Assembly (NCBI GenBank): GCA_964457685.1
Contig: CAYWFS010000005.1
Coordinates: 1 to 62,206, forward strand
Source of the DNA: an uncultured Ruminococcus sp.
GTDB taxonomy: Bacteria > Bacillota > Clostridia > Oscillospirales > CAG-272
Length of the DNA: 62,206 nt
Direction of reading: 5' to 3'
Shown here: one piece after another, positions 1 to 62,206 of the stretch
How positions within the stretch are numbered: position 1 is the stretch's first letter
Layout: every line of letters begins with the position of its first letter
Program-made: the position numbers and the translations under genes
The notes under the pieces: model-generated
Seen by the model: the letters and a program-made list of their open reading frames with translations, nothing else
Databases searched by the model: none
What the model was told of the DNA's origin: nothing

Positions 1-85
1 TTAACAAATTCTTTTTGTTTTTTGCTTTGTCTACTTGACAGGGGGCAGGTTAAAGTGAGAGTGCATTCGTCATACGGGGATTTTT

Positions 86-883
86 TTATTCTGATGAGGC
101 TTCACGGAGACGTTTTCTGTATTCGGCGGGCGGTACTCCAAGCTGTTCTTTGAATATTCTGTTGAAGCTTCTGAGTGAGCCGAGACCGCATTCGTTGGAT
201 ATTTCAAGGACGGTCATTTCCGTGTTGGCGAGGAGATAGCAGGACTTGCTTATGCGGTGCTGATTTACATAATCGTTGTAGGATATTCCGACGGCTTTGC
301 GGAAATATCTGGAAAGATATGAGTAATCGTAGCCGGTGGAGCGTGCAAGATCCGAAAGGGAACAGCTCTTGCTGTAGTTGTTTTCGATAAATCTGAATAT
401 GCTGTAGAGAAGTGTTCCGGAAGAGCTTGAGACTTCTGCACTTGAAGCGTCACTATAGTCTGTGCTTTTGTCAAATTCTCCGCAAAGAGAGTACAGAAGT
501 CCCTTTTGTTCGATCAGTGAGCTTCCGTTTGAAACAGAGTTTAGCTTTTCTATATAAAACGCACTCGGTCTGAATTTGCTTTGCGTGGGAATCATTCCCG
601 AGGTCTTTTCGGCATACGCACTTATCAGCTTTGGTGAGAACAGCACAAGAATATGCTTTGAATGCACGGGCGTGTTCATTTGGTGCATTTGATTTGAGAA
701 TATCATTACGGCTTCCCCTGAAGAAAGCTTATAGGAGGAGCTGTCTATTGTCACCTGCATTTCTCCCTCAAGCACGCAGAGAAGCTCAAAGCAGTGGTGA
801 ATATGGGCAGGAAACTCAAAATCCGTGCCATGCTCGACTGCGAAATAGTCTGCGGAAAGAGAGTGCTTGTTTTCGTAAAACAT
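86..883 (-). CDS. AraC/XylS family transcriptional regulator, likely regulator of the divergent xylose operon
   Basis: 265-aa ORF. The C-terminal half has the double HTH typical of AraC (SLSDLARSTGYDYSYLSRYFRK ... EISNECGLGSLRSFNRIFKEQLGVPPAEYRK). The N-terminal half is cupin-like (FPAHIHHCFELL). It is divergent from xylA. Confidence 0.85.
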   Translation of the reverse strand: MFYENKHSLSADYFAVEHGTDFEFPAHIHHCFELLCVLEGEMQVTIDSSSYKLSSGEAVMIFSNQMHQMNTPVHSKHILVLFSPKLISAYAEKTSGMIPTQSKFRPSAFYIEKLNSVSNGSSLIEQKGLLYSLCGEFDKSTDYSDASSAEVSSSSGTLLYSIFRFIENNYSKSCSLSDLARSTGYDYSYLSRYFRKAVGISYNDYVNQHRISKSCYLLANTEMTVLEISNECGLGSLRSFNRIFKEQLGVPPAEYRKRLREASSE

Positions 884-982
884 TTTGTCACCGTATAAAA
901 ATTTGTTTACTTACCTGATTATACCGCATAAGAGAAATTTTTTCAATATCCGATTACGGAGAAAAAGAAGAAATATGGCAAA

Positions 983-997
983 AGACAAATTTTGTCT
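983..997. promoter_or_regulatory. Perfect 7-1-7 inverted repeat AGACAAA-T-TTTGTCT in the araC/xylA intergenic region; candidate operator
   Basis: Read directly from the sequence. It lies about 95 nt upstream of the xylA ATG, between divergent genes. Confidence 0.3.
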
Positions 998-1093
998 ATA
1001 AAAAATAGCCGTATGACGTGAAATTTCAATGAGGATATTCTACAATATAGACAGAATTAAACATTATATTATATATAGAGGAGACGGCTCGCT

Positions 1094-2413
1094 ATGAAAG
1101 AATTTTTCCCCGAAATACCCTATGTGAAATACGAGGGCAGAGACTCAAACAACCCTATGGCATTCCACTGGTACAATCCCGATGAAGAGATTCTCGGAAA
1201 GACTATGCGTGAACAGCTGAAGTTTGCTATGTCATACTGGCATACAATGTGTGCGGACGGTACCGATATGTTCGGATGCGGAACAAACGTAAAGACATAC
1301 GGTGAAAGCGATCCCATGGAGCAGGCTAAGGCAAAGGCTCGTGCGGCTTTTGAATTTATGAACAAGCTCTCGATAGATTACTACTGCTTCCACGACAGAG
1401 ACATCGCTCCCGAAGGAAGAACTCTCGATGAAAGCAACGAAAGACTTGACGTGATAAGTACACTTCTTTCCGAGCTTATGCAGGAGAACAATAAGAAGCT
1501 TCTCTGGGGTACTGCGAACTGCTTCAACAATCCCCGTTATATGCACGGTGCGGGAACAGCTCCGAATGCGGATGTATTTGCTTTTGCGGCGGCTCAGATA
1601 AAGAAGGCTATCGAAATTACCGTTAAGCTCGGCGGTAACGGATATGTTTACTGGGGTGGCAGAGAGGGCTACGAAACACTTCTCAATACAGATATGGGTC
1701 GTGAGCTTGACAATATGGCATTCCTGCTCAAGCTTACCTCCGATTATGCACGTTCCATAGGCTTCACGGGAGACTTCTATATCGAACCCAAGCCGAAGGA
1801 ACCCACAAAGCACCAGTACGATTTTGATGCCGCTACAGTATGCGGATTCCTTGCAAAATACGGACTCGACAAGGATTTCAAGCTTAATATTGAAGCAAAC
1901 CACGCAACTCTTGCGGGACACACCTTCCAGCATGAGCTTAATGTAGCAAGAATCAACGGTGCATTCGGTTCAATAGACGCAAACCAGGGAGATATGTTCC
2001 TCGGATGGGATACAGACCAGTTCCCGACAAATGTGTACGAAACATCCCTTTGTATGCTTGAAGTAATTCGTGCCGGCGGATTTACAAACGGCGGTCTTAA
2101 CTTTGACGCAAAGGCACGCAGAGGCTCTTACACATGGGAGGATATTGCCTACTCCTACATCGCAGGTATGGACACCTTTGCACTCGGTCTCAGAATCGCG
2201 GACAGAATAATCAAGGACGGCAGAATAGACGGTTTCGTTGCACAGAGATACGACAGCTACAACAGCGGTATCGGAAAGAAGATTACCGACAAGACTGCTA
2301 CAATCGAAGAGCTTGAAGCATATGCAAAGGCTATGGGAGACGTTACCACAAACAAGAGTGGCAGACAGGAATATCTCGAAAACGTAATGAACAGCGTGAT
2401 GTTCGGTATCTGA
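1094..2413 (+). CDS. xylA: Xylose isomerase
   Basis: 439-aa ORF with family hallmarks FHDRD, WGGREGY and [15 protein letters not shown]. An SD (agaggag) precedes the ATG. Confidence 0.95.
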
Positions 2414-2436
2414 CATTTGCGGAAAGGCAGAATAAA

Positions 2437-4533
2437 ATGAACAAGGAAATTGCAAGAAAAAAAGCCCGTGAGCTTGTAGAGCAGATGACAGTCGAGGAAA
2501 AAGCGTCTCAGCTCCTTTACAATTCTCCGGCTATAGAAAGACTCGGCATACATGAGTATAACTGGTGGAACGAAGCTTCCCACGGTGTTGCACGTTCGGG
2601 TATGGCTACCGTATTTCCTCATGCAATAGGACTTGCCGCTACCTTTGACCCCAAGCTGATAGGAAAGGTCGGAGAAGCGGTTTCCACGGAAGCAAGAGCT
2701 AAATACAACAGCTCACAAAAATACGGAGACTACGATATTTACAAGGGACTTACATACTGGACTCCGAATATCAATATTTTCCGTGACCCGAGATGGGGTA
2801 GAGGACAGGAAACATTCGGAGAAGACCCGTATCTTACTTCCGCAATGGGTGTAAATTATATAAAGGGTATTCAGGGAGACGGTGAGTTTTTGAAAGCTGC
2901 CGCTTGTGCAAAGCATTTTGCGGTTCATTCAGGTCCCGAGCCTCTCAGACACTGCTTTAACGCTGAGGTAAACGACCACGACCTTTGGGAAACATATCTT
3001 CCTGCGTTTGAATATGCGGTGAATGCGGATGTTGCCGGTGTCATGGGTGCATATAACCGAATGAACGGCTATCCCTGCTGTGCTTCAAAGGAGCTTATAC
3101 AAGATATTCTCTACGGAAAGTGGGGATTTGACGGATATTTCACTTCCGACTGCGGTGCTATTCAGGATATTCTTTCATATCATCACTATACAGACAACAT
3201 TTTTGACGCTTGTGCAATCTCTATAAAGGCAGGCTGTCAGCTCAACTGCGGAAGTGCATATGCTCATCTTATGGAAGCATACGAGCGTGACCTTATCACT
3301 GAGGAAGACATAACAGAAGCCGCTGTCAGAGTTTACACTACAAGAGTGCTTCTCGGCGAATTTGAAGAGGAACGTCCTTATTCAGATATTCCTTTCGATA
3401 AGCTTGACTGCGAGGAATTCAGACAGCTCAACTTAAAGGCGGCAGAGGAATGTGCGGTTCTTCTTAAAAATGACGGATTCCTGCCGCTGTCCCCCGATGC
3501 AAAGAAGAAAATTGCCGTTATAGGTCCGAACTCCATGTCGCACATTGCACTTGAGGGTAACTACAACGGTATGGCATCGGAATATATTACCCCCGCAGAC
3601 GGAATGAGACGTATATTCGGCAGTGAAAATGTTCGTGTGGCAAAGGGTTGCAATATCTGGGTCGATAACCGTAATGACTGCCTAGGCTTCACCAACATGA
3701 TAAGCGAGGGTATCGCATATGCCGAAAACGCAGATGTAACCGTACTTTGTCTCGGTCTTGACTGCACTATCGAGGGCGAAGAAACCGGAATGAAGAACGA
3801 ATACTTCGACAACGGTGACAAGGTTGCACTCAAACTTCCGAAAACTCAGATGGAGCTTGCAAATAAGGTGTGCGAGGTATGCAAGGATGTAGTTATCGTG
3901 CTTATGGGCGGCGGTGCTCTTGACCTCGGTGATGAGCTTCTTTCAAAGGTTCATGCTGTTATTGATATGTGGTATCCGGGTGCGGTAGGCGGTCTTGCAC
4001 TTGCGGAGCTTATTGCAGGTAAGTATTCTCCGAACGGCAGACTTCCCATTACATTCTACGGCGAACACAATGTTCTTCCCGATTTTACAGACTACAACAT
4101 GACAGGAAGAACATACAGATATATGACCGAAAAGCCGCTTTATCCTTTCGGTTACGGACTTTCCTACACAACCTTTGACTATTCAGACGCAAATGTAAGC
4201 AATACCGAAAACGGATACAAGGTCAGCGTAAAGCTCAAAAACAGCGGAAGCATGGACGGTATCGAAAAGGTTCAGGTATATGCTTCTTACAAGGATTCGA
4301 GAACAACTACCCCGAATTTCCAGCTTTGCGGTCTTGAAGCGGTTGAGCTTAAGTCAGGTGAGGAGCGTGAGGTTGAAATAGACGTTGACGCATTCTGGAC
4401 AAAGGCTGTGCTTGCTGACGGAACAAGAACGAATGCCGACACAGCTCTCACATTCTACGTTGGCGGACATCTTCCCGACGAAAGAAGCCGTGAGCTTGGA
4501 CTTTCTGATTGCATTGAGATAAAGGTAAAATGA
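2437..4533 (+). CDS. Glycoside hydrolase family 3 beta-xylosidase/beta-glucosidase
   Basis: 698 aa. GH3 signatures are present (KHFAVHSGPE, nucleophile context GYFTSDCGAI) plus a C-terminal fibronectin-like tail. Placement between xylA and xylB favours beta-xylosidase. Confidence 0.85.
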   Translation: MNKEIARKKARELVEQMTVEEKASQLLYNSPAIERLGIHEYNWWNEASHGVARSGMATVFPHAIGLAATFDPKLIGKVGEAVSTEARAKYNSSQKYGDYDIYKGLTYWTPNINIFRDPRWGRGQETFGEDPYLTSAMGVNYIKGIQGDGEFLKAAACAKHFAVHSGPEPLRHCFNAEVNDHDLWETYLPAFEYAVNADVAGVMGAYNRMNGYPCCASKELIQDILYGKWGFDGYFTSDCGAIQDILSYHHYTDNIFDACAISIKAGCQLNCGSAYAHLMEAYERDLITEEDITEAAVRVYTTRVLLGEFEEERPYSDIPFDKLDCEEFRQLNLKAAEECAVLLKNDGFLPLSPDAKKKIAVIGPNSMSHIALEGNYNGMASEYITPADGMRRIFGSENVRVAKGCNIWVDNRNDCLGFTNMISEGIAYAENADVTVLCLGLDCTIEGEETGMKNEYFDNGDKVALKLPKTQMELANKVCEVCKDVVIVLMGGGALDLGDELLSKVHAVIDMWYPGAVGGLALAELIAGKYSPNGRLPITFYGEHNVLPDFTDYNMTGRTYRYMTEKPLYPFGYGLSYTTFDYSDANVSNTENGYKVSVKLKNSGSMDGIEKVQVYASYKDSRTTTPNFQLCGLEAVELKSGEEREVEIDVDAFWTKAVLADGTRTNADTALTFYVGGHLPDERSRELGLSDCIEIKVK

Positions 4534-6059
4534 AAATGAAATACACAATTGGTATTGACGTTGGTACATCGGGAACAAAAACCGTGTTGTTCGATACACT
4601 CGGAAAAAAGCTTGCTTCAAGTACGGTGGAATATCCCATGTATCAGCCGCAGAACGGTTGGGCAGAGCAGAATCCGACAGACTGGAAAAATGCGGCAATC
4701 GAAACCATCCGTAATGTGATAAGCAGCTCTGGAATAGACAAAAACGATGTTGTCGGAGTCGGAATTACGGGACAGATGCACGGTCTTGTAATGCTTGACG
4801 AGATGAACGAGGTTCTTCGTCCGTCTATAATTTGGTGTGACCAGAGAACGGGAGAAGAATGCGAGGATATTGAACGCATTGTCGGCAGAGAAAAGCTGAT
4901 TCAAATTACGGCAAATCCCGCACTTACAGGCTTTACTGCTTCCAAAATAATGTGGGTTAAAAAGCATGAGCCTGAGATATACGAAAAATGCAGGCATATA
5001 CTTCTTCCGAAAGACTACATCAGATTTGTTTTGACGGGCGAGTACGCTACAGAGGTGTCTGACGCAGGCGGTATGCAGCTTCTCGACATAAAGAACAGAT
5101 GCTGGTCGGATGAGGTTCTGAATGCACTTGAAATAAACAAGGAACTTCTCGGAAAGGTATACGAATCCCCCGAAATTACGGGATATATCACACCCGAAGC
5201 TGCCGAAAAATGCGGTCTTGCAGTCGGTACTCCCGTTGTCGGAGGTGCAGGAGATAATGCGGCGGCGGCAGTCGGAGAGGGAGTTGTAACAGACGGTCAG
5301 GCATTCACAACTATAGGAACAAGCGGAGTTGTATTTGCTCACACAGATAAGCCCGAAATAGATATGGGTGGCAGAGTACACACATTCTGCTGTGCGGTTC
5401 CGGGTGCATGGCACGTCATGGGAGTAACTCAGGCGGCAGGACTTTCGCTTAGATGGCTTCGAGATACTGTATGCACGGATGAAGTCAACGAAAGTGCAAA
5501 GCTCGACTGCGACCCGTATGTTATAATGGATAAGGAAGCAGAGGGTTCGGTAATAGGTGCGAACAGACTGCTCTATCTTCCTTACCTCATGGGTGAACGT
5601 ACACCTCACCTTGATCCGAACGCAAGAGGTGCATTTATCGGACTTTCCGCTATGCATACAAGGGGAGATATGATTCGTTCACTGCTCGAGGGAGTGTGCT
5701 ATTCTCTCAACGACTGTCTCAGTGTGCTGAATGAGATGAATATTCATCCGGAAAGCATGAAGATATGCGGAGGAGGCGGAAAAAGCAAGTTGTGGAGAAA
5801 AATGCTCGCCGATGTGTACGGTATTCCCGTTACAACCGTGGAGTCTGACGAAGGACCTGCATTTGGTGCCGCAATTCTCGCAATGGTCGGGGCAGGAGTG
5901 TATCCCTCTGTTAAAGAAGCGTGTGATGCTGTCGTTCATGTCAAGGAAACTACCGAATGCGACATGAAGGCACATGAAGAATATAATAAATTCTACGGCA
6001 TATACAAGGGTCTGTATTCACATCTGAAAGAGGATTACAGAGCGTTGTCTCAGCTTTAA
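4530..6059 (+). CDS. xylB: Xylulokinase (FGGY family)
   Basis: 509 aa with an N-terminal GIDVGTSGTK and a C-terminal GGGGKSKLWRKMLADVYG. The ATGA overlap with the upstream gene suggests translational coupling. An alternative ATG is at 4536. Confidence 0.93.
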   Translation: MKMKYTIGIDVGTSGTKTVLFDTLGKKLASSTVEYPMYQPQNGWAEQNPTDWKNAAIETIRNVISSSGIDKNDVVGVGITGQMHGLVMLDEMNEVLRPSIIWCDQRTGEECEDIERIVGREKLIQITANPALTGFTASKIMWVKKHEPEIYEKCRHILLPKDYIRFVLTGEYATEVSDAGGMQLLDIKNRCWSDEVLNALEINKELLGKVYESPEITGYITPEAAEKCGLAVGTPVVGGAGDNAAAAVGEGVVTDGQAFTTIGTSGVVFAHTDKPEIDMGGRVHTFCCAVPGAWHVMGVTQAAGLSLRWLRDTVCTDEVNESAKLDCDPYVIMDKEAEGSVIGANRLLYLPYLMGERTPHLDPNARGAFIGLSAMHTRGDMIRSLLEGVCYSLNDCLSVLNEMNIHPESMKICGGGGKSKLWRKMLADVYGIPVTTVESDEGPAFGAAILAMVGAGVYPSVKEACDAVVHVKETTECDMKAHEEYNKFYGIYKGLYSHLKEDYRALSQL

Positions 6060-6065
6060 TGTAGA

Positions 6066-6178
6066 TAAAAAGTCGCCGGAGATGGACGATTTTTAAGTCG
6101 TGCGTCCGTTGAACCGACCCCCGAAAGTTAGACGAAAAACTAACGATTTGGAGGTCGGTTTTTTATGGCGGCTTTTTT
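6066..6178 (+). repeat. Copy A of the nested-hairpin terminator-embedded repeat (core 6111-6160)
   Basis: The outer stem AAAAAGTCGCC/GGCGGCTTTTTT encloses the core GAACCGACCCCCGAAAGTTAGACGAAAAACTAACGATTTGGAGGTCGGTT. The core is shared with the copies at 17667-17766, 33597-33680 and 60554-60645. Confidence 0.7.
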
Positions 6179-6281
6179 CTGTGTAAATGTATTTGTTAAA
6201 TTTACATTATCTCCATTTTTTGTGGGGGAAAGTATGGTATAATTGTTCTAAAATGAATGAATTGTGAAAGAGGGGTATTAG

Positions 6282-7061
6282 TTGACCAATATTATCAGAA
6301 TTATCCTGGTTACTTTCTTCGCCGGAATGGGTGCGGGTCTCGGTACGGGATTTGCAGGTATGAGTGCGGCGGCTGTTATAACTCCCATGCTTGTGACTTT
6401 CCTCGGAATGGACGCATACATGGCAGTCGGAATAGCTCTCGCATCGGATGTGCTTGCAAGTGCGATTTCCGCATATACATACGGTAAGAACAAAAATCTC
6501 GATATCAAAAACGGACTTCTTATGATGATTACCGTCTTGGTGTTCACCGTTGTAGGAAGTTATGTCTCAAATCTTGTTCCGTCAAATACTATGGGCGGAT
6601 TTTCTGTGGTAATGACGTTCCTGCTCGGTGTAAAATTCATCGTAAAGCCAGTCATGACCACTAAGGAAAATATGCTTGCGGTATCTGCGAAAAAGCGTGC
6701 CGTTCAGTCCGTTCTCTGTGGTATGCTTATCGGCTTTATCTGCGGATTTATAGGTGCAGGCGGCGGAATGATGATGCTTCTTATTCTTACAAGCGTGCTT
6801 GGCTATGAGCTGAAAACCGCTGTCGGAACAAGTGTGTTCATCATGACATTTACGGCTCTCACAGGCTCCGTGTCACACTTTATGATAGGCGGTGCTCCCG
6901 ATGTTCTCGTGCTTTGTCTCTCGATAGCGTTTACTCTTGTATGGGCAAGAATAGCCGCTGTATTTGCAAATAAGGCAGAGCCGAAAACTCTCAACAGAGC
7001 AACAGGTGTAGTTCTTGTTATTCTCGGTGCCGTAATATTTATGTTTAATCTTATATCCTAA
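6282..7061 (+). CDS. TSUP (TauE/SafE) family anion-exporter-like membrane protein
   Basis: 259 aa and very hydrophobic, with about 7-8 TM segments. Two Gly-rich repeats are present (FFAGMGAGLGTGFAGMSAA and GFICGFIGAGGGMMM). TTG start after the SD agagggg. Confidence 0.8.
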   Translation: MTNIIRIILVTFFAGMGAGLGTGFAGMSAAAVITPMLVTFLGMDAYMAVGIALASDVLASAISAYTYGKNKNLDIKNGLLMMITVLVFTVVGSYVSNLVPSNTMGGFSVVMTFLLGVKFIVKPVMTTKENMLAVSAKKRAVQSVLCGMLIGFICGFIGAGGGMMMLLILTSVLGYELKTAVGTSVFIMTFTALTGSVSHFMIGGAPDVLVLCLSIAFTLVWARIAAVFANKAEPKTLNRATGVVLVILGAVIFMFNLIS

Positions 7062-7103
7062 TTAGTATTCCCAAATAAAACTCATATAAGGAGGTTTACA
7101 GAT

Positions 7104-8627
7104 TTGCTCCCCAAAAGCCTGCTGAAAGAAAAAATGCGTGAATCAGTTGCGTCGGTTCTGCCGATAACGCTGATAGTTGCGTGTTTGTGCCTGTTGCTTA
7201 TCCCCGTAAACAACGGTCTGATGCTTTCGTTCCTTATAGGTTCCGTGATGATAATAATCGGAATGGGACTTTTTACTATAGGCTCGGACGTTTCAATGAC
7301 TCAGATGGGAAATCATATAGGTGCAAAGCTGACAAAATCCCGTAAGCTGTGGCTCATATTGCTGCTTAGCTTTGTGCTTGGATTTATTATAACCCTTGCC
7401 GAACCCGACTTACAGGTGCTTGCGACAAATGCCCCTGCGATAGACAAGACCGTGCTTATAATTACGGTGTCTGTCGGAGTCGGATTGTTCCTTCTCGTAA
7501 GTATGCTGAGAATACTTTTCAGTATTTCGCTGAAATGGCTTCTTATCGTCTTCTATGCGGCACTGTTCGTTATTGCTGCATTTGCGGACACAAGCTTCCT
7601 TTCAGTTGCATTTGACTCGGGCGGAGTTACAACAGGACCTATCACCGTTCCGTTCATAATGGCTCTCGGTGTCGGTGTTGCATCTATCCGAAGCGACGAA
7701 AAGGCAAAATCCGACAGCTTTGGTCTTATTGCTCTTTGCTCTATAGGACCGATTCTTGCCGTGCTTATCCTCAGCTTTATTTATACTGACAGTGCGGAGG
7801 CAACTCTTTCCTCATATGCCGCAAATTATGAGAATACAGTAGACCTCGGACGTGAGTTTATCCGTGAAATACCCGTGTATATGAAGGAGGTTGCGGTCGC
7901 GCTTCTTCCGATATTCGTATTTTTCCTTATTTTCCAGGTAATCTCGCTCAAACTTAAAAAGCGTCCCCTCGTTAAGATAATCATAGGTATCTTGTATACA
8001 TATGTAGGACTTGTTTTGTTCCTCACAGGCGTAAACGTAGGATTTTCTTCTCTCGGTTACGTTCTCGGACAGAATATAGTAGAGCATAATCTCAAATATC
8101 TGCTTATTCCGCTTGCTATGCTTATGGGTTGGTTTATCATCAATGCAGAGCCGGCAGTACACGTTCTCAATAAGCAGGTCGAGGAGCTTAGTGCCGGTGC
8201 AATCTCCGCAAAGGCTATGGGACTCAGCCTGTCGATTGCCATATCCGCCGCTATGGGTCTTGCTATGATTAGAGTTATCACCGGAATTTCCATAATGTGG
8301 TTTATGGTGCCGGGATATATCATAGCTCTCGGACTGGCATTCTTTGTTCCTCCGACCTTTACTGCGATTGCATTTGACTCAGGTGGAGTTGCCTCCGGTC
8401 CTCTTACAGCAACCTTCATGCTTCCTTTTGCAATGGGTGCTTGCTCCGCACTCGGAGGAAATATCATGACGGATGCGTTCGGACTTGTTGCCATGGTTGC
8501 TATGATGCCTCTTATCACTGTCCAGATAATGGGTGCAATCTATGTTGTCAAGACAAAGAGAGCAGGAAAGCAGGAACAGTTGCCCGAATATGCAGACGAC
8601 GAAATTATCGAGCTTTGGACGGAATAA
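7104..8627 (+). CDS. DUF1538-type polytopic membrane protein with an internal duplication
   Basis: 507 aa. The motif AFDSGGVTTGPITVPFIMALGVG recurs as AFDSGGVASGPLTATFMLPFAMG about 255 aa later. TTG start 8 nt after AAGGAGG. Confidence 0.75.
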   Translation: MLPKSLLKEKMRESVASVLPITLIVACLCLLLIPVNNGLMLSFLIGSVMIIIGMGLFTIGSDVSMTQMGNHIGAKLTKSRKLWLILLLSFVLGFIITLAEPDLQVLATNAPAIDKTVLIITVSVGVGLFLLVSMLRILFSISLKWLLIVFYAALFVIAAFADTSFLSVAFDSGGVTTGPITVPFIMALGVGVASIRSDEKAKSDSFGLIALCSIGPILAVLILSFIYTDSAEATLSSYAANYENTVDLGREFIREIPVYMKEVAVALLPIFVFFLIFQVISLKLKKRPLVKIIIGILYTYVGLVLFLTGVNVGFSSLGYVLGQNIVEHNLKYLLIPLAMLMGWFIINAEPAVHVLNKQVEELSAGAISAKAMGLSLSIAISAAMGLAMIRVITGISIMWFMVPGYIIALGLAFFVPPTFTAIAFDSGGVASGPLTATFMLPFAMGACSALGGNIMTDAFGLVAMVAMMPLITVQIMGAIYVVKTKRAGKQEQLPEYADDEIIELWTE

Positions 8628-8637
8628 GGAGGACACA

Positions 8638-9309
8638 ATGGAGCTTTATTATGTAATAACAATAACAGACCGTGCAAAAGCCGCCGCCATGCTTGATATA
8701 CATGAGGAGCTGTCTCTTTCGATGGTGCTGACAAATCTCGGTAAGGGAACAGCAACATCGGAATATCTTGCGGATTACGGACTTGAAACAACTGAAAAAG
8801 CTATAATCAGCACCGTTGCAAATGCCGAAGCTAAAAAAAAGCTTATCAAAAACGCAAAAAGAAAAATGTTTATAGACATTCCCGGAAACGGAATTATGAT
8901 GGCAATACCCATGAAATCTGTTGGAGGAGGTAAAACTCTCGAGTATTTGACTGACGGTCAGAGCATCGAGGGAGGAAGACCCAATATGGAATTTGAACAT
9001 GAACTTATCGTAGTTATTCTTAACGAAGGCTATTCCGATATGGTAATGGATGCGGCACGTTCAGCAGGAGCTGCCGGTGGTACGGTTCTTCACGCTAAGG
9101 GAACCGGCAAAAACAAGACCGAGAAATTCTTCGGAGTATCCCTTGCTGAAGAAAAGGATATGATATACATTGTATCCACATCCGACAAAAAATCAGATAT
9201 AATGCGTGCTATCAATCAGAATGCGGGAACCTCGACAAGTGCGGGTGCAATATGCTTCTCGCTTCCCGTATCTGAGGTAGCGGGACTTAGAAAGTTCGAC
9301 GAAGAATAA
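8638..9309 (+). CDS. Tandem P-II-like (GlnB-fold) signal-transduction protein
   Basis: The start was moved to the ATG at 8638, preceded by AAGGAGGA. There are two beta-alpha-beta-beta-alpha-beta halves. The second half (ELIVVILNEGYSDMVMDAARSAGAAGGTVLHAKGTGKNKTEKFFG) has the P-II-like core plus a T-loop-like segment. Confidence 0.7.
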   Translation: MELYYVITITDRAKAAAMLDIHEELSLSMVLTNLGKGTATSEYLADYGLETTEKAIISTVANAEAKKKLIKNAKRKMFIDIPGNGIMMAIPMKSVGGGKTLEYLTDGQSIEGGRPNMEFEHELIVVILNEGYSDMVMDAARSAGAAGGTVLHAKGTGKNKTEKFFGVSLAEEKDMIYIVSTSDKKSDIMRAINQNAGTSTSAGAICFSLPVSEVAGLRKFDEE

Positions 9310-9310
9310 T

Positions 9311-9372
9311 AAAAAAATCACCACTCGACGTATATCAATTTAATTTTGATATAGAAGTCGGTGGTGTTTTTT
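9311..9372. terminator. Bidirectional intrinsic terminator between convergent genes
   Basis: A-tract, then CACCAC(U)CGAC, an inner hairpin GTATATCAA/TTGATATA, GTCGGTGGTG and a T-tract. Confidence 0.7.
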
Positions 9373-9374
9373 GT

Positions 9375-10160
9375 TTATGAGCCTGTTCCTTTGAAATGGC
9401 GAACTCCTATCTTCCATATAATCATACACGGAATAAGGAATATAACCGAGGAGATAGGTAAAAGCATATACATAACGCTGTCAACTCTGCCGAGGAGAAA
9501 CAAGAGAGGATAATACTGTACAGTTGCAATAGGAATTATAAAAGTATAGAATTTCAAAATCTTTTTTCCGTATATCGAAAACGGATACACACCGAACTCT
9601 CTTGTGCCGTCTGTGAAGATATTCATGAACTCCAGTCCGTCGGTCGAGAAGAAGCATATCGAAGCATAAATGACGAAAAGTCCCGCAAACAATATAACTC
9701 CGCCGAGAATCATAAGTATAAGCGTTACTATCCTTGCTATGTTCCATTCGATTCCGCTTTGAGGAAGAACTACACAAAGAACAACAAGTGCCTGTAAAAA
9801 GCGTCCGATTCGTGAGAACTCTATTCTTGAGCCGATTATCTGTAAAATCAGATTCCGAGGTCTTGTGAGCATTCTTTCAAATTCGCCGTTTGAAATCATT
9901 CGGGGGAATGTGTCAAAACCTCTGAAAAAGCATTCTGCAACAGAAAACGAAATCAGAATCGTGCTATAGCAAACAAGCACTTCACGAACATTGAAGCCTC
10001 CGACGCTGTGAAAACGATTCATCAGAAGTATTATCGATATAAATGCCGCAAAAGATGTCAGAAATTGTCCAAAGGCAGTCATAAGAAACGAAGCCTTGTA
10101 TTGCATGGCACTTCTCAGGTGGATGCTGAAATATTTGAGATATAATTTTATTCCGTTCAT
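9375..10160 (-). CDS. ABC-2 family transporter permease
   Basis: 261 aa with about 6 TM segments. It is the last gene of a 3-gene ABC operon, with near-abutting junctions. Confidence 0.75.
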   Translation of the reverse strand: MNGIKLYLKYFSIHLRSAMQYKASFLMTAFGQFLTSFAAFISIILLMNRFHSVGGFNVREVLVCYSTILISFSVAECFFRGFDTFPRMISNGEFERMLTRPRNLILQIIGSRIEFSRIGRFLQALVVLCVVLPQSGIEWNIARIVTLILMILGGVILFAGLFVIYASICFFSTDGLEFMNIFTDGTREFGVYPFSIYGKKILKFYTFIIPIATVQYYPLLFLLGRVDSVMYMLLPISSVIFLIPCMIIWKIGVRHFKGTGS

Positions 10161-10161
10161 G

Positions 10162-10965
10162 TCAGCCTCCCTGTACGACTATCTTTTTTAAAGATATATT
10201 GAGCCATATTTTACCGACAATCAGCATAACGGCACACCAGAATATCTGAAGCAGGAAGAATATCCACATTTCACTTCCGCTAATATTTCCGCTGTATACT
10301 CTGAACGGAAGATTTTCCATCGCCCCGAACGGAGAAAACTCGAGAAAACGTCTCATAGCATCAGGCATAAATGTCATAGGAACGAGAGCACCGCTGAGAA
10401 AATCAACGAGATTCACGCAGATTAGCTTTACGCCTTTTGAATTAATGGTGTTGCACGACATAATATAAACGAGCATTGTGTATGAGATAACGCAGACAGC
10501 TGACAAAAACATCGAGAAAAGGAATACAACGGCGTTCTCGAAGCTGTGCGGTAACGTCATTCCGTAAGGATAGGGAAGTAATGCCGCAACAATAAGAATC
10601 GGCATACATCTGAGTGCGGCTCTCGAAAGTCTGGACGAAAAGCCACGCATGAACCACATGGAGTAAAGATCTACGGGACGTGCAAGCTCATATGCGATAT
10701 TTCCGTTTTCTATCATATCGAGTATTTCGCCCTCAAACTGCCATGAGTTGAAAAGCGAAAGAAAAGCCTGTCTAAGCCATATGTAGACAGAAAGCTGTGA
10801 AAACTCCATCGGAAAGCTTGACGGATTTGATTCGTATAATGCCTTATATAAGAGAATGTTCAGAAATCCCCACGCAAACTGAGTCGAGATTCCTGCGATT
10901 GCGGCGGCTCTGTACTGGAGACCATTCAAAAACCGCATTCTGAAAAGCGAAAGATATTTTTTCAT
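10162..10965 (-). CDS. ABC-2 family transporter permease
   Basis: 267 aa and polytopic. It overlaps the ATPase gene by 4 nt. Confidence 0.75.
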   Translation of the reverse strand: MKKYLSLFRMRFLNGLQYRAAAIAGISTQFAWGFLNILLYKALYESNPSSFPMEFSQLSVYIWLRQAFLSLFNSWQFEGEILDMIENGNIAYELARPVDLYSMWFMRGFSSRLSRAALRCMPILIVAALLPYPYGMTLPHSFENAVVFLFSMFLSAVCVISYTMLVYIMSCNTINSKGVKLICVNLVDFLSGALVPMTFMPDAMRRFLEFSPFGAMENLPFRVYSGNISGSEMWIFFLLQIFWCAVMLIVGKIWLNISLKKIVVQGG

Positions 10966-11936
10966 ATGTCAAACTCCTTGTAGAGAGAGACAACAAGCTC
11001 CTCCGCACTTGTTCCTTCAACTGACAGGTCGGATATTTCCGCTTTTTTCGATATATACTCGATTGCGGCGGAGATACTAAGGACTGATATATCCACCGTA
11101 CAGATTGCGTGCATTGGAGAGGGACGGCTTACAGTCATTCCTTGACATTCAACTACTTCGCCTGAGGAATATTCAAGCTTTATTCGTCTCTTTGAAGAGC
11201 GTTTGGCTTTAAGTTCATCGAGTTTTCCGTCAAGAAGTATTTTTCCGTCCCCTATCAGAAGTATTCGATTTGTAAGAGCTTCTATATCCTGCATATCGTG
11301 CGTGGTAAGGATAACGGTCGTTCCATGCTCACGGTTCAGCTTTTTTACAAACTCACGAACCGCTATTTTCGAGACCGCGTCAAGACCGATAGTCGGCTCA
11401 TCAAGGAAAAGAACCGACGGAGAATGAAGCAGGGAGGCGGCAATTTCACATCGCATTCGCTGACCGAGGGAGAGCTGTCTTGTAGGAGTTTTCAGTATTT
11501 CCTCGATTTTCAGTGAAGAAGTAAGCTCATCGAGATTGCTTTTGTATGTTACGTCATCTATTTTGTATATGTCACGAAGCAATTCAAACGAATCAATGAC
11601 GGGAACATCCCACCAAAGCTGTGAACGCTGACCGAACACTACACCGATTCTCGAAACGTGTCGAGTTCTGTCTTTCCACGGAGTCAAGCCGTTTATGACG
11701 CATTTTCCGCTGTCGGGGGTCAAGATTCCGCTCATTATCTTTATCGTACTGCTCTTTCCCGCACCGTTCGGACCGATATAGCCGACCATTTCTCCGTCAT
11801 CTATTTTGAAAGAAACATCGGACAGTGCGTTTACCGTTGTGTATTCTCTTTTGAAGAACGCTCGTATAGCTTCATTCATACCGGAATTTCTTTTTGACAC
11901 ACGGAATGTTTTGTTTATGCCTTCAAGCTCGATCAT
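10962..11936 (-). CDS. ABC transporter ATP-binding protein
   Basis: 324 aa. Walker A GPNGAGKSS, signature LSLGQRMR and Walker B LFLDEPT are present, plus a C-terminal extra domain. Confidence 0.9.
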   Translation of the reverse strand: MIELEGINKTFRVSKRNSGMNEAIRAFFKREYTTVNALSDVSFKIDDGEMVGYIGPNGAGKSSTIKIMSGILTPDSGKCVINGLTPWKDRTRHVSRIGVVFGQRSQLWWDVPVIDSFELLRDIYKIDDVTYKSNLDELTSSLKIEEILKTPTRQLSLGQRMRCEIAASLLHSPSVLFLDEPTIGLDAVSKIAVREFVKKLNREHGTTVILTTHDMQDIEALTNRILLIGDGKILLDGKLDELKAKRSSKRRIKLEYSSGEVVECQGMTVSRPSPMHAICTVDISVLSISAAIEYISKKAEISDLSVEGTSAEELVVSLYKEFDI

Positions 11937-11973
11937 AATTGTTCACCGCCTTTTATATAAAAAATGGACGTTT

Positions 11974-12002
11974 ATTATATCACAGTGAATGAATATTGTC
12001 AA
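11974..12002 (-). promoter_or_regulatory. Sigma-A type promoter of the ABC-2 operon (TTGACA-17-TATAAT)
   Basis: Minus strand reads TTGACAatattcattcactgtgaTATAAT. It is a perfect consensus about 38 nt upstream of the ATPase ATG. Confidence 0.7.
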
Positions 12003-12033
12003 TGAAATTTGTAAAATTTTCGCAAAATTTCTG

Positions 12034-12080
12034 AAAAAATGACCTCGCAGAGTCTGAGTGAAATTAAACTCTGTGAGGTC
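12034..12080 (-). terminator. Intrinsic terminator of the AMP-ligase gene
   Basis: Minus strand reads GACCTCACAGAGT, a loop, ACTCTGCGAGGTC and then ATTTTTT. It starts 8 nt after the stop codon. Confidence 0.8.
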
Positions 12081-12088
12081 GATTTAAT

Positions 12089-13723
12089 TTATCTTGTTGT
12101 TTGAGCTTCTACAAGTGATACACCGCAGTAAATCTCTCTGAGCTTCGGTTTTTCTATCTTTCCTGTGGGATTACGGGGAACAGTTGCAAAAATCACCTTT
12201 TTCGGACGCTTGTAACGGGGAAGTGCAAGGCAGAACTCGTTGATTTCTTCTTCGGTTGCATTCACTTCGGGTTTCAGCTCGATTATTGCCGCCGCAATTT
12301 CGCCGAGTCTTTCATCGGGGAGACCGATTACTGCAACATCCTTGATTTTTTCATTCTGTCTGAGAAAATCTTCAATCTGAACCGGGTAGAGGTTTTCGCC
12401 GCCTGTGATTATAACGTCTTTTTTGCGGTCTACAAGGTATATAAAGCCATCGCTGTCACGTTTAGCCATGTCGCCCGTATAGAGCCAGCCGTTTTTGAGT
12501 ATCTCGTTTGTAGCTTCTTCGTTTTTGTAGTAGCATTTCATGACACCGGGACCCTTTACGATAAGCTCGCCGACTTCTTCGGTATCACAGCTGTGACCAT
12601 CGGGTGCAACTATATCTGCATCCCAGAGATAACCGGGAACACCTATAGCACCAACCTTGTCGATATTATCTACGCCGAGATGCACGCAACCGGGTCCTAT
12701 GGATTCGGATAAACCGTAGTTTGTATCATATTTGTGGTTCGGGAATACCGCTTTCCAACGCTTGATAAGAGACGGCGGAACAGGCTGTGCTCCGATGTGC
12801 ATAAGTCTCCACTGGGATATTCTGTAATTTTCGAGGTTGATATCGCCTCTTTCGATAGCGTCAAGTATATCCTGAGCCCACGGCACGAGAAGCCATACTA
12901 TTGTAGCTTTTTCTTCCGAAACGGCACGAAGAATCCACTCGGGGGAAACTCCCTTTAAAATTACCGCACGGCTGCCACTGAGAAGACTTCCGAACCAGTG
13001 CATCTTTGCTCCCGTATGATAAAGCGGAGGGATACAAAGGAACACGTCATCTCTTGTCTGACCGTGATGATTCTGTTCTGTACGACATGAATTGATAAGA
13101 GAACGGTGAGCGTGCAGAATAGCTTTGGGGAAGCCGGTAGTACCCGAGGAGAAATATATTGCGGCATCGTCATCCTCTTCAAGTTCAACGGCGGGAGCTA
13201 CGGTGGAGCAGTATGTAACAAGCTTGTTGTAGTTGCTTGCAAAATCGGGAGTGTTGTCACCGACAAAGAAGTAGTTCTTCACGAGAGGCATATCGAGGAA
13301 TACGTTTGATACACGTTCTGTAAATTCGGGACCGAAAACAAGAACGGACACATCAGCAAGCTCACAGCAGTATTTGATTTCGTCGGAGGAGTAGCGATAG
13401 TTCATGGGAACGGCAAGAGCACCCGTTTTCAGAATACCGAAGTAAATCGGGAGCCATTCAATGCAGTTCATGAGAAGGATAGCTACCTTGTCACCCTTTT
13501 CAACACCACGAGTCTTGAGAAGATTTGCGAAGCAGTTTGCCTTTGTGTCAAATTCTCTCCATGTCATTTCACGGCGATATTTTCCACCGGGAGCCGTTTC
13601 AATAAGAGAATATTCACGCCACGGAAGATTTACATCGGGCTGATTAGCGGGATTTATTTCAACAAGAGCCACATCATCGGGATACAGCTTTGCGTTTTTT
13701 TCGAGAAGATCGGTAATTACCAT
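12089..13723 (-). CDS. AMP-forming acyl-CoA synthetase/ligase (class I adenylate-forming, FadD-like)
   Basis: Motifs YFSSGTTGFPKA, NYGLSES, YTGDMAKRDSDGFIYLVDRKKDVIITGGENLYP and PTGKIEKPKL are present. The start is set to the ATG at 13723 (MVITDLL...), 8 nt after GGAGA. The track start at 13786 is a TTG inside the T-box terminator loop. Confidence 0.85.
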   Translation of the reverse strand: MVITDLLEKNAKLYPDDVALVEINPANQPDVNLPWREYSLIETAPGGKYRREMTWREFDTKANCFANLLKTRGVEKGDKVAILLMNCIEWLPIYFGILKTGALAVPMNYRYSSDEIKYCCELADVSVLVFGPEFTERVSNVFLDMPLVKNYFFVGDNTPDFASNYNKLVTYCSTVAPAVELEEDDDAAIYFSSGTTGFPKAILHAHRSLINSCRTEQNHHGQTRDDVFLCIPPLYHTGAKMHWFGSLLSGSRAVILKGVSPEWILRAVSEEKATIVWLLVPWAQDILDAIERGDINLENYRISQWRLMHIGAQPVPPSLIKRWKAVFPNHKYDTNYGLSESIGPGCVHLGVDNIDKVGAIGVPGYLWDADIVAPDGHSCDTEEVGELIVKGPGVMKCYYKNEEATNEILKNGWLYTGDMAKRDSDGFIYLVDRKKDVIITGGENLYPVQIEDFLRQNEKIKDVAVIGLPDERLGEIAAAIIELKPEVNATEEEINEFCLALPRYKRPKKVIFATVPRNPTGKIEKPKLREIYCGVSLVEAQTTR

Positions 13724-13761
13724 TGTTTTTGTCTCCATTTGTTGAGTATATATTTCGGCGG

Positions 13762-14035
13762 AAAACAAAAAGTCCCCTGCCGACAAAACAGCAGAGGACG
13801 GATATACCGTGTTACCACCTCAGTTTACCATACCCTCACGAGTACAGCCTCAGTAGGCACTGATTATGCCCTGATATTATAACGTATATCAAACGTCACA
13901 GCCTACGCAGAAAAAATCCTTCGGTGTGCTGCTACGGAAATGTATTCACGCATACGGTATTCATTGGCTTGCACCGACCGCCAACTCTCTGAGAAATCGA
14001 ACACGCTACTCTTTTTCCATCATCGCATTTCAATA
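13762..14035 (-). promoter_or_regulatory. T-box riboswitch leader with specifier UAC (tyrosine)
   Basis: Minus strand shows a GA/K-turn base (AUGCGAUGAUGGAAA...UUUCCGUAGCA), an AGAGA box and distal loop (CAGAGAGUUGGCGGUCGGUGCAAGCCAA), and the specifier loop GAAUACA (UAC = 13942-13944). It also has the T-box GAGGUGGUAACACGG (about 13807-13821) and a competing terminator GUCCUCUGCUG/CGGCAGGGGAC plus U-tract (13762-13799). Confidence 0.85.
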
Positions 14036-14042
14036 CACAGAT

Positions 14043-14071
14043 ATAATATCACTTTTTGTTTGATTTGTCAA
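14043..14071 (-). promoter_or_regulatory. Promoter of the T-box leader (TTGACA-17-TATTAT)
   Basis: Minus strand reads TTGACAaatcaaacaaaaagtgaTATTAT. It starts about 12 nt after the hisS stop codon. Confidence 0.7.
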
Positions 14072-14082
14072 GGGATTTTGCA

Positions 14083-15315
14083 TTATTCGCCGAAATACTT
14101 GGCTTCTTCCTGCGACATTACACGACAACCGCAGAATCCGCTTTCCTCGAGCTTTGAGAACAGCTTTCCGAGCTTTTTAACGGATTTATAAAGAGCAACA
14201 TCGTATTCGCCTCTCATGGAATCCGCAAGCTTGAGTGCGTCTGTGAAATTGTCATCGTCATAGATAACGGCAAATTTCTTTTTCTGAGTGGGAATCTGAT
14301 ATTTCTGTTCGAGAAGAATAGCACAAAGTCTTTCAAATCCGATTGAGAATCCTACAGCGGGAATGCTTTCGCCGAGGAACTTACCGATGAGGTTGTCATA
14401 GCGACCGCCACCGCCGATAGCACCCTTGAAGTCGGGACTGGAAATCTCGAAAACAGTGCCTGTGTAGTAGCCCTGACCACGAACAAGAGTCATGTCGTAG
14501 GTTACTTCAAATCCGTCTGCGAGAGAGTTGGAAGCATCCATGATACGTCTGAGGTTGTCGATACAATCGAGCTTTCCGCAGAGTTTTTCGGCATCATCGA
14601 GAGTGAAAGGTGTTACTCCGATTGCGGAGATAAGCTTTTCTACAACAGCGGAGTCAAAGCCCTTTTCGAGAAGCTCTGCTTTTACGCCGTCGAATCCGAT
14701 TTTGTCGAGCTTGTCGAGGGAAATACAAACGGAATCGCAGGCATTTTCTTCAAATCCCGCACCCATGATTATAGCCTTGAGAAGTCTTCTGTCGTTGATT
14801 CTTATGCCGAATCTTGAGAAGCCTATGTTGTGGAGAGCCTTTGCGGTGGTTGTGATAAGCTCTACTTCTGCTGTCCATGAATCCGAACCGATTATATCAA
14901 TGTCGCACTGGTAGAACTCACGCATTCTGCCTTTCTGAGGACGTTCCGCACGATAAACTCTGTCTATCTGAATGACCTTAAAGGGATTTGCAAGCTTTGC
15001 ACGATTATTTGCATAGTAACGTGTGAGGGGGAGTGTAAGGTCATAGCGAAGACCCATGTCGGCAATATCCTTTTCGTTGCCGGAAGAAATAGCCTCCTCG
15101 AGCTTTTCACCACGCTTCATTATCTTAAAAATAAGATTGAGGTTTTCGCCGCCGTCGCTTTTGTCGAGGTTTTCTATGTCTTCGATAATGGGAGTTGAGA
15201 TTCTTTCAAATCCGCAGGAGCGGTATGTTTCAAGGATACTGCTTTGCAGATAGTCTCTGATAAGCACCTCGCCCGGAAGAAAATCCGAGGTTCCTTTTAC
15301 GGGAGTAATTTTCAT
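14083..15315 (-). CDS. hisS: Histidine--tRNA ligase
   Basis: 410 aa class II aaRS. N-terminal GTSDFLP, motif 2 region REFYQCDIDIIG and motif 3 GGGGRYDNLIGKF are present. Confidence 0.85.
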   Translation of the reverse strand: MKITPVKGTSDFLPGEVLIRDYLQSSILETYRSCGFERISTPIIEDIENLDKSDGGENLNLIFKIMKRGEKLEEAISSGNEKDIADMGLRYDLTLPLTRYYANNRAKLANPFKVIQIDRVYRAERPQKGRMREFYQCDIDIIGSDSWTAEVELITTTAKALHNIGFSRFGIRINDRRLLKAIIMGAGFEENACDSVCISLDKLDKIGFDGVKAELLEKGFDSAVVEKLISAIGVTPFTLDDAEKLCGKLDCIDNLRRIMDASNSLADGFEVTYDMTLVRGQGYYTGTVFEISSPDFKGAIGGGGRYDNLIGKFLGESIPAVGFSIGFERLCAILLEQKYQIPTQKKKFAVIYDDDNFTDALKLADSMRGEYDVALYKSVKKLGKLFSKLEESGFCGCRVMSQEEAKYFGE

Positions 15316-15350
15316 TTTAAGTATTTCCTTTATCGTTCTTTTAATGAATT

Positions 15351-15379
15351 ATTATATAATATTTTTCTTTATTTGTCAA
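15351..15379 (-). promoter_or_regulatory. Promoter of hisS (TTGACA-17-TATAAT)
   Basis: Minus strand reads TTGACAaataaagaaaaatattaTATAAT. The leader is short, so there is no room for a T-box before hisS. Confidence 0.65.
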
Positions 15380-15399
15380 GTAATGCGTTGAAGTGAGGG

Positions 15400-16803
15400 T
15401 CAATCCTCGTGCGGCTTTTTTACGTTTTCCGTAGCAAGTAGCTTCAGAGCATCATATATTCCGGTGAGAGGTACTATTTCAATGCCGTCGGGTGTATTTT
15501 TTATATGGGAACGCTTAGGCATTGCTATTCTGGTAAAGCCGAGTCTGTATGCTTCGTTGAGGCGTTGTTCTGCCGAGGATACGGAACGAAATTCACCCGA
15601 CAGACCCACTTCGCCGAAAGCAATGATGTTATCGGGAACGGGAATATCTCTCAGGGATGAAATCATTGCAAGGCATACGGCGGCATCTATTGCGGGTTCG
15701 TCAAGTCGCAGACCGCCTATTACGTTTAGATATACGTCACATGATGAAAATTTCAGTCCGAGACGTTTTTCAAGCACGGCGAGAAGCAGGCACATTCGGT
15801 TGTAATCAACACCGTTTGATGTTCTGCGAGGGGAGGGGAAGACCGTTGGGGTTACGAGAGCCTGTATTTCCGCAATCAAAGGACGGCTGCCTTCCATTAT
15901 ACAGACGGCACAGCTTCCGCTTACTCCCGTGGGACGTTCTTCGAGAAGCATTGCGGACGGATTTGCGACTTCTTCAAGACCGTCTTCACACATTTCAAAG
16001 ACACCTATTTCATTTGTGGAGCCGAAGCGGTTCTTTATCGCACGGATGATTCTGTGGGACTGTCTTCTGTCGCCCTCGAAATACAGCACAGCGTCTACCA
16101 TATGCTCAAGCACCTTAGGACCTGCTATGCCACCTTCCTTATTGACATGACCGACAATAACTACAGACGTACCGTTTGTTTTCGCCCGTTCAATAAGCAA
16201 AGACGCACATTCTCTGACCTGAGTTACACTTCCGCTCATTGAGGACGAGGCTTCCGTATACATTGTCTGGATTGAATCGACAATCATTATATCGGGCTTT
16301 ATCCTGTCAAATTCGGCAAGAATGTCCGTAATGTCTGTTTCGGTGAGAACATAAACAAATTCAGCATTTACACCGAGTCTGTCGGCACGCATTTTCAGCT
16401 GAACCTTTGATTCTTCTCCCGATACATACAGCACCTTGCAGGAGTCGCCTATCTGACCGCACAGTTGCATAAGCAGTGTTGATTTTCCGATACCGGGTTC
16501 ACCTGCGAGAAGAACAACGGAGCCTTCCACCATTCCTCCGCCGAGAACACGGTCAAGCTCTCCGATACCGGTGCTGTGACGTAGGTAGTCTGGCATTGTA
16601 AATTCACCGAATTTTCTTGCCTGTTCACGGTCTTTTGAGAGACGGATGGATGAAGAAGAGCCTTTCGATGAACCTGATTTTGCGGGAGTCTGATAATTTT
16701 CCTCTACAAATGTGTTCCATGCACCGCAGTTTGGGCATTTACCGAGCCATTTTGAGCTTTGGTGGTCGCATTCACTGCAAACATAGACTGTTTTTACTTT
16801 CAT
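15400..16803 (-). CDS. radA: DNA repair protein RadA/Sms
   Basis: 467 aa. It has a zinc finger (CSECDHQSSKWLGKCPNCGAWNT), Walker A GEPGIGKST, the KNRFG motif and a Lon-like C-terminal domain. Confidence 0.95.
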   Translation of the reverse strand: MKVKTVYVCSECDHQSSKWLGKCPNCGAWNTFVEENYQTPAKSGSSKGSSSSIRLSKDREQARKFGEFTMPDYLRHSTGIGELDRVLGGGMVEGSVVLLAGEPGIGKSTLLMQLCGQIGDSCKVLYVSGEESKVQLKMRADRLGVNAEFVYVLTETDITDILAEFDRIKPDIMIVDSIQTMYTEASSSMSGSVTQVRECASLLIERAKTNGTSVVIVGHVNKEGGIAGPKVLEHMVDAVLYFEGDRRQSHRIIRAIKNRFGSTNEIGVFEMCEDGLEEVANPSAMLLEERPTGVSGSCAVCIMEGSRPLIAEIQALVTPTVFPSPRRTSNGVDYNRMCLLLAVLEKRLGLKFSSCDVYLNVIGGLRLDEPAIDAAVCLAMISSLRDIPVPDNIIAFGEVGLSGEFRSVSSAEQRLNEAYRLGFTRIAMPKRSHIKNTPDGIEIVPLTGIYDALKLLATENVKKPHED

Positions 16804-16872
16804 GGGTTTATTCCTTGATTTATTTTAGCATACTATATTATACCGCAGTTTCGTGGTAATATCAAGTGCAAA

Positions 16873-17607
16873 TCATTTGTTAAGCAGTGTATATTCCATG
16901 CAGGAGGCAAAAATAACCGCCGCCGTTTTTTCACGGTATTCAGAGGTTTTGAGCAGGGCAAGCTCATCGGGACAAGACATAAATCCGCATTCAACCAGAA
17001 CTGCCGGTACGCTTATCCGTTTCAAAATGTAGATTGCATTTGTTGCACGCTTCGTTTCACGCATATTTTCGGGGTCAAGATATTTCATGGCATAAGCTCT
17101 GATAACCTCTGCCGCTTTTTCGCTTTCGCTTGTATTCGGTGAATAATATACCTGGAGTCCCTTGTACTGCGGCTGAGTGAATTTGTTCATGTGAATGCTG
17201 ACGTACAACATTGGAGAGCTTTCTTCACCTATCCGCAGACGATTTCGCAGGTCGTAGGTTTTCTTTTTACCACTGTAATTCTCAAATTCGTTGTAGTAGT
17301 CGTAAAGAAGCCTGTCATCACTTCTTGTCAGCTTTACTTTCACGTTGAATATCGTGCATAGGTCGGCGATACAGCTTGTTATATCGAGATTCAAGTCTTT
17401 TTCGAGAGTTCCGTCAACCTCTGCTCCTCCGTCTTCACCGCCATGTCCCGAATCCAACACAAAAACATATCCGTCATCAACCTCAGCGTTTACAACAGAA
17501 TCCGCAACTATGCTGTCGTAGGTATTCTTGCCGATTATAAGAGACGCACTCATGAAAAGAAAAGCAAAAATAAAGAAATTCAGAGCAGCGTGTATTTCCT
17601 GCTTCAT
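16873..17607 (-). CDS. N-acetylmuramoyl-L-alanine amidase (Amidase_3, CwlD-like) with an N-terminal membrane anchor
   Basis: Zn ligand contexts DSGHGGEDGGA and VSIHMN, plus ECGFMSCPDE. The start is set to the ATG at 17607, 6 nt after GAGG. Confidence 0.8.
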   Translation of the reverse strand: MKQEIHAALNFFIFAFLFMSASLIIGKNTYDSIVADSVVNAEVDDGYVFVLDSGHGGEDGGAEVDGTLEKDLNLDITSCIADLCTIFNVKVKLTRSDDRLLYDYYNEFENYSGKKKTYDLRNRLRIGEESSPMLYVSIHMNKFTQPQYKGLQVYYSPNTSESEKAAEVIRAYAMKYLDPENMRETKRATNAIYILKRISVPAVLVECGFMSCPDELALLKTSEYREKTAAVIFASCMEYTLLNK

Positions 17608-17666
17608 AACAGACCTCGCATAAGAATTGTTTTGCAATATAATATGCACGCTCCAATTACGGTATG

Positions 17667-17766
17667 AAAAAAGACCTCGACGGTCGATGATGTTACCTCC
17701 AAATCGTTAGATTCTTTGTCTGACTTTTTGGGGGGATGCGGTTCATCTTTCGTCGAAGTCTTTTTG
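17667..17766 (-). repeat. Copy B of the nested-hairpin repeat (core 17695-17735, inverted relative to copies A, C and D)
   Basis: The outer stem AGACCTCGACG/CGTCGAAGTCT carries flanking A and T tracts. The plus strand reads ACCTCCAAATCGTTAGATTCTTTGTCTGACTTTTTGGGGGG, which is the reverse complement of the core family. Confidence 0.7.
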
Positions 17767-17773
17767 TTGATTA

Positions 17774-18505
17774 TCAGTAAGATGTGATAGTACGCTTTGT
17801 ACCGCCGATGTAGTCTCTTTCGAGGGAGAGAACACCGTTATCCATACGGAAGATACGGTCTGCGTGGTCGGCAATGGAGAGGTCGTGAGTTACCATGATA
17901 AGTGTCTGACCCATTTCCTCTCTTGTCTTGAGAAGAAGCTTAAGAACTTCGTCTGCGTTCTTTCTGTCGAGGTTTCCTGTAGGCTCATCGGCGAACACGA
18001 TATCGGGCATATTGATAAGGGCACGTGCGATGGCAACTCTCTGCTGCTGACCACCTGAAAGCTCGGAGGGGAGGTGGTTCAGACGCTCGGTAAGCTGAAG
18101 TGTTTCAACGAGACGACGGAGTGTTTCCTGATAAGAAAGCTCGGACTTGTTACACATCATTGTGGGAATGAGGATGTTTTCGAGAGCTGTGAACTGAGGA
18201 ATGAGGTTGTGTCTCTGGAAGATGAAGCCTGTGTTCATTCCGCGGAAACGGCTAAGCTCATCTGCTGACATTTTTGTAATATCCTGACCGCGGATAAGAA
18301 CACGACCTGCGTCTGCGGAGTCAAGACCTGCACAAATGTGGAGGAATGTGGACTTACCTGAACCGGATGTACCGATGATTGCAACGAATTCGCCGGGTTC
18401 TACCTTTATACTAACTCTGTTTACAGCTGTAATAACCGTATCATACTGCTTGTACTGCTTGATAACGCTTTCGGTTTGCAGCATATATTCTATTGTATCT
18501 GCCAT
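17774..18505 (-). CDS. ABC transporter ATP-binding protein (MacB/LolD/FtsE-like)
   Basis: 243 aa with Walker [10 protein letters not shown], signature [15 protein letters not shown] and Walker B VFADEPT. Confidence 0.9.
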
Positions 18506-18567
18506 TTATGTATCCTGACCTTTCACGAATTATTCGAAATATGGTTGATTTAGATGTAATTTTGTTA

Positions 18568-20838
18568 TTATTCGTCTCCCGAATATTCAGCACCCGCACC
18601 GCCGTTCTGGAGAGAGTAGCGTTTTTTGTAGTAGCTTCTGTAGGGGAGATATGTCGAGAAGAAGCCGCACGCAACGGACATAACAATGCTCGTGAGGATA
18701 GCATACCACGGCATATAGAATACATAGCGGACGTTTTCACCCGAGAAGTAAGGCATTACTACGTTATATACATAGAACAGTAAATAGCTGCCTGCATAGC
18801 TGAGGATTATTGAAACAAAGAGTGACATTACAGCCATGCACAGACCGCCCTGGAGGTAAATCTGTTTGATCTCGTTCTGGAGAGCACCGATGGACTGAAG
18901 AATGTTGAATTCTTTTTCTCTCTTTGAGTAGTAAAGCGTCTGTGAGAAGAACCAAACGAGAGGAGAAATAATGAGTATCAGGATTGAGATACAGATATAA
19001 AGCTCGTTATAATGCTTGTCAGCCGCAATAGTGTTTGTAAGAGTTATATCTCTGTTCGATACCTTAACGTCACCGTAGGTATGGCTCCAATTTCTGATGC
19101 CGGCGTAAAGCTCGGTAACTTCATCGGTTGTAATATCCTTTTCAACGTAGATGTTGAATGTGGTTGCCTTAGGAGTCTTGCCTGTTATGGTGTTGTAGTC
19201 TTCAAGGTTCATGAACACAGGTGTGGAGCCTGAGGGAATATCATAAAGAATAGCACCGATTGTGAATTCATAATATTCATAATGGAAGTATTCGATCTGA
19301 TTTTTGAGAAGAGCACGGCCGGTTACGTTTGAGTCAACAGCCTTTACCTGACCGGTCTTCTTGGAGATATAGATTTTGTCTCCTACATTGAACTTGTATG
19401 TGGGGACGTTTGAAATGGAGTCACCGACAATTACATAGCCGCTCTGAAGAACGCTTGTAATATCGCCCTCATAGTCGTAGTCTTCGAGAATCTTTATCTG
19501 TTCCTCGGGCATAGCCTTATAAACGACATCACTGGAAACTCTCCAGTTTTTGTCTCCCGCATCGAAGTCGGAGCCGTTGTAGTTTACGAGGTTCTTGAAT
19601 GCACGAACATTCTTCTTCTCAACTATCATGTGAGATGCGTTTTCGTAAGCTTCCGTGGAGTTATCGTTAATTTCAACCGCACGGACACCGTCGAACGCAT
19701 AAAGCTCGGAGCTCATAAGCTCATCGTATTCAAATCCGGATTCGGAAAGGTCAACGGTGAACTGCGGACGAGGATAGTAAAGGTCTGTCGTGTAAATATC
19801 CGCCATGTAAAGACCCATGATGAACAACGCACAGAATACAATAGCAGTTGTAAGAAGCTGGAGATTGTATTTTCTGAATCGCCAAATGGAGTAGAACTCA
19901 TACTTTACGGGGAACTTTTCCGCAAAGATATTGAAAGAACGCATGGGGGATGTAACGAGGTTGGAGTTGTCTTCCGTGATAATAAGGGACATAGGATCCT
20001 TTACGGACATGACCTTCATAGGAGTCCATACGGAAGCAAGAAGAACAACGAGAGTGAACAGGAATATCTTCAAGATGGAAAGACCGTTGAAGACAAATCC
20101 GTATCCCGATGCATTATACATAAGGAACGAAATAAGAGTTGAAATTCCGAGAGAGGGAAGGAAGGTTACAACGAAGATAACGAACAATTCCCAGAATGCC
20201 GTTGAGAACAGCATTTTGAAGTCGGCACCGAAGGTCAGATAAATACCGTATTGGAACTTATACTGATTGAGTCGGATATTGTAAAGAGACGTAAGAAGGA
20301 ATATTGACACTGCGAGAAGAACAATCGTTATCAAAACGAAGGTCATCGTGTTTGAAGCAATGTTATCCTCAAACGTCATAAGAGGGGTTGTCGCTTTGGT
20401 GAAAGAGTGGTCTGCGTCACCGAGAGCGGCGAGATCCGACTGATAGTTTTTCTCAAATCTCTTGAGACATACATCGAGATCTCCTGTGAAGTAAAGGTAA
20501 ACATCGTAGCGGTCGTCACCGGTAAAAGCGTTGGTGTACTGTTCGGAGGACACTACCTCAAAGATAACGTCGCTCTTAAATACCGTACCCTCGTCCTTTA
20601 TCAGATAACGAGCCTGGTCTTCGTTGAGTCCTTTAAGCACCATATGGTAGTTATATTCTTCCATAACGTGCTGATATTCGACTCGGTTGTTGTTGTCTGC
20701 CGAGACAGTCATCATTCCGTAAAGTACCTGAACGATGATTATCGCAATGAAGAAGCAGAGGTATTGCTTAAAATTGAAGAATACGCTTTTCCATGCGATT
20801 GTTAAGCTTCTTTTTAAGTATTCAAATAGCTTTTCCAA
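18568..20838 (-). CDS. FtsX/MacB-type ABC permease with a large extracytoplasmic domain
   Basis: 756 aa. TM clusters occur at the N-terminus, at aa 160-330 and at the C-terminus, with a soluble domain of about 270 aa between them. The only in-frame start is a TTG (see noticed_but_rejected). Confidence 0.8.
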   Translation of the reverse strand: MEKLFEYLKRSLTIAWKSVFFNFKQYLCFFIAIIIVQVLYGMMTVSADNNNRVEYQHVMEEYNYHMVLKGLNEDQARYLIKDEGTVFKSDVIFEVVSSEQYTNAFTGDDRYDVYLYFTGDLDVCLKRFEKNYQSDLAALGDADHSFTKATTPLMTFEDNIASNTMTFVLITIVLLAVSIFLLTSLYNIRLNQYKFQYGIYLTFGADFKMLFSTAFWELFVIFVVTFLPSLGISTLISFLMYNASGYGFVFNGLSILKIFLFTLVVLLASVWTPMKVMSVKDPMSLIITEDNSNLVTSPMRSFNIFAEKFPVKYEFYSIWRFRKYNLQLLTTAIVFCALFIMGLYMADIYTTDLYYPRPQFTVDLSESGFEYDELMSSELYAFDGVRAVEINDNSTEAYENASHMIVEKKNVRAFKNLVNYNGSDFDAGDKNWRVSSDVVYKAMPEEQIKILEDYDYEGDITSVLQSGYVIVGDSISNVPTYKFNVGDKIYISKKTGQVKAVDSNVTGRALLKNQIEYFHYEYYEFTIGAILYDIPSGSTPVFMNLEDYNTITGKTPKATTFNIYVEKDITTDEVTELYAGIRNWSHTYGDVKVSNRDITLTNTIAADKHYNELYICISILILIISPLVWFFSQTLYYSKREKEFNILQSIGALQNEIKQIYLQGGLCMAVMSLFVSIILSYAGSYLLFYVYNVVMPYFSGENVRYVFYMPWYAILTSIVMSVACGFFSTYLPYRSYYKKRYSLQNGGAGAEYSGDE

Positions 20839-21076
20839 ATCTGAAAATGACAGCTGTACTGTTTAAAATACAGAATAAGCCGCCTTCCTCCTTTGCTGTG
20901 ACGAATTACAAGAATTGCTCTGAATATTATAACATGAATTGAATGAAAAATGTATTATAAATTTGTGAACAACACGGTTTTTCGTAATTTTGGTGTTAAA
21001 AAAAAGACACAAGTTTTTGTGTATATTGTCTATTGTAGTTATTTTATGTACTATATCGGGTGAAAATGAATGCCTT

Positions 21077-21358
21077 TTAAGATATTTCTTCTTCGATTTC
21101 GCAAAGAAGGTTATAAAGACCGTCTTCGGATAAAACACCTCTTTTTAAATCTCTCGGGAGCAGTTTTCGGTCGTCGATGTCGTAGTCATGGAGCCATTTT
21201 CCGCTTGAAACATATTCCGACAGTGCTTTTTTCATCTCCGAGGCTTCACTTGATGTGAGAAGTTCGGGGGTGATTTCGTATATCTCACTAAGCCTGTCGA
21301 ACAGCTTCTCCATTTCCGTCACACGGCGAACAGCTTCACGGATTATATTTTCGTCCAT
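21077..21358 (-). CDS. Small acidic helical protein (DUF4298-like)
   Basis: The start is set to the ATG at 21358, after AAGGAGGAAACATA. The family assignment is from memory only. Confidence 0.55.
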   Translation of the reverse strand: MDENIIREAVRRVTEMEKLFDRLSEIYEITPELLTSSEASEMKKALSEYVSSGKWLHDYDIDDRKLLPRDLKRGVLSEDGLYNLLCEIEEEIS

Positions 21359-21408
21359 TATGTTTCCTCCTTGCATATGATGAATATTTATCCGAGATGA
21401 ATGAGAAA

Positions 21409-21819
21409 TCAGTTCTCGAAAAAGCTTGCGAGGTAGAAGAGATCTATTCCGCCCCTCTCGACAGAATAGGAAACTTCGTCTATCATGAGCATTTCGTTTT
21501 CGTAAACGTAGATTGTGTAAGGCTCTCCGGTTGTGTTGAATTTAACGGTGTAGAGCAAGGTTCCGTCTAAGTCATCCTTGATACACTTTATTCCCTCAAA
21601 TTGCATACGAACCGTGCTTAACTGAGAGCTTTCTTCGAGAGTGATTGTTTCTCCGCTTGTGTTGTCGGTAATATCGACAGACTGAACGTACGGATATGTG
21701 GTTTGCGAGTCGATAAGCGGCGGCAGATTATCACTAAGCTTGTATACTCCGGGGGCATCGCATGAAAACAGCGACAGCATGAGTATTACCACTGCGGTGA
21801 GTGCAAAAAAACGCTTCAT
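21409..21819 (-). CDS. Putative lipoprotein
   Basis: 136 aa. The signal peptide ends in a lipobox-like LFSC (MKRFFALTAVVILMLSLFSCD). GAGGAGG SD. Confidence 0.6.
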   Translation of the reverse strand: MKRFFALTAVVILMLSLFSCDAPGVYKLSDNLPPLIDSQTTYPYVQSVDITDNTSGETITLEESSQLSTVRMQFEGIKCIKDDLDGTLLYTVKFNTTGEPYTIYVYENEMLMIDEVSYSVERGGIDLFYLASFFEN

Positions 21820-21977
21820 TGTATATTATCCTCCTCAATATGGCTTTTTTCTGATTATACAATATTTTTTTCTTCATTTCAATATGATGTGCTTTTTTTT
21901 TAAAAATTGTTTTCACGGGTGCAAAAATATGGTATAATCATATTAATAAAATAATCAGTAGCGGTGAGTGTATAAAA

Positions 21978-24476
21978 ATGAAAAAATTTCTGATAATTGA
22001 CGGTAACAGCATAATAAACCGTGCTTTTTACGGTATCCGTCCCTTATCGACAAAAAACGGACTTCCTACAAATGCGGTGTTCGGTTTTCTGACGATAATA
22101 AAAAAGCACCTTGACGCACTTTCTCCCGATTATGCGGCCTGTGCATTCGATGTTCATGAGCCTACTTTCAGACACAAGGCGTATTCCGAATATAAGGGAA
22201 CACGAAAGGGAATGCCGGACGAACTTAAAGCACAAATGCCATATGCAAAAAAAGCGGCGGCGGCTCTCGGACTTAAAGTTATAGAATGCCCCGGATATGA
22301 AGCTGACGATATAATAGGTACAAGTGCAAGAATGGCTGAGGAAAACGGAATTTTCACATACATTCTTACCGGAGACCGAGATTCCTTGCAGCTTATAACC
22401 GAAAACACGACTGTAATTCTTGCGAAAACAAAGGAAGACGTTGAGTTTAACGAAGAAAAATTCGAGAGCGAATACGGAATCAAGCCGAAACAGTTTGTTG
22501 ACGTAAAGGCTCTCATGGGTGACAGCTCAGACAATATTCCTGGAGTTGCGGGAGTCGGTGAAAAGACTGCTTTGAAGCTTATTCAGACGGCAGGAGACCT
22601 CGATACGCTGTATTCAAGTGAAGATTACTTCGGTCAGAGTGCGTCTGTCGTTAAGAAGCTGACTGTTGGACGTGAAAACGCATTTATGTCGAGAATGCTT
22701 GCGGAAATATCTCGTGAAGCACCGATATGCACGCATGACGAGCTTTTTGCCGAAAGAAGCATAAATTCGGAGGATTTTCTTGCACTGTGCGATGAGCTTG
22801 AATTTAACGGAATGGCGAAAAAGTTCGGACTTGAACAGGCAAGTGTCGAGCTTCTTCCCGAGCTTCAGGTGAATTTTGTCGAAACTGTACCGAGCTTTTC
22901 GGGAGAGACGGTATTCTACACGGACAACTACTTTGCGGCATTTACCGAAGACGGAGTAAATATTTCCTTACTCAGCGGACTCAAAGTCTCCGATGCTGTC
23001 GAGTTTATAAAAAACAATAAAATAGTTTGTCACGACTTAAAAACCATGCTGAGAAACCTCGATGTAAGCGGAGAAGAGGTGGAATGCGTATACGACACAA
23101 TGCTTGCCGTATATCTTTTGAACCCGGGAAAAGGCAAGTACGAGCTTGACGATATTTCACTCGAATATTGCGGTAAGGAATCGCTGTCTCCTGCCGAAAA
23201 AGCCGCGGCAATATACAGAATTTGGAAGGACACCGAAAAAACAATAGCGGACGAGGGCATGAGTTCTCTTATGTCTGAGATTGAAATACCGCTTTCCAAG
23301 GTTCTTGCCGATATGGAGAGAACGGGATTTAAAATAGACCCCGACGGAATCTGTACCTATGCAAAGGAGCTTGCCGCACAGGAAAACGTACTTGCGGATT
23401 CGATATGGATGCAGGCAGGACACAGCTTCAACATAAACTCCCCGAAACAGCTGGGAGAAGTTCTGTTTGAGGAGCTTGAGCTTCCGGCAGGCAAGAAAAC
23501 AAAGACGGGCTATTCAACAGATGCAGATACACTTGAAGCTCTCAGACCGTATCATAGTATAATCTCCGATATTTTACTCTACAGACAGACCGCAAAGCTC
23601 AGAGGAACCTACGGTGAAACTCTTGCGGGACAGGCTGACGAAAACGGAAGAATCCACACACGACTCAATCAGACGGGAACCGCAACGGGAAGACTTGCCT
23701 CCAGTGAGCCTAATCTCCAAAATATTCCGGTTCGTATGGAGATGGGACGTGAGCTTAGAAAGTATTTTGTCGCAGAAGAGGGATACACTCTCATAGACGC
23801 AGACTACTCTCAGATAGAGCTTAGACTTCTTGCGGTTCTTTCCGATGACGAGGCGATGAAAAAAGCGTTTATCGGCGGTGAAGACATTCATGCGGAGGTA
23901 GCGTCACAGGTGTTCGGTGTTGCGATTGACGAGGTAACTCCCGAACAGAGAAGACGTGCAAAGGCGGTAAACTTCGGAATAGTCTACGGTATCGGTGAAT
24001 TTTCACTTGCAAAGGATCTCGGCATAACCAGAAAACAGGCGAAGGAATATATCGAAAACTACCTTGAAACATATTCGGGAGTTGACAAATACTTGAAGGA
24101 ATGCGTTGAAGAAGCTAAGAAAAACGGCTACACGACAACGATGTTCTCAAGAAGAAGAAATATACCCGAGCTTTCATCGACAAACAGAAATGTAAGAGGC
24201 TTCGGAGAACGTGTTGCAATGAACAGTCCTATCCAGGGCACTGCGGCGGATGTAATAAAGATTGCAATGATAAATGTGGACAAGGCACTTAAAAAATCGG
24301 GACTTGACGCAAGACTCATAATGCAGGTACACGACGAACTCATAGTTGAAGCGAGGGAAGAATGTGCCGCAGAAGCCGCAGAGATACTTGTTCGTGAGAT
24401 GGAAAACGCAGTCAAGCTTTCGGTTCCTCTTACAGCGGATTGCGGAGAGGGAAAAAGTTGGTACGAAGCAAAATAA
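21978..24476 (+). CDS. polA: DNA polymerase I
   Basis: 832 aa with a 5'-nuclease N-terminus, polymerase motif A DYSQIELR, motif B KAVNFGIVYG and motif C QVHDEL. Confidence 0.95.
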   Translation: MKKFLIIDGNSIINRAFYGIRPLSTKNGLPTNAVFGFLTIIKKHLDALSPDYAACAFDVHEPTFRHKAYSEYKGTRKGMPDELKAQMPYAKKAAAALGLKVIECPGYEADDIIGTSARMAEENGIFTYILTGDRDSLQLITENTTVILAKTKEDVEFNEEKFESEYGIKPKQFVDVKALMGDSSDNIPGVAGVGEKTALKLIQTAGDLDTLYSSEDYFGQSASVVKKLTVGRENAFMSRMLAEISREAPICTHDELFAERSINSEDFLALCDELEFNGMAKKFGLEQASVELLPELQVNFVETVPSFSGETVFYTDNYFAAFTEDGVNISLLSGLKVSDAVEFIKNNKIVCHDLKTMLRNLDVSGEEVECVYDTMLAVYLLNPGKGKYELDDISLEYCGKESLSPAEKAAAIYRIWKDTEKTIADEGMSSLMSEIEIPLSKVLADMERTGFKIDPDGICTYAKELAAQENVLADSIWMQAGHSFNINSPKQLGEVLFEELELPAGKKTKTGYSTDADTLEALRPYHSIISDILLYRQTAKLRGTYGETLAGQADENGRIHTRLNQTGTATGRLASSEPNLQNIPVRMEMGRELRKYFVAEEGYTLIDADYSQIELRLLAVLSDDEAMKKAFIGGEDIHAEVASQVFGVAIDEVTPEQRRRAKAVNFGIVYGIGEFSLAKDLGITRKQAKEYIENYLETYSGVDKYLKECVEEAKKNGYTTTMFSRRRNIPELSSTNRNVRGFGERVAMNSPIQGTAADVIKIAMINVDKALKKSGLDARLIMQVHDELIVEAREECAAEAAEILVREMENAVKLSVPLTADCGEGKSWYEAK

Positions 24477-24509
24477 ACGTATGGCATTTTAAAATGTTGC
24501 TTTCGTTTC

Positions 24510-24538
24510 TTGACACGGTAAGCGGCATATGTTATTAT
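24510..24538 (+). promoter_or_regulatory. Promoter upstream of the PFK gene (TTGACA-17-TATTAT)
   Basis: TTGACAcggtaagcggcatatgtTATTAT, read directly from the sequence. Confidence 0.6.
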
Positions 24539-24579
24539 AATATGTAAGAATAAAATCAGACACAGAGAGGTATAAAAGT

Positions 24580-25848
24580 ATGGAAGAAATATTACACGGT
24601 GCCGCAGTTGTAGGACAGTCAGGCGGACCTACAGCGGCTATAAACGCTACTCTTGCGGGAGTTATAAAGGGATTTTTCGAGTCCCGTGATTCTATAACAA
24701 AGCTTTACGGAATGAGAAACGGTATCGAGGGCTTCCTTGATGAAAGAATGTGCGACCTCGGCGAGCTTTTCTCCGATAAAAACGGTGAGCTTGACACGGA
24801 AAAATATGCGTGCCTTTCTCAGACACCTGCCGCAGCTCTCGGTTCATGCAGAAAGAAGCTCCCCGACCCTGCAAAGGAACCCGAGTTTTATGAAAAGCTT
24901 ATAGCTCTTTTCAAAAAATACGACATCCGCTATTTCTTCTACATCGGCGGAAACGATTCCATGGATACCGTTGCAAAGCTTACAAAGTATCTTGAAACCT
25001 CCGATTACAAGATGCGTGTTATGGGTGTTCCGAAGACGATAGACAACGACCTTTGTGCTACCGACCATACACCCGGATACGGTTCTGCCGCAAAATATAT
25101 CGCCGCAACAACACAGGAAATAATCCGTGACTGTGCGGTATATACGGTAAAGGCTGTTACCATAATCGAAATAATGGGTCGTGATGCCGGATGGCTTACA
25201 GCTGCTGCCGCACTTCCGAGAATCATAAACGGCACTGAAATCGACTGCGTATATCTTCCCGAGGTTGACTTCTCGATGGAGCAGTTCTACAATGACGTTG
25301 AAAAAGCATTTGAAAAGCACCCGAACGTAGTAGTTGCGGTTTCCGAGGGTGCAAGATTTGCTGACGGTCGTTATGTCGGAGAGGGAAGTCAGTCCGGTGT
25401 TGCCGATGTGTTCGGTCACAAGTATCTCTCCGGCACAGGTAAGGTTCTCGAAAACGCAATAAAAGACCATTTCGGTTGCAAGGTTCGTTCGATTGAGCTG
25501 AATCTTCCTCAGAGATGTGCCGCTCATCTTGCTTCCGCTACTGATATTGCCGAATCTCAGAATGCAGGAAGAACTGCTGTGGTAAAGGCGGCTCAGGGAA
25601 CAAGCGGATGTATGATAGCATTCGTTCGCGGTGAAAACGGATACGATATTACCTTTGAACCCAAGGATGTAACAAAGATTGCAAATGCCGTAAGAAAGGT
25701 TCCCCGTGAGTTCATTACCGAGGACGGAAGCAATGTTACAGACGAATGCCTCGAATACATCAGACCTATGATATTCGGAGAGCCTGAAACAAAATTCGAG
25801 GGCGGTCTTCCCGTGCATTTTGTTATAAAAGACAGCGATAACATATAA
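24580..25848 (+). CDS. pfp: Pyrophosphate-dependent 6-phosphofructokinase (PPi-PFK)
   Basis: 422 aa PFK fold. It has GGNDS where ATP-PFKs have GGDGS, and PKTIDND where they have PGTIDND. This Asp/Lys pair is the established PPi-specificity signature. Confidence 0.85.
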   Translation: MEEILHGAAVVGQSGGPTAAINATLAGVIKGFFESRDSITKLYGMRNGIEGFLDERMCDLGELFSDKNGELDTEKYACLSQTPAAALGSCRKKLPDPAKEPEFYEKLIALFKKYDIRYFFYIGGNDSMDTVAKLTKYLETSDYKMRVMGVPKTIDNDLCATDHTPGYGSAAKYIAATTQEIIRDCAVYTVKAVTIIEIMGRDAGWLTAAAALPRIINGTEIDCVYLPEVDFSMEQFYNDVEKAFEKHPNVVVAVSEGARFADGRYVGEGSQSGVADVFGHKYLSGTGKVLENAIKDHFGCKVRSIELNLPQRCAAHLASATDIAESQNAGRTAVVKAAQGTSGCMIAFVRGENGYDITFEPKDVTKIANAVRKVPREFITEDGSNVTDECLEYIRPMIFGEPETKFEGGLPVHFVIKDSDNI

Positions 25849-25875
25849 TTTTACAAAAAGAAAGAGTGTTTTATT

Positions 25876-26811
25876 ATGGCAGCAAGAATATATAAGGCTG
25901 CGGACGAGATAATAGGTCATACTCCGCTTCTTGAAATGACGCACATCGAAAAAAATCTCAAGATTGGGTCAAGACTTATTGCGAAGCTTGAATATCTCAA
26001 TCCGGCAGGCTCCATAAAGGACAGAGCCGCAAGAGAAATGATAAATGTTGCCGAGAGACGTGGACTTATTAACGAAAAAACGACGATAATCGAACCGACC
26101 AGCGGTAACACCGGTATAGGTCTCTGTTCCGTTGCCGCCGCCAGAGGATACAAAATAATAATCGTTATGCCTGACAGTATGTCAATCGAAAGACGAAAGA
26201 TAATGAAGGCATACGGTGCAGAGCTTGTTCTGACAGACGGTGCAAAGGGAATGCAGGGGGCGATAGACAGAGCAAAAGAGCTTGCCGCCACTATCGAAAA
26301 CAGCTTCATACCGGGGCAGTTTGAAAATCCCGCAAATGCAATGGCTCATTATAACACCACAGCTCCCGAAATTTGGGAAGACACGAACGGCGAAATAGAT
26401 ATTCTTGTTGCCGGAGTCGGAACGGGCGGAACAATAACCGGTATCGGACGCTATCTCAAGGAAAAGAACCGTGATATCAAGGTTGTCGCAGTAGAGCCTG
26501 CCTCATCTCCTGTACTTTCAAAGGGATACAGCGGAAAGCACGGTATTCAGGGAATAGGTGCCGGATTTGTCCCCGAGCTTCTCGATACGGACATATATGA
26601 TGAGGTTGTTACGGTAACCGATGAGGATGCTATTGCCGTGGGTAAAATGATAGGAATGACCGAGGGAATCCTTGTCGGAATTTCATCCGGTGCGGCACTT
26701 TCTGCGGCTATCGAAATATCGAGACGACCCGAAAACAAGGGCAGAAATATAGTTGTGATTCTCCCCGATACAGGCGACAGATACCTTTCAACAGATCTGT
26801 TCTCGGAATAA
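25876..26811 (+). CDS. cysK: Cysteine synthase A (O-acetylserine sulfhydrylase)
   Basis: 311 aa with the PLP-Lys context NPAGSIKDRAA, the TSGNTG loop and GVGTGGTITG. Confidence 0.9.
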   Translation: MAARIYKAADEIIGHTPLLEMTHIEKNLKIGSRLIAKLEYLNPAGSIKDRAAREMINVAERRGLINEKTTIIEPTSGNTGIGLCSVAAARGYKIIIVMPDSMSIERRKIMKAYGAELVLTDGAKGMQGAIDRAKELAATIENSFIPGQFENPANAMAHYNTTAPEIWEDTNGEIDILVAGVGTGGTITGIGRYLKEKNRDIKVVAVEPASSPVLSKGYSGKHGIQGIGAGFVPELLDTDIYDEVVTVTDEDAIAVGKMIGMTEGILVGISSGAALSAAIEISRRPENKGRNIVVILPDTGDRYLSTDLFSE

Positions 26812-26826
26812 AGCATATTTTATAGA

Positions 26827-26874
26827 AAACAAAGCCGTTTCATGACCGAAAAGCATGGATTGGCTTTGTTTTTT
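26827..26874 (+). terminator. Intrinsic terminator after cysK
   Basis: AAACAAAGCC, an inner CATG hairpin, GGCTTTG and then TTTTTT. Confidence 0.75.
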
Positions 26875-27024
26875 GCATAAAAATGATATATATCGACAGA
26901 CAAGTTTCTTTCTGAACAAATTACGAGCATATAAACAAAAAATTAACAAATTATGACTTGATATAATTTGTAAATAGGCGTATGATAAGCGAATGTCAAA
27001 TAAAATCGGTGGGAGGTACTTTCG

Positions 27025-27321
27025 ATGAATATTGCCCTTATAATATCGGCTGTGCTGTCATTTGCTATCGGTGCGGCGGTTTCTTTTCTGAATTATATTA
27101 TCACATCTGCGATAATGAAAAAGAAGCCGGAGCTGCTTTCGGTCGGAATGGTGGTGCGTCAGGTAATTAACGTGTCTTATCTTGCGGCGGTGTATTTTAT
27201 TTCGTCTGCGATGTTAGACTCCGTTGTTTGTCCGCTTGTAGGTGCGGTCATCGGACTTACCCTCTCAATGTTTCTTTTCACATATCTCCTTGTAAAGAAG
27301 AATGACGAAAGAAATAAATGA
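27025..27321 (+). CDS. AtpI/AtpZ-like small membrane protein, first gene of the atp operon
   Basis: 98 aa with 3 predicted TM helices and a GGGAGG SD. The call rests on position in the operon. Confidence 0.5.
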   Translation: MNIALIISAVLSFAIGAAVSFLNYIITSAIMKKKPELLSVGMVVRQVINVSYLAAVYFISSAMLDSVVCPLVGAVIGLTLSMFLFTYLLVKKNDERNK

Positions 27322-27360
27322 TTTGTTTGCATAAAAGAGAAAGGAGATGTATCACTTTAA

Positions 27361-28035
27361 ATGGGTGAAAAATCTGAAGTAATAGTCAAAATATTCGGAA
27401 TTTTCGATATCACCGGAGAAGTGCTTGCGATGTTCGCAATATTGCTTCTCACTGCGGTGCTGTCACTCATTGCCACACGAAATATGAAAATGCGACCGGG
27501 CAAGTTTCAGAACATTATGGAATGTGCCGTTGAAGCCCTTGACAACTTTGTTTCGGGAATAATCGGTAAAAAGCTCGGACGTAAATACTTTTTCTTCCTT
27601 GGATCGCTCTTTATTTTCATAATAATGGCGAACTACTCCGGTCTTATCCCCGGAATGGGTCTGACAAAGTATTTCAAGGCTCCCACATCCTCACTTTCGT
27701 GTACACTCGGTCTCGGCATTGCGGCATTCGTATTCTTGCAGGTTGCGGGAATCAAGGCTAACGTAAAGCATTATTTCAAAAAATTCGTCAGCCCCATGTT
27801 CTTCATGCTTCCGCTTTTACTGCTTGACGAGTTTATCAAGCCGGCTTCACTTGCACTCCGTCTTTTCGGTAACGTGTTCGGTGAAGAAACCGTAACGGAA
27901 GAGCTTTACGGCTTACTTCCGATAGGAGTTCCCGTCATTATGATGGTGCTTTCACTTCTGTTCTGTGCAATTCAGGCAGTCGTATTTACCATGCTTGTTT
28001 CGATTTATCTCGAAGAGCAGGTAGGAGAAGAATAA
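27361..28035 (+). CDS. atpB: F0F1 ATP synthase subunit a
   Basis: 224 aa. The essential-Arg helix context LALRLFGNVFGEE is present. Confidence 0.9.
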   Translation: MGEKSEVIVKIFGIFDITGEVLAMFAILLLTAVLSLIATRNMKMRPGKFQNIMECAVEALDNFVSGIIGKKLGRKYFFFLGSLFIFIIMANYSGLIPGMGLTKYFKAPTSSLSCTLGLGIAAFVFLQVAGIKANVKHYFKKFVSPMFFMLPLLLLDEFIKPASLALRLFGNVFGEETVTEELYGLLPIGVPVIMMVLSLLFCAIQAVVFTMLVSIYLEEQVGEE

Positions 28036-28072
28036 AAAAATTTAAATTAACATAATTAAGGAGTAAATTAAA

Positions 28073-28303
28073 ATGGAACAGTCAGGACTTATCGCTATCG
28101 CAGCAGCTATCGCTATCGCAGTCAGCACAATTTTCCCCGCAATCGGTCAGGGTATCACATCTAAATCCGCAATGGAAGCTATCGCACGTCAACCCGATGC
28201 AGCAAACAATATCCGTTCCACACTTATCATCGCCCTCGCTCTTATGGAAGCTCTTACCATTTACGGACTTCTTATCGCATTCATTCTTTCTTCCAAGATA
28301 TAA
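28073..28303 (+). CDS. atpE: F0F1 ATP synthase subunit c
   Basis: 76-aa hairpin with the loop ARQPD and the carboxylate in [14 protein letters not shown]. Confidence 0.9.
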
Positions 28304-28349
28304 CAGAGGAAAAATAAGACAAAATACCGCAAAGGCAGGGTGAAACAAA

Positions 28350-28766
28350 TTGACAATACAGGTGTCGATCCTTGTGTGGACTCTCATATGCTTTGTGCTT
28401 TTCATGCTTATCGTAAACAAGCTTCTTTTTAAGCCTATGCTTGCGATAATAGACGAAAGAAAAGCAAAGATAGAGAATGCCGCACGAAAAAAAGCCGATA
28501 TCGAAGCAACACAGCTCGCCTATGAGAATAATCTCAGAGAAGCCGCAGAAAATGCACGCAGAGCTGAGTCCGAGCTTGCCGATAAAATGCTTGCTGACGC
28601 CGAAATGAAAGCCGAAAATGACATAAAGCAGGCTGAAGAAACAAGTAAACAAAGACTTGCTCTTGCAGTTACCGACGTTGAATTTGAAACAAACGAGATG
28701 GGCGAAAAGCTCAGCGAAAGTGTTGAAGAATTGGCATCGGCATTCATTTCACGTCTGATCTCATAG
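28350..28766 (+). CDS. atpF: F0F1 ATP synthase subunit b
   Basis: 138 aa with a single N-terminal TM helix and then a charged coiled coil. TTG start. Confidence 0.8.
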   Translation: MTIQVSILVWTLICFVLFMLIVNKLLFKPMLAIIDERKAKIENAARKKADIEATQLAYENNLREAAENARRAESELADKMLADAEMKAENDIKQAEETSKQRLALAVTDVEFETNEMGEKLSESVEELASAFISRLIS

Positions 28767-28782
28767 AACGGAACGTATTATC

Positions 28783-31011
28783 ATGCAATTTTTATACGCA
28801 CTGATCAACTTTCTGATACTTGCATTCCTTGTGTGGCTGCTCGGCAGAAAGATGATTGCCTCGATATTCCAAAAGAGGCTGGAAAAAATAAACAAAGAGC
28901 TTGATGAAGCCGAAGAAATAGAGCGAACCGAATACGAGTCTCCCGATCTTCCCGACATACCGCTCAAAACCGACGGTGAAATTACAAAAGTAGCCGAAAA
29001 GAAGATAGAAGCTATCGAACATTCCAAGGAAGAACGCATTGACAATATCAAAAAGCATTGCGATGCCGAAATACTTGAAATGTGCTACGATATTGTATCG
29101 GGAAAAAGAGGGGAGCTTATAGTTAAGGTAAGAGACAGAATCGCCTCTCTCCTTGCAAGTGAGCCTTATCATACGGAGCTTCATGAAAGACTTATAGGTA
29201 TGGCTGACAAAATCCTCGAGTGCATAAAGCTTACTCCCGGTGACATCGCATACCTTAATAACCACGATGTTCTTTACGTTACACTTACCTCCGCAGAGCC
29301 GCTTCCCGATTACATCGTCGAAAAAATAGATGAAAAAACAAAGCAGCTTGTCGGAGAAGTAAACGGAAAGACTTCTCTTTGGGTCAGAGTTGACGAGGAG
29401 CTTATCGGCGGTCTCAGACTCCGTATAGGTGATACCGTTTATGACTCAACAGTTACAAACCATTTGTACAATCTTCAGAAAACTCTCGAAAAGCGTCCCC
29501 TCCATGGTGATGAAACTCCCGAGGAGATAATAGCGGACGTGCTCGAGGGAATATCCTCCATAGACATGGAAATACAGCAGTTCCAGCTCGGACGTGTAAT
29601 CAGCATTTCCGATGGTATCTGTTGGCTTGACGGTCTTGCGGATATAATGTACGGCGAAGTAGTCGAATTCGATTGCGGTGAACGAGGAATGGTTCTCGAT
29701 ATCGAGCATGACAAAATCGGCTGTATAGTATACGGAAGCTATGAGCATATTGAAGCCGGAAGCCGTGTAAGACGTGTGGGCAGAATAGCAAGCGTTTCCG
29801 TTGGTGAAGAGCTTCTTGGACGAGTTGTAGACCCTCTCGGTCATGCACTTGACGGCAGAGGCAGAATCTGGACTAAAGAAAAGCGTCCGATAGAGTTTGC
29901 GGCTCCCTCGATTCCCGACAGAGGTGCGGTATGCCGTCCTATGCACACGGGTATCAAAGCTATCGACGCACTTGTTCCGATAGGAAAGGGTCAGCGTGAG
30001 CTTATCATAGGCGACCGTCAGACAGGTAAATCCTCGATAATCCTCGATACGATAATAAATCAGAGAGGAAACGATACCATCTGTATCTATGTTGCAATAG
30101 GTCAGAAGGATACCACAATCGCAGAGGTAGTTGACAAACTCGAAAAGAACGGTGCCATGAATTATACTACAATAGTGTGTGCTCCTGCTTCAAGCTCGGC
30201 ATCACTCCAGTATATAGCACCGTTTGCGGGAGCGGCAATGGCTGAATACTTTATGTACTCCGGCAGAGACGTTCTTATATTCTACGATGACCTCTCAAAG
30301 CACGCAGTAGCATACCGTGAGCTTTCACTCCTACTTCATAGACCCTCCGGTCGTGAAGCATATCCGGGTGACGTGTTCTACCTCCATTCAAGACTTCTCG
30401 AACGTGCCGCACAGCTGTCCGAAGAGCTTGGTGGCGGTTCAATGACTGCACTTCCCGTAATCGAAACTCAGGCAGGAGATATTTCCGCATATATACCGAC
30501 AAACGTAATTTCCATAACAGACGGTCAGATATTCCTCGAATCCGAGCTGTTCAATGAGGGACAGAGACCGGCGGTCAACGTGGGTCTTTCGGTATCCCGT
30601 GTGGGAAGTGCCGCTCAGACAAAGCTCATGAAGCAGGTATCGGGCAGCCTTAGAATGCGTCTTGCTCAGTACAGAGAGCTTGCGGGATTTGCACAGTTCG
30701 GCTCAGATCTCGACGCAGATACAAAATCGGTTCTTGATTCCGGTAAGCGTATGATGGCGGCTCTCAGACAGGGAAGATTCGCTCCCCTTGAGGACTGGCA
30801 GCAGGCACTTATCATATTTGCACTTTCCGAGGGATTTGCTTCTACAGTTGCCGAAAAAGATATTGCGGATTATGAGCGTGAGCTTTATTCCTATTTTGAA
30901 GCAAACTGCGGAGATATAGTTTCCGAGCTTAAAACAGGTGCTAAAATGTCTCCCGAGCTTATGACAAAAATAAAGAACGCACTCTCCGAAATGGCGAAAG
31001 CAGAGGCATAA
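28783..31011 (+). CDS. atpA: Fused ATP synthase subunit: b-like anchor, delta (OSCP) C-terminal domain and a full alpha subunit
   Basis: Single uninterrupted 742-aa ORF. Residues 1-25 form a b-type TM helix (MQFLYALINFLILAFLVWLLGRKMI) followed by a coiled coil. Residues about 165-235 match the delta C-terminal domain (VTLTSAEPLP...VDEELIGGLRLRIGDTVYDSTVTNHLYNL). Residues from about 245 are a complete alpha (GRVISISDGICWLDGLADIMYGEVVEF..., Walker A GDRQTGKSS). Confidence 0.85.
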   Translation: MQFLYALINFLILAFLVWLLGRKMIASIFQKRLEKINKELDEAEEIERTEYESPDLPDIPLKTDGEITKVAEKKIEAIEHSKEERIDNIKKHCDAEILEMCYDIVSGKRGELIVKVRDRIASLLASEPYHTELHERLIGMADKILECIKLTPGDIAYLNNHDVLYVTLTSAEPLPDYIVEKIDEKTKQLVGEVNGKTSLWVRVDEELIGGLRLRIGDTVYDSTVTNHLYNLQKTLEKRPLHGDETPEEIIADVLEGISSIDMEIQQFQLGRVISISDGICWLDGLADIMYGEVVEFDCGERGMVLDIEHDKIGCIVYGSYEHIEAGSRVRRVGRIASVSVGEELLGRVVDPLGHALDGRGRIWTKEKRPIEFAAPSIPDRGAVCRPMHTGIKAIDALVPIGKGQRELIIGDRQTGKSSIILDTIINQRGNDTICIYVAIGQKDTTIAEVVDKLEKNGAMNYTTIVCAPASSSASLQYIAPFAGAAMAEYFMYSGRDVLIFYDDLSKHAVAYRELSLLLHRPSGREAYPGDVFYLHSRLLERAAQLSEELGGGSMTALPVIETQAGDISAYIPTNVISITDGQIFLESELFNEGQRPAVNVGLSVSRVGSAAQTKLMKQVSGSLRMRLAQYRELAGFAQFGSDLDADTKSVLDSGKRMMAALRQGRFAPLEDWQQALIIFALSEGFASTVAEKDIADYERELYSYFEANCGDIVSELKTGAKMSPELMTKIKNALSEMAKAEA

Positions 31012-31012
31012 T

Positions 31013-33279
<2,267 letters not shown>

Positions 33280-33281
33280 GC

Positions 33282-33596
33282 ATGGAAAACACTACGCAAA
33301 AGAAAATGCTCACAGTCTGCGTTGTAACTCCCTCGGGAGACGAATGCAGCTTTGAATGCGATTCCGTGCAAATGCTTGCTCAGGATAACGAAAAGGGAAA
33401 CGGCGGAGGCTCATTCGGTGTGAGATACGGTCATGCCGATGCACTTGCCGCCCTTGAATGCGGTGAACTGAAAGCATATGTTGACGGAAAGCTTACAATG
33501 TCTCTCATGTGCGGCAGAGGATATGCAAAGATAAAATCCGACCGTGTGACAGTCATTACAGATCATTACGAAATGTCAAACGCTGACAGAACATAA
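33282..33596 (+). CDS. atpC: F0F1 ATP synthase subunit epsilon, beta-sandwich domain only
   Basis: About 104 aa from the ATG at 33282 (a TTG at 33276 is an alternative). The protein ends a few residues after the last beta strand (VTVITDHYE), so there is no C-terminal helical hairpin. Confidence 0.8.
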   Translation: MENTTQKKMLTVCVVTPSGDECSFECDSVQMLAQDNEKGNGGGSFGVRYGHADALAALECGELKAYVDGKLTMSLMCGRGYAKIKSDRVTVITDHYEMSNADRT

Positions 33597-33680
33597 AAAT
33601 AACACCCGAATTACGGAACACCCCCCAAAATTGTTGGATTTTTGAGGAACTGTTCATAGCTCGGGTGTTATTTATTTTTT
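33597..33680 (+). repeat. Copy C (shortened) of the nested-hairpin repeat, inside a bidirectional terminator
   Basis: The outer stem AATAACACCCGA/TCGGGTGTTATT encloses GGAACACCCCCCAAAATTGTTGGATTTTTGAGGAACTGTTC. It shares the CCCCCCAAAA...TTTGAGGAACT ends with the other copies but lacks the central GTYAG/CTAAC hairpin. Confidence 0.5.
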
Positions 33681-33687
33681 GCTTTAA

Positions 33688-35574
33688 TCAGCTTTTTCTG
33701 AGATTTTCCTTGTTGTACTGGAGCATATAAAGCTCATAATATCTTCCGCGTTTTGCAAGAAGCTCATCGTGGTTTCCTTCTTCGAGAATTTCGCCGTGAG
33801 ACATTACGATTATCTTATCGGCGTGCTGAATGGTCGAGAGACGATGTGCAACAATAAGCATGGTTCCGATATTCATCATTTTGGAAAGTGAATCCTGAAT
33901 GAGAAGCTCGGTTTCAGTGTCGATATTTGCGGTGGCTTCGTCAAGTATCATTACTTCGGGTCGCTGTACTATCGTTCTTGCGAATGAGAGAAGCTGTCTC
34001 TGACCTGCGGAGAAGTTGTTTCCTCTTTCACGAACCTCTTCGTCAAGACCTGCGGAAAGCTTTGATATGAACTTGTCTGCGTTTACCTCACGGCAAGCTT
34101 CCATTATTTCAGCGTCCGAAACATCGTCACGGCGGAGAAGAATGTTACTTCTTATAGTTCCCGAGAAAAGGAATACATCCTGTAGCATCTGACCGAAATG
34201 ACGGCGGAGAGAGCTTATCTTGAATTTCTTTATGTCGATACCGTCAATGAGAATCTGTCCCTTTTGAATATCGTAGTTGCGGCATATGAGAGAGAGAATC
34301 GTTGTTTTACCGGAGCCTGTGGAACCTACAAAAGCAACTGTCTCCTTTGCGTTTACCTTAAACGATACATCCTTAAGCACCCATTCGCCGGGATTGTACG
34401 CAAACCATACGTTTTTAAATTCAATATCGCCGTTTATATGCTCGATGTCAATAGCGTCATCTTCGTCAACCACATCGGGAGTTATCGCAAAGATTGTGAA
34501 TATCTTTTCTGCGGAGGCAAGAGCGGACTGTAACCAGTTGAACTGCTCTGCAAGGCTCTGAATCGGGTTGAAGAACTTTGAAATGTACATATAGAATGTA
34601 ACAAGAGTACCGCTTGTGATGGTCTGACCGAGGAAAGATGTGTCCTTGATATATCCTCTGCCGCAGAGATAGAGAAGACACATGACGGAGGAGATATAAA
34701 GCATATATACAAGAGGACGGAATATACCGAAGACGAATATCTGCTTCTGCTTTGCACTTCCGAGCTTGCGGTTCTTTTCTTCAAAGCATTCCTTTTTGTA
34801 TTCCTCACGGTTGAACACCTGAATAATTTTCATTCCCGAAAGATGCTCTGAAAGATATGTATTTATATCTGTGGAAGCGTCCTTAACTTCACGGTAAGCC
34901 TTTCTGGAGAACTTACGGAAGATAACGGTAAAGAGTACGATAAACGGCACGAAGCAAAGAACCATAAGAGTAAGCTCATAGTTCAGACAGAGCATGGCAC
35001 AAAGTACGCCGATTATGACGAAAGTGTTCTTCACAAGGTTTACTATAATATTTGTAAACATCATGGAGATTGCGTCTGTGTCGTTGGTTACTCTTGTTAC
35101 AAGCTTTCCGACGGGGATGGAGTTCTGCTGTGCGTGTGAAAGAGACTCAATATGCTCAAACAAATCGAGACGAACTGCGGAGACTATCTTCTGACCCGTC
35201 TTTTGAAGAACGATCGCCTGAATATATGTGCAAACAAGAGAAACGATGAGTATTCCCGCATATACCGCAACATACGAGAACAGCAGACTCATTTCAAAGT
35301 CGTTTTTGATTATCTCCTCGATTTTACCGATAAGCAGGGGAGAAACTATATCGTATGCAATCGAGAACATCATAATGAAAAGGACTGCAACGAAGTTTTT
35401 GGTGTAGGGCTTTGCGTATTTCAAAAGAGACGCTATTATTTCGGAGTCCTTCATTGTTCTGTCGAAGCCGATAGCCTCTTTTTTGTCCTTTATCGAAAGG
35501 TATGCGATAATAAATATTACCGATATTGCTCCGATAAAAGCACCGACTATAAGTAAGGGATAAAATTCTCTCAT
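33688..35574 (-). CDS. ABC exporter, fused permease/ATPase (heterodimer partner)
   Basis: 628 aa with 6 TM segments plus an NBD. Walker A GSTGSGKTT, signature FSAGQRQL and Walker B ILDEATA are present. Confidence 0.9.
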   Translation of the reverse strand: MREFYPLLIVGAFIGAISVIFIIAYLSIKDKKEAIGFDRTMKDSEIIASLLKYAKPYTKNFVAVLFIMMFSIAYDIVSPLLIGKIEEIIKNDFEMSLLFSYVAVYAGILIVSLVCTYIQAIVLQKTGQKIVSAVRLDLFEHIESLSHAQQNSIPVGKLVTRVTNDTDAISMMFTNIIVNLVKNTFVIIGVLCAMLCLNYELTLMVLCFVPFIVLFTVIFRKFSRKAYREVKDASTDINTYLSEHLSGMKIIQVFNREEYKKECFEEKNRKLGSAKQKQIFVFGIFRPLVYMLYISSVMCLLYLCGRGYIKDTSFLGQTITSGTLVTFYMYISKFFNPIQSLAEQFNWLQSALASAEKIFTIFAITPDVVDEDDAIDIEHINGDIEFKNVWFAYNPGEWVLKDVSFKVNAKETVAFVGSTGSGKTTILSLICRNYDIQKGQILIDGIDIKKFKISSLRRHFGQMLQDVFLFSGTIRSNILLRRDDVSDAEIMEACREVNADKFISKLSAGLDEEVRERGNNFSAGQRQLLSFARTIVQRPEVMILDEATANIDTETELLIQDSLSKMMNIGTMLIVAHRLSTIQHADKIIVMSHGEILEEGNHDELLAKRGRYYELYMLQYNKENLRKS

Positions 35575-37355
35575 CAGTCGTTTACCTCCTTTTCTTCATC
35601 CAAACGCTGAAGCTCTACCATTTTATGGTACTCACGATTTGTTTCGTAAAGCTCGTTGTGTGTGCCGACAGCCGCTATTTTGCCATCGCTTATAAAGACT
35701 ACCTTGTCCATTTTCTCAACCGCAGTGACTCTGTGTGCGATAAGGAGAGTTGTCTTTCCCTTGCGTGTTTGTCTGAGATTGTCGAGAATTTTCTTTTCCG
35801 TATTTGTGTCAACCGCAGATACAGAGTCGTCAAGGATAAGTATCGGTGCGTTTTTGATTATAGCTCTTGCAATGGAAATTCTCTGCTTCTGACCGCCCGA
35901 TACCGTAACACCACGCTCACCGAGTATCGTTTCATATCCGTCGGCAAAATCGGTTATGTTTTCGTGTACGTCCGAGATTACGGCGGCATTTTCAACAGCT
36001 TCATGCTTTATTGAAGTGTCGGCAAAGGTGATGTTGTTTTCGATAGTGTCGGAGAAGAGGAAGTTGTCCTGCGGAACATATGCGATGGATGAGCGAATAT
36101 CCTTGATCTTCATTTCGTTTACGTCTGTTCCGTCAATGAAAAGTGTACCATCCTCTACGTTGTAGGTTCTGAGAAGAAGATCGACAAGTGTGGTCTTTCC
36201 CGAACCCGTAGCACCGATAATACCGATGTTTTCGCCGGCTTTAATACTCAGACAAATATCGTCAAGTGCATTGAAATCCGCAAAAGGATAACGGAAAGAG
36301 AGGTGTCTGTATTCGATGTCTCCCTTTAAGCTTTCGATGTGACGTGCCTTTTCACTGTCAACAACCTCGGGCTGTGCATCGAGAAGTGTTCCGATTCTGT
36401 CAAGGGAAGCTTTACCTCTGGAGTGCATTTCAATGAGCTGTGATATAGCCATGATAGGCCAAACTATGGAGGTGAAATAGCCGATAAACTCAATAAGCTC
36501 ACCTGCGTTGAAAATATCGCTGTGAACAAGGTATCCGCCGTAGCCGAGAATAACGCAAATTATAGATTCGACAAAAAGGGTGACGAATATATTAAGGAAA
36601 GTCGAGACCTTGGTGTATTCTACGTTTGCGTCCTCGTTTTCGCTGTTGAGCTTGCGGAATGCCATAAGCTCTGCGGTTTCACGAACGAATGCTTTGATTA
36701 CGGAAATACCGGAAAAGCTTTCCTGCGAAAAATCCGAAAGATTTGAAAATGCCGCCTGACGTGTTTCCCATTTTTTCTGCATGGTCTTTCCGACAACGGT
36801 ACCGACACTGAGAAGAAGCACCATGGGGATAAGAGAAAGCAGTGTGAGCATATGGTTCATTTTCCACATCTTCCACATTGAGAGAACGCCGAGAAGAAGT
36901 GCATCGAAGAACATGAGAACACCGTCTCCGAAGCATTCCTGAACGGTTTGGAGGTCGTTTGTGAATCTTGACATAAGATCGCCGACCTTGTTTGTCTGAT
37001 AGAAGGAGACAGAAAGATCCTTGCATCTGTCAAACATACGACTTCTGAGATCTGTCTCGACACGGATGGCAGAACCGAAGAAGCAAATTCTCCACAAAAA
37101 TCTGCCGAATACCATGGCGATTATGACGAATATCATCGGACGGCATACTTCATCGAGAAGAAAGGTCATGTCGAAATCACGAACAGTGCCGTCTGAAAGT
37201 GTAACTATCCCGTCGTTAAGTCCGTTTACCACGGTTTTGTAAAGCTCGGGGATGATGAGCTGGAAGTAGTCTACCATAACAAGTGCAAGGATTCCAAGCA
37301 GCAGTATGGCACCGTACTTCAGGTAATATTTGTTCAGATGTTTTCCGAAAAGCAA
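35574..37355 (-). CDS. ABC exporter, fused permease/ATPase (heterodimer partner)
   Basis: Walker A GATGSGKTT, signature VSGGQKQRISIARA and Walker B ILDDSVSA are present. The start is set to the TTG at 37355, 6 nt after AAGGAGGA. A TGATG junction links it to the downstream gene. Confidence 0.9.
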   Translation of the reverse strand: MLFGKHLNKYYLKYGAILLLGILALVMVDYFQLIIPELYKTVVNGLNDGIVTLSDGTVRDFDMTFLLDEVCRPMIFVIIAMVFGRFLWRICFFGSAIRVETDLRSRMFDRCKDLSVSFYQTNKVGDLMSRFTNDLQTVQECFGDGVLMFFDALLLGVLSMWKMWKMNHMLTLLSLIPMVLLLSVGTVVGKTMQKKWETRQAAFSNLSDFSQESFSGISVIKAFVRETAELMAFRKLNSENEDANVEYTKVSTFLNIFVTLFVESIICVILGYGGYLVHSDIFNAGELIEFIGYFTSIVWPIMAISQLIEMHSRGKASLDRIGTLLDAQPEVVDSEKARHIESLKGDIEYRHLSFRYPFADFNALDDICLSIKAGENIGIIGATGSGKTTLVDLLLRTYNVEDGTLFIDGTDVNEMKIKDIRSSIAYVPQDNFLFSDTIENNITFADTSIKHEAVENAAVISDVHENITDFADGYETILGERGVTVSGGQKQRISIARAIIKNAPILILDDSVSAVDTNTEKKILDNLRQTRKGKTTLLIAHRVTAVEKMDKVVFISDGKIAAVGTHNELYETNREYHKMVELQRLDEEKEVND

Positions 37356-37532
37356 AATCGCTCCTCCTTGTTTATGCAAATAATTAAAAAATCCGTACAA
37401 TATTAAATAATAGCATAAGAGTGATGAAAAATCAATAGATATAGAAATAAATTATATAATAATAAGGAATTATTTGAGCGTTTGAAACGAAAAAGTTTGT
37501 ATGACATAAATCTCTCGGAAAACGTCGCCTCA

Positions 37533-37561
37533 TTGACAATTCAGGCGGTGTATGCTATAAT
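37533..37561 (+). promoter_or_regulatory. Promoter of the dlt-like cluster (TTGACA-17-TATAAT)
   Basis: TTGACAattcaggcggtgtatgcTATAAT is a perfect consensus about 42 nt upstream of the ATG at 37603. Confidence 0.75.
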
Positions 37562-37602
37562 AACTTGTAATAATGCGATGTTATCTGAATGAGGGGAAAA
37601 CT

Positions 37603-39132
37603 ATGTATCAGCTGAATAATGCCGCCGAATATCTCGTAAAAACCGCGGCTCGAATCCCGAATAAGCTTGCCTTTGCCGATGACGGTCGAGGATATACGTT
37701 CGGTGAACTGCTTGCGGCTTCAATGAGTGCGGGTGAGCAAATATATCGTGAAGTCGAAGGAATAAGAAAGCGTATTGCCGTTATCGTGGACAGAAGTGCC
37801 GTGTCGCTTGTCGGTTGCTTCGGGGTGCTTTTTGCCGGCTCCTGCTATGTTCCGATAGACAACAAAATGCCTGAAGACAGAATGAACGATATACTCTCTC
37901 AGATAGAGCCGTCGGCAGTTCTGTATTCGCTGAAGGACAAAAAAACCGCGGCAAAGCTTGAGGGAAAATATAAAACTCTTCTTATCGAGGAAATATCCGA
38001 AAAGCCTTATGACCCGTTTTTGTGGGATAAAATATCGGCAGAGGTTCTCGATATCGACCCGGCTTATATGATATTTACATCAGGCTCTACAGGAAAGCCG
38101 AAAGGTATACTTATCTCCCACAGAAGCCTTATAGATTTTACGGAATGGATGGCGGAGACTACGGAAATTACCGAAGACAGTGTACTCGGAAATCAGGCAC
38201 CGTTCTATTTTGACCTCTCGGTAAAGGATATATATCAGACTCTCAGAAACGGCTGTACGACCTACATCATCGCAAAGAAGCTGTTTATGTTCCCGACACT
38301 GCTTGTTGATTATCTGAACGAACATGAGGTGAACACTCTTATTTGGGCTACATCTGCGTTCAGAATGGTTGCGGATTCGGGAATATTCGAGAAAAAACAG
38401 CCGAGCAGCATAAGAAAAGCGATTCTCGGCGGTGAAGCTTTACAGGCAAAGCACGTCAATAAATGGAAAAAAGCAGTTCCGAATATCAACGTGATAAATC
38501 TCTACGGACCTACAGAGGTAACCGTTGACTGTACATACTATAAGCTTGAGCGTGATTTTGAAGACGGTGAGCCGATTCCGATCGGAAAAGCCTGCAAAAA
38601 CATGGAGGTTATCCTGCTTGACGATGAACTGAGACCGGTAGAAGACGGAGAAGCAGGGGAAATATGCGTGCGTGGAATAGGACTTGCTCTCGGATATTTC
38701 GGAGACAGCGAGAAAACCGAAAAAGCATTCATACAAAACCCAATGAATCCGTACTATCCCGATAAGCTGTATCGCACGGGAGATATTGCAAAAAGACTGC
38801 CCGACGGAAATCTCGTGTTCCTCTCACGTCGAGACAATCAGATAAAGCACATGGGTTATCGCATTGAGCTTGGGGAAATAGAAAACGCACTGTCGGCTGT
38901 CAGCGGTGTAGGAGACGCTATTTGCTTCTTTGATTCCGATGATGACGCTATCGTATGTTGCTGTGCATCTTCTCTTGATCAAACAGAGCTTGCGGTAAGT
39001 CTAAAGGACAAGGTTCCGCGTTATATGCTTCCGAATGTTTGGAGAATATACGACAGACTTCCGATAAATGCGAACGGAAAGATTGACCGCCCACGTCTCA
39101 AGGAAAGCTACTTCAATGAAAAAAATAAATGA
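37603..39132 (+). CDS. DltA-like amino-acid adenylation enzyme (carrier-protein ligase)
   Basis: A-domain core motifs FTSGSTGKPKG, FYFDLSV (Asp that binds an alpha-amino group), LYGPTE, YRTGD and NGKIDR are present. The start is set to the ATG at 37603, after GAGGGGAAAACT. Confidence 0.8.
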   Translation: MYQLNNAAEYLVKTAARIPNKLAFADDGRGYTFGELLAASMSAGEQIYREVEGIRKRIAVIVDRSAVSLVGCFGVLFAGSCYVPIDNKMPEDRMNDILSQIEPSAVLYSLKDKKTAAKLEGKYKTLLIEEISEKPYDPFLWDKISAEVLDIDPAYMIFTSGSTGKPKGILISHRSLIDFTEWMAETTEITEDSVLGNQAPFYFDLSVKDIYQTLRNGCTTYIIAKKLFMFPTLLVDYLNEHEVNTLIWATSAFRMVADSGIFEKKQPSSIRKAILGGEALQAKHVNKWKKAVPNINVINLYGPTEVTVDCTYYKLERDFEDGEPIPIGKACKNMEVILLDDELRPVEDGEAGEICVRGIGLALGYFGDSEKTEKAFIQNPMNPYYPDKLYRTGDIAKRLPDGNLVFLSRRDNQIKHMGYRIELGEIENALSAVSGVGDAICFFDSDDDAIVCCCASSLDQTELAVSLKDKVPRYMLPNVWRIYDRLPINANGKIDRPRLKESYFNEKNK

Positions 39133-39901
39133 TATATCGGAGCTGACCTCTCTTGTTAATGCTCATTTCGGCAGGGAATATGCTACAAACTATTTTCTCA
39201 GCCGAGATGAAGCGGAAAAATACATTGCAAACGGAGATATGCTGTTTACCGAGCAAAACGGAAGCCTGTTCATTGTTCGCAGAAAGGGCGAGTTTTCCAC
39301 AATGTATTACTCCGTGAAGATAGGAGATGGAATTAACCTTTCTTTTCTCGATTTATGCCCGTGGTGCTGTACGGTTGTCGAGACTGCTTTCCGAGAAAAA
39401 GATATTGGACTGAAATCAGCGGATGAAGCACTTATAAACGGAGGTGCCGTGCGTGAGTTCTTTAGGAAGAGAATGGCAAGGAAAAGCCCCGAAGACAGCA
39501 TAACGGACACACTTTCCGAGAAAATACATTATGCCGAAGACATAAAATATGTGTACGACCTCATGTATTCGTCATTTTCGCCGCTTACCGGGTGCTTGCC
39601 TACAGAATCGGAGACAAGCGAAGCCGTAAAAGAGAGGGAGATACTTTGTCACGAAAGCGGAGGAATTTTGCATTTCAAAAAGGCAAAGGCTTCATATGAG
39701 CTGAGACATCTTTGCGTTGACGAATGTGCGAGAGGGCAGGGAATAGGTGCGTCTCTTGTTAAGGCATATAACGGAATTGTTCCTAAAAAAAGCGTTGTAT
39801 GGGTGAGAGAGGGTTATACTCCCGCCGAAAAAATATATGAAAACAACGGATATACTGCCGACGGAATGCGTTCCTCGGTACTTATATACAAGAAAGGATA
39901 A
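39116..39901 (+). CDS. GNAT-family N-acetyltransferase-like protein
   Basis: The start is set to the ATG at 39116, a 17-nt overlap with the upstream gene. The C-terminal half has the acetyl-CoA motif A LCVDECARGQGIGASLVKAY. The N-terminal half is unassigned. Confidence 0.65.
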   Translation: MKKINDISELTSLVNAHFGREYATNYFLSRDEAEKYIANGDMLFTEQNGSLFIVRRKGEFSTMYYSVKIGDGINLSFLDLCPWCCTVVETAFREKDIGLKSADEALINGGAVREFFRKRMARKSPEDSITDTLSEKIHYAEDIKYVYDLMYSSFSPLTGCLPTESETSEAVKEREILCHESGGILHFKKAKASYELRHLCVDECARGQGIGASLVKAYNGIVPKKSVVWVREGYTPAEKIYENNGYTADGMRSSVLIYKKG

Positions 39902-39906
39902 CAAAA

Positions 39907-40146
39907 ATGAAAAACGAAAACAAGGAAAAGCTTCTCGAAATACTTACCGACATCTGTCCCGATGTGGATTTTGAAAACGAAACCGAGCTTATAGACGACG
40001 GACTTATCGAGTCCCTCGACATAGTTGCAATAGTTACGGAAATAATGGCGGAGTTTGACGTTGAAATTAACGTAGACGACCTTCTTCCCGAAAACTTTAA
40101 CTCCGTAGACGCTATTCTTGAGCTTATAGAATCAAAGAGAGACTGA
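39907..40146 (+). CDS. DltC-like acyl/aminoacyl carrier protein
   Basis: 79 aa and acidic, with the phosphopantetheine Ser context DDGLIESLDIVAIV. Confidence 0.8.
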   Translation: MKNENKEKLLEILTDICPDVDFENETELIDDGLIESLDIVAIVTEIMAEFDVEINVDDLLPENFNSVDAILELIESKRD

Positions 40147-41729
40147 TGAACTTTATATCGGTATCATTTATCGTATTCCTCGCCGTAACTGTATTTGTGT
40201 ACTATGTAATGCCGAAAAGCATTGCGTGGTGTGCGTTGCTTGCGGCGAGCTGCGTTTTTTATCTGTGGGGCGGAGGATACAAGACGATACTGTATCTTGT
40301 GTTTACCTCACTGCTTACGTTTTTTGCGGGAATACTTCTCGAAAAGCTTAACTCAGAGAAGACGCTTATTCCGAAAAACGAAAAAGAACGGCTTGATGCT
40401 CTGACCAAAAAGAAAAAAGCCGTAGTTGCTGTTGTCTGCGTGATTCTTTTCGGTATGCTCTACATACTTAAATACCTTGATTTCACGCTGAATATAGTAA
40501 ACTCACTTCTTTCCGCTGTAGGAAAAACGGAGACGATTACCGCTCCCTCATTGCTTGTTCCCCTCGGAGTGTCGTTTTACATATTCCAGTCTATCGGATA
40601 TGTTATCGACTGCTACAGAGGAAAATATAAGGCACAGCACAACTATGCAAAGTACGCACTTTTTGTTTCGTTCTTTCCGCAGATAGTGCAGGGACCTATA
40701 TCGAGATATGATGTCCTCGGAGAACAGCTTACAAAAAAAGCTTATCTCGACTGCGATAACCTCCGTGATGGCATACAGCGTATAATGTGGGGATATTTCA
40801 AAAAAATGGTAATTGCAGACCGTGCCGCAGTAGCCGTAACGGCATTTTTTAAGTCCTATGACAGCTACGGAGGTGCGGTGAGTGCGTTTGCGGTGCTTAT
40901 GTATTGCATAAATCTGTACTGCGACTTCTCGGGCGGTATAGATATAACGATAGGTTCGGCAAAGCTGTTTGGAATTACCATGGAAGAAAACTTCGCACGA
41001 CCTATTTTTGCAACCTCTCTTTCGGAATACTGGAGAAGATGGCACATTACACTCGGCGGTTGGATGAGAGACTATGTATTCTATCCTCTCTCCCTATCAA
41101 AGCCGTTCGGTAAGCTCGGAAAATGGTCGAGAAAGAAGATCGGCGGAAAATTCGGAAAAATACTTCCTACAACACTTGCTACGTTTATAATTTACCTGAT
41201 AATAGGCATATGGCACGGTGCTAACTTCCGATACATCGCATACGGCTTTTATAACGGAACAATAATTACGTCTTCCGTTCTTCTTGCCGGAGTATATTCA
41301 AAAGCCAAAAAGAAGCTTAATATAGATTCCGATTCAAAGGGATGGAAAATCTTCTCGATGATAAGAACAGGAGTAATAGTATTTATCGGACGCTATATCA
41401 CACGCTCTCCGAGACTTCTTGTTGCTGTAAAGCTCATAATAAGAAGCGTAAATCCGCTATCACTTCATGTACATGAGCTTTGGGACGGAACGGTGCTTAA
41501 CCTCGGACTTTCTACCTCGGATTACATAGTTATCGCACTGTCTCTTGCGGTTCTTCTTGCGTTTGAGCTTTATGAGGAAATCAAGGGAGAAAGCGTTACT
41601 GCCACCTTAAACAGAAAGAATGGGGGAGTGCAGTTTGCCTTCCTTATTTGCACCGTTCTTATTATACTGTTCTTCGGAATAATGAGAGGCTCATATATAT
41701 CCTCCGAATTTATCTACAAGCAGTATTGA
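40146..41729 (+). CDS. MBOAT family membrane O-acyltransferase (DltB/AlgI-like)
   Basis: 527 aa and polytopic. The conserved His context is SEYWRRWHITLGGWMRDYVFYPL. A TGATG junction links it to the carrier gene. Confidence 0.85.
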   Translation: MNFISVSFIVFLAVTVFVYYVMPKSIAWCALLAASCVFYLWGGGYKTILYLVFTSLLTFFAGILLEKLNSEKTLIPKNEKERLDALTKKKKAVVAVVCVILFGMLYILKYLDFTLNIVNSLLSAVGKTETITAPSLLVPLGVSFYIFQSIGYVIDCYRGKYKAQHNYAKYALFVSFFPQIVQGPISRYDVLGEQLTKKAYLDCDNLRDGIQRIMWGYFKKMVIADRAAVAVTAFFKSYDSYGGAVSAFAVLMYCINLYCDFSGGIDITIGSAKLFGITMEENFARPIFATSLSEYWRRWHITLGGWMRDYVFYPLSLSKPFGKLGKWSRKKIGGKFGKILPTTLATFIIYLIIGIWHGANFRYIAYGFYNGTIITSSVLLAGVYSKAKKKLNIDSDSKGWKIFSMIRTGVIVFIGRYITRSPRLLVAVKLIIRSVNPLSLHVHELWDGTVLNLGLSTSDYIVIALSLAVLLAFELYEEIKGESVTATLNRKNGGVQFAFLICTVLIILFFGIMRGSYISSEFIYKQY

Positions 41730-41770
41730 TTTATTCGTGAAAATTAAATTTCCGTGAAGGAGTAAATATA

Positions 41771-43594
41771 TTGAATTCAAAAAAATGGCTGGTGATGTTC
41801 GGCTCTACAGTGGCTGTTATACTTGTCCTTATCGGTACGTTCAACTATGTGACAGACCCGTTCGGAGTATTCGGGGATAAGATAATGAACTGGTTCAGCT
41901 ACGATATAACGAACAATCCCCGAACAGCTAAAATATCGTACCTCGATGAGCATTACGAGGAATATGATTCATATATAATCGGTTGCTCGTCAACGTCTTC
42001 CTTTCCGACAGAGGATTTCGGTAAATATCTTGACGCAAATTTCTATAACATGATAATGTACGGTGCGGATATGCTTGACGTTGAGCAGACCGTCTCTTAC
42101 ATGATAGAAAACTACACGGTAAAAAATCTTGTCGTTAACGTGTATATAGACAACGGTGCAGTGTATGACGAAGAATCGAACAAGTACACGCATTCCATGA
42201 TGGCTCGTGTTGACGGCTCAGATCCCCTCGGCTTTTACTCTCGATTCCTTTTTGCCACACCATCATACGGAGTCGCAAAGCTTAAAGCGTATCAGAGCAA
42301 GACATGGCTTTCACAGTATTACAATATATTCGATGAAAAAACGGGAGCATACGATAAACGCAGACGTGATATAGAGCCTATTTCCGACCTCGACAGCTAC
42401 TATACCGCATACCCCGAGTTTACAAACTATCCGCACGGTAATTATCTTCTTCCCGCTGTTGATGAGTGCCTTGAAAGCATGGAAAACATAGTTGCGATGT
42501 GCGATGAAAATGACGTAAATCTCATTGTTGTTACCGCACCCGTGTACTATGAATACATGAACAATTTCTATCCCGAGTCGGTATGTTCTTTCTATACCCG
42601 TCTTGCGGAGGTAGTTGATTTCTGGGATTTTTCGTATTCATCCGTAAGCTTTGAGCCGAGATATTTCTATGACAGAACGCATTTCAGAAACAATGTCGGT
42701 CATATGGCGGCGGCAAGAATATTCGGAGATGACAGCGTGTATATCCCCGATGATTTCGGATACCTTGTTACGGCGGAAAACGCAGAGGAATATTTCGAGA
42801 CTTATTTCGAGGCTGAGGAGCTTAAAGCGGAGGACTATACAAAGGATGTTCCCGTTCTTATGTACCACAATATCGCCGAGGAAGTAAACGATATGACCGT
42901 TACCCCCGAGACGTTCAGAGAGCAGATGGAAGCACTTAAAGCGAACGGCTACACTGCTATAACCCTCGAGGATATGGTGAATTACGTTTATTACGGCGGA
43001 GAACTTCCCGAAAAGCCCGTGCTTATAACTTTCGATGACGGATACTACAGTAACTATGAATATGCTTATCCCGTGCTTGAGGAACTTGAAATGCACGGAG
43101 TAATATTCGCAGTCGGAGTAAGCTTCGGATGTGATACCTATCTCGATACCGATGTGCCGATAACACCGCATTTCGGTGAGGATGAGGCTGTAGAAATGGT
43201 AAGCTCCGGCGTGATTTCCGTGCAGAGTCACACCTACGATATGCACCGCAACGAGACCTACGAGAAGGAAGCACGTCACGATATTACCCCTCTTCCCGGC
43301 GAAAGTGAGGAGGACTACATCGAGACAGTACGCTCCGATCTTGCAAAGTCAAAGGAATTTCTCGAAGGTATCACGGGAGAAGAAGTATATGCACTCTCTT
43401 ATCCGCAGGGAAAGAGAACAGACAATGCCGCAAGAATAGCAGTTGAGGAGGGATATAACGTCACATTCTCAACCGATTGGGGAGTACACCAACTTGTTCG
43501 CGGACTCGGACAGTCACTGTATGCGGTAAAGAGAATGCACGTCTCAAACGATGTAACTCCCGAAAAGCTTATTGAGATGGTATCGGGAAACTGA
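41771..43594 (+). CDS. Membrane-anchored fusion of an N-terminal DltD/SGNH-reminiscent domain with a C-terminal CE4 (NodB) polysaccharide deacetylase
   Basis: 607 aa. An N-terminal TM helix is followed by a domain of about 330 aa containing IIGCSSTSSF. The C-terminal part has VLMYHNI, LITFDDGYYSNYEYAYPVLEE and QSHTYDMH. TTG start 8 nt after GAAGGAG. Confidence 0.75.
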   Translation: MNSKKWLVMFGSTVAVILVLIGTFNYVTDPFGVFGDKIMNWFSYDITNNPRTAKISYLDEHYEEYDSYIIGCSSTSSFPTEDFGKYLDANFYNMIMYGADMLDVEQTVSYMIENYTVKNLVVNVYIDNGAVYDEESNKYTHSMMARVDGSDPLGFYSRFLFATPSYGVAKLKAYQSKTWLSQYYNIFDEKTGAYDKRRRDIEPISDLDSYYTAYPEFTNYPHGNYLLPAVDECLESMENIVAMCDENDVNLIVVTAPVYYEYMNNFYPESVCSFYTRLAEVVDFWDFSYSSVSFEPRYFYDRTHFRNNVGHMAAARIFGDDSVYIPDDFGYLVTAENAEEYFETYFEAEELKAEDYTKDVPVLMYHNIAEEVNDMTVTPETFREQMEALKANGYTAITLEDMVNYVYYGGELPEKPVLITFDDGYYSNYEYAYPVLEELEMHGVIFAVGVSFGCDTYLDTDVPITPHFGEDEAVEMVSSGVISVQSHTYDMHRNETYEKEARHDITPLPGESEEDYIETVRSDLAKSKEFLEGITGEEVYALSYPQGKRTDNAARIAVEEGYNVTFSTDWGVHQLVRGLGQSLYAVKRMHVSNDVTPEKLIEMVSGN

Positions 43595-43599
43595 ACAGA

Positions 43600-43652
43600 T
43601 AAAAAAACAGCTGAGGTTAACCCTTTAAATCAGGTTAATTACAGCTGTTTTT
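43600..43652. terminator. Bidirectional intrinsic terminator between the dlt-like cluster and aroQ
   Basis: AAAAAAACAGCTG, a loop with the inner GGTTAA/TTAACC-like pairing, then CAGCTGTTTTT. Confidence 0.75.
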
Positions 43653-43655
43653 GTA

Positions 43656-44087
43656 TTATTTCAGTATATCCGCAAGATACAGAATAGCTTCACGGTATCC
43701 GTCAAGTCCGTGTCCTGCTATTGTTTTTGTGGCGGCGAGAGAAACATACGAAAATTGTCGGAAGGACTCTCTTTGGCTTATGTCGGAGATGTGTACCTCA
43801 ACGGTAGGTATTCCTACGGCTTTGAGTGCGTCAAGGATTGCAACGCTTGTGTGGGTATATGCCGCAGGATTTATTACGATTCCGTCGAATTTTCCGTAGG
43901 CAGACTGTATCTTGTCAACAATATCGCCCTCGTGATTTGACTGAAAATGCTCGTATTTGATTCCGTTTTCGGTGCAAGTGTCGTCAATCAGGCTGAGAAG
44001 TGCGTTATAGTCCTGTTTTCCGTAAATATCAGGCTCCCGTATACCAAGCATATTGATGTTGGGACCGTTAATTATCAGTAGAGTCAT
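43656..44087 (-). CDS. aroQ: Type II 3-dehydroquinate dehydratase
   Basis: 143 aa with LIINGPNINMLGIREPDIYG, FQSNHEG and INPAAYTHTS. Confidence 0.92.
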   Translation of the reverse strand: MTLLIINGPNINMLGIREPDIYGKQDYNALLSLIDDTCTENGIKYEHFQSNHEGDIVDKIQSAYGKFDGIVINPAAYTHTSVAILDALKAVGIPTVEVHISDISQRESFRQFSYVSLAATKTIAGHGLDGYREAILYLADILK

Positions 44088-45333
44088 TTTTACCCCTTTT
44101 CACTACGGAGATAATTCCGTCTGAATTACAGCTCGGACTTCCGTTCATCTCGAATATAATGTCTGCGGCTTTTTCGTACATTGGCAGACGTTTTTTGTAC
44201 AGCTCGGATAAATCGTTTGCCTGAGATACGGGTCTTCCGTCTTTCGGCAGTGAAGCAATGTCACGTTTCATAAACACAACGGTGCTGTTCTGTCTGAGCA
44301 GGGGAATATTGTTTTCGCGAACCACTACACCACCGCCGCAGGAAATAACAAGACCCGATTTCTTCGAGTATTCTTCAAGTACCTTATGCTCAAGCTCACG
44401 GAATTTGTCCTCTCCATGGTTCTTGAATATCTCGGGAATGGAAACACCGCTTTGTTTTACTATTTCTTCGTCAAGGTCAACAAATTCACGGTTCAGTTTT
44501 TGTGCAATGAGCTGTCCGTTGGTGGTTTTTCCGACTCCGGGCATACCGATGAGCATGATATTCTTCATGTCAAACTCTATAATATCCTTGATTTGGTCAA
44601 TCAGAGAGTTTTCAAGAGCTTGACCGATGAAAAATTCAGCCGCCGCTTTTGCCTGAGCAACCAGCATACAAAGTCCCGAGATGCACGGAATATTGTTTTC
44701 TTCGGCTTCAAGTATAATTGCGGTTTTCGATGGGTTGTATATCATATCGACAACGCCCGACAGCTTGGGGAAATGAACGAGTGACACAGGAGACATTCCG
44801 TTGTTCGGGTACATACCGACAGGGGTTGTGTTAATGAGAACATCGCAGTCGGAGTGGCGGTCGATATTTTCGTAATTGTTTTCACCGCTTCTTGAAATTA
44901 TAACTATTTCAGAGGCTCCTCTGTCAGCGGCAACAGTTCTTGCTGTCATGGAGGCTCCACCGCTTCCGAGAATCAGCACTTTTTTTCCGCATACATCGAT
45001 ATTTCCTTTGTCAAGCATATAGGAAAAGCCGTAGTAGTCGGTGTTGTCTCCCTTGAGTCGTCCATCGGGCAGATGAGTTATAGTGTTAACGGAACCGATT
45101 CGCAAGGCTTCGGGGGAAATTACATTGAGAAACTGCATGACGGTTTTTTTATACGGAATCGTCACGTTTATCGAGTCGTAGTTGTCGGATTTCAAGAATG
45201 TGCCGACCTCGTTTTCGTCAAGCTCGATAAGTCTGTATTCGTAATCGCAAAGGTGTGAGTGTATCAGCGGAGAATAGCTGTGACCGAGAGGTTTTCCTAT
45301 AAGTCCGCATTTCATTTCGCTTGTTTTCTTCAT
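44068..45333 (-). CDS. Bifunctional shikimate dehydrogenase / shikimate kinase
   Basis: The N-terminal part is AroE (GLIGKPLGHSYSPLIH, Rossmann LGSGGASMTAR). The C-terminal part is AroK (Walker A GMPGVGKTT). The start is set to the ATG at 45333; another candidate is at 45315. Confidence 0.85.
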   Translation of the reverse strand: MKKTSEMKCGLIGKPLGHSYSPLIHSHLCDYEYRLIELDENEVGTFLKSDNYDSINVTIPYKKTVMQFLNVISPEALRIGSVNTITHLPDGRLKGDNTDYYGFSYMLDKGNIDVCGKKVLILGSGGASMTARTVAADRGASEIVIISRSGENNYENIDRHSDCDVLINTTPVGMYPNNGMSPVSLVHFPKLSGVVDMIYNPSKTAIILEAEENNIPCISGLCMLVAQAKAAAEFFIGQALENSLIDQIKDIIEFDMKNIMLIGMPGVGKTTNGQLIAQKLNREFVDLDEEIVKQSGVSIPEIFKNHGEDKFRELEHKVLEEYSKKSGLVISCGGGVVVRENNIPLLRQNSTVVFMKRDIASLPKDGRPVSQANDLSELYKKRLPMYEKAADIIFEMNGSPSCNSDGIISVVKRGKNDSTDN

Positions 45334-45343
45334 AGCTGTAACC

Positions 45344-46435
45344 TTATTTTTCCATTTCTCCGCTGTCGAGAAGTGCGTCATATATGGCAATGGCAAGTGC
45401 GGCTTCAATTATCGGAACAGCTCTCGGAACTATGCAGGGATCATGACGACCGCCGACTGTTATCTTTGTGTTCTTTCCCGTAGAGAGGTCAACCGTGTCC
45501 TGTTCATGACCGATAGACGGGGTGGGTTTTATAGCACAGCGGAATATGAGTGGCATACCGTTTGTCATTCCGCCGAGAATACCGCCGCTGTTGTTGCTTT
45601 TTGTCTTTACCGTGTCGCCGTCATAGTAGAACGGGTCGTTGTTTTCGGAGCCGTACATATCGCTTGAAGCAAATCCCGCACCGAACTCTATTCCCTTGAC
45701 CGCAGGAACGGAGAACACGATTGAAGAAATTCTCGACTCCATACCGCAGAAAATATGCTCGCCGAGACCAACGGGAAGTCCGATTGCAGCACATTCTATC
45801 ACTCCTCCGACGGAATCCTGCTGCATTCTTGCACTTTCGATGACCTTTTCCATTTTCTCTCCGGCACTTTCGTTTAAAACAGGGAGAGCGTGAGAGAGAA
45901 TATCATCGAAATCATTACGGCAAACGTCTGTCGGATCGAAGCGATAGTCGAGTGCAGAGCCTATTGATTCAATATGAGCGGCAATATAAATTCCACTCTT
46001 TTCAAGCTCCTCCTTTAATATACCGCCTATCGCACATATGGGAGCGGTAAGTCTTCCCGAAAAATGGCCTCCACCTCGCAGATCAGCCGTTTTACCGGAC
46101 TTTACCATGGCAGGATAATCCGCATGGGACGGACGCGGAGTTTGAGAAAGCTCGGAGTAATCAGATGAACGAGCATTTTCGTTTTTTATAACGATGTTTA
46201 TCTCATTTCCGTTTGTCGTAAGTCCGTCAAATCCGCTTACCAATATAGGGGTGTCCGTTTCCTTGCGTGAGGTTGTAAGCTTGCTTTGACCCGGAGCCCG
46301 TCTCTGCATAAATGCCGAAAGCTTGTCCGTGTCTACTGTGATTCCGGCAGGAATACCGCTTGCTTTAACGCCTATTTCGGTATCGTGTGAGCCGCCGTAG
46401 ACTGAAATCTTTATATTTTTGCCGTAAGAGGTCAT
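45344..46435 (-). CDS. aroC: Chorismate synthase
   Basis: The start is set to the ATG at 46435 (MTSYGKNIKISVYGGSH). RPSHADY and GGRHDPC motifs are present. Confidence 0.92.
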   Translation of the reverse strand: MTSYGKNIKISVYGGSHDTEIGVKASGIPAGITVDTDKLSAFMQRRAPGQSKLTTSRKETDTPILVSGFDGLTTNGNEINIVIKNENARSSDYSELSQTPRPSHADYPAMVKSGKTADLRGGGHFSGRLTAPICAIGGILKEELEKSGIYIAAHIESIGSALDYRFDPTDVCRNDFDDILSHALPVLNESAGEKMEKVIESARMQQDSVGGVIECAAIGLPVGLGEHIFCGMESRISSIVFSVPAVKGIEFGAGFASSDMYGSENNDPFYYDGDTVKTKSNNSGGILGGMTNGMPLIFRCAIKPTPSIGHEQDTVDLSTGKNTKITVGGRHDPCIVPRAVPIIEAALAIAIYDALLDSGEMEK

Positions 46436-46452
46436 GTTTGTCTCCTTATCGT

Positions 46453-47709
46453 TTATACGCTTTTTTCGGTAGTGTTTATACATAATTTTCCGAAATCGTC
46501 AAAGAATCCCGGGTATGATTTTGACACCGCCTCGCATCCCTTTATGGTGACGGGAGATGTAGTGAGAAGTGAAGCAACGGCGGCAGACATAACTATTCTG
46601 TGGTCGTTGTACGAGTCAACCGTTATTCCGTCACGCTTGCTTATTCCGCCGATTACCGTAATATCATCTCCCACTACTTCAATATTTCCGCCGAGGGAAC
46701 GTATCATCTCACAAACGGACTCAATTCTGTCACTTTCTTTAAGCCGCAGTCTGCCGCAGTTTTTTATCACAGTTTTTCCCTCTGCCGCCATTGCAACAAC
46801 GCAAAGTACGGGAACGAGGTCGGGAATATTTGATGCGTCTGTCGTGATTCCGCGGAGAGTGCCTTTTTTTACGCTAACGCAGTCTCCGAAAACCGTAACC
46901 TCAGCACCGAACTGACGCAGAAGCTCGACTATTGCACTGTCGCCTTGAGTTGAATTTATATTAAGCCCCGATACGGTAATCTCGCCGTTTCCGATAGCAC
47001 CAAGAGAAAGCATGAACGCCGCATTTGACCAGTCTCCTTCGACTTTCAAACTTTCGGGGGAAACATAGCTTCCTCTTATATGATATGTGTTTTCGCTTTC
47101 CGTGACCTTTACTCCGAACTTTTCAAGAACTTGTTCTGTAAGCGTGATGTACGGCTTTGATTCTACCTTTCCCGTCAGCGTTATCGAGCTTTCGTCTTTA
47201 AGATGTGGAAGAGACAGCATCAGTCCTGTAGTAAACTGAGATGAAACGGAGCCATCGAGAGTATATTCTCCCGAGCTTATCTTTCCCGATATTGACAGCG
47301 GATGATTTTTTATTACCGCACCGTGACGCTCAAGCTCATCGGACAACGGACTGAGAGGGCGAGAGGAAAGCTTACCCTCAGTGATAAATTCGGCATCTAT
47401 TCCAAGCACGGACGCAAGAGGTAGCATGAATCTGAGTGTGGAGCCTGATTCGCCGACATAAAGCACGGCATTTTTCGGAGTCTTTTTTATTGGATATACT
47501 GTGTATCCGTTATCCGTGCAGTCAATTTCCGCTCCGAGAGAACGCAGGCACGATACCGTAGCGTCTATATCCCTGCTTGAACGTGAACAGAGTATGTGAG
47601 TCGGTTTTTCCGAAAGTGCGGCACATATCAATGCTCTGTGTGCATACGATTTTGACGGGATAGCATCTGTTTTACCGCACGGCATGGGGGAGAGAAGTGT
47701 TATTTCCAT
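46453..47709 (-). CDS. aroA: 3-phosphoshikimate 1-carboxyvinyltransferase (EPSP synthase)
   Basis: 418 aa with PSKSYAHRALI, GESGSTLRF and LKESDRI motifs. Confidence 0.92.
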   Translation of the reverse strand: MEITLLSPMPCGKTDAIPSKSYAHRALICAALSEKPTHILCSRSSRDIDATVSCLRSLGAEIDCTDNGYTVYPIKKTPKNAVLYVGESGSTLRFMLPLASVLGIDAEFITEGKLSSRPLSPLSDELERHGAVIKNHPLSISGKISSGEYTLDGSVSSQFTTGLMLSLPHLKDESSITLTGKVESKPYITLTEQVLEKFGVKVTESENTYHIRGSYVSPESLKVEGDWSNAAFMLSLGAIGNGEITVSGLNINSTQGDSAIVELLRQFGAEVTVFGDCVSVKKGTLRGITTDASNIPDLVPVLCVVAMAAEGKTVIKNCGRLRLKESDRIESVCEMIRSLGGNIEVVGDDITVIGGISKRDGITVDSYNDHRIVMSAAVASLLTTSPVTIKGCEAVSKSYPGFFDDFGKLCINTTEKSV

Positions 47710-48773
47710 TTGAATTCACCGAGTATAAAGCTTTTTATGTCAGAAAAATCAATCGTCATAAGCTCACATTTGCCTATCTCATGCGGAACCACGAGGGTTA
47801 TTTTTTCGCCCGATTTTTTCTTATCTCTGGAGGAGACCGAAATCAGGCTGTCGAGGTCGTAATTTCTGTATATGAACGGGTCAAGTGAGTATTTACGAAG
47901 AAGCTTTTCAAGTCGCACAAGAGTTTCTTCACTGCACATACCGTTTTTGCAGGCACATTCGGTTATAAAATACATTCCCGACGCTACAGCATGACCGTGA
48001 GATACCGTGAAATCCGACAAGGCTTCTATACTGTGTCCGAAGGTGTGACCGAGATTCAGCTTTTGACGTTCTCCGCAGTCGAGAAAATCACGGCTTACCA
48101 CGTCACGCTTGTCTTTTACGCATTCCTCGATTATTTCTTCAATGTCATCGAAAAGGCTGTGTGAGTTTTCGAGAAGCTCAAACAGGGAAGTGTTTCCGAG
48201 GACACCGTACTTTATAACCTCAGCCATTCCGTCGGCGATAAAGCTGTCCGAAAGTGTTGCGAGAAGAGAGGGATCGCTCAAAACAAACGATGGCTCATGA
48301 AATGCTCCGACAAGATTTTTTCCTTCGGGAATATCGACAGCGGTTTTTCCTCCGACAGATGAATCCACCATTGCCAGAATAGAGGTCGGAACGGAAACAT
48401 AGCGTATACCTCTCAGATATACCGATGAAGCGAAGCCGGCAATGTCTCCCGTAACTCCTCCGCCGAGTGCAGCTATGCAGTCGTGTCTTGTGAGACCGTT
48501 TGCCGCCGCATGACGAAGTATTTCGCCGAGAGTTGTCAGATTTTTGCTTTGCTCTCCGCTTTTGAAAACGAAGTCATTCGCAAGTGAAAATCCCGATTTC
48601 AAAAGGCTTTTTCTTACGGTATCTCCGTAAAGTGCATGAACATTGTCGTCCGCAACTATGAGAAGCAGGGAGTCGTTTGAGCCGAGTGCGGAGCGAATAT
48701 ATTCACCGAAGTTTTCGATGGAGTTTTTTTCTATAACTATGTCGTAGCTGCTTGCTTTAACAGTTTTCTTCAT
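47700..48773 (-). CDS. aroB: 3-dehydroquinate synthase
   Basis: 357 aa with GGGVTGDIAGFASS and the metal-site context LNLGHTFGHSIE. Confidence 0.92.
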   Translation of the reverse strand: MKKTVKASSYDIVIEKNSIENFGEYIRSALGSNDSLLLIVADDNVHALYGDTVRKSLLKSGFSLANDFVFKSGEQSKNLTTLGEILRHAAANGLTRHDCIAALGGGVTGDIAGFASSVYLRGIRYVSVPTSILAMVDSSVGGKTAVDIPEGKNLVGAFHEPSFVLSDPSLLATLSDSFIADGMAEVIKYGVLGNTSLFELLENSHSLFDDIEEIIEECVKDKRDVVSRDFLDCGERQKLNLGHTFGHSIEALSDFTVSHGHAVASGMYFITECACKNGMCSEETLVRLEKLLRKYSLDPFIYRNYDLDSLISVSSRDKKKSGEKITLVVPHEIGKCELMTIDFSDIKSFILGEFKWK

Positions 48774-48782
48774 ATTAATAAA

Positions 48783-49613
48783 TCAGCCGTCGGCCTTTTC
48801 CTTTGCTTCACAGCCCTCTTTGAGAAGTGCTTCAAGCCGTGAATCATCTCCCGAGTCGAGAGCGTTTTTGTAGTCCGTGAGAGCGTTTATTATAAGCTCA
48901 AGCTCTGCAGAAAGGTTGTCACGGTTCTCATGGAAAAGTTCCGTCCACATTTTTACGTCAAGCTGTGCGACTCTGGTAAGGTCACGATAGCTTCCGGCGG
49001 AGATTCCGTTGTGGTTCTGAGCTCTCGGACTCTTAACGAATGCGTTAGATACCACATGAGCAAGCTGGGATGTGTATGCAATCATCTCATCGTGTGCTTC
49101 TGCCGTGGTGAACGTGAATCTTGCAAAGCCTGCCGGAGAAAGAGCCTTTTTTGCACGGTCGAAAAGTGCTATATCATCTCGGCACGGCGGAACGAGAACC
49201 ATTGTCTCATCCTTGAATAAGTCGCTTCTTGAATTCTTTATTCCTCCGAGATGTGAGCCTGCCATCGGGTGACCGCCCACAAATGTAAATCCGTGCTTTT
49301 CGGCAAGAGAGAATCCGACTGAGCAGATATATCTCTTTGTTCCGCAGAGGTCTATGACAAGCGTGGAGGGGAGAATATTTTCTGCGTTGTTTTCAAGCCA
49401 TTCTGCGGCGTTTTTCGGTGTTACCGCAAGAAGAATAAGGTCGCATGAGCCTATATTTTCGTGTGTTAAGGTTTCGTCTACTATGTTGTTGAGCTTAGTC
49501 CAGCTGAGTACGACATTGCTTATATCGTAGCCGAGGACTGTGCATTCGCTTTCCTTAAACGCACGAGCCATTGAACCGCCTATGAGACCGAGTCCTATAA
49601 TTCCGACAGTCAT
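48783..49613 (-). CDS. tyrA: Prephenate dehydrogenase
   Basis: 276 aa with the N-terminal Rossmann IIGLGLIGGSMA and GGHPMAG. There is no ACT domain. Confidence 0.88.
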   Translation of the reverse strand: MTVGIIGLGLIGGSMARAFKESECTVLGYDISNVVLSWTKLNNIVDETLTHENIGSCDLILLAVTPKNAAEWLENNAENILPSTLVIDLCGTKRYICSVGFSLAEKHGFTFVGGHPMAGSHLGGIKNSRSDLFKDETMVLVPPCRDDIALFDRAKKALSPAGFARFTFTTAEAHDEMIAYTSQLAHVVSNAFVKSPRAQNHNGISAGSYRDLTRVAQLDVKMWTELFHENRDNLSAELELIINALTDYKNALDSGDDSRLEALLKEGCEAKEKADG

Positions 49614-50632
49614 GCCTGTACCTCATCTTCCTTGATGGCGTTGAGAACACGTCTTGTTGACTTCATAACATCATCGAACTGCTCGGGTGTGAGTGACTGA
49701 GCACCGTCGCAAAGGGCAGCACGAGGGTTGTTGTGTACCTCTATCATAACACCGTCAGCACCGCAAGCAGCAGCCGCAAGTGCCATAGGCTTTACAAGAC
49801 GGGACATACCTGTTGCATGGCTGGGGTCTACTATGATCGGGAGGTGGGTAAGCTCATGAAGCATGGGAACGGCGGAAAGGTCGAGTGTGTTTCTTGTGTA
49901 GGTCTCGAAGGTTCTTACACCTCTTTCGCAAAGGATTACGTTTTCGTTTCCGCCTGCCATGATGTATTCCGCACTCATGAGAAGCTCTTTTAAGGTGTTC
50001 GCAAGTCCTCTCTTTAAGAGAATGGGCTTTCTTGTTTTTCCAAGCTCTTTAAGAAGCTCGAAGTTCTGCATATTTCTTGCACCAACCTGAATAACGTCTA
50101 CGTTCTCGAAAAGGGGAAGGTGATTGGCATTCATAATTTCAGTAACGATCGGAAGTCCCGTTTCTCTCTTTGCCTCAAGAAGAAGCTCGATACCGTCCGC
50201 ACGAAGTCCCTGGAAATCGTAGGGAGATGTACGAGGCTTGAACGCACCGCCTCTGAGCATGGTAGCACCGGAAGCCTTTACCGCACGGGCAACCTCAAGT
50301 ATCTGAGCCTCATTTTCAACAGAGCAGGGTCCTGCAATAACTGCAAAAATATTTCCGCCTACGGTAGTCTTTCCCGAAACGTCGATAACGGAATTATCGG
50401 GATGGAATTTACGGTTTGCACTCTTGAACGGGTCTGAAATTCTTTTTACGCTTTCCACAATATCAAGTCCTGTCAGCATTTCCGAGTCTATTTTCGATGT
50501 GTCGCCGATTAATCCGACTACTGTCTGAAATTCGCCGTTATAAACGTGAACTCCGACTCCCTGAGCCTTTATCCAGTCGCAGAAGCTGTCTATCTGTTTT
50601 TGTGTAACTCCGTTTTTAAGAACTGCAATCAT
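49610..50632 (-). CDS. aroF: 3-deoxy-7-phosphoheptulonate (DAHP) synthase, type I-beta with an N-terminal ferredoxin-like regulatory domain
   Basis: 340 aa with the KPRTSPYDFQGL motif. An N-terminal extension of about 70 aa precedes the TIM barrel. Confidence 0.9.
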   Translation of the reverse strand: MIAVLKNGVTQKQIDSFCDWIKAQGVGVHVYNGEFQTVVGLIGDTSKIDSEMLTGLDIVESVKRISDPFKSANRKFHPDNSVIDVSGKTTVGGNIFAVIAGPCSVENEAQILEVARAVKASGATMLRGGAFKPRTSPYDFQGLRADGIELLLEAKRETGLPIVTEIMNANHLPLFENVDVIQVGARNMQNFELLKELGKTRKPILLKRGLANTLKELLMSAEYIMAGGNENVILCERGVRTFETYTRNTLDLSAVPMLHELTHLPIIVDPSHATGMSRLVKPMALAAAACGADGVMIEVHNNPRAALCDGAQSLTPEQFDDVMKSTRRVLNAIKEDEVQA

Positions 50633-50689
50633 TTCTCTTTATTCCTTTTCGTAATATTTGTAGATTTTTTAAAGCAGGGAGGTGATGAT

Positions 50690-50881
50690 ATAAAGAAAAC
50701 GGGCTGTCCAGTGTTAATACTGAAAGCCCGTTTTTAATATAATCTTAACTATAATTCAAAAACAAAATTTCGGCACAAACACTCTTACTTTCTACGGGTG
50801 GTAAAATAGTAAGAGTAATAAAAGAAGTATTCAGCTGCCGCAAAAATGTTTCTCATTACGGTAATTCCTTTTCTTTAAGAT
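50690..50881 (-). promoter_or_regulatory. Ribosome-mediated transcription attenuator of the aro operon (leader ORF plus helices 1:2, 2:3 and 3:4)
   Basis: Helix 1:2 pairs ACUCUUACU (50808-50816) with AGUAAGAGU (50781-50789). Helix 2:3 is the antiterminator, pairing AGUGUUUGUGCCGAAA (50768-50783) with UUUCAGUAUUAACACU (50710-50725). Helix 3:4 is a 12-bp terminator CGGGCUUUCAGU/ACUGGA(C)AGCCCG plus UUUUCUUUAU (50690-50730). Confidence 0.7.
50785..50856 (-). CDS. Aromatic-rich leader peptide MRNIFAAAEYFFYYSYYFTTRRK
   Basis: I translated this by hand; it is too short for the ORF track. ATG at 50856 and TAA at 50785-50787. It has 5 Tyr and 4 Phe in 23 codons, with 8 aromatics in a 9-codon run. 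AAGGA lies 9 nt upstream, and the ATG is about 25 nt from the predicted TSS. Confidence 0.7.
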   Translation of the reverse strand: MRNIFAAAEYFFYYSYYFTTRRK

Positions 50882-50887
50882 GGCTTA

Positions 50888-50916
50888 ATTGTAGCACACG
50901 TTTTTTTGTTTGTCAA
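50888..50916 (-). promoter_or_regulatory. Promoter of the aro operon leader (TTGACA-17-TACAAT)
   Basis: Minus strand reads TTGACAaacaaaaaaacgtgtgcTACAAT. Confidence 0.7.
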
Positions 50917-51163
50917 TATGTATACGGCGATTTTTTATTCATTCGCTGTAGATTCGGCAGTATTGTTGTGTTTTCGTGGTGTAAAAATGTCGTAAAATCA
51001 GTGATAATCACAACAAAAACACGATGAGATGGCGTAAAAATAATAAATTACGAACTTAAATAAAACAAAAAGATGTGCTTGTAATATCCCTTTGAATGTG
51101 ATAATATTATATACGATTATAAAATATTCATCAAAAACGAGCTTGCCCGAGGGGAGAGAAAAA

Positions 51164-53332
51164 GTGCAGACAAATGAAAATCAAATAAAATATTCGCCGG
51201 AAACTTCTGTCTCAATCTTAAAAGGAGTGGGAGAGGCGAGGCTGAAAGCTCTTTGCGGCATGGGAATAAACACGCTCTCTGACCTTGTGAAGTGCTATCC
51301 GAGGGCGTATCAGAACCGTGGTGAATTGTCAACGACTGCTGAGATAAAGGAAAAGCTGGTGGGCGGTGAGAGCGATGTGTTTTCCGTTGTTCTTACGGTT
51401 TCCTCAGAGCCGACAACGAAGCTGATACGCCGTGGAATGCTCCTTACAAAGCTCCGTGCGTTCGATGAATACGGAACGGTGCAGATAACGTATTTTAATC
51501 AGCAGTACCTGAAATCTACCATGCACACGGGAGGAGTTTTCCGCTTCTTCGGTCGTGTGTCAGTTGACGGACGCTCTCTTGTAATGACAAACCCGATTAC
51601 GGAGCCGTACACCGACACAGAGCCGCTCAGAGGTATTGTTCCCGTGTATCCGCTGAGAGCAGGACTCAAGCAGAAATTCATGTCGGGGATAGCTACCGAA
51701 GCTCTAAGACTGCTGTCGGGAAGTCTTACCGAATTTTTGCCGAGCGAAATTCTTTCCGAGTTGTCACTTCCGACTTATTCCTACGCACTGAATTCCGTGC
51801 ATAATCCGGTGCGAACGGAGGATATAGTAAACGCAAGACGCAGACTTACATTCAACGAACTTTTTCTCATGATGCTTGCACTGAATGTAAGAGGAAATGA
51901 AACAAAGCGAAATAACAGCGTTCCGATAAAGGATTGCGGAATAGACGAGTTTGTAAAAAGTCTGCCGTATGAGTTGACAAATGCACAGAAAAGGTGTATT
52001 TCCGAGATAATCGGCGATATGTCAGGGGAATGTCTTATGAATCGCATTCTTACGGGAGATGTCGGAAGCGGAAAGACAATAGTTGCCGCCGCCGCTTGTT
52101 ATTCCGCTGTCAAAAACGGTTACAGAGCCGCTCTTATGGTGCCGACGGAAATACTTGCAGAACAGCACGCAGAGGATTTTTGCAAGCTTTTCGGAGGATT
52201 CGGAATAAAATGCGTACTCCTAACAGGCTCAACGAAGAAAAAAGAACGTGAAGCAATTCTTGCGGGTTTGAGAGACGGCGGTGACAGAATAGATATAGTT
52301 ATCGGAACACAGGCACTTATCTCGGAGAACGTGGTGATAGATAAGCTCGGACTTGCCGTTATAGACGAACAGCACAGATTCGGTGTGGCTCAGCGTGCGG
52401 CACTGTTTGAAAAGGCAGAAAGCGTTCACTGTCTTGTAATGAGTGCGACACCGATACCGAGAACCATGACCCTTGCAGCCTACGGAAGTATTGCAGTTTC
52501 GAGAATAGACGAGCTTCCGAGTGGCAGACAAAAGACAGACACGTTCATTGTAAACGAAAGCTACAGAAGCAGACTTATCGCATTCATCAAAAAACAGGCG
52601 GACGAGGGACACCAGACCTATGTTGTATGTCCTGCCGTGGAGGAAAAGACGGATAACGAGACCGACAGTGAAAATATGGGAAATATTTCCTTCGATGAGG
52701 TGCTGTTTAATGAAAAGCTACCGATGAAAGCGGCGGAAACAACAGCGGAAGAGCTTAGAGAAGCACTACCGGAGCTGAAAATAGGACTGATACACGGAAA
52801 AATGAAGAATGTCGAAAGAGAACAGGTTATGCGTGAGTTTGAGCAGGGAATTGTTGACGTTCTTGTGTCCACAACGGTCATTGAAGTCGGAGTAAACGTG
52901 CCGAACGCTTCTCTTATGATAGTGGAAAACGCGGAAAGATTCGGCTTGTCACAGCTTCATCAGCTAAGGGGGAGAGTAGGACGAGGAAAAATAAAATCGT
53001 ATTTCATTCTTGTTTCGGACTCGACAGACAACACGTCAAGAGAGAGACTCAGAGCTATAAAAAGTACGACAGACGGTTTCGAGATAGCGGAATACGACTT
53101 AAAACAGCGTGGTCCCGGAGACTTCTTTTCCGATAACGGAATAATACGACAGAGCGGAGAGGTTGACCTTGCACTTGCTTCAGCCTGCACGGATACCGAT
53201 ATGATAGAAAAAGCATCGTATTATGCGAAAAAAACGGCAGATGAAGACCCTACGCTTTCAACCGAAAAAAATCGGCTCCTCAGACGACAGCTTGCGAGAT
53301 TTATAAAAAACACCTCGAAAACTCAAAACTGA
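51164..53332 (+). CDS. recG: ATP-dependent DNA helicase RecG
   Basis: The start is set to the GTG at 51164, after GGGGAGAG. Walker A GDVGSGKT, DEQHRFG and QLRGRVGRG are present. Confidence 0.93.
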   Translation: MQTNENQIKYSPETSVSILKGVGEARLKALCGMGINTLSDLVKCYPRAYQNRGELSTTAEIKEKLVGGESDVFSVVLTVSSEPTTKLIRRGMLLTKLRAFDEYGTVQITYFNQQYLKSTMHTGGVFRFFGRVSVDGRSLVMTNPITEPYTDTEPLRGIVPVYPLRAGLKQKFMSGIATEALRLLSGSLTEFLPSEILSELSLPTYSYALNSVHNPVRTEDIVNARRRLTFNELFLMMLALNVRGNETKRNNSVPIKDCGIDEFVKSLPYELTNAQKRCISEIIGDMSGECLMNRILTGDVGSGKTIVAAAACYSAVKNGYRAALMVPTEILAEQHAEDFCKLFGGFGIKCVLLTGSTKKKEREAILAGLRDGGDRIDIVIGTQALISENVVIDKLGLAVIDEQHRFGVAQRAALFEKAESVHCLVMSATPIPRTMTLAAYGSIAVSRIDELPSGRQKTDTFIVNESYRSRLIAFIKKQADEGHQTYVVCPAVEEKTDNETDSENMGNISFDEVLFNEKLPMKAAETTAEELREALPELKIGLIHGKMKNVEREQVMREFEQGIVDVLVSTTVIEVGVNVPNASLMIVENAERFGLSQLHQLRGRVGRGKIKSYFILVSDSTDNTSRERLRAIKSTTDGFEIAEYDLKQRGPGDFFSDNGIIRQSGEVDLALASACTDTDMIEKASYYAKKTADEDPTLSTEKNRLLRRQLARFIKNTSKTQN

Positions 53333-53333
53333 A

Positions 53334-53380
53334 CAAAAAAATGCGTATCACTCAAAATCAGAGTAAATACGCATTTTATT

Positions 53381-53382
<2 letters not shown>
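53334..53382. terminator. Bidirectional intrinsic terminator between recG and the convergent ORF
   Basis: A-tract, ATGCGTAT, a loop, ATACGCAT and a T-tract. Confidence 0.7.
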
Positions 53383-55698
<2,316 letters not shown>

Positions 55699-55722
55699 GC
55701 TTTTTCTACCTTTGCTGTTTTA

Positions 55723-56916
55723 TTATTCGCCGAACATTTCGTGTGCAAGCTTGCCGAGTATTTCGATTCCCTTAACAATATCTTCATCGGAGGGAGTGGA
55801 GTAGTTGAGTCTGAACGAGTCGGAGGGAGCCTCGGTGTCGCAGTTGAATGCAGTTCCGGGAACTACCGCAACCTTGTTTTCGAGAGCCTTCTTTATAAAT
55901 TCAGCTGAGTTTGTGCCGTTCGGGAGAGTACACCATATGAAAAGTCCACCCTCGGGACGAGTGTATTTAACGCACTTCGGCATATGCTTGTCAAGCTCGG
56001 AAAGCATAAGACCGCACTTTTCGCGATAGAGCTTCTTTATCATTTCGATGTGTCCGTCAATATCACGCTCGGTCATGTATCTGTAGCAGAGCATCTGGAA
56101 CATAATGTTCGTGTGAACGTCTTCAACCTGTTTTGCGACTACCATCTTTGATACAAGCTCTTTCGGACCGCAGATGAAGCCGATTCTCATGCCGGAGGAA
56201 AGAATCTTTGAGAATGAGGAGCAGTATACCACAAGACCCTCTGTGTCAAAGGATTTGTAGGTGGGAACATCTTCTCCCGCAAAACGAAGCTCGCCGTAGG
56301 GGTTGTCTTCGAGAATAACAACCTCGTACTTCTTTGCAAGCTCATATACTCTCTTGCGGTTTTCGAGAGTTGAGGTGATTCCGGCGGGATTGTGGAATGT
56401 GGGGATGAGGTAGAGAAGCTTTACGTTTTCGGTAGTGGAAAGAACCTCTTCAAGCTTTTCCGTGTCAATACCGTCGTCACAAAGCGGAACACCCACTGTT
56501 TTTGCACCGAGAGAACGGAATGCGTTTAAAGCACCGATGAAGGACGGATTTTCGCATACAACAACGTCACCCTCGTTACAGAGAGCCTTGCAGAGAAGCT
56601 CAATACCCTGCTGACCGCCCGTTGTGATTATTGTGTCATCGTTCTCACTTCCGATACCGAACTTGTTCTTGAGTCTTTCGGATACTGCACGTCTGAGCGG
56701 CGGATAACCCTCTGTAATGCTGTACTGGAGAGCGGCGGTGGAATCGTTTTCGTATATGTCGGCGGTAAGCTCTGCAAGCTCCTTTGCCGGGAAAGAGAGA
56801 GGGGAAGGGTTTCCGGCAGCAAAGCTGATTATCGTGGGGTCGGAGAGGGATTTGAATATCTCTCTGATTGCGGAGGGCTTGAGATTTGCGAGTTTATTTG
56901 AGATTTTATATTCCAT
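55723..56916 (-). CDS. PLP-dependent aminotransferase (class I/II fold)
   Basis: 397 aa with the PLP-Lys context CSSFSKILSSGMRIG and the NPAG motif. Its substrate cannot be assigned from the sequence alone. Confidence 0.85.
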   Translation of the reverse strand: MEYKISNKLANLKPSAIREIFKSLSDPTIISFAAGNPSPLSFPAKELAELTADIYENDSTAALQYSITEGYPPLRRAVSERLKNKFGIGSENDDTIITTGGQQGIELLCKALCNEGDVVVCENPSFIGALNAFRSLGAKTVGVPLCDDGIDTEKLEEVLSTTENVKLLYLIPTFHNPAGITSTLENRKRVYELAKKYEVVILEDNPYGELRFAGEDVPTYKSFDTEGLVVYCSSFSKILSSGMRIGFICGPKELVSKMVVAKQVEDVHTNIMFQMLCYRYMTERDIDGHIEMIKKLYREKCGLMLSELDKHMPKCVKYTRPEGGLFIWCTLPNGTNSAEFIKKALENKVAVVPGTAFNCDTEAPSDSFRLNYSTPSDEDIVKGIEILGKLAHEMFGE

Positions 56917-57046
56917 GACAGTATACTCCTCTTTGAATAATGCTTTTTCATTCTTTAATAATATATTCTACCATACGAAATGGGAAAATACAATAGCAAT
57001 AATGAGAAGAAAAAGGAAAAGTTTTTGAAAATATGTCGTATAACTC

Positions 57047-57075
57047 TTGATAAATCATGCGTAATTTGCTATACT
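57047..57075 (+). promoter_or_regulatory. Promoter of the MazG-HAD/aspS unit (TTGATA-17-TATACT)
   Basis: TTGATAaatcatgcgtaatttgcTATACT lies about 55 nt upstream of the ATG at 57130. Confidence 0.55.
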
Positions 57076-57129
57076 TATAAAGCGGTCTCTGCGTTTGCCG
57101 AGATAACGTATATCACAAAAAGGACACGA

Positions 57130-57909
57130 ATGGTAATGGACGCAAAAATATCCGATTTTCTGAAAATGCAACACGACCTTGCCGTTGAAAAAGGGTGGAC
57201 GGGGGACAGAACTCCCGAAAAAGCACCGTTTTCCATACTTTGGAGCATTGATGAGCTTGGTGAGGCTATTGCGATAATAAAGAAAAAAGGCTCTGAGGGA
57301 ATTATGGAAAACGAAACCGTAAGAGCTCACTTTGTCGAAGAAATTGCGGACACGTTTATGTATCTTTTTGATATGATGAACGCCTATGGAATAACTGCGG
57401 AAGAGTTTTCGGACGCATATATAAGCAAATTTGAAAAGAACATGGGCAGGCAATGGAGTGAAAATAAGATAATGTACGAAAACAGCAATACTAAGCTTAT
57501 TATATTTGACATGGAGGGAAGCATAGTCCACGAAACAACCGCTGTTCCCTCTGCGGAAAGACTTCTCGAAACCTTGTCTCGTACCGACATCAAGCTTGTT
57601 CTTCTGTCGGACTTCGATACCGAAAAGGTGCTGAAAATACTTGAAGAAAACGGTCTCGATTCAGGAGTGTTCCATTCCATAATCAAGTCTCAGCATTACG
57701 GTGAAGCATTCGAGACTGCTATGACCGATTTCGGAGTAAAGCCGGAGGAAGCAATGGTTTGCACAGGCTCCAATGTGGCACTCAAAATAGCTCAGAGACT
57801 CGGTATGGTTCCTTGTGCGGTAAAGGGTCGTTTCAGCAATGCCATGTACGAAAAAGCCGGAGCAAAGCACATAGTATCCGATATTATCGAAATAGAAAAA
57901 GTATTATAA
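57130..57909 (+). CDS. Fusion of a MazG-like nucleotide pyrophosphohydrolase with a HAD-like hydrolase
   Basis: The start is set to the ATG at 57130, after AAAGGA. The N-terminal part has MazG-type helices (SIDELGEAIA ... FVEEIADTFMYLFD). The C-terminal part has HAD-like motif I written as IIFDMEGSIV. Confidence 0.7.
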   Translation: MVMDAKISDFLKMQHDLAVEKGWTGDRTPEKAPFSILWSIDELGEAIAIIKKKGSEGIMENETVRAHFVEEIADTFMYLFDMMNAYGITAEEFSDAYISKFEKNMGRQWSENKIMYENSNTKLIIFDMEGSIVHETTAVPSAERLLETLSRTDIKLVLLSDFDTEKVLKILEENGLDSGVFHSIIKSQHYGEAFETAMTDFGVKPEEAMVCTGSNVALKIAQRLGMVPCAVKGRFSNAMYEKAGAKHIVSDIIEIEKVL

Positions 57910-57934
57910 AATTTTATAAGGGATATAGATCATC

Positions 57935-59728
57935 ATGGAAACATTTACAAAACAGGACAAAAGAAGTTGCTACTGCGGTACTCTTACTTCTGCCGACATC
58001 GGTAAAAGAGTATCCGTTGCGGGATGGGCACAGAGAACAAGAGACCTCGGAAGTCTTATATTCATTGACCTCAGAGACAGAACAGGTATAGTTCAGCTCG
58101 CATTTGACGACAAGACAGACCGTGAGGTTTTCGATAAAGCGTTCGGTGTAAGAGCTGAATACGTTATCTCCGCACAGGGTGTTGTTCGCTCAAGAGGAGA
58201 GGGTGCCGTAAACAAGAATATCCCCACGGGTGAAATCGAAGTGTATGTTGAAAGCATGAAGATACTTTCCGCAGCACAGACCCCTCCCTTTGAAATCAAG
58301 GACGACAACAATGTAAGAGACGAGATAGCTCTCAAGTACAGATACCTCGACCTCCGCCGTCCCTCCCTCCAAAGAAACATTCTCATGCGTCACGAAATCG
58401 CTCGTGTAACAAGAGAATACTATTATGAAAACGGATTTATCGAAATAGAAACTCCTATGATGATAAAGCCTACTCCCGAAGGTGCAAGAGACTACCTTGT
58501 TCCCTCGAGAATCCACAAGGGAAGCTTCTATGCACTTCCGCAGTCTCCCCAGATTTACAAACAGCTTCTCATGCTTTCCGGCTTTGACAGATATATCCAG
58601 CTTGCGAGATGCTTCCGTGACGAAGACCTCAGAGCTGACCGTCAGCCCGAATTTACTCAGATAGACCTTGAAATGTCGTTCGTTGACGAAGAAGATATTA
58701 TGTCCATGAACGAGGGCTACATCGCACGTCTTTTTAAGGAGATACTGAACGTAGATATTCCTCTTCCGCTTCCGAGACTCACCTTCAAAGAAGCAATGGA
58801 GCGTTACGGTTCCGATAAGCCCGATACACGCTACGGTATGGAGCTTCAGAATATCTCCGACCTTGTTGCAGGCAGCGGATTCTCCGTATTTGCGGATGCT
58901 GTTGCAAACGGCGGTAGCGTAAGAGCAATCGTTGCAAAGAATGCCGCTTCCGTTTATACCCGTAAGGAAATAGACAAGCTCACCGCACACGCAAAGGGAA
59001 TCGGTGCAAAGGGTCTTGCTTACATAAGATTTGTTGACGATACTCCGAACTGCTCCTTCGCTAAGTTCATGGCAGAGGGCGAGCTTGAAGCTATCATGGA
59101 ACGCATCGGCTGTGAAAAGGGTGACGTTGCAATCATTGTTGCAGACAAGGACAGCACTGTATTCACTGTTCTCGGAGCTTTGAGACAGATGATGGCAAAG
59201 CACCTCGATATAATCCCCGAAGGCTACAACTTCCTTTGGATTACGGAATTCCCGTTCTTCGAGTGGGATGAAGAAAGCGGAACATGGCTTGCAATGCACC
59301 ATCCCTTCACAATGCCTCTCGATGAATGCCTTGGATATATAGATACAGATCCCGGTAAGGTAAGAGCAAAGTGCTACGACCTTGTACTTAACGGTATCGA
59401 AATTTCCTCCGGTTCTATCAGAATCACCGACTACGAGCTTCAGCAGCATATGTTCCGCAGACTCGGACTCACAGAGGAAGAAATCGAGCGTAAGTTCGGA
59501 TTCCTTGTTGACGCATATAAGTACGGTGCTCCTCCGCATGGTGGTGCCGCTCTCGGTCTCGACAGACTTGCAATGCTCATGAGCGGATGCGACAACCTCA
59601 GAGACGTAACGGCATTCCCGAAGATTCAGAATGCGTCCGAGCTTCTCTCAAAATGCCCTGCACCTGCTGACCCGAAGGCTCTCGAAGAGCTTGGTCTTGC
59701 TGTCGTAAGCTCCGAAGACGAAGAATAA
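57935..59728 (+). CDS. aspS: Aspartate--tRNA ligase
   Basis: 597 aa with an OB-fold N-terminus, motif 2 FRDEDLRADRQPEFTQ and motif 3 GGAALGLDRL. Confidence 0.95.
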   Translation: METFTKQDKRSCYCGTLTSADIGKRVSVAGWAQRTRDLGSLIFIDLRDRTGIVQLAFDDKTDREVFDKAFGVRAEYVISAQGVVRSRGEGAVNKNIPTGEIEVYVESMKILSAAQTPPFEIKDDNNVRDEIALKYRYLDLRRPSLQRNILMRHEIARVTREYYYENGFIEIETPMMIKPTPEGARDYLVPSRIHKGSFYALPQSPQIYKQLLMLSGFDRYIQLARCFRDEDLRADRQPEFTQIDLEMSFVDEEDIMSMNEGYIARLFKEILNVDIPLPLPRLTFKEAMERYGSDKPDTRYGMELQNISDLVAGSGFSVFADAVANGGSVRAIVAKNAASVYTRKEIDKLTAHAKGIGAKGLAYIRFVDDTPNCSFAKFMAEGELEAIMERIGCEKGDVAIIVADKDSTVFTVLGALRQMMAKHLDIIPEGYNFLWITEFPFFEWDEESGTWLAMHHPFTMPLDECLGYIDTDPGKVRAKCYDLVLNGIEISSGSIRITDYELQQHMFRRLGLTEEEIERKFGFLVDAYKYGAPPHGGAALGLDRLAMLMSGCDNLRDVTAFPKIQNASELLSKCPAPADPKALEELGLAVVSSEDEE

Positions 59729-59757
59729 AAAAATTTAAATAAACCAGGAGTAACGTC

Positions 59758-60534
59758 ATGGAAATATTTAACCTGTGGGAAAATGTTCCCGGGCTTTGCA
59801 ATGAAGTACCTGTTATCGAGTACTTCCCGGCTCAGGAAAAAAAGACGAGTGCTACCGTTGTTATATTGCCCGGTGGTGCTTACTGCATGAGAGCAGAGCA
59901 TGAGGGAAAGGGATACGCCGAGTACTTCAATTCCATCGGAATGGATGCGTTCGTATGCGAATACCGTGTGTCTCCTCACCGTTTCCCGCTTCCGCTTCTT
60001 GACGCAAGACGTGCTGTCAGATTCGTCAGAGCAAATGCGGAAAAGTTCGGTGTTGACCCGAGCAGAGTTGCAATAATGGGATCTTCTGCCGGCGGTCATC
60101 TTGCGGCACTTACATCGACCTATACCGACCCCGTAGAGTATGAGGGAGACGAGCTTGATAAGATTGACCCCATTCCGAACGCAACGATACTTTGCTATCC
60201 GGTAGTTCATCTTCCCGACGAAACACACGTTGCACACGTCGGAAGCTATGAGAATCTTCTCGGAGAAAATAAGAGCTACAGCGACTACTCTCCCGACCTT
60301 CTCGTAACCGATACTACCCCCGTAGCATTCATTTGGCACACCTCAAACGATACCTGCGTAAACGTAATAAACAGCTACCTGTACGCAACCGCCCTCAGAA
60401 ATCACGGAATCAAGCATGAACTTCATGTATTCCCCGACGGACCTCACGGACTTGGTCTTGCGAAGAACTCTCCTCATGTTGCACAGTGGACGGGACTTCT
60501 CGAGAACTGGATAAAGAACCTCGGTTGGCTTTAA
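59758..60534 (+). CDS. Alpha/beta hydrolase (esterase/lipase-like)
   Basis: 258 aa with the oxyanion context ILPGGAY, the nucleophile elbow GSSAGGHLA and the C-terminal His context GPHGLG. Confidence 0.8.
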   Translation: MEIFNLWENVPGLCNEVPVIEYFPAQEKKTSATVVILPGGAYCMRAEHEGKGYAEYFNSIGMDAFVCEYRVSPHRFPLPLLDARRAVRFVRANAEKFGVDPSRVAIMGSSAGGHLAALTSTYTDPVEYEGDELDKIDPIPNATILCYPVVHLPDETHVAHVGSYENLLGENKSYSDYSPDLLVTDTTPVAFIWHTSNDTCVNVINSYLYATALRNHGIKHELHVFPDGPHGLGLAKNSPHVAQWTGLLENWIKNLGWL

Positions 60535-60553
60535 TTTGACCGAATTATAAAAT

Positions 60554-60645
60554 AAAAGAGACTGATTGCCGCGAAGTGACTACCCAAAAGTCAGACCGAA
60601 AATCTAACGCTTGGGAGGAACTTCAAATATCAGTCTCTTTTTTTG
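60554..60645 (+). repeat. Copy D of the nested-hairpin repeat (core 60573-60624), terminator of the esterase gene
   Basis: The outer stem AAAAGAGACTGAT/ATCAGTCTCTTTTT encloses GAAGTGACTACCCAAAAGTCAGACCGAAAATCTAACGCTTGGGAGGAACTTC. Confidence 0.7.
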
Positions 60646-60652
60646 ATTTATA

Positions 60653-60693
60653 GCAAAAAAACATCTCCCCATAGCCGTAAAAGCATAGGGGAG
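60653..60693 (-). terminator. Probable intrinsic terminator of purC
   Basis: Minus strand reads CTCCCC, a 17-nt loop, GGGGAG and then ATGTTTTTTT. The stem is short. Confidence 0.5.
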
Positions 60694-60708
60694 ACGAATT
60701 TTTTTAAT

Positions 60709-61407
60709 TTATCTGTTGTTTATGAGAGCAGTGAGTTCCACAGGGTCAACGATAACGCCGTCCTTGTAAACTCTCATGTTACCGGAGGCAATTTCATCGA
60801 TGAGGATAACCTCGCCGTTGTTGTAACCGAATTCAAACTTGATATCCCAAAGGTCAAGACCGATGGACTTGAGGTCGTCGGCAACAACCTTTGTGATCTT
60901 GAGTGTCTGTTCCTTGAGGCTTGCAAACATGTCAGCAGTCATAATGCCGAGAGCAACAAGTCCTTCGCCTGTTACGAGCGGATCACCCTTTTCGTCATTT
61001 TTGAAGGTGCATTCCACGTAACCGCCATCAAGCACTGTACCGTCTTTGATGTATTCACCGTAGCGGCGAACAAAGCTACCTGTAGCAACGAGACGGCAGA
61101 TAACTTCGAGACCGTTACCGCCCTTGTCCTTGCCGAAACATTCAGCGGGGAGAACTTCCATTGTGGCATCATCAAGATTTGCGGAAACGTAGTGTGTCTT
61201 GATTCCGGCTTCCTTGAGCTTTTCAAAGTAGTAAACGGATGTCTGGAGGTTAGCCTTGCCAATACCCTCGATGGTGAGACCAACGGAGTTTTCGCCCGGA
61301 TCAAACACACCGTCTTTTCCTGTGCAGTCGTCCTTGAACTTCAGAAGAACGTTGCCGTTATCAAGCTGGTAAACATCTTTGGTTTTGCCTGTGTAAATCT
61401 TATTCAT
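60709..61407 (-). CDS. purC: Phosphoribosylaminoimidazole-succinocarboxamide (SAICAR) synthase
   Basis: 232 aa with the N-terminal YTGKTKDVY and the context DIKFEFG. Confidence 0.93.
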
Positions 61408-61647
61408 AATTCTGCTCCTTTAAGTCGAAAAGTGGATGAATCACAATATAATTATATCACAAATGCGGTCAATTGTCTGTACTTTTTCAAAAAAATGGTT
61501 TTGCAATATAGAAAAAATTCATGGGTTTAAAGGGCAGTTGAATATGAAAAATTACTATTTTTCGGAAAATGCTCAAAATAGATAAGACAGAGTATTAATA
61601 TAAGCCAAGTAAAGCGATAATTCGACGTTAGAGCCGTTTTAGAAAAT

Positions 61648-62184
61648 TCAGCTCTCAAGCTGTTTTCCCAAGAACCCTGCCGCTGTCTGAATAAGCTTTG
61701 CTTCAAGCTCAGGCTCTATCCTCTTGCTGTCGGGAAGACGAAGCGAGGCAACACAGCCGGTAATGTCTCCGTCGGTGATTATCGGCATGAGACACCCGAC
61801 ACTTGCACCGCCGTCAATGAGAGGGAAGGAAAGAGTGTCTCCCGAGGTGTAAAATTGCCGTTTTTCAATAGCGTTTTCGGTCTCCTCACTCAGCTTTTTG
61901 TCGAGGTACTCACGCTTTGGAACCCCGGCACAGGCGATAACAGCATCTCTGTCGCATATAACAACCTCGAGATTGCAGGTCTTGTGTAGTGTCTCGGCAT
62001 ACTGTGAAGCGAACGACGCAAGCTCCCCTATCGGAGAATACTTCTTGAAAATAACCTCTCCCTCTCTGTCTGTATATATCTCAAGCGGGTCGCCTTCACG
62101 GATACGCATGGTTCTTCTTATCTCCTTCGGGATAACGACGCGTCCGAGGTCGTCAATCCTTCTTACTATACCGGTAGCTTTCAT
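61648..62184 (-). CDS. spoVT: Stage V sporulation protein T (AbrB-family regulator with a GAF-like C-terminal domain)
   Basis: 178 aa with the SpoVT/AbrB swapped-hairpin N-terminus MKATGIVRRIDDLGRVVIPKEIRRTMRIREGDPLEI. Confidence 0.88.
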   Translation of the reverse strand: MKATGIVRRIDDLGRVVIPKEIRRTMRIREGDPLEIYTDREGEVIFKKYSPIGELASFASQYAETLHKTCNLEVVICDRDAVIACAGVPKREYLDKKLSEETENAIEKRQFYTSGDTLSFPLIDGGASVGCLMPIITDGDITGCVASLRLPDSKRIEPELEAKLIQTAAGFLGKQLES

Positions 62185-62206
62185 GGGTAATGCTCCTTTA
62201 AATAAT

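Follow-up and report, generated by a model that had tools for sequence, protein, structure and literature searches.

A tyrosine T-box riboswitch probably controls a monocistronic CoA ligase of the ANL superfamily that activates an arylacetate, chiefly 4-hydroxyphenylacetate, for tyrosine salvage based on indolepyruvate:ferredoxin oxidoreductase (IOR). The pair is located in a 62,206-nt stretch of DNA from an uncultured Ruminococcus sp. (positions 1-62,206 of contig CAYWFS010000005.1, assembly GCA_964457685.1), below called the window. The T-box itself is ordinary; the novelty is in its target and in the function thereby implied. We infer both the substrate specificity of the ligase and the tRNA response of the leader from sequence.

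The leader was identified with the Rfam T-box model RF00230, a search that an earlier note on this DNA had suggested. The match on the minus strand (14032..13791) scored 110.4 bits, above the gathering score of 93, with E = 1.5e-23; it covered model positions 1-219 of 219 and was the sole Rfam match within the 62 kb window. The full-length leader (13791..14032) includes Stem I, the Stem II/IIA-B region, Stem III and the antiterminator. Stem I carries the GAUGA sequence of the K-turn/GA motif (14024-14020), AGUA (14010-14007), an AGAGA bulge (13990-13986) conserved in 38 homologous leaders and a distal loop (13982-13966); thus the GA/K-turn, bulge and distal loop listed in the earlier note were in place. 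The antiterminator (13794..13821) is predicted to consist of a GAGG...CCUC helix, a bulge UGGUAAC and an inner helix ACGG/CCGU. Within it AGGUGGUAAC occupies 13820-13811, including UGGU at 13817-13814, which is complementary to the tRNA 3′ end ACCA; GGUGGUA is invariant in 38/38 leaders. The competing intrinsic terminator (13762..13799) has an 11-bp stem (13799-13772, seven G-C), a 6-nt loop and a T-run extending to 13762. Its 5′ arm overlaps the 3′ arm of the antiterminator (CCGUCCUC), so that the two structures are mutually exclusive. The UGGU bulge and the terminator thus lay where the earlier note had put them. The 96-nt 3′ region of the leader folds at −39.5 kcal/mol (z = −4.1).

Compensatory changes were observed at 37 of the 41 predicted pairs across the 38 homologous leaders, and 22 orthologous leaders likewise scored above the Rfam gathering score (97–140 bits). 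Judged by sequence, structure and covariation, the window leader is a genuine class-I transcriptional T-box. It shares with the Bacillus subtilis tyrS leader (class I, RF00230) the K-turn Stem I, the S-turn specifier loop, AGAGA, the distal loop, the UAC specifier, the UGGU bulge matching discriminator A and the competing antiterminator and terminator. The targets differ: unlike tyrS, the window leader precedes an ANL CoA ligase, which is neither an aminoacyl-tRNA synthetase (aaRS) nor a canonical biosynthesis gene nor an amino-acid transporter, and in other species the T-box precedes a whole symporter-ligase-iorAB-paaK-ACT operon.

The specifier loop 3′ strand, GAA-UAC-A, lies at 13941..13947 (minus strand). 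The covariance-model alignment placed UAC (Tyr) at 13944-13942 and the conserved purine, A, at 13941, in agreement with the tyrosine specifier and purine proposed earlier. Over the 38 leaders, alignment columns 97, 98 and 99 contained U (38/38), A (36/38) and C (38/38), and column 100 contained a purine in 34; the specifier was UAC in 36 leaders, UUC in two and a Trp codon in none. According to TBDB, UAC makes up 99% of Tyr T-box specifiers and UUC 99% of Phe specifiers. The specifier codon was anchored on the loop 3′ end and the following purine; reading by alignment column alone was rejected, as it put asnS and ileS, two of the controls, one base out of register. The aaRS T-boxes found in the same loci read GCC (alaS), AAC (asnS), AUC (ileS) and UUC (pheS), with gene identities confirmed.

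If the register were moved by +1, the codon would become ACA, ACC or ACG (Thr) or UCA (Ser), the T-box would sense tRNA-Thr and the ligase would be unrelated to aromatic amino acids. We regard this as very improbable. The aaRS controls are spaced as GAA, one base, codon and purine (GAAU-AAC-A in L049, GAAU-AUC-A in L068), a rule that yields ACA when applied blindly, and the base after UACA is G, a possible post-codon purine, in 7/38 leaders. However, the covariance model places UAC as the codon and A as the purine, and U at 13940 can pair with A14014, extending the basal helix and leaving a 7-nt GAAUACA strand, which we take to match the glyQS loop GAAGGCA in length and layout. Where a leader has one base more (GAAAUACA, GAAUUACA), UACA still lies beside the helix. 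Furthermore, the shifted codon would be ACA in ∼29 of the 38 leaders and never ACU, unlike the usage of Thr specifiers in TBDB (ACC 60%, ACU 25%, ACA 13%), and control of an IOR/PaaK operon by Thr or Ser would make no metabolic sense.

Transcription of the leader is predicted to start from a sigma-70-type promoter (14043..14071, minus strand; TTGACA, 17-nt spacer, TATTAT, TG extension; 11/12 consensus matches) that begins 12 nt past the stop codon of hisS (14083-15315), a gene that itself has no more than 84 nt of upstream sequence. The Rfam search of the 62 kb window detected no T-box upstream of hisS. The ligase transcript is closed by an intrinsic terminator at 12034..12080 (minus strand; −20.9 kcal/mol, z = −5.1), a hairpin followed by UUUUUU. 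Since the ABC-2 transporter located 3′ of the ligase has its own promoter (12/12 consensus), the ligase is the sole gene under the window T-box. All four of these points, namely the promoter, the ligase terminator, hisS without a T-box and a single regulated gene, had been made from the sequence earlier.

The ligase (12089..13723, minus strand; 544 aa) was characterized by its Pfam domains, its motifs and the operon context of its orthologues. Its ATG is preceded by a GGAG ribosome-binding site (13737-13734) and the length of the coding sequence agrees with that of homologues; accordingly, a 565-aa ORF starting at TTG was rejected as an over-extension. Pfam domains AMP-binding (PF00501, 2.2e-70) and AMP-binding_C (PF13193, 2.6e-11) were detected together with the motifs SSGTTGFPKA (192-201), YGLSES (336-341), YTGD (415-418) and DRKKD (432-436), while PTGK (519-522) carries the catalytic lysine of motif A10. 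The N-domain, the C-domain, the core motifs and the catalytic lysine place the protein in the ANL superfamily (class I adenylate-forming enzymes).

ANL folds are uninformative on the acyl substrate. The nearest solved structures in the PDB are fatty-acid, feruloyl and 4-coumarate ligases; the best of these matches (E = 3e-72 and weaker) indicate similarity at the superfamily level only, and the substrate is not identified by them. Feruloyl-CoA synthetase and 4-coumarate-CoA ligases matched with E = 5e-58 to 6e-51. No NCBIfam cut-off was reached among the best 25 of the 108 models matched: the top one, NF004837 (named as a long-chain-fatty-acid-CoA ligase), scored 405 bits where its cut-off demands 476, and the other 24 listed were far under theirs. 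Membership in FadD (NCBIfam PRK06187 and related) was rejected on these same scores. The description of the enzyme as ‘FadD-like’ in the earlier note thus stands as a superfamily resemblance but not as a family assignment, no curated ligase family cut-off being reached among the matches listed. Membership in the PaaK family was rejected as well, as PF13193 is present instead of PF14535/TIGR02155; the ligase may still act in a PaaK-like manner outside that family.

We collected 595 relatives of the ligase among GTDB species genomes and analysed 80 species-level orthologous loci. T-boxes were present at 37 of the 80, from different species, with 35 UAC (Tyr) specifiers, two UUC (Phe) specifiers and no non-aromatic ones; the earlier note had proposed to look for Tyr, Phe or Trp T-boxes on such orthologues. 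The T-box was directly 5′ of the ligase in 24 loci and 5′ of a symporter-(amidohydrolase)-ligase unit in 13, and in none of the 80 loci was iorA or paaK by itself preceded by a T-box. In 37/80 loci the regulon also includes a sodium:solute symporter. Three further distinct T-box-ligase loci were found in closer relatives. The Tyr signal on the ligase is conserved in at least two classes of Bacillota. No record identical in sequence to the window ligase was found; the closest locus (L081) is a syntenic MAG locus with 91% identity, and among close relatives the T-box and ligase form a unit set in differing neighbourhoods, after hisS, radA or a DUF6873 gene. The ligase orthologue of Sporomusa ovata DSM 2662, which lies within 3051340-3064965 of NZ_CP146301.1, was L078 in our set.

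No T-box was found at the remaining 43 of the 80 loci, where a search for weaker T-boxes (nhmmer --max, E < 10) returned only noise. At the Rfam gathering threshold, no T-box was detected in 12 T-box-negative loci, nor in L003 and L004; L002 had one. No tRNA-Tyr gene was found in those fetched orthologous loci that were scanned, and no tRNA gene was found in the window.

Operon context was assessed in those 53 loci whose sequence continues for 3.5 kb or more downstream, 26 of which carry the T-box. In 28 of the 53, iorA and iorB adjoin the ligase and share its strand, and 16 of the 26 T-box loci have a same-strand iorA beside the ligase, behind the Tyr T-box. Identity of both subunits was supported by NCBIfam equivalog models (IorA 726 versus the TIGR03336 cut-off of 651; IorB 279 versus the NF005325 cut-off of 230). 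The iorA-iorB pair is usually followed by genes for a PaaK-type ligase and an ACT protein; the PaaK-type ligase, the ACT pair and the SSF symporter were all identified in orthologous operons. The PaaK-type protein (PF14535, about 435 aa) is separate from the orthologue of the window ligase. Three minimal T-box-ligase-iorA-iorB operons (L062, L029 and L024, the last also with a symporter) contain no paaK-type gene; therefore the T-box-linked ligase alone can supply IOR. The earlier note had predicted an arylpyruvate:ferredoxin oxidoreductase elsewhere in the genome. Such an enzyme was found beside the ligase in orthologous loci but not in the window, where tblastn searches with operon representatives as queries detected no iorA, iorB, paaK, ACT or symporter (SSF) genes.

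IOR interconverts arylacetyl-CoA and arylpyruvate, and because of this the ligase most likely serves to activate 4-hydroxyphenylacetate. Tyrosine salvage by reductive carboxylation, as proposed earlier, is backed by the combination of Tyr T-box and iorAB context; among the aryl acids then considered, 4-hydroxyphenylacetate is favoured over arylpropionate or coumarate, since IOR uses arylacetyl-CoA. It is improbable that the ligase activates another tyrosine-related acid outside IOR, such as 3-(4-hydroxyphenyl)propionate, p-coumarate or 4-hydroxybenzoate. Such a role would agree with the feruloyl-CoA synthetase and 4-coumarate-CoA ligases among the PDB relatives and with the isolated position of the ligase in the window and in several relatives. 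Yet the only recurrent enzymatic neighbours of the ligase orthologues are IorA and IorB, whose thioester substrate is arylacetyl-CoA, and genes for a hydratase, a dehydratase or beta-oxidation are not a recurring feature beside the ligase in orthologous loci. We know of no route from the C6-C3 or C6-C1 acyl-CoAs in question to tyrosine without radical dehydratases.

Within the IOR-linked arylacetate route, the ligase could have a broader range (phenylacetate, 4-hydroxyphenylacetate and indoleacetate), with charging of tRNA-Tyr serving as a proxy for aromatic amino-acid shortage. We consider this an unlikely alternative, but one of some weight. Two independent lineages moved to UUC (Phe) with no common substitution in the ligase: the Phe-linked L013 and L051 are 69% identical, the nearest relative of L051 is UAC-linked, and there is no alignment column where both Phe-linked proteins depart from the Tyr-linked consensus. 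These cases are explained no less well by a broad arylacetate specificity than by a strict one for 4-hydroxyphenylacetate. Also, IOR accepts all three arylpyruvates, and the arylacetate ligases assayed in the same work took PA, HPA and IA (PMC13285125). On the other hand, the specifiers (36/38 Tyr, none Trp) argue against a general aromatic signal, and in many operons a PaaK-type ligase is encoded as well, which suggests non-redundant specificities. A division of labour between the T-box-linked and the PaaK-type ligase, frequent in the same operon, is a guess on our part.

The preferred reading, activation of 4-hydroxyphenylacetate for tyrosine synthesis, agrees with chemistry proposed for related clusters. 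Clusters of the iorAB-paaK(-ACT) type in methanogens and Bacteroides have been proposed to serve aromatic amino-acid synthesis from aryl acids, with arylacetate, ATP and CoA yielding arylacetyl-CoA, which IOR converts to arylpyruvate (PMC13285125). Orthologues of the window ligase lie inside clusters of this type. In contrast to PaaK, the window ligase (PF00501 and PF13193, 544 aa) belongs to a different ANL subfamily; it is the ligase to which the Tyr T-box belongs, its orthologues are frequently found together with PaaK, and the window copy has no iorAB beside it. Mycobacterium tuberculosis FadD13 and FadD5 as well as plant and bacterial 4-coumarate and feruloyl-CoA ligases share its fold class and catalytic motifs; what sets the window ligase apart is a genomic context and regulation that point to arylacetates.

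The direction of the pathway could be questioned, as IOR is reversible and serves degradation in fermenters (PMC13285125), and one may further ask, given the name of the best NCBIfam match, whether the enzyme is an ordinary fatty-acid ligase behind a relic T-box. Both oxidative operation of the ligase and IOR in aromatic amino-acid fermentation and such a fatty-acid role strike us as scarcely credible. Genes behind a T-box of this kind are induced by uncharged tRNA-Tyr, which is an unsuitable cue for degrading tyrosine, and AMP-forming ligases favour thioester synthesis; AMP-forming arylacetate-CoA ligases beside IOR have been argued to indicate the biosynthetic direction (PMC13285125). As to a fatty-acid ligase, the match is under its cut-off, and the T-box is no obvious relic, being retained at full length and with covariation in >40 loci. 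The catabolic HpdDEFG/HpdJ/HpdK system of Clostridium scatologenes has the same intermediates (4-hydroxyphenylpyruvate, 4-hydroxyphenylacetyl-CoA and 4-hydroxyphenylacetate), but runs in the opposite direction, from tyrosine to 4-hydroxyphenylacetate, through a VOR-type oxidoreductase, a phosphotransacylase and an ATP-yielding kinase (PMC13285125). The window-type system, unlike Hpd, is AMP-forming, IOR-linked and, as we propose, induced by tyrosine shortage.

The proposed biosynthetic mechanism is as follows. When tyrosine is scarce, uncharged tRNA-Tyr would contact the leader at two sites, its GUA anticodon pairing with UAC in the specifier loop and its free ACCA end with UGGU in the bulge. 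This would stabilize the antiterminator, so that RNA polymerase would pass the terminator (13799-13762) into the ligase gene. The ligase would then turn exogenous arylacetate, most likely 4-hydroxyphenylacetate in view of operon structure and regulatory signal, into its CoA thioester; in many species, uptake may proceed via the co-regulated sodium:solute symporter. IOR would reductively carboxylate the thioester to 4-hydroxyphenylpyruvate, and an aminotransferase would convert the latter to tyrosine. The window carries a full shikimate operon (aroG-tyrA-aroB-aroA-aroC-aroEK-aroQ), with only sub-threshold chance matches to regulatory RNAs 5′ of it (50550-51150). By gene content the organism is no tyrosine auxotroph; therefore the ligase route would be a supplementary, non-essential salvage added to de novo synthesis via tyrA, with IOR genes that must lie outside the 62 kb.

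CoA ligases and SSS-family transporters do not appear among the T-box targets described by Wels et al. 2008 (PMC2494555). Our literature search found no paper joining T-box, indolepyruvate and ferredoxin oxidoreductase, no relevant paper on T-box with phenylacetate and none describing a 4-hydroxyphenylacetate-CoA ligase gene; earlier mention in Vitreschak et al. 2008 (RNA 14:717) or in RegPrecise and TBDB tables is possible.

Few signals that can be read from sequence alone link an orphan gene to a single amino acid, and T-box specifiers are one of them. In this case the operon structure (with iorAB, genes for a PaaK-type ligase and an ACT protein, and a symporter gene) gives independent evidence that agrees with the Tyr signal. 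From the two together a concrete function can be proposed for a ligase family that occurs in no fewer than about 600 species genomes, where it is annotated merely as ‘acyl-CoA ligase’. Reductive carboxylation of arylacetates has been known physiologically in rumen anaerobes since the 1960s. We put at about even the chances that this ligase family and the SSS symporter are the missing Tyr-specific entry step of that process, by which hundreds of Bacillota species of gut and rumen would, under a Tyr-T-box regulon, scavenge 4-hydroxyphenylacetate and return it to tyrosine. If so, tyrosine synthesis from 4-hydroxyphenylacetate in anaerobes would gain a gene-level basis, and CoA ligases and SSS transporters would join the known classes of T-box targets. 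4-Hydroxyphenylacetate is also the immediate precursor of p-cresol, a uraemic toxin; the pathway would thus identify a microbial sink for this compound, a cross-feeding sink that competes with p-cresol formation.

The minus-strand leader of the ligase gene matched the Rfam T-box model RF00230 over the whole model (14032-13791, minus strand; 110.4 bits, above the gathering score of 93, E = 1.5e-23), the sole Rfam hit across the 62 kb window. A promoter close to consensus (TTGACA-17-TATTAT plus TG extension, 14071-14043, minus strand) begins 12 nt past the hisS stop. On the same strand follow GAUGA (14024-14020), AGUA (14010-14007), AGAGA (13990-13986), the specifier-loop strand GAA-UAC-A (13947-13941, with UAC at 13944-13942) and UGGU (13817-13814). 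The terminator has a stem of 11 pairs (13799-13772, minus strand) and a T-run to 13762, and it shares part of its 5′ arm with the 3′ arm of the antiterminator; the 96-nt 3′ region of the leader folds at -39.5 kcal/mol (z = -4.1). The earlier note had proposed scoring by the Rfam model, and every detail that it had placed, from promoter to terminator, was confirmed. The leader is a T-box of the usual class-I transcriptional type and almost certainly a functional one for tyrosine.

The specifier was read from an alignment of 38 leaders, with compensatory changes at 37 of 41 predicted base pairs. Codon column 97 is U and column 99 is C in 38/38 leaders, column 98 is A in 36 and U in 2, and a purine follows at column 100 in 34/38; the specifiers are therefore UAC (Tyr) in 36 leaders and UUC (Phe) in two. 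As controls we used T-boxes of four aaRS genes from the same loci (GCC/alaS, AAC/asnS, AUC/ileS and UUC/pheS). These have the layout GAA+N+codon+purine and showed that going by column alone may misplace the codon by one base, so a +1 register, with ACA, ACC or ACG (Thr) or UCA (Ser) as specifier, was weighed explicitly for the ligase leaders. It was rejected on several grounds. The covariance model puts UAC-A on the codon and purine positions. The U located 3′ of UACA in the window can lengthen the basal helix, leaving a 7-nt GAAUACA strand with the same layout as the glyQS loop; UACA still adjoins the helix in leaders carrying an extra base. In TBDB, UAC accounts for 99% of Tyr specifiers and UUC for 99% of Phe specifiers; among Thr specifiers ACA makes up only 13%, and ACU (25%) is absent from the ligase leaders. 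The Tyr reading of UAC at 13942-13944, followed by a purine, was borne out by the covariance-model alignment.

The ligase ORF (13723-12089, minus strand; 544 aa, GGAG ribosome-binding site) ends at its own terminator (12080-12034, minus strand; -20.9 kcal/mol, z = -5.1). Its product is an ANL-superfamily adenylate-forming enzyme (Pfam AMP-binding, 2.2e-70; AMP-binding_C, 2.6e-11) with all core motifs present. No curated NCBIfam family scored above its cut-off, the best being PRK06187 ‘long-chain-fatty-acid-CoA ligase’ (405 bits versus 476). Among solved structures, those of FadD13, FadD5, a feruloyl-CoA synthetase and several 4-coumarate ligases come closest. The initial label ‘FadD-like acyl-CoA ligase’ therefore holds for the superfamily, with the FadD likeness at that level only, and the substrate is not assignable from sequence alone. 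The adjacent hisS gene (TIGR00442, 300 bits; cut-off 287) has just 84 nt of upstream sequence, where the Rfam scan of the window found no T-box, as had been claimed. Just past the ligase terminator lies an ABC-2-type transporter operon (9375-11936, minus strand; an ATPase, a 267-aa protein without family hit and an ABC2_membrane_6 permease) with its own perfect 12/12 consensus promoter and TG extension (11974-12002, minus strand).

The ligase family is large and highly conserved, with >120 clusters at 76-91% identity in metagenomes of Oscillospiraceae and other Clostridia. Scanning a single genome for each GTDB species by pattern yielded 595 relatives, and the best 80 of the 595 (68-78% identity) were analysed. 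A leader HMM was built from 23 Rfam-confirmed leaders (that of the window and 22 orthologous ones, 97-140 bits). Searching with nhmmer, we found a ligase-linked T-box, with Tyr or in two cases Phe specifier, in 37 of the 80 loci, a check of orthologous ligases that the earlier note had suggested; 43 loci had none (15 of these were also scanned with Rfam). The T-box lies directly 5′ of the ligase in 24 of the 37 and 5′ of a symporter-ligase pair in 13, with an amidohydrolase gene intervening in three; in none of the 37 was it upstream of iorA or paaK alone. Closer relatives added three more distinct loci with T-box and ligase (L081, L082/L083 and L086; ligases 83-91% identical), where the unit stands after hisS, a DUF6873 gene and radA. 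A fourth relative (L084/L085, 76% identical ligase) has no T-box. Such unrelated neighbourhoods in close relatives suggest that the T-box-ligase unit moves as a module.

To characterize the context, all ORFs of the 80 loci were clustered, representatives were annotated and adjacency was determined by tblastn. One same-strand cluster recurred: [Tyr T-box]-(SSF symporter)-ligase-(SSF symporter)-IorA-IorB-PaaK-type ligase-ACT-pair protein. IorA scored 726 (TIGR03336, cut-off 651) and IorB 279 (NF005325, cut-off 230); the PaaK-type ligase scored 522, short of the TIGR02155 cut-off of 646, but shares the domain architecture of PaaK. Of the 53 loci in which 3.5 kb or more of sequence lies downstream, 28 have iorA next to the ligase; for those that also have a T-box the figure is 16 of 26. 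The symporter adjoins the ligase in 37/80 loci, and at least one partner gene does so in 56/80 loci and 33/37 T-box loci. An oxidoreductase of the kind that the earlier note suggested looking for elsewhere in the genome is found beside orthologous ligases; the 62 kb window itself contains no iorAB, paaK, ACT or symporter genes by tblastn. A minimal operon of T-box, ligase, iorA and iorB, lacking any paaK-type gene, occurs in loci L062, L029 and L024 (the last also with a symporter). Where there is a T-box, it goes with the ligase in every case, whether or not the symporter is present; IOR, PaaK and ACT are optional extensions of that transcript.

In the 13 symporter-first species (loci L002, L008, L020, L024, L030, L036, L037, L040, L057, L070, L071, L073 and L074) the Tyr T-box lies ahead of the symporter (PF00474), ∼1.6-2.7 kb 5′ of the ligase. 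For the symporter the best NCBIfam matches are PutP and PanF, with scores well short of the cut-offs; 4-hydroxyphenylacetate and tyrosine are the candidate substrates. Some Tyr-T-box operons (L057:2935-3726, L071, L074 and L069) have an Amidohydro_2 gene (PF04909) between symporter and ligase; some members of that family are decarboxylases that act reversibly on hydroxy-aromatic acids. Ligases ∼70% identical, without T-box, were seen in non-Firmicute MAGs (L053, Smithella; L072, delta-proteobacterial; L054, Chloroflexota) and in a bin labelled Thermoguttaceae (L050), and so high an identity between phyla suggests horizontal transfer or contaminated bins; in L053 and L072 an ACT-pair protein gene directly follows the ligase. 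In locus L009 a cobalamin riboswitch (RF00174, 51.9 bits; 4548-4738) lies ∼1.2 kb 5′ of a T-box-less ligase-iorAB-paaK-ACT cluster and probably regulates the gene in between.

IOR interconverts arylpyruvates and arylacetyl-CoAs, and a T-box turns genes on when the cognate tRNA is uncharged. Control by a Tyr T-box would therefore be compatible only with tyrosine supply. An AMP-forming ligase beside IOR would supply the thioester and points to the biosynthetic, reductive-carboxylation direction, as argued for Bacteroides IOR with a PaaK-type ligase (PMC13285125). In the parsimonious reading, 4-hydroxyphenylacetate would be imported by the symporter, converted to its CoA thioester by the ligase, carboxylated to 4-hydroxyphenylpyruvate by the shared IOR and turned into tyrosine by a transaminase. 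The RNA element, its specifier, the conserved T-box-ligase pairing and the operon structure are direct findings, and the response to tRNA, the substrate and the direction of flux are inferred from them. We consider this full mechanism rather likely. The initial proposal of an aryl-acid-activating ligase in tyrosine salvage gains support from the operon context, with its scope narrowed to IOR-linked arylacetates.

The window also contains a complete shikimate/tyrosine operon (43656-50632, minus strand) with DAHP synthase (49610-50632), prephenate dehydrogenase tyrA (48783-49613), aroQ (43656-44087), aroB, aroA, aroC and an aroE-aroK fusion. No T-box or other Rfam element was found in the 459-nt gap 5′ of it (50633-51091). 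De novo tyrosine synthesis is thus present and outside T-box control, and the ligase route would be a salvage supplement, not the sole tyrosine source.

The two UUC leaders (L013:201-434 and L051:3040-3252) are both ligase-linked. The ligases of the pair share only 69% identity and have UAC-linked or T-box-less nearest relatives, which indicates independent single-base switches; no shared ligase amino-acid change accompanying the switch was found in the two. Such switches accord about equally well with a wider specificity for arylacetates and with a strict 4-hydroxyphenylacetate preference.

The chemistry of the pathway is known: both methanogens and bacteria of the rumen have been described as carboxylating aryl acids reductively, and clusters of iorAB with paaK are on record (PMC13285125). 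The SSS family is not among the T-box-regulated transporter families in Wels et al. 2008 (PMC2494555). In the searchable literature, which did not extend to Vitreschak et al. 2008 or the RegPrecise/TBDB tables, we found neither this symporter family nor the ANL subfamily of the ligase as a T-box target, and no gene assigned as 4-hydroxyphenylacetate-CoA ligase. The T-box is standard and its class of target is new; the pairing gives a specific, testable prediction of function for a family of orphan enzymes that is widespread.

Follow-up and report, generated by a model that had tools for sequence, protein, structure and literature searches.

[quoted passage not shown]

The window analysed here is a stretch of 62,206 nucleotides from an uncultured Ruminococcus sp. 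[quoted passage not shown] By the textbook count, F-type ATP synthases have one peripheral stalk and one a subunit. The fused polypeptide would act as alpha in a second F-type ATP synthase of its genome, whose outer stalks probably number three and not one. In what we consider the most likely explanation, to which as a whole we give a probability of about 0.55, each alpha brings along a b'/delta-C arm that pairs with a free b, and the enzyme is an obligate three-stalk F-type enzyme.

The fusion can be divided into five regions, all on the + strand. Residues 1-125 (28783..29157) comprise a b'-type transmembrane helix (residues 2-24), further helix to residue 48, a proline-rich hinge (49-66) and a long stalk helix (66-125). 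Residues 126-160 (29158..29262) form a conserved segment of short helices (EPY...LTPGDxAYL) between the stalk helix and delta-C. The next region, residues 161-237 (29263..29493), corresponds to the C-terminal alpha/beta domain of delta/OSCP only, and it is joined by an 8-residue linker, RPLHGDET (residues 238-245; 29494..29517), with no stop and no conserved start, to a complete F1 alpha (residues 246-742 and the stop codon; 29518..31011) possessing the N-terminal helix, the beta-barrel, the P-loop GDRQTGKS and the C-terminal bundle.

The Pfam family ATP-synt_B (PF00430) matches residues 3-47 marginally (29.8 bits against a cut-off of 28). The assignment of this part to b/b' is also based on hhalign, which places residues 3-123 collinear with residues 8-128 of the 138-residue free b of the same operon (97%, E 9.4e-11, 117 columns), and on the helices at 2-48 and 66-125 of the AF2 model (pLDDT 88-95 in the b' part). 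Going by this alignment, the b' part is a collinear paralogue of free b, of matching length. About 37 residues are then left between the b-like part and delta-C; AF2 models three short helices in the 126-160 segment, where E127, I144, T151, G153, D154 and Y157 are invariant. The OSCP family (PF00213) matches residues 160-235 through positions 99-172 of its 172 (47.5 bits, cut-off 22.3), and no Pfam match in the fusion covers profile positions 1-98, that is, the N-terminal helical bundle of delta. The delta model TIGR01145 reaches 37.1 bits, below its cut-off of 57.5. A diverged delta N-domain hidden in residues 60-160 was considered and rejected, since this stretch is collinear with subunit b and is modelled as a long helix.

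Because the full-chain AF2 model is mediocre (pLDDT 68) and too poor in the alpha body, only the model of the N-terminal 300 residues (pLDDT 80.6) was used for the fold search with Foldseek. Its matches were delta and OSCP, which together with PF00213 identify the delta-C domain, chain 9jc1_I and V-ATPase subunit E, with mycobacterial b-delta proteins on top. The alpha part matches ATP-synt_ab_N (PF02874, residues 270-333), ATP-synt_ab (PF00006, 390-605) and ATP-synt_ab_C (PF00306, 612-736). It is recognised as an F1 alpha by its full-length match to the NCBIfam model atpA (TIGR00962; residues 246-740, profile positions 4-500 of 503, 725.9 bits, cut-off 484.45) and by its position between the stalk genes and atpG. 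An earlier sequence-only reading of this DNA had described a b-like anchor, a delta C-terminal domain and a full alpha, the delta N-domain being missing; Pfam, NCBIfam, hhalign and AF2 all bear out this description, and the three profiles proposed there for delimiting the domains (ATP-synt_B, OSCP and ATP-synt_ab_N) all found their matches.

The same fusion, which that reading had suggested looking for in related genomes, is widespread. At E<=1e-3, residues 1-250 match 1,010 database proteins of about 730-760 amino acids, with identities down to 43%, and species-representative genomes of uncultured Acutalibacteraceae/Oscillospirales from gut and rumen contain 346 loci that encode a relative. 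The best 80 of these 346 loci cover residues 1-300 wherever the contig allows, and 71 full-length loci from independent assemblies show the same open frame. All the carriers found are uncultured MAGs. The source genome is itself a draft (1.92 Mb in 98 contigs), and the long frame might therefore be suspected to consist of atpF', a truncated atpH and atpA joined in error during sequencing or assembly. However, the frame is continuous in about 1,000 non-identical database proteins and in hundreds of independent assemblies, which show substitutions but no stop; this explanation was rejected and we rate its chances as next to nil.

The alphas of the b'-deltaC-alpha proteins (type A) form one clade with 100/100 support. 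The same bacterial family also contains plain delta-C-alpha fusions of about 600 residues (type B), as well as related operons in which delta-C and alpha are both free (type C). With the canonical arrangement, four delta-alpha states thus occur in this family (free delta-C, delta-C-alpha, b'-delta-C-alpha and canonical), which provide a ready-made evolutionary series. Other Clostridia have near-full-length delta-alpha fusions that keep the delta N-domain, and therefore fusion to alpha alone is no proof of a multi-stalk design.

The ORF list and Pfam confirm the order first read from the window, in which the 742-residue frame stands in an operon atpI-like, atpB, atpE, atpF, fusion, atpG, atpD, atpC; the same order is found in at least 55 of the 71 related loci. 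At the atpI position there is a small membrane protein of 98 residues (27025..27321, +), for which no Pfam family scores above cut-off and a homologue of which heads 65/71 type A operons. It is followed by the only atpB of the operon, for Fo subunit a (224 residues; 27361..28035, +; PF00119 ATP-synt_A, 149.6 bits), and by atpE, for a subunit c of 76 residues with an Ala-rich first helix and the ion-site motif (28073..28303, +; PF00137, 66.7 bits), the motif being kept in 69 type A loci. Na+-binding c subunits have Ser/Thr beside the Glu. The c subunit of this operon has no Ser/Thr next to the ion-site Glu, and from this we infer that the enzyme is coupled to H+. The free b (atpF, 138 residues; 28350..28766, +), the presumed partner of the fused b' arm, is matched by PF00430 over its full length (51.4 bits), and its gene lies directly upstream of the fusion in 71/71 loci. 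Downstream lie atpG for gamma (281 residues; 31013..31858, +; PF00231, 206.4 bits), atpD for beta (466 residues; 31879..33279, +; PF00006, 242.9 bits) and atpC for epsilon (106 residues; 33276..33596, +), whose sole match is PF02823. This epsilon consists of the beta-sandwich only and has no C-terminal inhibitory helices. Such a short epsilon is present in 58/58 type A loci, whereas types B, C and D keep a tail of 46-56 residues.

The top PDB match of the fusion is 9jc1_I (613 bits), the delta-alpha fusion of an engineered Bacillus PS3 FoF1 (deltaΔN-alpha; PMC12229609, Nat Commun 2025). The alignment runs unbroken through delta-C, linker and alpha, and the two linkers differ in length by one residue (natural 'EKRPLHGDETP', engineered 'IGG-SGGSIRA'); the N-terminal model superposes at 3.3 A over 114 columns (Foldseek). 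In both proteins the delta N-domain is absent and delta-C stands in frame, by way of a short linker, directly on the alpha N-terminus, and both enzymes are devoid of the epsilon C-terminal domain. However, here a b-type transmembrane and stalk helix is fused ahead of delta-C, so that one arm of every stalk would be covalent, and the proposed stalk is a b/b' heterodimer, whereas that of 9JC1 is a non-covalently bound b2. In the engineered enzyme as many as three b2 stalks are present, each of them associated with an a subunit, although the stalks are sub-stoichiometric and average two, and its H+/ATP ratio is 5.8 versus 3.0 (PMC12229609). The same paper points to natural deltaΔN-alpha fusions (Acidaminococcus fermentans D2RLW6, G4Q3K6 and A0A1I2C5T3). 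Fusions of this kind were noted in papers of 2025-2026, and natural multi-stalk enzymes were predicted from these few. While deltaΔN-alpha fusions without b are thus already known, we found no description of a b'-deltaC-alpha triple fusion in the literature; as read from its sequence, the fusion with b is one step beyond them.

The stoichiometry of a b-delta-alpha fusion, raised as a problem when the gene was first noticed, proved to be the right question. Since F1 needs three alphas and, as discussed below, free alpha does not appear to be made, each of the three alphas would come with one b' helix anchored in the membrane and one C-terminal domain of delta. The 138-residue free b encoded just upstream would pair with each b', giving three b/b' peripheral stalks per enzyme, and the number of stalk arms would be genetically fixed at three because one arm is fused to each alpha. 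[quoted passage not shown] The sequence-only reading had suggested that the covalent link replaces the contact normally made by the missing N-domain; the absence of this domain stands, but these two papers suggest instead that its loss is what permits three stalks. Of the three options which that reading had listed, three tethered stalks is now the best supported, 9JC1 being the top PDB match and collinear through the junction.

The analogy with the engineered enzyme makes it probable that each stalk keeps an a subunit in place at the c-ring. Several a subunits would multiply the H+/ATP ratio and thus allow coupling at low proton-motive force. In its fullest form, which we propose tentatively, this would be a three-stalk, three-a F-type enzyme widespread in gut and rumen Oscillospirales, in which each b/b' pair holds its own a on one c-ring, as many H+ pass per ATP as there are c subunits (ten or more) and the layout has converged on that of the three-EG-stalk V-ATPases. 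The c-ring would then have to accommodate three a subunits together with six b-type transmembrane helices. Alternatively, only one of the three b/b' stalks might be associated with an a subunit, the other two being mechanical tethers with their transmembrane helices free in the lipid and the H+/ATP ratio remaining unchanged. The fusion fixes the number of stalk arms and says nothing about a, there is a single atpB in the operon, the V/A-ATPase of Thermus combines two stalks with a single a subunit (cited in PMC12002316), and a 2026 preprint has argued that extra stalks give mechanical stability. However, the transmembrane helices of F-type b form the binding site for a, every observed stalk of the engineered enzyme stayed bound to an a subunit (PMC12229609) and both stalks of Chloroflexus carry one (PMC12002316). 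Such tethers seem to us rather unlikely.

The three-stalk explanation requires that alpha remain attached to its arm. Free alpha might be released by internal initiation, or by proteolysis at the RPLxGDE linker, in which case the mature enzyme would combine a normal alpha3 with a single stalk, formed by one intact fusion or by a cleaved b'-deltaC. The window does contain GAGGAG at 29521-29526, a GTG at 29539, 12 nt downstream, and an ATG at 29566, exactly where they had been noted. The junction was therefore analysed in 50 non-redundant relatives aligned by codon, start codons and anti-SD pairing being scored at each codon. Neither GTG-253 nor ATG-262 is conserved among these 50 sequences, although Met is frequent near position 260 (27/50), and no junction codon is a start codon at a frequency above 0.26. 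SD energies at the junction range from -1.3 to -4.4, compared with a background of -2.2 (sd 1.75) and with -5.3 for the true start. At most 0.10 of the sequences combine a start codon with an SD at the junction, versus 0.46 by chance at codon 303. Moreover, a start at 253-262 would cut off a conserved part of the fusion, the N-terminal helix of alpha. Internal initiation at either codon was consequently rejected, and the earlier suggestion of a free alpha made from an internal start finds no support. With respect to cleavage, [KR]-x-[LV]-x-G-[DN]-E is a fairly conserved motif of the linker and type C operons with a free delta-C and a free alpha exist, but no protease motif was identified at the linker. 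Release of alpha by either route is, in our judgement, quite unlikely.

A second F-type operon, the existence of which had been raised as a point to check, is present on another contig (C33) of the same genome. It is canonical and encodes a full-length delta (OSCP profile 2-172, 128.6 bits), a 515-residue alpha and a 465-residue beta. Thus, the absence of a separate atpH holds for the fused operon but not for the genome. Canonical F-type operons also accompany the fused one in three other genomes (G049, G024 and G090), and mixed complexes of one fused alpha and two free alphas from the canonical operon can be envisaged. However, the two alphas are only 54% identical, and the c subunits of the two operons appear, from their sequences, to differ in ion specificity, which suggests separate enzymes. 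Furthermore, the fused gene is the sole alpha in two further genomes (G058, which is 96% complete, and G112), and in three others (G002, G022 and G044) the fused operon is accompanied only by a V/A-type enzyme. A supply of alpha from elsewhere is therefore no general solution, nor is the combination of one fused copy with free alpha that had been put forward initially, and we regard mixed complexes as highly improbable.

Several known systems resemble parts of the proposed three-stalk enzyme. The F1Fo of Chloroflexus aurantiacus (PMC12002316, PNAS 2025; PDB 9ITJ and others) is a natural F-type ATP synthase with two stalks and two a subunits, linked to a reduced delta N-domain; the enzyme proposed here would likewise have more than one stalk and, probably, more than one a. 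It differs in having a separate delta whose shortened, dimerising N-domain leads to two stalks, nothing being fused to alpha or b. Mycobacterial b-delta proteins (e.g. 7y5b chain d, 7nkd) also join a b-type transmembrane helix and stalk to delta, but their delta is full-length, even extended, and includes the N-domain, alpha is separate and there is a single stalk. The model of this type of fusion, NF009961, matches only the last 50 residues (27.3 bits, cut-off 328), and with the N-domain absent and alpha fused a mycobacterial-type protein was rejected.

The b subunit of N-ATPases (TIGR03321), about 245 residues long, carries a delta-C-like C-terminus (preprint 10.64898/2026.10.01.756066) and likewise consists of b followed by delta-C only. 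Residues 7-233 of the fusion match positions 12-243 of this profile weakly (22 bits, cut-off 224.7). N-ATPase operons have another gene order and extra small genes, and their b-deltaC is not fused to alpha; membership in this group was rejected because the score is far below the cut-off and the operon order is that of canonical F-type enzymes. Finally, the modelled N-terminus resembles subunit E of the A/V-type EG stalk, a long helix whose globular head, at the C-terminus, binds the non-catalytic subunit. In this comparison, to be taken as a fold-level analogy, the short free b would stand in for G, and V-ATPases have three EG stalks, placed on the non-catalytic B subunits. However, E and G have no transmembrane helix and no fusion to B, and the stalks of V-type enzymes all meet at a single a subunit with its collar.

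We know of no study of the natural multi-stalk enzymes that have been predicted from deltaΔN-alpha fusions. The engineered half-delta-alpha protein, without a stalk arm, is a partial version of the natural design and was built to change the proton-to-ATP ratio (PMC12229609). As the gene itself, and not a binding equilibrium, would set the number of stalk arms in each complex at three, the enzyme described here would be an unusually clean natural test case; if the tentative three-a form is true, its coupling ratio would exceed that of every other natural rotary ATPase. Since hundreds of uncultured gut and rumen species carry this family, in some of them as the only rotary ATPase, it bears on how these fermenters may keep ATP and ion gradients in balance when the membrane potential is low.

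The window contains, by its ORF listing, a complete F-type atp operon on the + strand. A membrane protein at the atpI position (27025-27321, +, 98 aa; no Pfam family above cut-off) is followed by atpB, atpE, atpF (+, a free b of 138 aa), a single 742-aa ORF (28783..31011, +), atpG, atpD and atpC. In the long ORF, Pfam places ATP-synt_B at residues 3-47 (29.8 bits, slightly above the cut-off of 28 bits) and OSCP at residues 160-235 (47.5 bits; profile positions 99-172 of 172, that is, the C-terminal half only), and a full alpha occupies residues 246-740 (NCBIfam TIGR00962, 726 bits). These Pfam and NCBIfam limits agree with those proposed for a b-delta-alpha fusion in the sequence-only reading, which was confirmed as an observation except for the absence of atpH from the whole genome.

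A search with residues 1-250 alone retrieved 1,010 proteins (E<=1e-3). Almost all of them are 730-760 aa long and have the same five Pfam domains, and identity in the N-terminal part drops to 43%. A scan of species-representative genomes located a relative at 346 loci. In the best 80 of these, residues 1-300 are covered wherever the contig permits, and all carriers are uncultured MAGs from gut or rumen, with the labels Acutalibacteraceae, Oscillospiraceae, Ca. Fimenecus, 'Ruminococcus' or Clostridia. Seventy-one full-length copies of the arrangement (type A) were extracted: a free b gene of ~140-150 aa lies directly upstream of the fusion in 71/71 loci, and the full order atpI-like, a, c, b, fusion, gamma, beta, epsilon is found in 65/71. 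A homologue of the 98-aa protein heads 65 of these 71 operons. The fusion is thus real and makes up a family of proteins; an assembly error was rejected because the frame stays open across so wide a divergence, and an artefact of any kind is extremely improbable.

With respect to the N-terminal region, hhalign profile-profile comparison (residues 1-162 profile) showed that fusion residues 3-123 are collinear with residues 8-128 of the 138 of free b (probability 97%, E 9.4e-11). Judged from this match, the first part of the fusion is a b paralogue (b'), and it matches in length the free b, its presumed partner. An AlphaFold2 model of the N-terminal 300 residues (pLDDT 80.6) predicts a TM helix that extends as far as residue 48 and, after a disordered hinge rich in Pro (49-66), a helix of 60 residues (66-125). 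A highly conserved segment with three short helices (126-160) follows; then come the delta-C alpha/beta domain (163-237), an 8-residue linker between delta-C and alpha, and the alpha N-terminal helix (246-258). The delta N-domain (~100 residues) gives no profile signal in the fusion and finds no space in this layout. Foldseek against the PDB matched the mycobacterial b-delta fusion, bacterial delta, mitochondrial OSCP, V-ATPase subunit E and an engineered delta-alpha fusion, 9jc1 (3.3 A, 114 columns). The 35 residues 126-160 (window 29158-29262; EPY...I..I.LTPGD.AYL..HD), to which profile searches assign no family, form a strongly conserved stretch that separates the b' helix from delta-C and may correspond to a b C-terminal or delta-linker contact.

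The top PDB match of fusion residues 151-742 is 9jc1 chain I (613 bits), entitled 'ATP synthase delta subunit, ATP synthase subunit alpha'. The alignment is unbroken across delta-C, linker and alpha, with the natural junction '...LEKRPLHGDETPEEI...' facing the engineered '...LIGG-SGGSIRAEEI...'. This structure comes from a Bacillus PS3 FoF1 in which delta residues 2-104 were deleted and 105-178 joined to the alpha N-terminus (PMC12229609). Cryo-EM of that enzyme showed up to three b2 stalks, each with an a subunit bound (two stalks on average by SDS-PAGE), its H+/ATP ratio was 5.8 vs 3.0 and the equilibrium pmf was halved; its authors attributed the restriction of F1 to a single stalk to the delta N-domain, and rated a multi-stalk structure 'highly likely' for the natural deltaΔN-alpha fusions that they noted in Acidaminococcus fermentans and in two further UniProt entries (PMC12229609). 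The natural Chloroflexus enzyme has two stalks and two a subunits (PMC12002316). Fusions of b to delta and of delta to alpha in which the delta segment is shortened are recorded in an October 2026 preprint, which also notes a delta-C-like segment at the end of N-ATPase b subunits (10.64898/2026.10.01.756066). Since publications of 2025-2026 already contain the idea that natural deltaΔN-alpha fusions imply multiple stalks, the present fusion is not categorically new. None of these three sources mentions a b-delta-alpha triple fusion, and, to judge by the searchable literature, the b' arm in the covalent chain, the wide uncultured gut and rumen occurrence and the intermediate series within one family are undescribed.

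We propose, with a probability of roughly 0.55, that all three alphas in the complex would be the fused polypeptide, each bringing a delta-C head and a membrane-reaching b' helix, and that each b' would pair with one free b to give three b/b' stalks. If 9JC1 and Chloroflexus are a guide, each stalk would probably recruit an a subunit, multiplying the H+/ATP ratio; the full version with three a subunits is advanced tentatively, the odds being somewhat against it. Set beside the same two enzymes, three stalks with only one a subunit would be rather unlikely.

The interpretation given in the sequence-only reading is supported in part: of its three solutions to the stoichiometry, that of three stalks is favoured and that of internal initiation disfavoured. 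The GAGGAG (29521-29526), GTG (29539) and ATG (29566) that it listed are correctly placed in the window. The two start codons are not conserved: 50 non-redundant relatives show L, C, M, I, V or F at position 253, and V, M, P or Y at position 262. Codon-level scoring over 50 non-redundant loci found a start codon in <=26% of sequences at any junction codon, with upstream anti-SD pairing energies of -1.3 to -4.4 (ORF-wide mean -2.2, sd 1.75; true start -5.3). Start codon and SD together occur in <=0.10 of sequences at junction codons, and in 0.46 by chance at codon 303, within the beta-barrel. Free alpha could still be released by cleavage or unconventional initiation, which we consider improbable.

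Canonical alpha might instead enter mixed complexes. Besides the fused operon, the window's genome (~90% complete; 1.92 Mb in 98 contigs) carries on contig C33 another F-type operon, which is canonical, with atpF (165 aa), a full-length delta gene atpH (176 aa; OSCP profile 2-172, 128.6 bits) and atpA (515 aa), followed by atpG, atpD and atpC; the claim of no separate atpH is therefore limited to the window operon. Three further genomes (G049, G024, G090) also carry both operons. However, in G058 (96% complete) and G112, of the same GTDB family, the fused gene and one beta are the sole alpha/beta-type ATPase genes, and G002, G022 and G044 add to the fused operon a V/A-type enzyme only. Because of these gene contents, the fused operon must function without another alpha supply, and mixed complexes are very improbable.

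When 121 genomes from the window's family and 300 from its class were surveyed with the OSCP profile and operons were dissected, five delta-alpha states emerged: a canonical, free full-length delta; a free-standing delta-C of ~80-120 aa beside normal alpha (type C); delta-C-alpha of ~600 aa accompanied by one b of ~180 aa, as in the engineered design (type B); b'-delta-C-alpha of ~740 aa plus free b, as in the window (type A); and, in other Clostridia families, a near-full-length delta fused to alpha, of 668-691 aa (type D). In the window's family, loci L011 (G072), L012 (G035), L013 (G009) and L018 (G091) encode between b and normal alpha a delta without N-domain, fused to nothing (77-119-aa frames); G072 has no further rotary ATPase. 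Type D fusions occur at L104 (G139), L105 (G281), L106 (G165), L107 (G383) and L111 (G317), where the OSCP profile runs from ~position 10-35 to 172. Since they keep the N-domain, the problem of three alphas and one delta is sharper there than in the window, and fusion to alpha by itself does not prove a multi-stalk design.

Type A epsilon stops directly after the beta-sandwich in 58/58 loci, without the C-terminal inhibitory helices (window 33276-33596) that types B, C and D retain; the engineers of the PS3 enzyme removed the same domain. Canonical epsilon of the window's genus is also short (86-101 aa; L008 10101-10361; L099). The type A c subunit (window 28073-28303) has an Ala-rich helix 1 (IAxAAAxAIA), which may point to a larger ring, and a GQG... 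site (10 protein letters not shown) that lacks the Ser/Thr ligands seen in Na+-binding c subunits; it looks H+-type. The C33 c subunit (L008 4619-4891; GIGEG...AIAETTGIYGF) resembles the Na+ two-carboxylate motif. Given these differing motifs, the two ATP synthases of the organism may use different coupling ions. RnfD is encoded on contig C38 of the same genome (9561-10508; PF03116, 392 bits), which makes an Rnf ion pump probable in this organism; such a pump could energise one or both of the ATP synthases. In another Clostridia family, a canonical F-type operon, L114 (G145), has three tandem c-subunit genes (1317-2257).

A maximum-likelihood tree built from the alpha domains recovers type A as a monophyletic group (100/100) with a long stem. 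Its sister is a mixed B+D clade (86/92), and all modified-delta operons cluster away from the canonical operons found in those same genomes (90/99). These groupings place the window operon, as far as alpha phylogeny tells, in an old, separate F-type lineage with a labile delta-alpha relationship. The b' fusion, its wide occurrence and the series of intermediates yield a sharp prediction that is easy to test.

Follow-up and report, generated by a model that had tools for sequence, protein, structure and literature searches.

Does a cluster of five packed genes that resembles a reordered dlt operon, with an acetyltransferase and a deacetylase as extras, simply D-alanylate a wall polymer, or does it serve another kind of envelope acylation? 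An earlier reading of the window (the whole stretch of 62,206 nucleotides analysed here), made from the letters alone and hereafter called the sequence-only reading, took it for a dlt-like variant in which an amino acid might be acetylated inside the cell and deacetylated outside. We find that the cluster, from an uncultured Clostridia bacterium of the gut, is best described, from its domains, motifs and relatives, as a predicted carrier-protein-dependent envelope acylation system, related to dlt in its logic but not a rearranged dlt operon. A literature search found no published description of this operon type. The predicted features are:

37533 to 37561, + strand: sigma-70-type promoter with extended -10 TG (12/12 consensus match, read from the sequence)
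37603 to 39132 (alternative upstream ATG at 37573), + strand: stand-alone amino-acid adenylation enzyme, A, 509 aa (TIGR01733)
39116 to 39901, + strand: tandem-GNAT acyltransferase, 261 aa (Pfam Acetyltransf_7, Foldseek)
39907 to 40146, + strand: carrier protein, CP, 79 aa (PP-binding)
40146 to 41729, + strand: MBOAT of the fused-motif (AlgI/PatA-like) lineage, 527 aa (PF03062, tree)
41709 to 41726, + strand: acyl-shuttle hexapeptide F522-I-Y524-K-Q-Y527 at the MBOAT C-terminus (orthologue alignment; motif as given in PMC12148441)
41771 to 43594, + strand: the last protein, P5, 607 aa, a membrane-anchored bifunctional ecto-protein with a TTG start (ORF, AlphaFold)
41900 to 42793, + strand: SGNH-fold transferase domain, P5 residues ~44-341 (fold matches, conserved Ser/Asp/His)
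42821 to 43591, + strand: CE4 de-N-acetylase domain, P5 residues ~351-607 (PF01522, fold matches)
43598 to 43657, unstranded: hairpin resembling a bidirectional intrinsic terminator, with the operon on one side and the convergent aroQ on the other (-23.3 kcal/mol)

The ORF list places five open reading frames, all on the + strand, exactly where the sequence-only reading had reported five packed genes behind a perfect consensus promoter, and TTGACA-17-TATAAT with its TG extension is indeed the sole 12/12 match among 21 promoter-like sites between 37200 and 44200. The ATG of A at 37603 follows a GAGGGG Shine-Dalgarno sequence and agrees with the N-termini of orthologues. A and the GNAT gene overlap by 17 nt (Shine-Dalgarno AAGGA), a 5-nt gap separates GNAT from CP, CP and MBOAT meet in TGATG, and the 41-nt gap already described before the last gene was measured at the MBOAT/P5 junction, with AGGAG ahead of the TTG start. 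Downstream, the operon is predicted to be closed by the strong hairpin at 43598-43657 (z -6.32, as stable in 0/200 shuffles), which is preceded by an A-run and followed by a U-run. Promoter, tight or overlapping junctions and terminator therefore argue for one transcription unit. The hairpin did not figure in the sequence-only reading.

In the Dlt mechanism, as outlined in PMC12148441, a ligase charges a small carrier, and the acyl group then passes by way of an MBOAT, the Tyr of an FxYxxF motif and an SGNH-fold ecto-protein to the polymer. The present cluster shares with DltX-DltA-DltB-DltC-DltD the adenylating ligase, small carrier, MBOAT, FxYxx[FY] tyrosine and SGNH ecto-protein; it differs in its gene order, in its additional tandem GNAT and in that A, CP and MBOAT are not Dlt equivalogs. 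For example, A scores 233.7 bits against Pfam AMP-binding and 361.1 against TIGR01733 (cut-off 317.4), while the DltA models reach 300.7 and 309.3, both under their cut-offs of 559.85 and 476 (NCBIfam). The FDLSV motif pointed out earlier lies at residues 203-207, and its alpha-amino-binding Asp is kept, so A should see a free alpha-amine and any acetylation would follow loading. Comparing the specificity code with that of DltA gave a pocket signature, DLKSIGLVDK, that differs from the D-Ala pocket; its positions were assigned through motifs and GrsA numbering, and among them position 278 (Ser) is the least certain. A glycine occupies the site of BcDltA Cys-269, the reference site for D-Ala selection in PMC4176424, 72 residues past the amino-binding Asp as in BcDltA, and Lys239 and Asp331 stand where the five DltA-like proteins compared have M/L/T and Ala. 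Six of the ten positions are identical to the Glu signature DAKDLGVV(DK) (PMC10548584, PMC12283262), and on this 10-residue signature, with its 6/10 Glu match, the pocket most resembles Glu/Gln signatures. The earlier label of DltA-like enzyme therefore gives way: A is, as far as models and pocket predict, an NRPS-type enzyme and not a DltA equivalog, and its substrate is apparently an amino acid different from D-alanine.

The carrier passes the Pfam PP-binding model (22.8 bits, cut-off 20.8), with its phosphopantetheine serine at Ser36 in ESLD, and its top NCBIfam match is DltC (PRK05087), as the sequence-only reading had it, but at 32.7 bits against a cut-off of 68. Similarly, the MBOAT passes PF03062 (66.1 bits, cut-off 27) and has a conserved His300 in WRRWH, while TIGR04091 for DltB gives 152.9 against a cut-off of 375 and covers only residues 115-418; canonical DltB proteins (384-388 aa) align to it only over about residues 113-418. 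A 26-sequence tree places it among fused-motif AlgI/PatA-type MBOATs and separates it from canonical DltB (100/100); the two other fused-motif MBOATs of this genome, each with a DHHW/AlgX-like protein encoded next after it, fall in the same group. Of the former designation DltB/AlgI-type, only the AlgI half is thus retained.

The absence of a DltX mini-ORF was seen correctly: when all six reading frames of the whole 62-kb window were scanned, the MBOAT proved to be the sole stop-to-stop frame of at least 20 aa that ends in F.Y..[FY]. The motif itself, however, is present and fused to the MBOAT C-terminus, where FIYKQY matches FxYxx[F/Y] and is nearly the same as the FIYNEF or FIYNQF with which canonical DltX ORFs end. 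We examined 26 MBOAT orthologues besides that of the window, from loci loaded by A and GNAT (type 1) or by an FkbH protein (type 2). The 12 from a GNAT-seeded search end in FIYKQ[YF], except for one SIYRQF, and the 14 others, of both types, end in FxYxx[FY] (type 2 in FLYF[QN]F). PMC12148441 defines the FXYXXF motif, reports auto-acylation of its Tyr in PatA and places the same motif on DltX. By analogy Tyr524 is the presumed acyl acceptor, and the DltX role is predicted to be taken by the MBOAT's own C-terminal FIYKQY.

The last protein had been described as membrane-anchored with a C-terminal CE4 deacetylase domain. Both features were found, but an SGNH domain resembling those of DltD and PatB, at residues ~44-341, had gone unrecognised. 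The AlphaFold model (pLDDT 76.1, below 50 in the SGNH part at residues 133-142, 178-205 and 213-222) has a helix at 4-28. No Pfam family matched the SGNH region. Its VIA Z scores (model residues 47-341) are 12.1 for TesA, 10.9 for the catalytic domain of PatB and 10.1 to 9.5 for four DltD entries, and Foldseek matches DltD at E 3.6e-5 to 8e-4; hhalign against two canonical DltD proteins gave E 0.06-0.08, which is not a significant sequence match. Ser73 in GCSSTSS and Asp301 and His304 in YDRTH form a Ser/Asp/His set conserved across 21 P5 proteins. By fold and motifs only, the domain is predicted to be the DltD/PatB counterpart, here fused to CE4.

Likewise, the PatA/PatB and AlgI/AlgJ O-acetylation systems share with this cluster an MBOAT with two extra C-terminal motif-bearing helices and an SGNH partner. 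According to PMC12148441 these pathways use no carrier protein and take an acyl-CoA donor, whereas here the MBOAT gene invariably has those of a dedicated CP and its loader next to it.

Could the cluster nevertheless be no more than a diverged dlt operon for the D-alanylation of teichoic acid? The parts logic of ligase, carrier, MBOAT and ecto-SGNH is the same, CP and MBOAT match DltC and DltB best in NCBIfam, and no canonical DltA or DltD was found in the genome itself. This reading is nonetheless highly improbable, given Dlt equivalog models that all fall far under their cut-offs, a pocket in which Gly replaces the D-Ala-selecting Cys and which also has Lys239 and Asp331, an MBOAT outside the DltB clade with the shuttle motif fused to it and not on DltX, and the GNAT and CE4 as constant extras. 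What survives of the dlt-like variant first proposed is the carrier-protein-dependent acylation logic.

Nineteen other loci have the gene order A-GNAT-CP-MBOAT-SGNH::CE4; the flanking genes differ and offer no clue to the acceptor. The GNAT-seeded search returned 13 loci, all of which show A-GNAT-CP-MBOAT-P5 up to the limits of their contigs (A 12/13, CP 13/13, MBOAT 12/13, P5 12/13). A second search, seeded with P5, covered 401 genomes from the same taxonomic order; among the 17 regions fetched, six loci have A, and in all six GNAT lies between A and CP. The sequence-only reading had let its proposal depend on co-conservation of GNAT and CE4 with A, CP and MBOAT, and this is what we found. 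The same search revealed seven loci ordered MBOAT-P5-CP-FkbH, none with A or GNAT, whose FkbH loader scores 244-265 bits against TIGR01686 (cut-off 146.65). These share the MBOAT subfamily features, the SGNH::CE4 fusion and CP with the window, and differ in gene order and in having FkbH instead of A and GNAT. FkbH proteins act in polyketide pathways, and on this basis the acyl group of type 2 is presumably glycerate-derived. Since A and GNAT are swapped together for FkbH in 7/7, the GNAT appears to go with the amino-acid loader; since these loci keep SGNH::CE4 without GNAT, the CE4 appears to be independent of it.

This bears directly on the protect/deprotect scheme, in which the GNAT acetylates aminoacyl-CP in the cytoplasm and, after export and attachment, the CE4 strips the acetyl group outside and unmasks the amine. 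Pathways that protect with an acetyl group and remove it late are familiar from the biosynthesis of phosphinothricin tripeptide and arginine, no complete A-type locus lacks either GNAT or CE4, and the putative CE4 catalytic residues are intact. The CE4 domain scores 70.1 bits against PF01522 (Polysacc_deac_1, cut-off 23.1); His366, Asp422, Asp423, His487 and His492 are its putative catalytic and metal residues, by the roles of their PgaB counterparts, and the motifs are intact in 20/21 P5 proteins. These, however, include all seven FkbH-type proteins, whose loci lack A and GNAT and are not expected to handle an amine-bearing acyl group. Moreover, the nearest CE4 structures (PplD, PgaB, IcaB, BA0330) act on or bind polymer N-acetyl sugars according to their entry titles, and stand-alone SGNH relatives of ~350 aa exist without CE4. 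The VIA Z scores are 28.9 for PplD, 28.8 for PgaB and 28.5 for BA0330; against PgaB, IcaB and PplD the fold (Z 26.7-28.9) and the PgaB-type His-x5-His and Asp-Asp spacing agree, but the PgaB and IcaB equivalogs are below cut-off (116.2 vs 321.9 and 64.6 vs 248.35) and P5 joins its CE4 to a domain for acyl transfer. Retention of CE4 without GNAT argues against removal of the GNAT's acetyl group and for action on the acceptor glycan. We therefore regard protect/deprotect as unlikely, its CE4 half being weakened by the FkbH loci, and keep N-acetylation of the cargo by the GNAT as a proposal.

The acetyltransferase had been recognised as GNAT-type, and Pfam agrees (Acetyltransf_7, 30.1 bits, cut-off 27), but the AlphaFold model (pLDDT 92.1) and Foldseek reveal a tandem rather than a single GNAT. 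The best matches are the tandem GNATs VipF, MAB_4324, GlcN N-acetyltransferase, MshD and WecD (E 9e-12 to 2e-8). Of these, MshD transfers acetyl to the alpha-amine of a cysteinyl unit. With such small-molecule N-acetyltransferases the GNAT of the window shares a two-lobed fold in which only the C-terminal lobe bears a canonical CoA loop (here RGQGIG); it differs in having only 12-16% identity to them, in belonging to a small family apart (22 proteins at E<=1e-3 among 5.8 billion clusters) and in its constant place between loader and CP. The family alignment gives FSPLTGCLP and ELRHLCV as invariant motifs and Cys160, Cys200 and His198 as invariant residues. FSPLTGCLP is present in the GNATs of 12 loci whose A has the FDxS Asp and lost in two related loci (L051, L063) whose A lacks it, a co-variation from these two that suggests that the GNAT tracks the substrate of A. 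In some relatives there is an additional GNAT of a single domain, for which our model has no place.

Alternatively, the GNAT might be accessory to the loader, as a Pat/AcuA-like lysine acetyltransferase silencing A or as a CP editing or priming factor. Its gene overlaps A by those 17 nt and is found only with A, and the predicted catalytic Lys493 of A sits in a PxxxxGK context (PINANGK). In AMP-forming enzymes acetylation at this catalytic Lys is established. The GNAT is also the least conserved gene in 19/19 loci (median identity 32% vs 47-65% for the others), evolving faster than every other component, which would fit a looser accessory role as well. We nevertheless consider this role quite unlikely: NRPS A domains share PxxxxGK in general, the structures closest to the GNAT are the small-molecule tandem GNATs MshD, GlcN N-acetyltransferase and WecD and not protein acetyltransferases of the AcuA/Pat kind, and co-variation of the invariant loop with the A pocket is expected if the GNAT reads the amino acid, not the A10 loop. 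A further reading has the GNAT use aminoacyl-CP as donor, the pantetheine arm lying in the CoA site, to build a dipeptidyl or N-aminoacyl unit on a second CP-bound residue or to divert the amino acid to an acceptor in the cytoplasm; the exported group would then be longer than a single residue, or the pathway would have two products. The fold is common to aminoacyl transferases (MprF and aaPGS, weaker Foldseek matches at E 9e-7 to 2e-5), and the CoA loop might also fit the pantetheine arm. Here too the chances seem slim, as the canonical Q/RxxGxG/A loop of acetyl-CoA users is conserved in 14/14 aligned GNATs, the MBOAT requires a CP-bound donor and loci of the FkbH type manage with no GNAT at all; in addition, fused A-GNAT or CP-GNAT forms of this family were looked for and none was found, which is weak evidence.

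We thus lean, at somewhat better than even odds, towards a self-contained, CP-fed MBOAT-SGNH relay that decorates an extracytoplasmic glycan, working like Dlt from different lineages. In this relay A, whose domains and motifs are seen, would adenylate an alpha-amino acid and load it onto Ser36 of CP. The tandem GNAT may then N-acylate (N-acetylate) the CP-bound aminoacyl group through its C-terminal-lobe CoA loop, a step to which we give slightly less than an even chance. The His300 site of the MBOAT would move the acyl group from the CP thioester to Tyr524 of its own FIYKQY at the outer face, by a mechanism modelled on PatA and DltX as PMC12148441 describes them, and Ser73 of the SGNH domain would take it up and pass it to a wall or membrane glycan. 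Finally, the PgaB/PplD-like CE4 would probably de-N-acetylate an amino sugar of the same acceptor polymer, and not the GNAT's acetyl group, thereby creating an acceptor amine or editing the charge beside the new acyl group.

The operon consists of five plus-strand genes, A (a stand-alone adenylation enzyme), GNAT, CP (a carrier protein), MBOAT and P5 (an SGNH::CE4 fusion), which are arranged together with their control elements as follows.

37533-37561: promoter TTGACA-17-TATAAT with a TG extension, 12/12 match
37573/37603-39132, + strand: open reading frame of A, the adenylation enzyme
39116-39901, + strand: open reading frame of the GNAT protein
39907-40146, + strand: open reading frame of CP, a 79-aa carrier protein
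40146-41729, + strand: open reading frame of MBOAT, 527 aa
41771-43594, + strand: open reading frame of P5, 607 aa
43598-43657: operon-ending hairpin that faces the convergent aro genes; free energy -23.3 kcal/mol, z -6.3

Of the 21 promoter-like sites in 37200-44200, this promoter is the only perfect one. Two features favour ATG 37603 as the start of A: a GAGGGG Shine-Dalgarno sequence lies upstream of it, and the orthologues start there. The tight gene packing described in an earlier, sequence-only reading of this DNA was borne out, with A and GNAT overlapping by 17 nt, GNAT and CP separated by 5 nt, and CP joined to MBOAT at a TGATG; the 41-nt gap that it placed before the last gene contains AGGAG upstream of the P5 TTG start. 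Pfam and NCBIfam also upheld all five of its domain calls.

That reading had found no DltX. In the available text of PMC12148441, an FXYXXF "acyl shuttle" motif is defined whose Tyr accepts the acyl group in DltX and undergoes auto-acetylation in PatA, and which non-Dlt MBOATs carry on two extra C-terminal helices. The window MBOAT ends in F522-I-Y524-K-Q-Y527, the last residue being Tyr, not Phe, and orthologues have F or Y at this place. Indeed, the C-termini of 12 orthologues from a first survey read FIYKQ[YF], save one SIYRQF, and 14 further MBOATs end in FxYxx[FY]; canonical DltX ORFs adjoining DltA, in comparison, end in FIYNEF or FIYNQF. No separate DltX-like ORF ending in FxYxxF was found in any frame of the window. 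Since MBOAT is the only window frame that ends in the motif, the DltX equivalent is not missing but fused onto the MBOAT C-terminus as FIYKQY.

This MBOAT scores 66.1 against PF03062 (cut-off 27) and retains the conserved His300; MBOAT domain, His and C-terminal motif together correspond to the AlgI/PatA fused-motif type. Against the DltB model TIGR04091 it reaches 152.9 versus a cut-off of 375, with the match confined to residues 115-418, and canonical DltB proteins from genomes, at 384-388 aa, align to the MBOAT core, whereas the window protein has 527 aa and the fused motif. In a maximum likelihood tree of 26 MBOAT sequences, canonical DltB formed its own clade and the window MBOAT grouped with the MBOATs of FkbH-type loci and with two others from its own genome (100/100 split). 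A DltB would have about 385-400 aa, no shuttle motif and a place in the DltB clade; the sub-cut-off score, the length, the fused motif and the tree position of the window MBOAT all speak against it being one. The two additional MBOATs of the genome (C17:14358-15764 and C60:4508-5875) likewise have fused motifs, ending in FLYFRY and FLYFRF, and in both cases a DHHW/AlgX-like protein is encoded next.

P5 begins with a helix at residues 4-28, followed by a domain without a Pfam family and then by a CE4 domain, and its structure model has a mean pLDDT of 76, with parts of the first domain weaker. On this model, residues ~44-341 resembled TesA (VIA Z 12.1), the PatB catalytic domain (10.9) and four DltD structures (10.1-9.5), the longest coverage being that of the DltD matches with 221-236 aligned residues, and the sole non-CE4 Foldseek matches of the P5 model at E < 1e-3 were four DltD entries. 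Ser73 (in GCSSTSS) and Asp301-x-x-His304 (in YDRTH) show the conservation typical of blocks I and V of SGNH proteins. The modelled fold, the catalytic residues, the membrane anchor and the MBOAT neighbour are thus consistent with an SGNH acyl transferase. Pfam returned only chance-level matches for residues 1-360 and no DltD family membership; similarly, hhalign comparisons of a 20-sequence SGNH profile were not significant against two canonical DltD proteins (E 0.062 and 0.076) or against the DHHW protein paired with a different MBOAT in this genome. Because the DltD profile comparison was not significant, we do not place P5 in the DltD family, and we call its SGNH domain a putative functional counterpart of DltD/PatB outside that family. 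Of 1.84 billion representative clusters, the SGNH-domain profile matched 381 at E<=1e-30 and 1538 at E<=1e-10. Most of the top matches are fusions of ~560-620 aa, and lower down appear stand-alone proteins of ~340-380 aa, two of eight scanned touching DUF1574 below its cut-off.

The CE4 domain scores 70.1 against PF01522 (cut-off 23.1) and falls under the PgaB and IcaB equivalog cut-offs. Its model (residues ~351-607) resembles PplD (VIA Z 28.9), PgaB (28.8), BA0330 (28.5) and IcaB (26.7). The motifs TFDDG and HTYDMH and His366 are present, and His366, Asp422, Asp423, His487 and His492 are conserved among homologues. The genome's own sequence revealed no DltA-like ligase, second SGNH-domain copy or other P5-like CE4.

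The cytoplasmic components likewise depart from the Dlt models. The A enzyme lies above the cut-off for amino-acid adenylation (TIGR01733, 361.1 versus 317.4) and below those for DltA (TIGR01734, 300.7 versus 559.85; NF003417, 309.3 versus 476), and it has the further NRPS-type features of an alpha-amine-binding Asp204 in FDLSV and Lys493 in NGKIDR (A10). Among solved structures its scores are 238 bits for TycA, 236 for SrfA-C, 189-205 for the best DltA entries and ~160 for others, so that it matches NRPS A-domain structures as well as DltA structures. For the binding pocket, we aligned 18 A orthologues from loci of the same gene order (type 1) with five DltA-like proteins from genomes, three of which exceed the DltA cut-off. 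The main D-Ala selectivity determinant of BcDltA, in the available text of PMC4176424, is Cys-269, 72 residues after the amino-binding Asp. The equivalent in the window enzyme, also 72 residues past that Asp, is Gly276, with Gly in 15 of the 18 type 1 enzymes, as against Cys in four of the DltA-like proteins and Val in the fifth. Position 239 is Lys in the window enzyme versus M/L/T in the DltA-like proteins, and position 331 is Asp versus Ala. From these residues we conclude that the substrate is probably one other than D-alanine. The ten-residue pocket signature, its positions mapped by motif from what we take to be the GrsA numbering (position 278 being the least certain), is DLKSIGLVDK. 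Our position list agrees with PMC12283262. Six of ten positions are identical to DAKDLGVV(DK), the surfactin module-1 signature assigned to Glu/Asp in the available text of PMC10548584, and DAQDLGVVDK, a signature for Glu and Gln recognition (PMC12283262), is likewise similar. Our low-confidence guess for the substrate is a Glu/Gln-like amino acid. CP scores 22.8 against the PP-binding family (cut-off 20.8), and 32.7 and 26 against DltC models with cut-offs of 68 and 52.35; judged by these scores it is a carrier protein, not demonstrably DltC, with Ser36 in ESLD as the likely attachment site.

The GNAT scores 30.1 against PF13508 (cut-off 27), and its model (pLDDT 92) has two lobes in tandem, the N-terminal of which has no Pfam match. 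With this model, the best Foldseek matches were VipF, MAB_4324, a Clostridium glucosamine N-acetyltransferase, MshD, WecD and a clavulanate tandem GNAT (E 9e-12 to 1e-7), MprF and aaPGS matching more weakly; the Protein Atlas yielded nothing more specific than generic GNAT clusters. A canonical CoA loop (RGQGIG, residues 206-211) is found in the C-terminal lobe only and is kept in all 14 aligned GNATs, and the residues invariant in the family include FSPLTGCLP, ELRHLCV, Cys160, His198 and Cys200. The family is small, with 22 proteins at E<=1e-3, and no longer, fused forms of it were found, which is weak evidence. In all 19 loci compared, the GNAT is the component of lowest identity (median 32%, versus 47-65% for the others). 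In three close relatives (L004:10641-11192, L007:10636-11202 and the MBOAT-P5 gap of L006), an extra single-domain GNAT of 183-188 aa (Acetyltransf_9/7/1, RNRGIG loop) lies between MBOAT and P5, where the window has 41 nt.

When one genome per species was scanned with the GNAT as seed, 13 loci turned up, in Ruminococcus, Oscillospiraceae, Evtepia, Ruminiclostridium and other Clostridia MAGs; within the reach of each contig, the gene order is A-GNAT-CP-MBOAT-P5 throughout. A is present in 12 (one contig begins within GNAT), CP in 13, and MBOAT and P5 in 12 each (one contig stops after MBOAT). The exception is L016:6502-10903, with A, GNAT and CP but no MBOAT, whose P5 has no membrane anchor and no CE4 metal or catalytic residues (TLDGG; no HxxxxH), and which appears to be an operon copy in decay.

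A second survey, seeded with P5, covered 401 genomes of the same order, including that of the window. P5 matches occurred in 214, nearly all limited to the CE4 part; matches to the SGNH part came from the genome itself and 16 others. Among the 17 regions examined, six have the type 1 order, three were unassigned, and seven have the order MBOAT-P5-CP-FkbH without A and GNAT (type 2), the four type 2 loci scanned scoring 244-265 against the FkbH model TIGR01686 (cut-off 146.65). The GNAT thus accompanies the amino-acid loader in all six independently found loci and occurs in none of the seven FkbH loci. Both types share the SGNH::CE4 fusion with intact CE4 residues (20 of 21 proteins), the FkbH type forms a supported clade in the P5 tree (98/97), and a carrier-protein gene adjoins the MBOAT gene in 26 of 26 loci of both types where the contig allows. 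A region of another kind, L061:8513-13101, has a type 1-like MBOAT followed by two tandem SGNH paralogues without CE4, each with a C-terminal stretch of ~200 aa that has no Pfam family match, and its contig ends before any loader gene. Near P5, within a few kb, a cofactor-independent phosphoglycerate mutase is encoded at L052:1986-3503 and L053:6294-7979 (both FkbH-type) and at L062:5782-7296 (unassigned), which fits a glycerate-derived cargo. The window's own genome has an FkbH-like gene on another contig (C6:15623-16474), with 26.5% identity to the type 2 FkbH. In a sample of 121 genomes from the phylum, only 3 encode a canonical DltA that passes the cut-off; canonical dlt is rare in this sample.

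Based on the operon anatomy and the PatA/Dlt mechanisms (available text of PMC12148441), we consider it highly probable that a relay operates in which the cargo would pass from the loader to the carrier, the MBOAT His, the C-terminal Tyr, the SGNH Ser and the polymer. Our preferred reading of the GNAT, held tentatively, is that it would N-acetylate the carrier-bound aminoacyl group. We prefer it because the GNAT is confined to amino-acid loader loci and co-varies with the A pocket, because it keeps an acetyl-CoA-type loop and resembles amine N-acetyltransferases, and because the conserved Asp204 says that A itself sees a free amine. At two loci (L051 and L063), A has no FDxS Asp, and the GNAT there has no TGC loop and keeps the CoA loop. 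As for the CE4 domain, it probably serves the acceptor rather than the cargo, because FkbH-type loci keep it without A and GNAT, and it may create a GlcN-type residue, which the SGNH domain would use as nucleophile or which would place a charge nearby. The sequence-only reading had proposed protection and deprotection, with CE4 removing outside the acetyl group placed on the cargo by the GNAT; the presence of both enzymes in one operon would accord with this, and with CE4 also kept in loci that have no GNAT we regard it as unlikely. A further possibility on the acceptor side is an extracytoplasmic N-acyl swap by P5, in which CE4 would deacetylate a wall amino sugar and the SGNH domain would acylate the freed amine with the group that the carrier-MBOAT relay delivers. 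We think this swap unlikely. On this reading, the delivered group would be an N-acetyl-glutamyl-like unit here and, in the FkbH-type loci, a glyceroyl unit; MBOAT-SGNH relays would form a modular system whose cytoplasmic loaders can be exchanged, decorations could be amide-linked as well as ester-linked, and fused-motif MBOATs would not be limited to acyl-CoA donors.

We class the operon as a variant within the MBOAT-SGNH envelope acylation systems. In the available text of PMC12148441, teichoic-acid D-alanylation is treated as the sole carrier-protein-fed MBOAT-SGNH route, other MBOAT/SGNH pathways are described as having no carrier protein, and fused-motif MBOATs are assumed to draw on acyl-CoA. 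Unlike the AlgI/PatA type portrayed there, with an acyl-CoA donor and no carrier, the present systems have a carrier-protein gene adjacent. By its gene content, this apparently carrier-fed family of fused-motif MBOATs contradicts the statement, in that text, that non-Dlt MBOAT/SGNH pathways have no carrier protein. We found no literature description of this architecture, a mention in the Schultz et al. 2023 survey or its supplements being possible, and none combining MBOAT, carrier protein, polysaccharide deacetylase, GNAT and adenylation. Judged from titles and abstracts of the papers found, FkbH together with MBOAT appears only in cyanobacterial aeruginosin-type peptide natural products, and DltD with polysaccharide deacetylase and DltB only in unrelated matter. 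Together with the FkbH-loaded sister loci, the operon points to a wider, modular family, in which one membrane relay and an SGNH::CE4 ecto-enzyme are served by different cytoplasmic loaders. It occurs in Ruminococcus, Oscillospiraceae and Evtepia and in their relatives among the Clostridia of gut and rumen, whose cell-wall polymers are largely uncharacterised. If the model is true, their walls would carry N-acetyl-amino-acid or glycerate groups beside or on de-acetylated amino sugars, and such groups could alter surface charge, phage/host recognition, or lysozyme or antimicrobial-peptide sensitivity.

The surroundings give no hint of the acceptor polymer: the flanking genes vary, being conserved among close relatives only, and include no glycan-synthesis genes; for example, a divergent ABC exporter pair is common to only 6 of 17 loci. 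In 17 type 1 loci, Rfam at the gathering threshold showed neither a riboswitch nor a T-box in front of the operon from which the amino acid might be named, and elsewhere in these loci only an unrelated tRNA, cobalamin riboswitch and lysine riboswitch. In two relatives (L009:13345-13596 and L011:8147-8371), a lysine riboswitch precedes a gene of the Na+/H+-antiporter family and a cobalamin riboswitch lies immediately past the operon; both have no relation to it. Otherwise the window holds housekeeping genes (ATP synthase, ABC exporters, aro operon). One ORF of 742 aa, at 28783-31008, joins three ATP synthase regions, b-like (residues 3-47), delta/OSCP (160-235) and alpha (270-736), an apparent delta-alpha fusion within the F-ATPase operon. 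In one relative, at L047:5498-7882, a two-component system (HisKA/HATPase and an OmpR-type regulator) and an ABC ATPase directly adjoin the operon, an arrangement reminiscent of the peptide-sensing modules that control dlt in other Firmicutes.

Follow-up and report, generated by a model that had tools for sequence, protein, structure and literature searches.

A Tyr/Phe-rich leader peptide upstream of a clostridial aroF operon: a probable ribosome-mediated transcription attenuator

In the window analysed here, a stretch of 62,206 nucleotides of DNA from an uncultured Ruminococcus sp. (contig CAYWFS010000005.1), the region upstream of aroF has the features expected of a ribosome-mediated (leader-peptide) transcription attenuator of the aroF-tyrA-aroBACE/KQ operon. 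We put the probability of this reading, which is derived from sequence comparison and RNA folding, at about 0.8. The attenuator would most likely turn the operon on when Tyr/Phe-tRNA is low. The original prediction, that a Tyr/Phe-rich leader peptide controls a terminator through mutually exclusive hairpins, gains support from the presence of the element in 63 of 80 orthologous loci, from covariation, and from the conserved register of the switch strand, hereafter strand B. Attenuators of this class were already described in 2019, and the present contribution is confirmation and a finer structural model, not discovery. All features of the locus lie on the minus strand.

The operon (43656..50632) comprises, by NCBIfam gene calls, aroF, tyrA, aroB, aroA, aroC, a fusion of aroE and aroK, and aroQ, which is the gene content that had been predicted. 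It encodes the common aromatic pathway plus tyrA, without pheA. Upstream, a sigma-A-type promoter (50888..50916) matches the consensus at 11 of 12 positions and carries in addition the TG of an extended -10 element (-35 TTGACA at 50916-50911; spacer of 17 nt; extended -10 TGcTACAAT, with the -10 at 50893-50888). Transcription probably starts near 50881, about 24 nt before the leader ATG. The leader ORF, MRNIFAAAEYFFYYSYYFTTRRK (50856..50785), begins with the ATG at 50856, 31 nt downstream of the -10, and has 23 codons and a UAA stop codon (50787-50785); the Shine-Dalgarno sequence AAGGA (50870-50866) is located 9 nt ahead of the ATG. Codons 10-18 (50829-50803) read YFFYYSYYF, with Tyr or Phe at eight of nine positions, and this run is the putative ribosome stall site. 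The near-consensus promoter, the 23-codon ORF missing from the list of open reading frames and its aromatic run are thus present where they had been predicted.

Such ORFs are rare. Only two ATG ORFs of 8-45 codons with at least six F/Y/W among nine consecutive codons occur on both strands of the whole window, one of them being the leader ORF. The other F/Y-rich ORF (37533-37432), situated in a divergent promoter region, lacks both a Shine-Dalgarno sequence and a terminator and was judged to be due to chance. A Thr-run ORF (17318-17229) is regarded as an artefact, because it is nested in an ORF of 258 aa.

The 202-nt leader folds with -52.4 kcal/mol, compared with -32.8 +/- 3.7 kcal/mol for shuffled sequences (z = -5.3; 0 of 200 shuffles as good). 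As predicted, segment 1, ACUCUUACU (50816-50808), pairs perfectly over 9 bp with segment 2, AGUAAGAGU (50789-50781), which contains the leader stop codon. These segments are parts of a hairpin, P2 (-15.2 kcal/mol), whose 5' strand (50801..50817) is made of the aromatic codons and whose 3' strand (50780..50795) includes the stop codon. The proposal that segment 2 together with the following bases forms the antiterminator strand is correct for the following bases, GUUUGUGCCGAAAUUUUGUUUUUGA (50780-50756), but not for AGUAAGAGU itself. In the terminated state, the GUUUGUGCCGAAAUUUUGUUUUUGA region pairs with leader codons 1-7 and not with the Tyr codons. Therefore, the element originally drawn as a single 1:2 pairing is a bipartite hairpin, P1 plus P2. 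In the minimum free energy folds, the P1 5' strand (50836..50859) contains the start codon and codons 1-7 (GUAAU, AGAAACA and CGGCA), and its partner is located at 50775-50751. The combined P1 and P2 hairpin, an anti-antiterminator that includes the regulatory codons, has an energy of -27.7 kcal/mol.

An intrinsic terminator (50692..50734) sits 62 nt before aroF. It consists of a 5' arm, AAAACGGGCUUUCAGU (50734-50719), the loop AUUAAC (50718-50713) and a 3' arm, ACUGGACAGCCCGUUUU (50712-50696), then CUUU, with the U-tract UUUUCUUU. The stem has 12 G+C-containing pairs, one bulged C and 4 A-U pairs, so that the strong 12-bp stem with U-tract of the original prediction holds with these additions. 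A simple pattern scanner reported no terminator at 50400-51300; the bulged stem explains this false negative, as the terminator appears both in the RNAfold result and in the family alignment. A CACCUCCC sequence after the terminator resembles an anti-Shine-Dalgarno sequence and is complementary to the leader Shine-Dalgarno region (-6.8 kcal/mol), but it was dropped because it is kept in only 2 of 64 leaders.

Strand B (50751..50780) can act either as the P1 3' strand (50775-50751) or as the antiterminator 5' strand (50780-50756). The bases of the antiterminator 3' strand (50713..50737) are those of the terminator 5' arm and loop. The antiterminator 50780-50756 : 50737-50713 shares bases with the P1 3' strand as well as with the terminator 5' arm and is therefore mutually exclusive with P1 and with the terminator. 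The duplex of strand B with 50740-50713 has an energy of -14.6 kcal/mol (z = -3.3, p = 0.004 versus shuffles). In the family register, the core of the window antiterminator contains a C.A mismatch and reaches, on its own, -5.5 kcal/mol (p = 0.40); the window antiterminator is significant only when the A/U-rich extension is included. The comparison of fold energies proposed with the original prediction thus sets P1 plus P2 and the terminator (about -21 kcal/mol) against an antiterminator of about -15 kcal/mol.

These folds suggest the following switch. With no ribosome on the aromatic codons, the leader would fold into the long bipartite hairpin, in which P1 pairs codons 1-7 with 50775-50751 and P2 pairs the Tyr/Phe codons with 50795-50780. 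Because this hairpin would sequester strand B, the terminator (50734-50692) would form and transcription would stop before aroF. A shortage of charged tRNA-Tyr and/or tRNA-Phe would stall the leading ribosome in YFFYYSYYF, whose last aromatic codon is 22 nt from the start of strand B, and would keep P2, and hence P1, open. The freed strand B would then pair with the emerging terminator 5' arm and loop to give the antiterminator (50780-50713), and RNA polymerase would read through into the aro operon. Translation of the ORF, stalling, kinetic competition, and the sensing of Tyr or of Phe are the parts of this scheme that we infer. At equilibrium, the terminator always beats the antiterminator; therefore, the model depends on co-transcriptional kinetics. 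A ribosome positioned on the stop codon would mask only the outer 4-5 antiterminator pairs; therefore, termination in sufficiency would need ribosome release and refolding of P1 and P2. RNA polymerase of B. subtilis reportedly outruns ribosomes, and therefore coupling in this lineage is an assumption of the model.

The alignment of regions upstream of orthologous aroF operons, also proposed with the original prediction, was made with the 80 closest orthologous AroF loci from other Clostridia, taken at species level. A Tyr/Phe-rich mini-ORF is located 70-230 nt upstream of aroF in 63 of them, and compensatory changes are found in P1, P2 and the terminator. Conservation of this mini-ORF in related genomes was one of the observations on which the prediction had been staked. 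Together with the window, these loci give 64 leaders. In all of them the ORF starts with ATG, and in 62, that of the window included, 4 nt or more ahead of the ATG match a Shine-Dalgarno sequence. Of 63 leaders scanned for promoters (62 orthologous loci and the window), 50 have one in the same place that agrees with the consensus at 10 or more of 12 positions; the -10 and the ATG are a median of 31 nt apart. In nearly all leaders a terminator follows the mini-ORF, and the gene order aroF-tyrA-aroB-aroA is kept in most of the related loci. The leaders have a median of 7 aromatic codons, and the peptides are composed of 19% F, 16% Y and 0.1% W. The background is very low, with only 2 such ORFs in about 190 kb, counted on both strands, of the 17 loci outside the leader set. 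The idea that a T-box replaces the leader in these 17 loci is unsupported, because an Rfam scan of them gave no T-box or other family.

For the structural alignment, 56 leaders were used. On this set RNAalifold gave only the terminator, and P1, P2 and the antiterminator were defined from per-sequence folds mapped to alignment columns. In the family, P1 (columns 37-46 : 129-138) is formed by the Phe-Ala codons and a GCUGC strand further downstream; in P2 (columns 70-84 : 104-118) the aromatic codons pair with GUAAGAG, and the top of the terminator is a conserved GCAGU. Double changes are found in 7 of 10 pairs of P1 and in 9 of 15 pairs of P2, and compensatory changes in 14 of 15 pairs of the terminator. 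Over the 56 leaders, 76.8% of the cells of the terminated-state structure are paired; shuffled alignments give 67.5%, and none of 500 reached the observed value. The covariation score is 0.36, compared with 0.20 for shuffles and 0.12-0.15 for slid controls.

The antiterminator register (columns 129-134 : 208-213) is backed by evidence of another kind. In register, 63.7% of the cells of its core are paired, compared with 27-45% when the strands are slid. Covariation of the antiterminator was looked for in the 56 leaders and none was found, the observed pairing being equal to the column-shuffle expectation of 63.4%; therefore, the support for this element consists of conserved sequence. Duplexes of strand B with the terminator 5' arm (B:C) have a mean z of -2.45, with p <= 0.05 in 56%, and cognate B:C pairs are more stable than non-cognate ones (mean -11.1 versus -8.5 kcal/mol; permutation p < 0.0005), in magnitude like the P1 helix. 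A cruder test, in which the entire spacer was paired with the terminator 5' arm, gave a mean z of only -0.73. That test is nearly uninformative, because long A/U-rich spacers pair with anything, and it was replaced by the tests restricted to the P1 3' strand and comparing cognate with non-cognate pairs. As to geometry, 19-35 nt (median 29) separate the last aromatic codon of the family members from the B core that follows, and 39 of 56 leaders have their stop codon between -15 and +25 nt relative to that core. Taken from sequence, these data lend moderate support to an antiterminator that would exclude both the 1:2 element and the terminator.

A matching attenuator class has been published. 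uORF-13 is described as an aromatic amino-acid attenuator with 336 examples in Firmicutes, mostly before aroF/tyrA, and with C. novyi NT NC_008593.1/2309418-2308872 as type example (Stav et al. 2019, BMC Microbiol 19:66, PMC6429828). As far as the description of this motif goes, the P1 loop of uORF-13, like that of the window leader, contains a short ORF with an F-Y-F core, and a terminator comes next; both are followed by aroF and then tyrA, and both are found in Firmicutes including Clostridiales, uORF-13 also in metagenomes; both are interpreted as trp-like attenuators. In our alignment, the family consensus UUU UAC UUU UAC UUU lies between the P1 strands (columns 37-46 and 129-138). The window leader, matched by the published description alone, thus probably belongs to uORF-13. 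P1 and the terminator are described in the uORF-13 text, whereas P2, the antiterminator register and the stop-codon geometry come from the present analysis. uORF-13 is absent from Rfam 15, and a literature search found no experimental test of any member.

Other leaders share some of these features. According to its motif description, uORF-12 (Stav et al. 2019, PMC6429828) likewise has an F/Y-rich uORF, occurs in Firmicutes and precedes shikimate genes in some members, but the peptide is encoded immediately before P1 and not inside it, the structure is more complex, and most members precede amino-acid transporters. uORFC-13-1 (Brewer et al. 2021, PMC8632094) shares the uORF, promoter, ribosome-binding site, Phe codons and adjacent terminator and is found exclusively before aroF; however, its 24 examples come only from Acholeplasma and environmental sequences, and a U-run codes for at least one Phe, with no Tyr-rich run mentioned. 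The original prediction had presented the leader as novel on the ground that aromatic pathway genes of Firmicutes are typically described as controlled by T-boxes or TRAP, a framing that fails in view of uORF-12 and uORF-13 (PMC6429828) and of the Acholeplasma motif (PMC8632094). Outside the Firmicutes, aroR of C. glutamicum, as summarized from Neshat et al. 2014 in PMC11802643, is an experimentally supported Phe-Tyr-Phe leader peptide that precedes an aroF operon and acts through ribosome stalling; it belongs to Actinobacteria and reportedly responds to Phe, not Tyr. Stav et al. state in their account of uORF-13 that the aroR peptide and RNA structure are distinct from it (PMC6429828). With E. 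coli pheL-pheA and trpL, the window leader shares the placement of the regulatory codons in strand 1 and the 1:2, 2:3 and 3:4 hairpins with an intrinsic terminator, but no sequence or structural homology. It differs from them in its bipartite strand 1 (P1 plus P2), in its two types of sensed codon and in its target, the common pathway plus tyrA. The Rfam leader-peptide families (Phe, Trp, His, Leu, Thr and leu/phe) gave no cmscan match at E <= 10 in 50550-51000 and none at E <= 5 in the L049 leader.

Several other explanations of the conserved element have to be considered. A leader-peptide attenuator could report one amino acid only, or general translation stress, instead of Tyr and Phe jointly. 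The response of aroR to Phe but not Tyr (PMC11802643) and the excess of Phe over Tyr codons in the family (319 versus 266) would fit a single amino acid, but every member contains Tyr as well as Phe codons, usually in alternation, and the operon carries tyrA and not pheA. Trp codons are nearly absent, which argues for specific rather than general sensing. We consider this narrower or broader sensing unlikely, though still a serious candidate. Protein- and RNA-based sensors are common in Firmicutes, and a protein or small ligand (TRAP/PyrR-like or riboswitch-like) might sense the leader, with the U/A/C-rich repeats as binding site and the mini-ORF not being the sensor. The P1/P2 hairpin and the conserved GCAGU and GCUGC boxes are RNA-level features in its favour, as is an antiterminator without covariation. 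However, the repeats never leave the Tyr/Phe reading frame and are uninterrupted by stops, the stop codons cluster near strand B, in-frame ATG codons (64/64) and Shine-Dalgarno sequences (62/64) are kept with the promoter fixed about 31 nt upstream, and no Rfam family matches; such a sensor is improbable.

The peptide itself might be functional, whether as a small hydrophobic protein or as a leader peptide working in trans, with the terminator merely ending its own transcript. Some leader peptides act in trans, peTrpL (PMC7298713) being one example. The family peptides, however, vary from 16 to 47 aa and are unconserved in sequence apart from aromatic composition and the Phe-Ala codons, which P1 pairing explains, and the element is strictly linked to aroF; a function of the peptide is accordingly very improbable. 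Finally, the weakness of the window antiterminator core in the family register, no better than chance, is what would be seen if a chance ORF in an AT-rich intergenic region stood beside an ordinary leaky terminator. This explanation is refuted by the comparative data, as the element is kept, with covariation, in 63 other species; the leader fold (z = -5.3) and the near absence of background ORFs of this kind also oppose it, and it retains hardly any probability.

The textbook regulators of Firmicutes are T-boxes, TRAP and riboswitches, and transcription-translation coupling in this phylum has been questioned. Well conserved and clean, the locus would exemplify in Firmicutes a ribosome-mediated attenuation that senses amino acids, and in uncultured gut Clostridia it could be used as a natural reporter both of coupling and of Tyr/Phe-tRNA charging. 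It would also be of use for annotation, since Rfam 15 lacks the motif and gene finders overlook the mini-ORF. More tentatively, with the odds slightly against it, the common aromatic pathway of a large block of gut and rumen Clostridia may be mainly under a Tyr plus Phe leader-peptide attenuator (at least 63 species-level genomes, from the 80 closest AroF loci); scans of the examined leaders detected no T-box or other Rfam-15 family. If this is so, the leading ribosome cannot fall behind RNA polymerase in these Firmicutes, unlike in the 'runaway transcription' reported for B. subtilis, and the bipartite anti-antiterminator, with the P1 5' strand behind the stalled ribosome, would be a variation of the trp paradigm that the 2019 description of the motif does not contain.

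Nothing in the aroF leader matches a T-box, and the features that define T-boxes are absent from it. The only T-box of the window (RF00230, 110 bits) is located at 13791-14032 on the minus strand, and its specifier is UAC (Tyr). The presence of a Tyr-sensing T-box in the window had been predicted and is confirmed. It does not control tyrS or aro genes; the element precedes a gene of the AMP-dependent acyl-CoA-ligase family. Its likeness to the aroF leader, as we interpret the latter, is that tRNA charging is read to control a terminator.

The leader of the aroF operon lies on the minus strand of the window. A near-consensus promoter (-35 TTGACA at 50916-50911, a 17-nt spacer, and TGcTACAAT with the -10 element at 50893-50888) matches 11 of 12 consensus positions and carries the extended -10 TG. 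Inspection of the sequence places a Shine-Dalgarno element, AAGGA, at 50870-50866, ahead of an ATG-initiated ORF of 23 codons (50856-50785; MRNIFAAAEYFFYYSYYFTTRRK), in which Tyr or Phe occupies eight of codons 10-18 (50829-50803). Segment 1 (ACUCUUACU, 50816-50808) is fully complementary to segment 2 (AGUAAGAGU, 50789-50781), in which the UAA stop codon lies. The terminator hairpin (50734-50696) comprises 12 G+C-containing pairs with one bulged C and four flanking A-U pairs, has a fold energy of about -21 kcal/mol, and is followed by UUUUCUUU; its end is 62 nt from the aroF start codon (50632). The entire 202-nt leader folds at -52.4 kcal/mol, compared with -32.8 ± 3.7 kcal/mol for dinucleotide shuffles (z = -5.3). 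According to NCBIfam, the genes downstream encode DAHP synthase (aroF), prephenate dehydrogenase (tyrA), AroB, AroA, AroC, fused AroE-AroK, and AroQ. The promoter, Tyr/Phe-rich leader ORF, perfect pairing over the stop codon, 12-bp terminator with U-tract, and aro operon claimed in the original prediction are thus all present. A pattern-based scan for consensus terminators returns no site at 50692-50734, because the single bulged C in the stem breaks the pattern. The fusion of aroE (shikimate dehydrogenase) and aroK (shikimate kinase) is a single 446-aa ORF (44068-45408, minus strand), and the operon contains tyrA and no pheA or chorismate mutase gene.

The aromatic mini-ORF is conserved among related aroF loci. 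An AroF protein query yielded 80 loci from species-representative genomes (AroF identity, 64-85%), all Clostridia-type MAGs or isolates with labels such as Ruminococcus, Oscillospiraceae, Acutalibacteraceae, Lachnospiraceae, Lawsonibacter, and Angelakisella. A mini-ORF with at least five aromatic residues in nine, 70-230 nt upstream of aroF, is found in 63 of the 80 (for example, MNRFFANNYFYLYFYYFCGNN, MLCKTNATAYSFFYFYFYFNEK, and MSLFVFAAAYFYFYFIMSQSKSDLCCK). When the best in-frame start is chosen for each ORF in these loci and the window, all 64 leaders start with ATG, preceded in 62 of them by a Shine-Dalgarno match of 4 nt or longer. The peptides are 16-47 aa long and consist of 19% Phe, 16% Tyr, and 0.1% Trp. 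Promoters that agree with the consensus at 10 or more of 12 positions, mostly with TG, precede the ATG in 50 of the 63 leaders scanned, at a median distance of 31 nt (IQR 30-35). A strong hairpin with a U-tract separates the ORF from aroF in essentially all loci, and the gene order aroF-tyrA-aroB-aroA is kept.

The background of such ORFs is negligible: both strands of the 17 loci outside the leader set (~97 kb, ~190 kb scanned) contain only two. Both are upstream of aroF, at L027:2008-2100 (MSRTFGFPFAFYFYGYRKSFLRREG) and L041:1278-1364 (MNGRLNLNGTKAYYFYFSQSFYFSAGYF), in loci with no leader directly before aroF, and they may be leaders that have been displaced, or may serve a longer operon. 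Scanned against Rfam, the same 17 loci give neither a T-box nor any other family. Six loci labelled 'Bacteroidaceae bacterium' MAGs (L029, L043, L048, L065, L068, and L075; AroF 69-72% identical to that of the window) have no aromatic mini-ORF; they could be mislabelled bins or reflect horizontal transfer lacking the leader.

A MAFFT alignment of 56 leaders, to which per-sequence folds were mapped, has the consensus SD - ATG - ..UUUGCAGC.. - UUUUACUUUUACUUU - ..AAAGUAAGAGUG.UUU.UGCUGCA.. - spacer - GCU.CGCAGU..loop..ACUGCG.GC-UUUUUUU. In the terminated state, P1 pairs the Phe-Ala codons with GCUGCAAA (columns 37-46 with 129-138), P2 pairs the aromatic codons with GUAAGAGUG (columns 70-84 with 104-118), and the terminator pairs columns 200-214 with 225-239, on which RNAalifold concurs. 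On this three-helix structure 76.8% of cells are paired, compared with 67.5% in column shuffles (0 of 500 equal it), and the covariation score is 0.36 versus 0.20 for shuffles and 0.12-0.15 for slid controls. Changes on both sides are seen in 7 of 10 pairs of P1, 9 of 15 of P2, and 14 of 15 of the terminator.

Folds computed without the terminator 3' arm, and with the ORF masked up to the aromatic run, bring the 3' strand of P1 together with the 5' arm and loop of the terminator in a single register, columns 129-134 with 213-208, GCUGC(R):(Y)GCAGU (63.7% of cells paired, versus 27-45% when slid). Covariation of this antiterminator is not detected in the alignment, the column-shuffle expectation being 63.4%; its support therefore comes from complementarity that is conserved. 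Such absence is expected because one strand must fit two partners, and this constraint also accounts for the conserved sequence of the upper terminator stem, next to a lower stem that covaries freely. A focused energy test, pairing the P1 3' strand with the 5' arm and loop of the terminator, gives an average of -11.1 kcal/mol (mean z = -2.45; p ≤ 0.05 in 56% of loci). Cognate strands pair more stably than non-cognate ones (-11.1 versus -8.5 kcal/mol, permutation p < 0.0005), a margin of the same size as that of P1 (-11.4 versus -8.3 kcal/mol) and one that could be inflated if the GC contents of the two strands are correlated within a genome. A cruder whole-spacer test is almost uninformative (mean z = -0.73).

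In the window, P1 and P2 (50859-50751) fold at -27.7 kcal/mol and the terminator (50738-50691 in this calculation) at -20.8 kcal/mol, versus -14.9 kcal/mol for the antiterminator (50780-50713). The antiterminator shares bases with both other structures: its 5' strand (50780-50756) overlaps the 3' strand of P1 (50775-50751), and its 3' strand (50737-50713) consists of the terminator's 5' arm and loop. The structures therefore exclude one another, in keeping with the classical model. The core of the family register is weak in the window, with a C.A mismatch (-5.5 kcal/mol, p = 0.40); once the A/U-rich extension is included (UUUUGUUUUUGA with UUAAAAACGGG), the duplex comes to -14.6 kcal/mol (z = -3.3, p = 0.004). 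The original prediction is right that the bases after segment 2 form the antiterminator, but segment 2 (AGUAAGAGU) itself does not, and the terminated-state partner of those bases is leader codons 1-7 rather than the Tyr codons.

In the alignment, 19-35 nt (median 29) separate the last aromatic codon from the downstream core of the switch strand, which serves as P1 3' strand and antiterminator 5' strand. A ribosome stalled there would open P2, and topologically also P1, leaving the switch strand free. Stop codons group around this strand, lying within -15 to +25 nt of it in 39 of 56 leaders. Two sub-architectures are seen: in 17 leaders a conserved GUAAGAG box supplies an in-frame UAA 14 nt before the strand, as in the window, and in most others the ORF runs through it and ends 5-14 nt beyond, with recurrent ...SDLCCK or ...VLFAA tails. 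In the window, a ribosome at the stop codon would mask only the outer antiterminator pairs, and termination under sufficiency would presumably proceed via ribosome release and refolding of P1 and P2.

The best-supported mechanism is ribosome-mediated transcription attenuation answering the supply of charged tRNA-Tyr and/or tRNA-Phe, and the original interpretation is essentially correct. In silico, all its parts are present and conserved, the three helices covary, and the alternative structures exclude each other; we infer translation, stalling, kinetic competition, and ribosome-RNA polymerase coupling, and both amino acids may be read. The aroR leader of C. glutamicum reportedly responds to Phe only (PMC11802643). 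The structured leader could instead be bound by a sensor protein or a ligand, the peptide could be a functional product, or the ORF could have arisen by chance. All three are disfavoured, as the ATG, Shine-Dalgarno site, and reading frame are invariant and the peptide sequence is unconserved.

Rfam 15 has no family matching the leader. Two 'aromatic amino acid attenuators', both found from Clostridium novyi NT, are reported in Stav et al. 2019 (PMC6429828, Additional files 1 and 3). As described there, uORF-13 has 336 unique examples (43% Firmicutes, namely Bacillales, Clostridiales, Thermoanaerobacterales, and Negativicutes; the remainder metagenomic), about half upstream of aroF, with same-operon tyrA next most frequent; uORF-12 (1258 examples) has an F/Y-rich peptide ahead of P1 and mostly precedes transporters. 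Compared by these descriptions, the window element agrees with uORF-13 feature by feature. A further aroF uORF is known in Acholeplasma (Brewer et al. 2021, PMC8632094), histidine leader-peptide attenuators are predicted in the B. cereus group, Peptostreptococcaceae, and Erysipelotrichales (PMC2965389, PMC9413887), and ribosome-mediated transcription attenuation is reported for B. subtilis bmrCD (PMC4191407). Therefore, the premise that leader-peptide logic is atypical for Firmicutes is outdated. The aroF leader is real and conserved, and most likely an instance of an already published, predicted motif class absent from Rfam. Its discovery value is low; it is of modest use for the gap that it shows in annotation and for testing how transcription and translation are coupled in Clostridia.

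Elsewhere in the window, a single small ORF reaches a comparable F/Y/W density (37432-37533, minus strand, …IIPYYYIIYFYIY). It lies in an AT-rich divergent promoter region between genes at 35574-37400 (minus) and 37573-39132 (plus), has no Shine-Dalgarno element or terminator, and is judged a chance occurrence. An anti-Shine-Dalgarno-like CACCUCCC just past the aroF terminator (50679-50686, minus strand) is, together with the following CUUUAA, complementary to the Shine-Dalgarno region of the leader (UUAAAG..GGA; -6.8 kcal/mol); it is kept in only 2 of 64 leaders and is probably also due to chance.

The organism has a second tRNA-dependent RNA mechanism with a Tyr codon, as originally proposed: a T-box (RF00230, 13791-14032, minus strand, 110 bits) with GAA-UAC-A at the specifier position. 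Its target is neither tyrS nor an aro gene; the gene behind it (12089-13786, minus strand) encodes a protein of ~565 aa of the AMP-dependent acyl-CoA-ligase family (best NCBIfam match, 405 bits, below cutoff). An ABC-transporter ATPase gene comes after that gene, and hisS (14083-15315) lies just upstream of the T-box.
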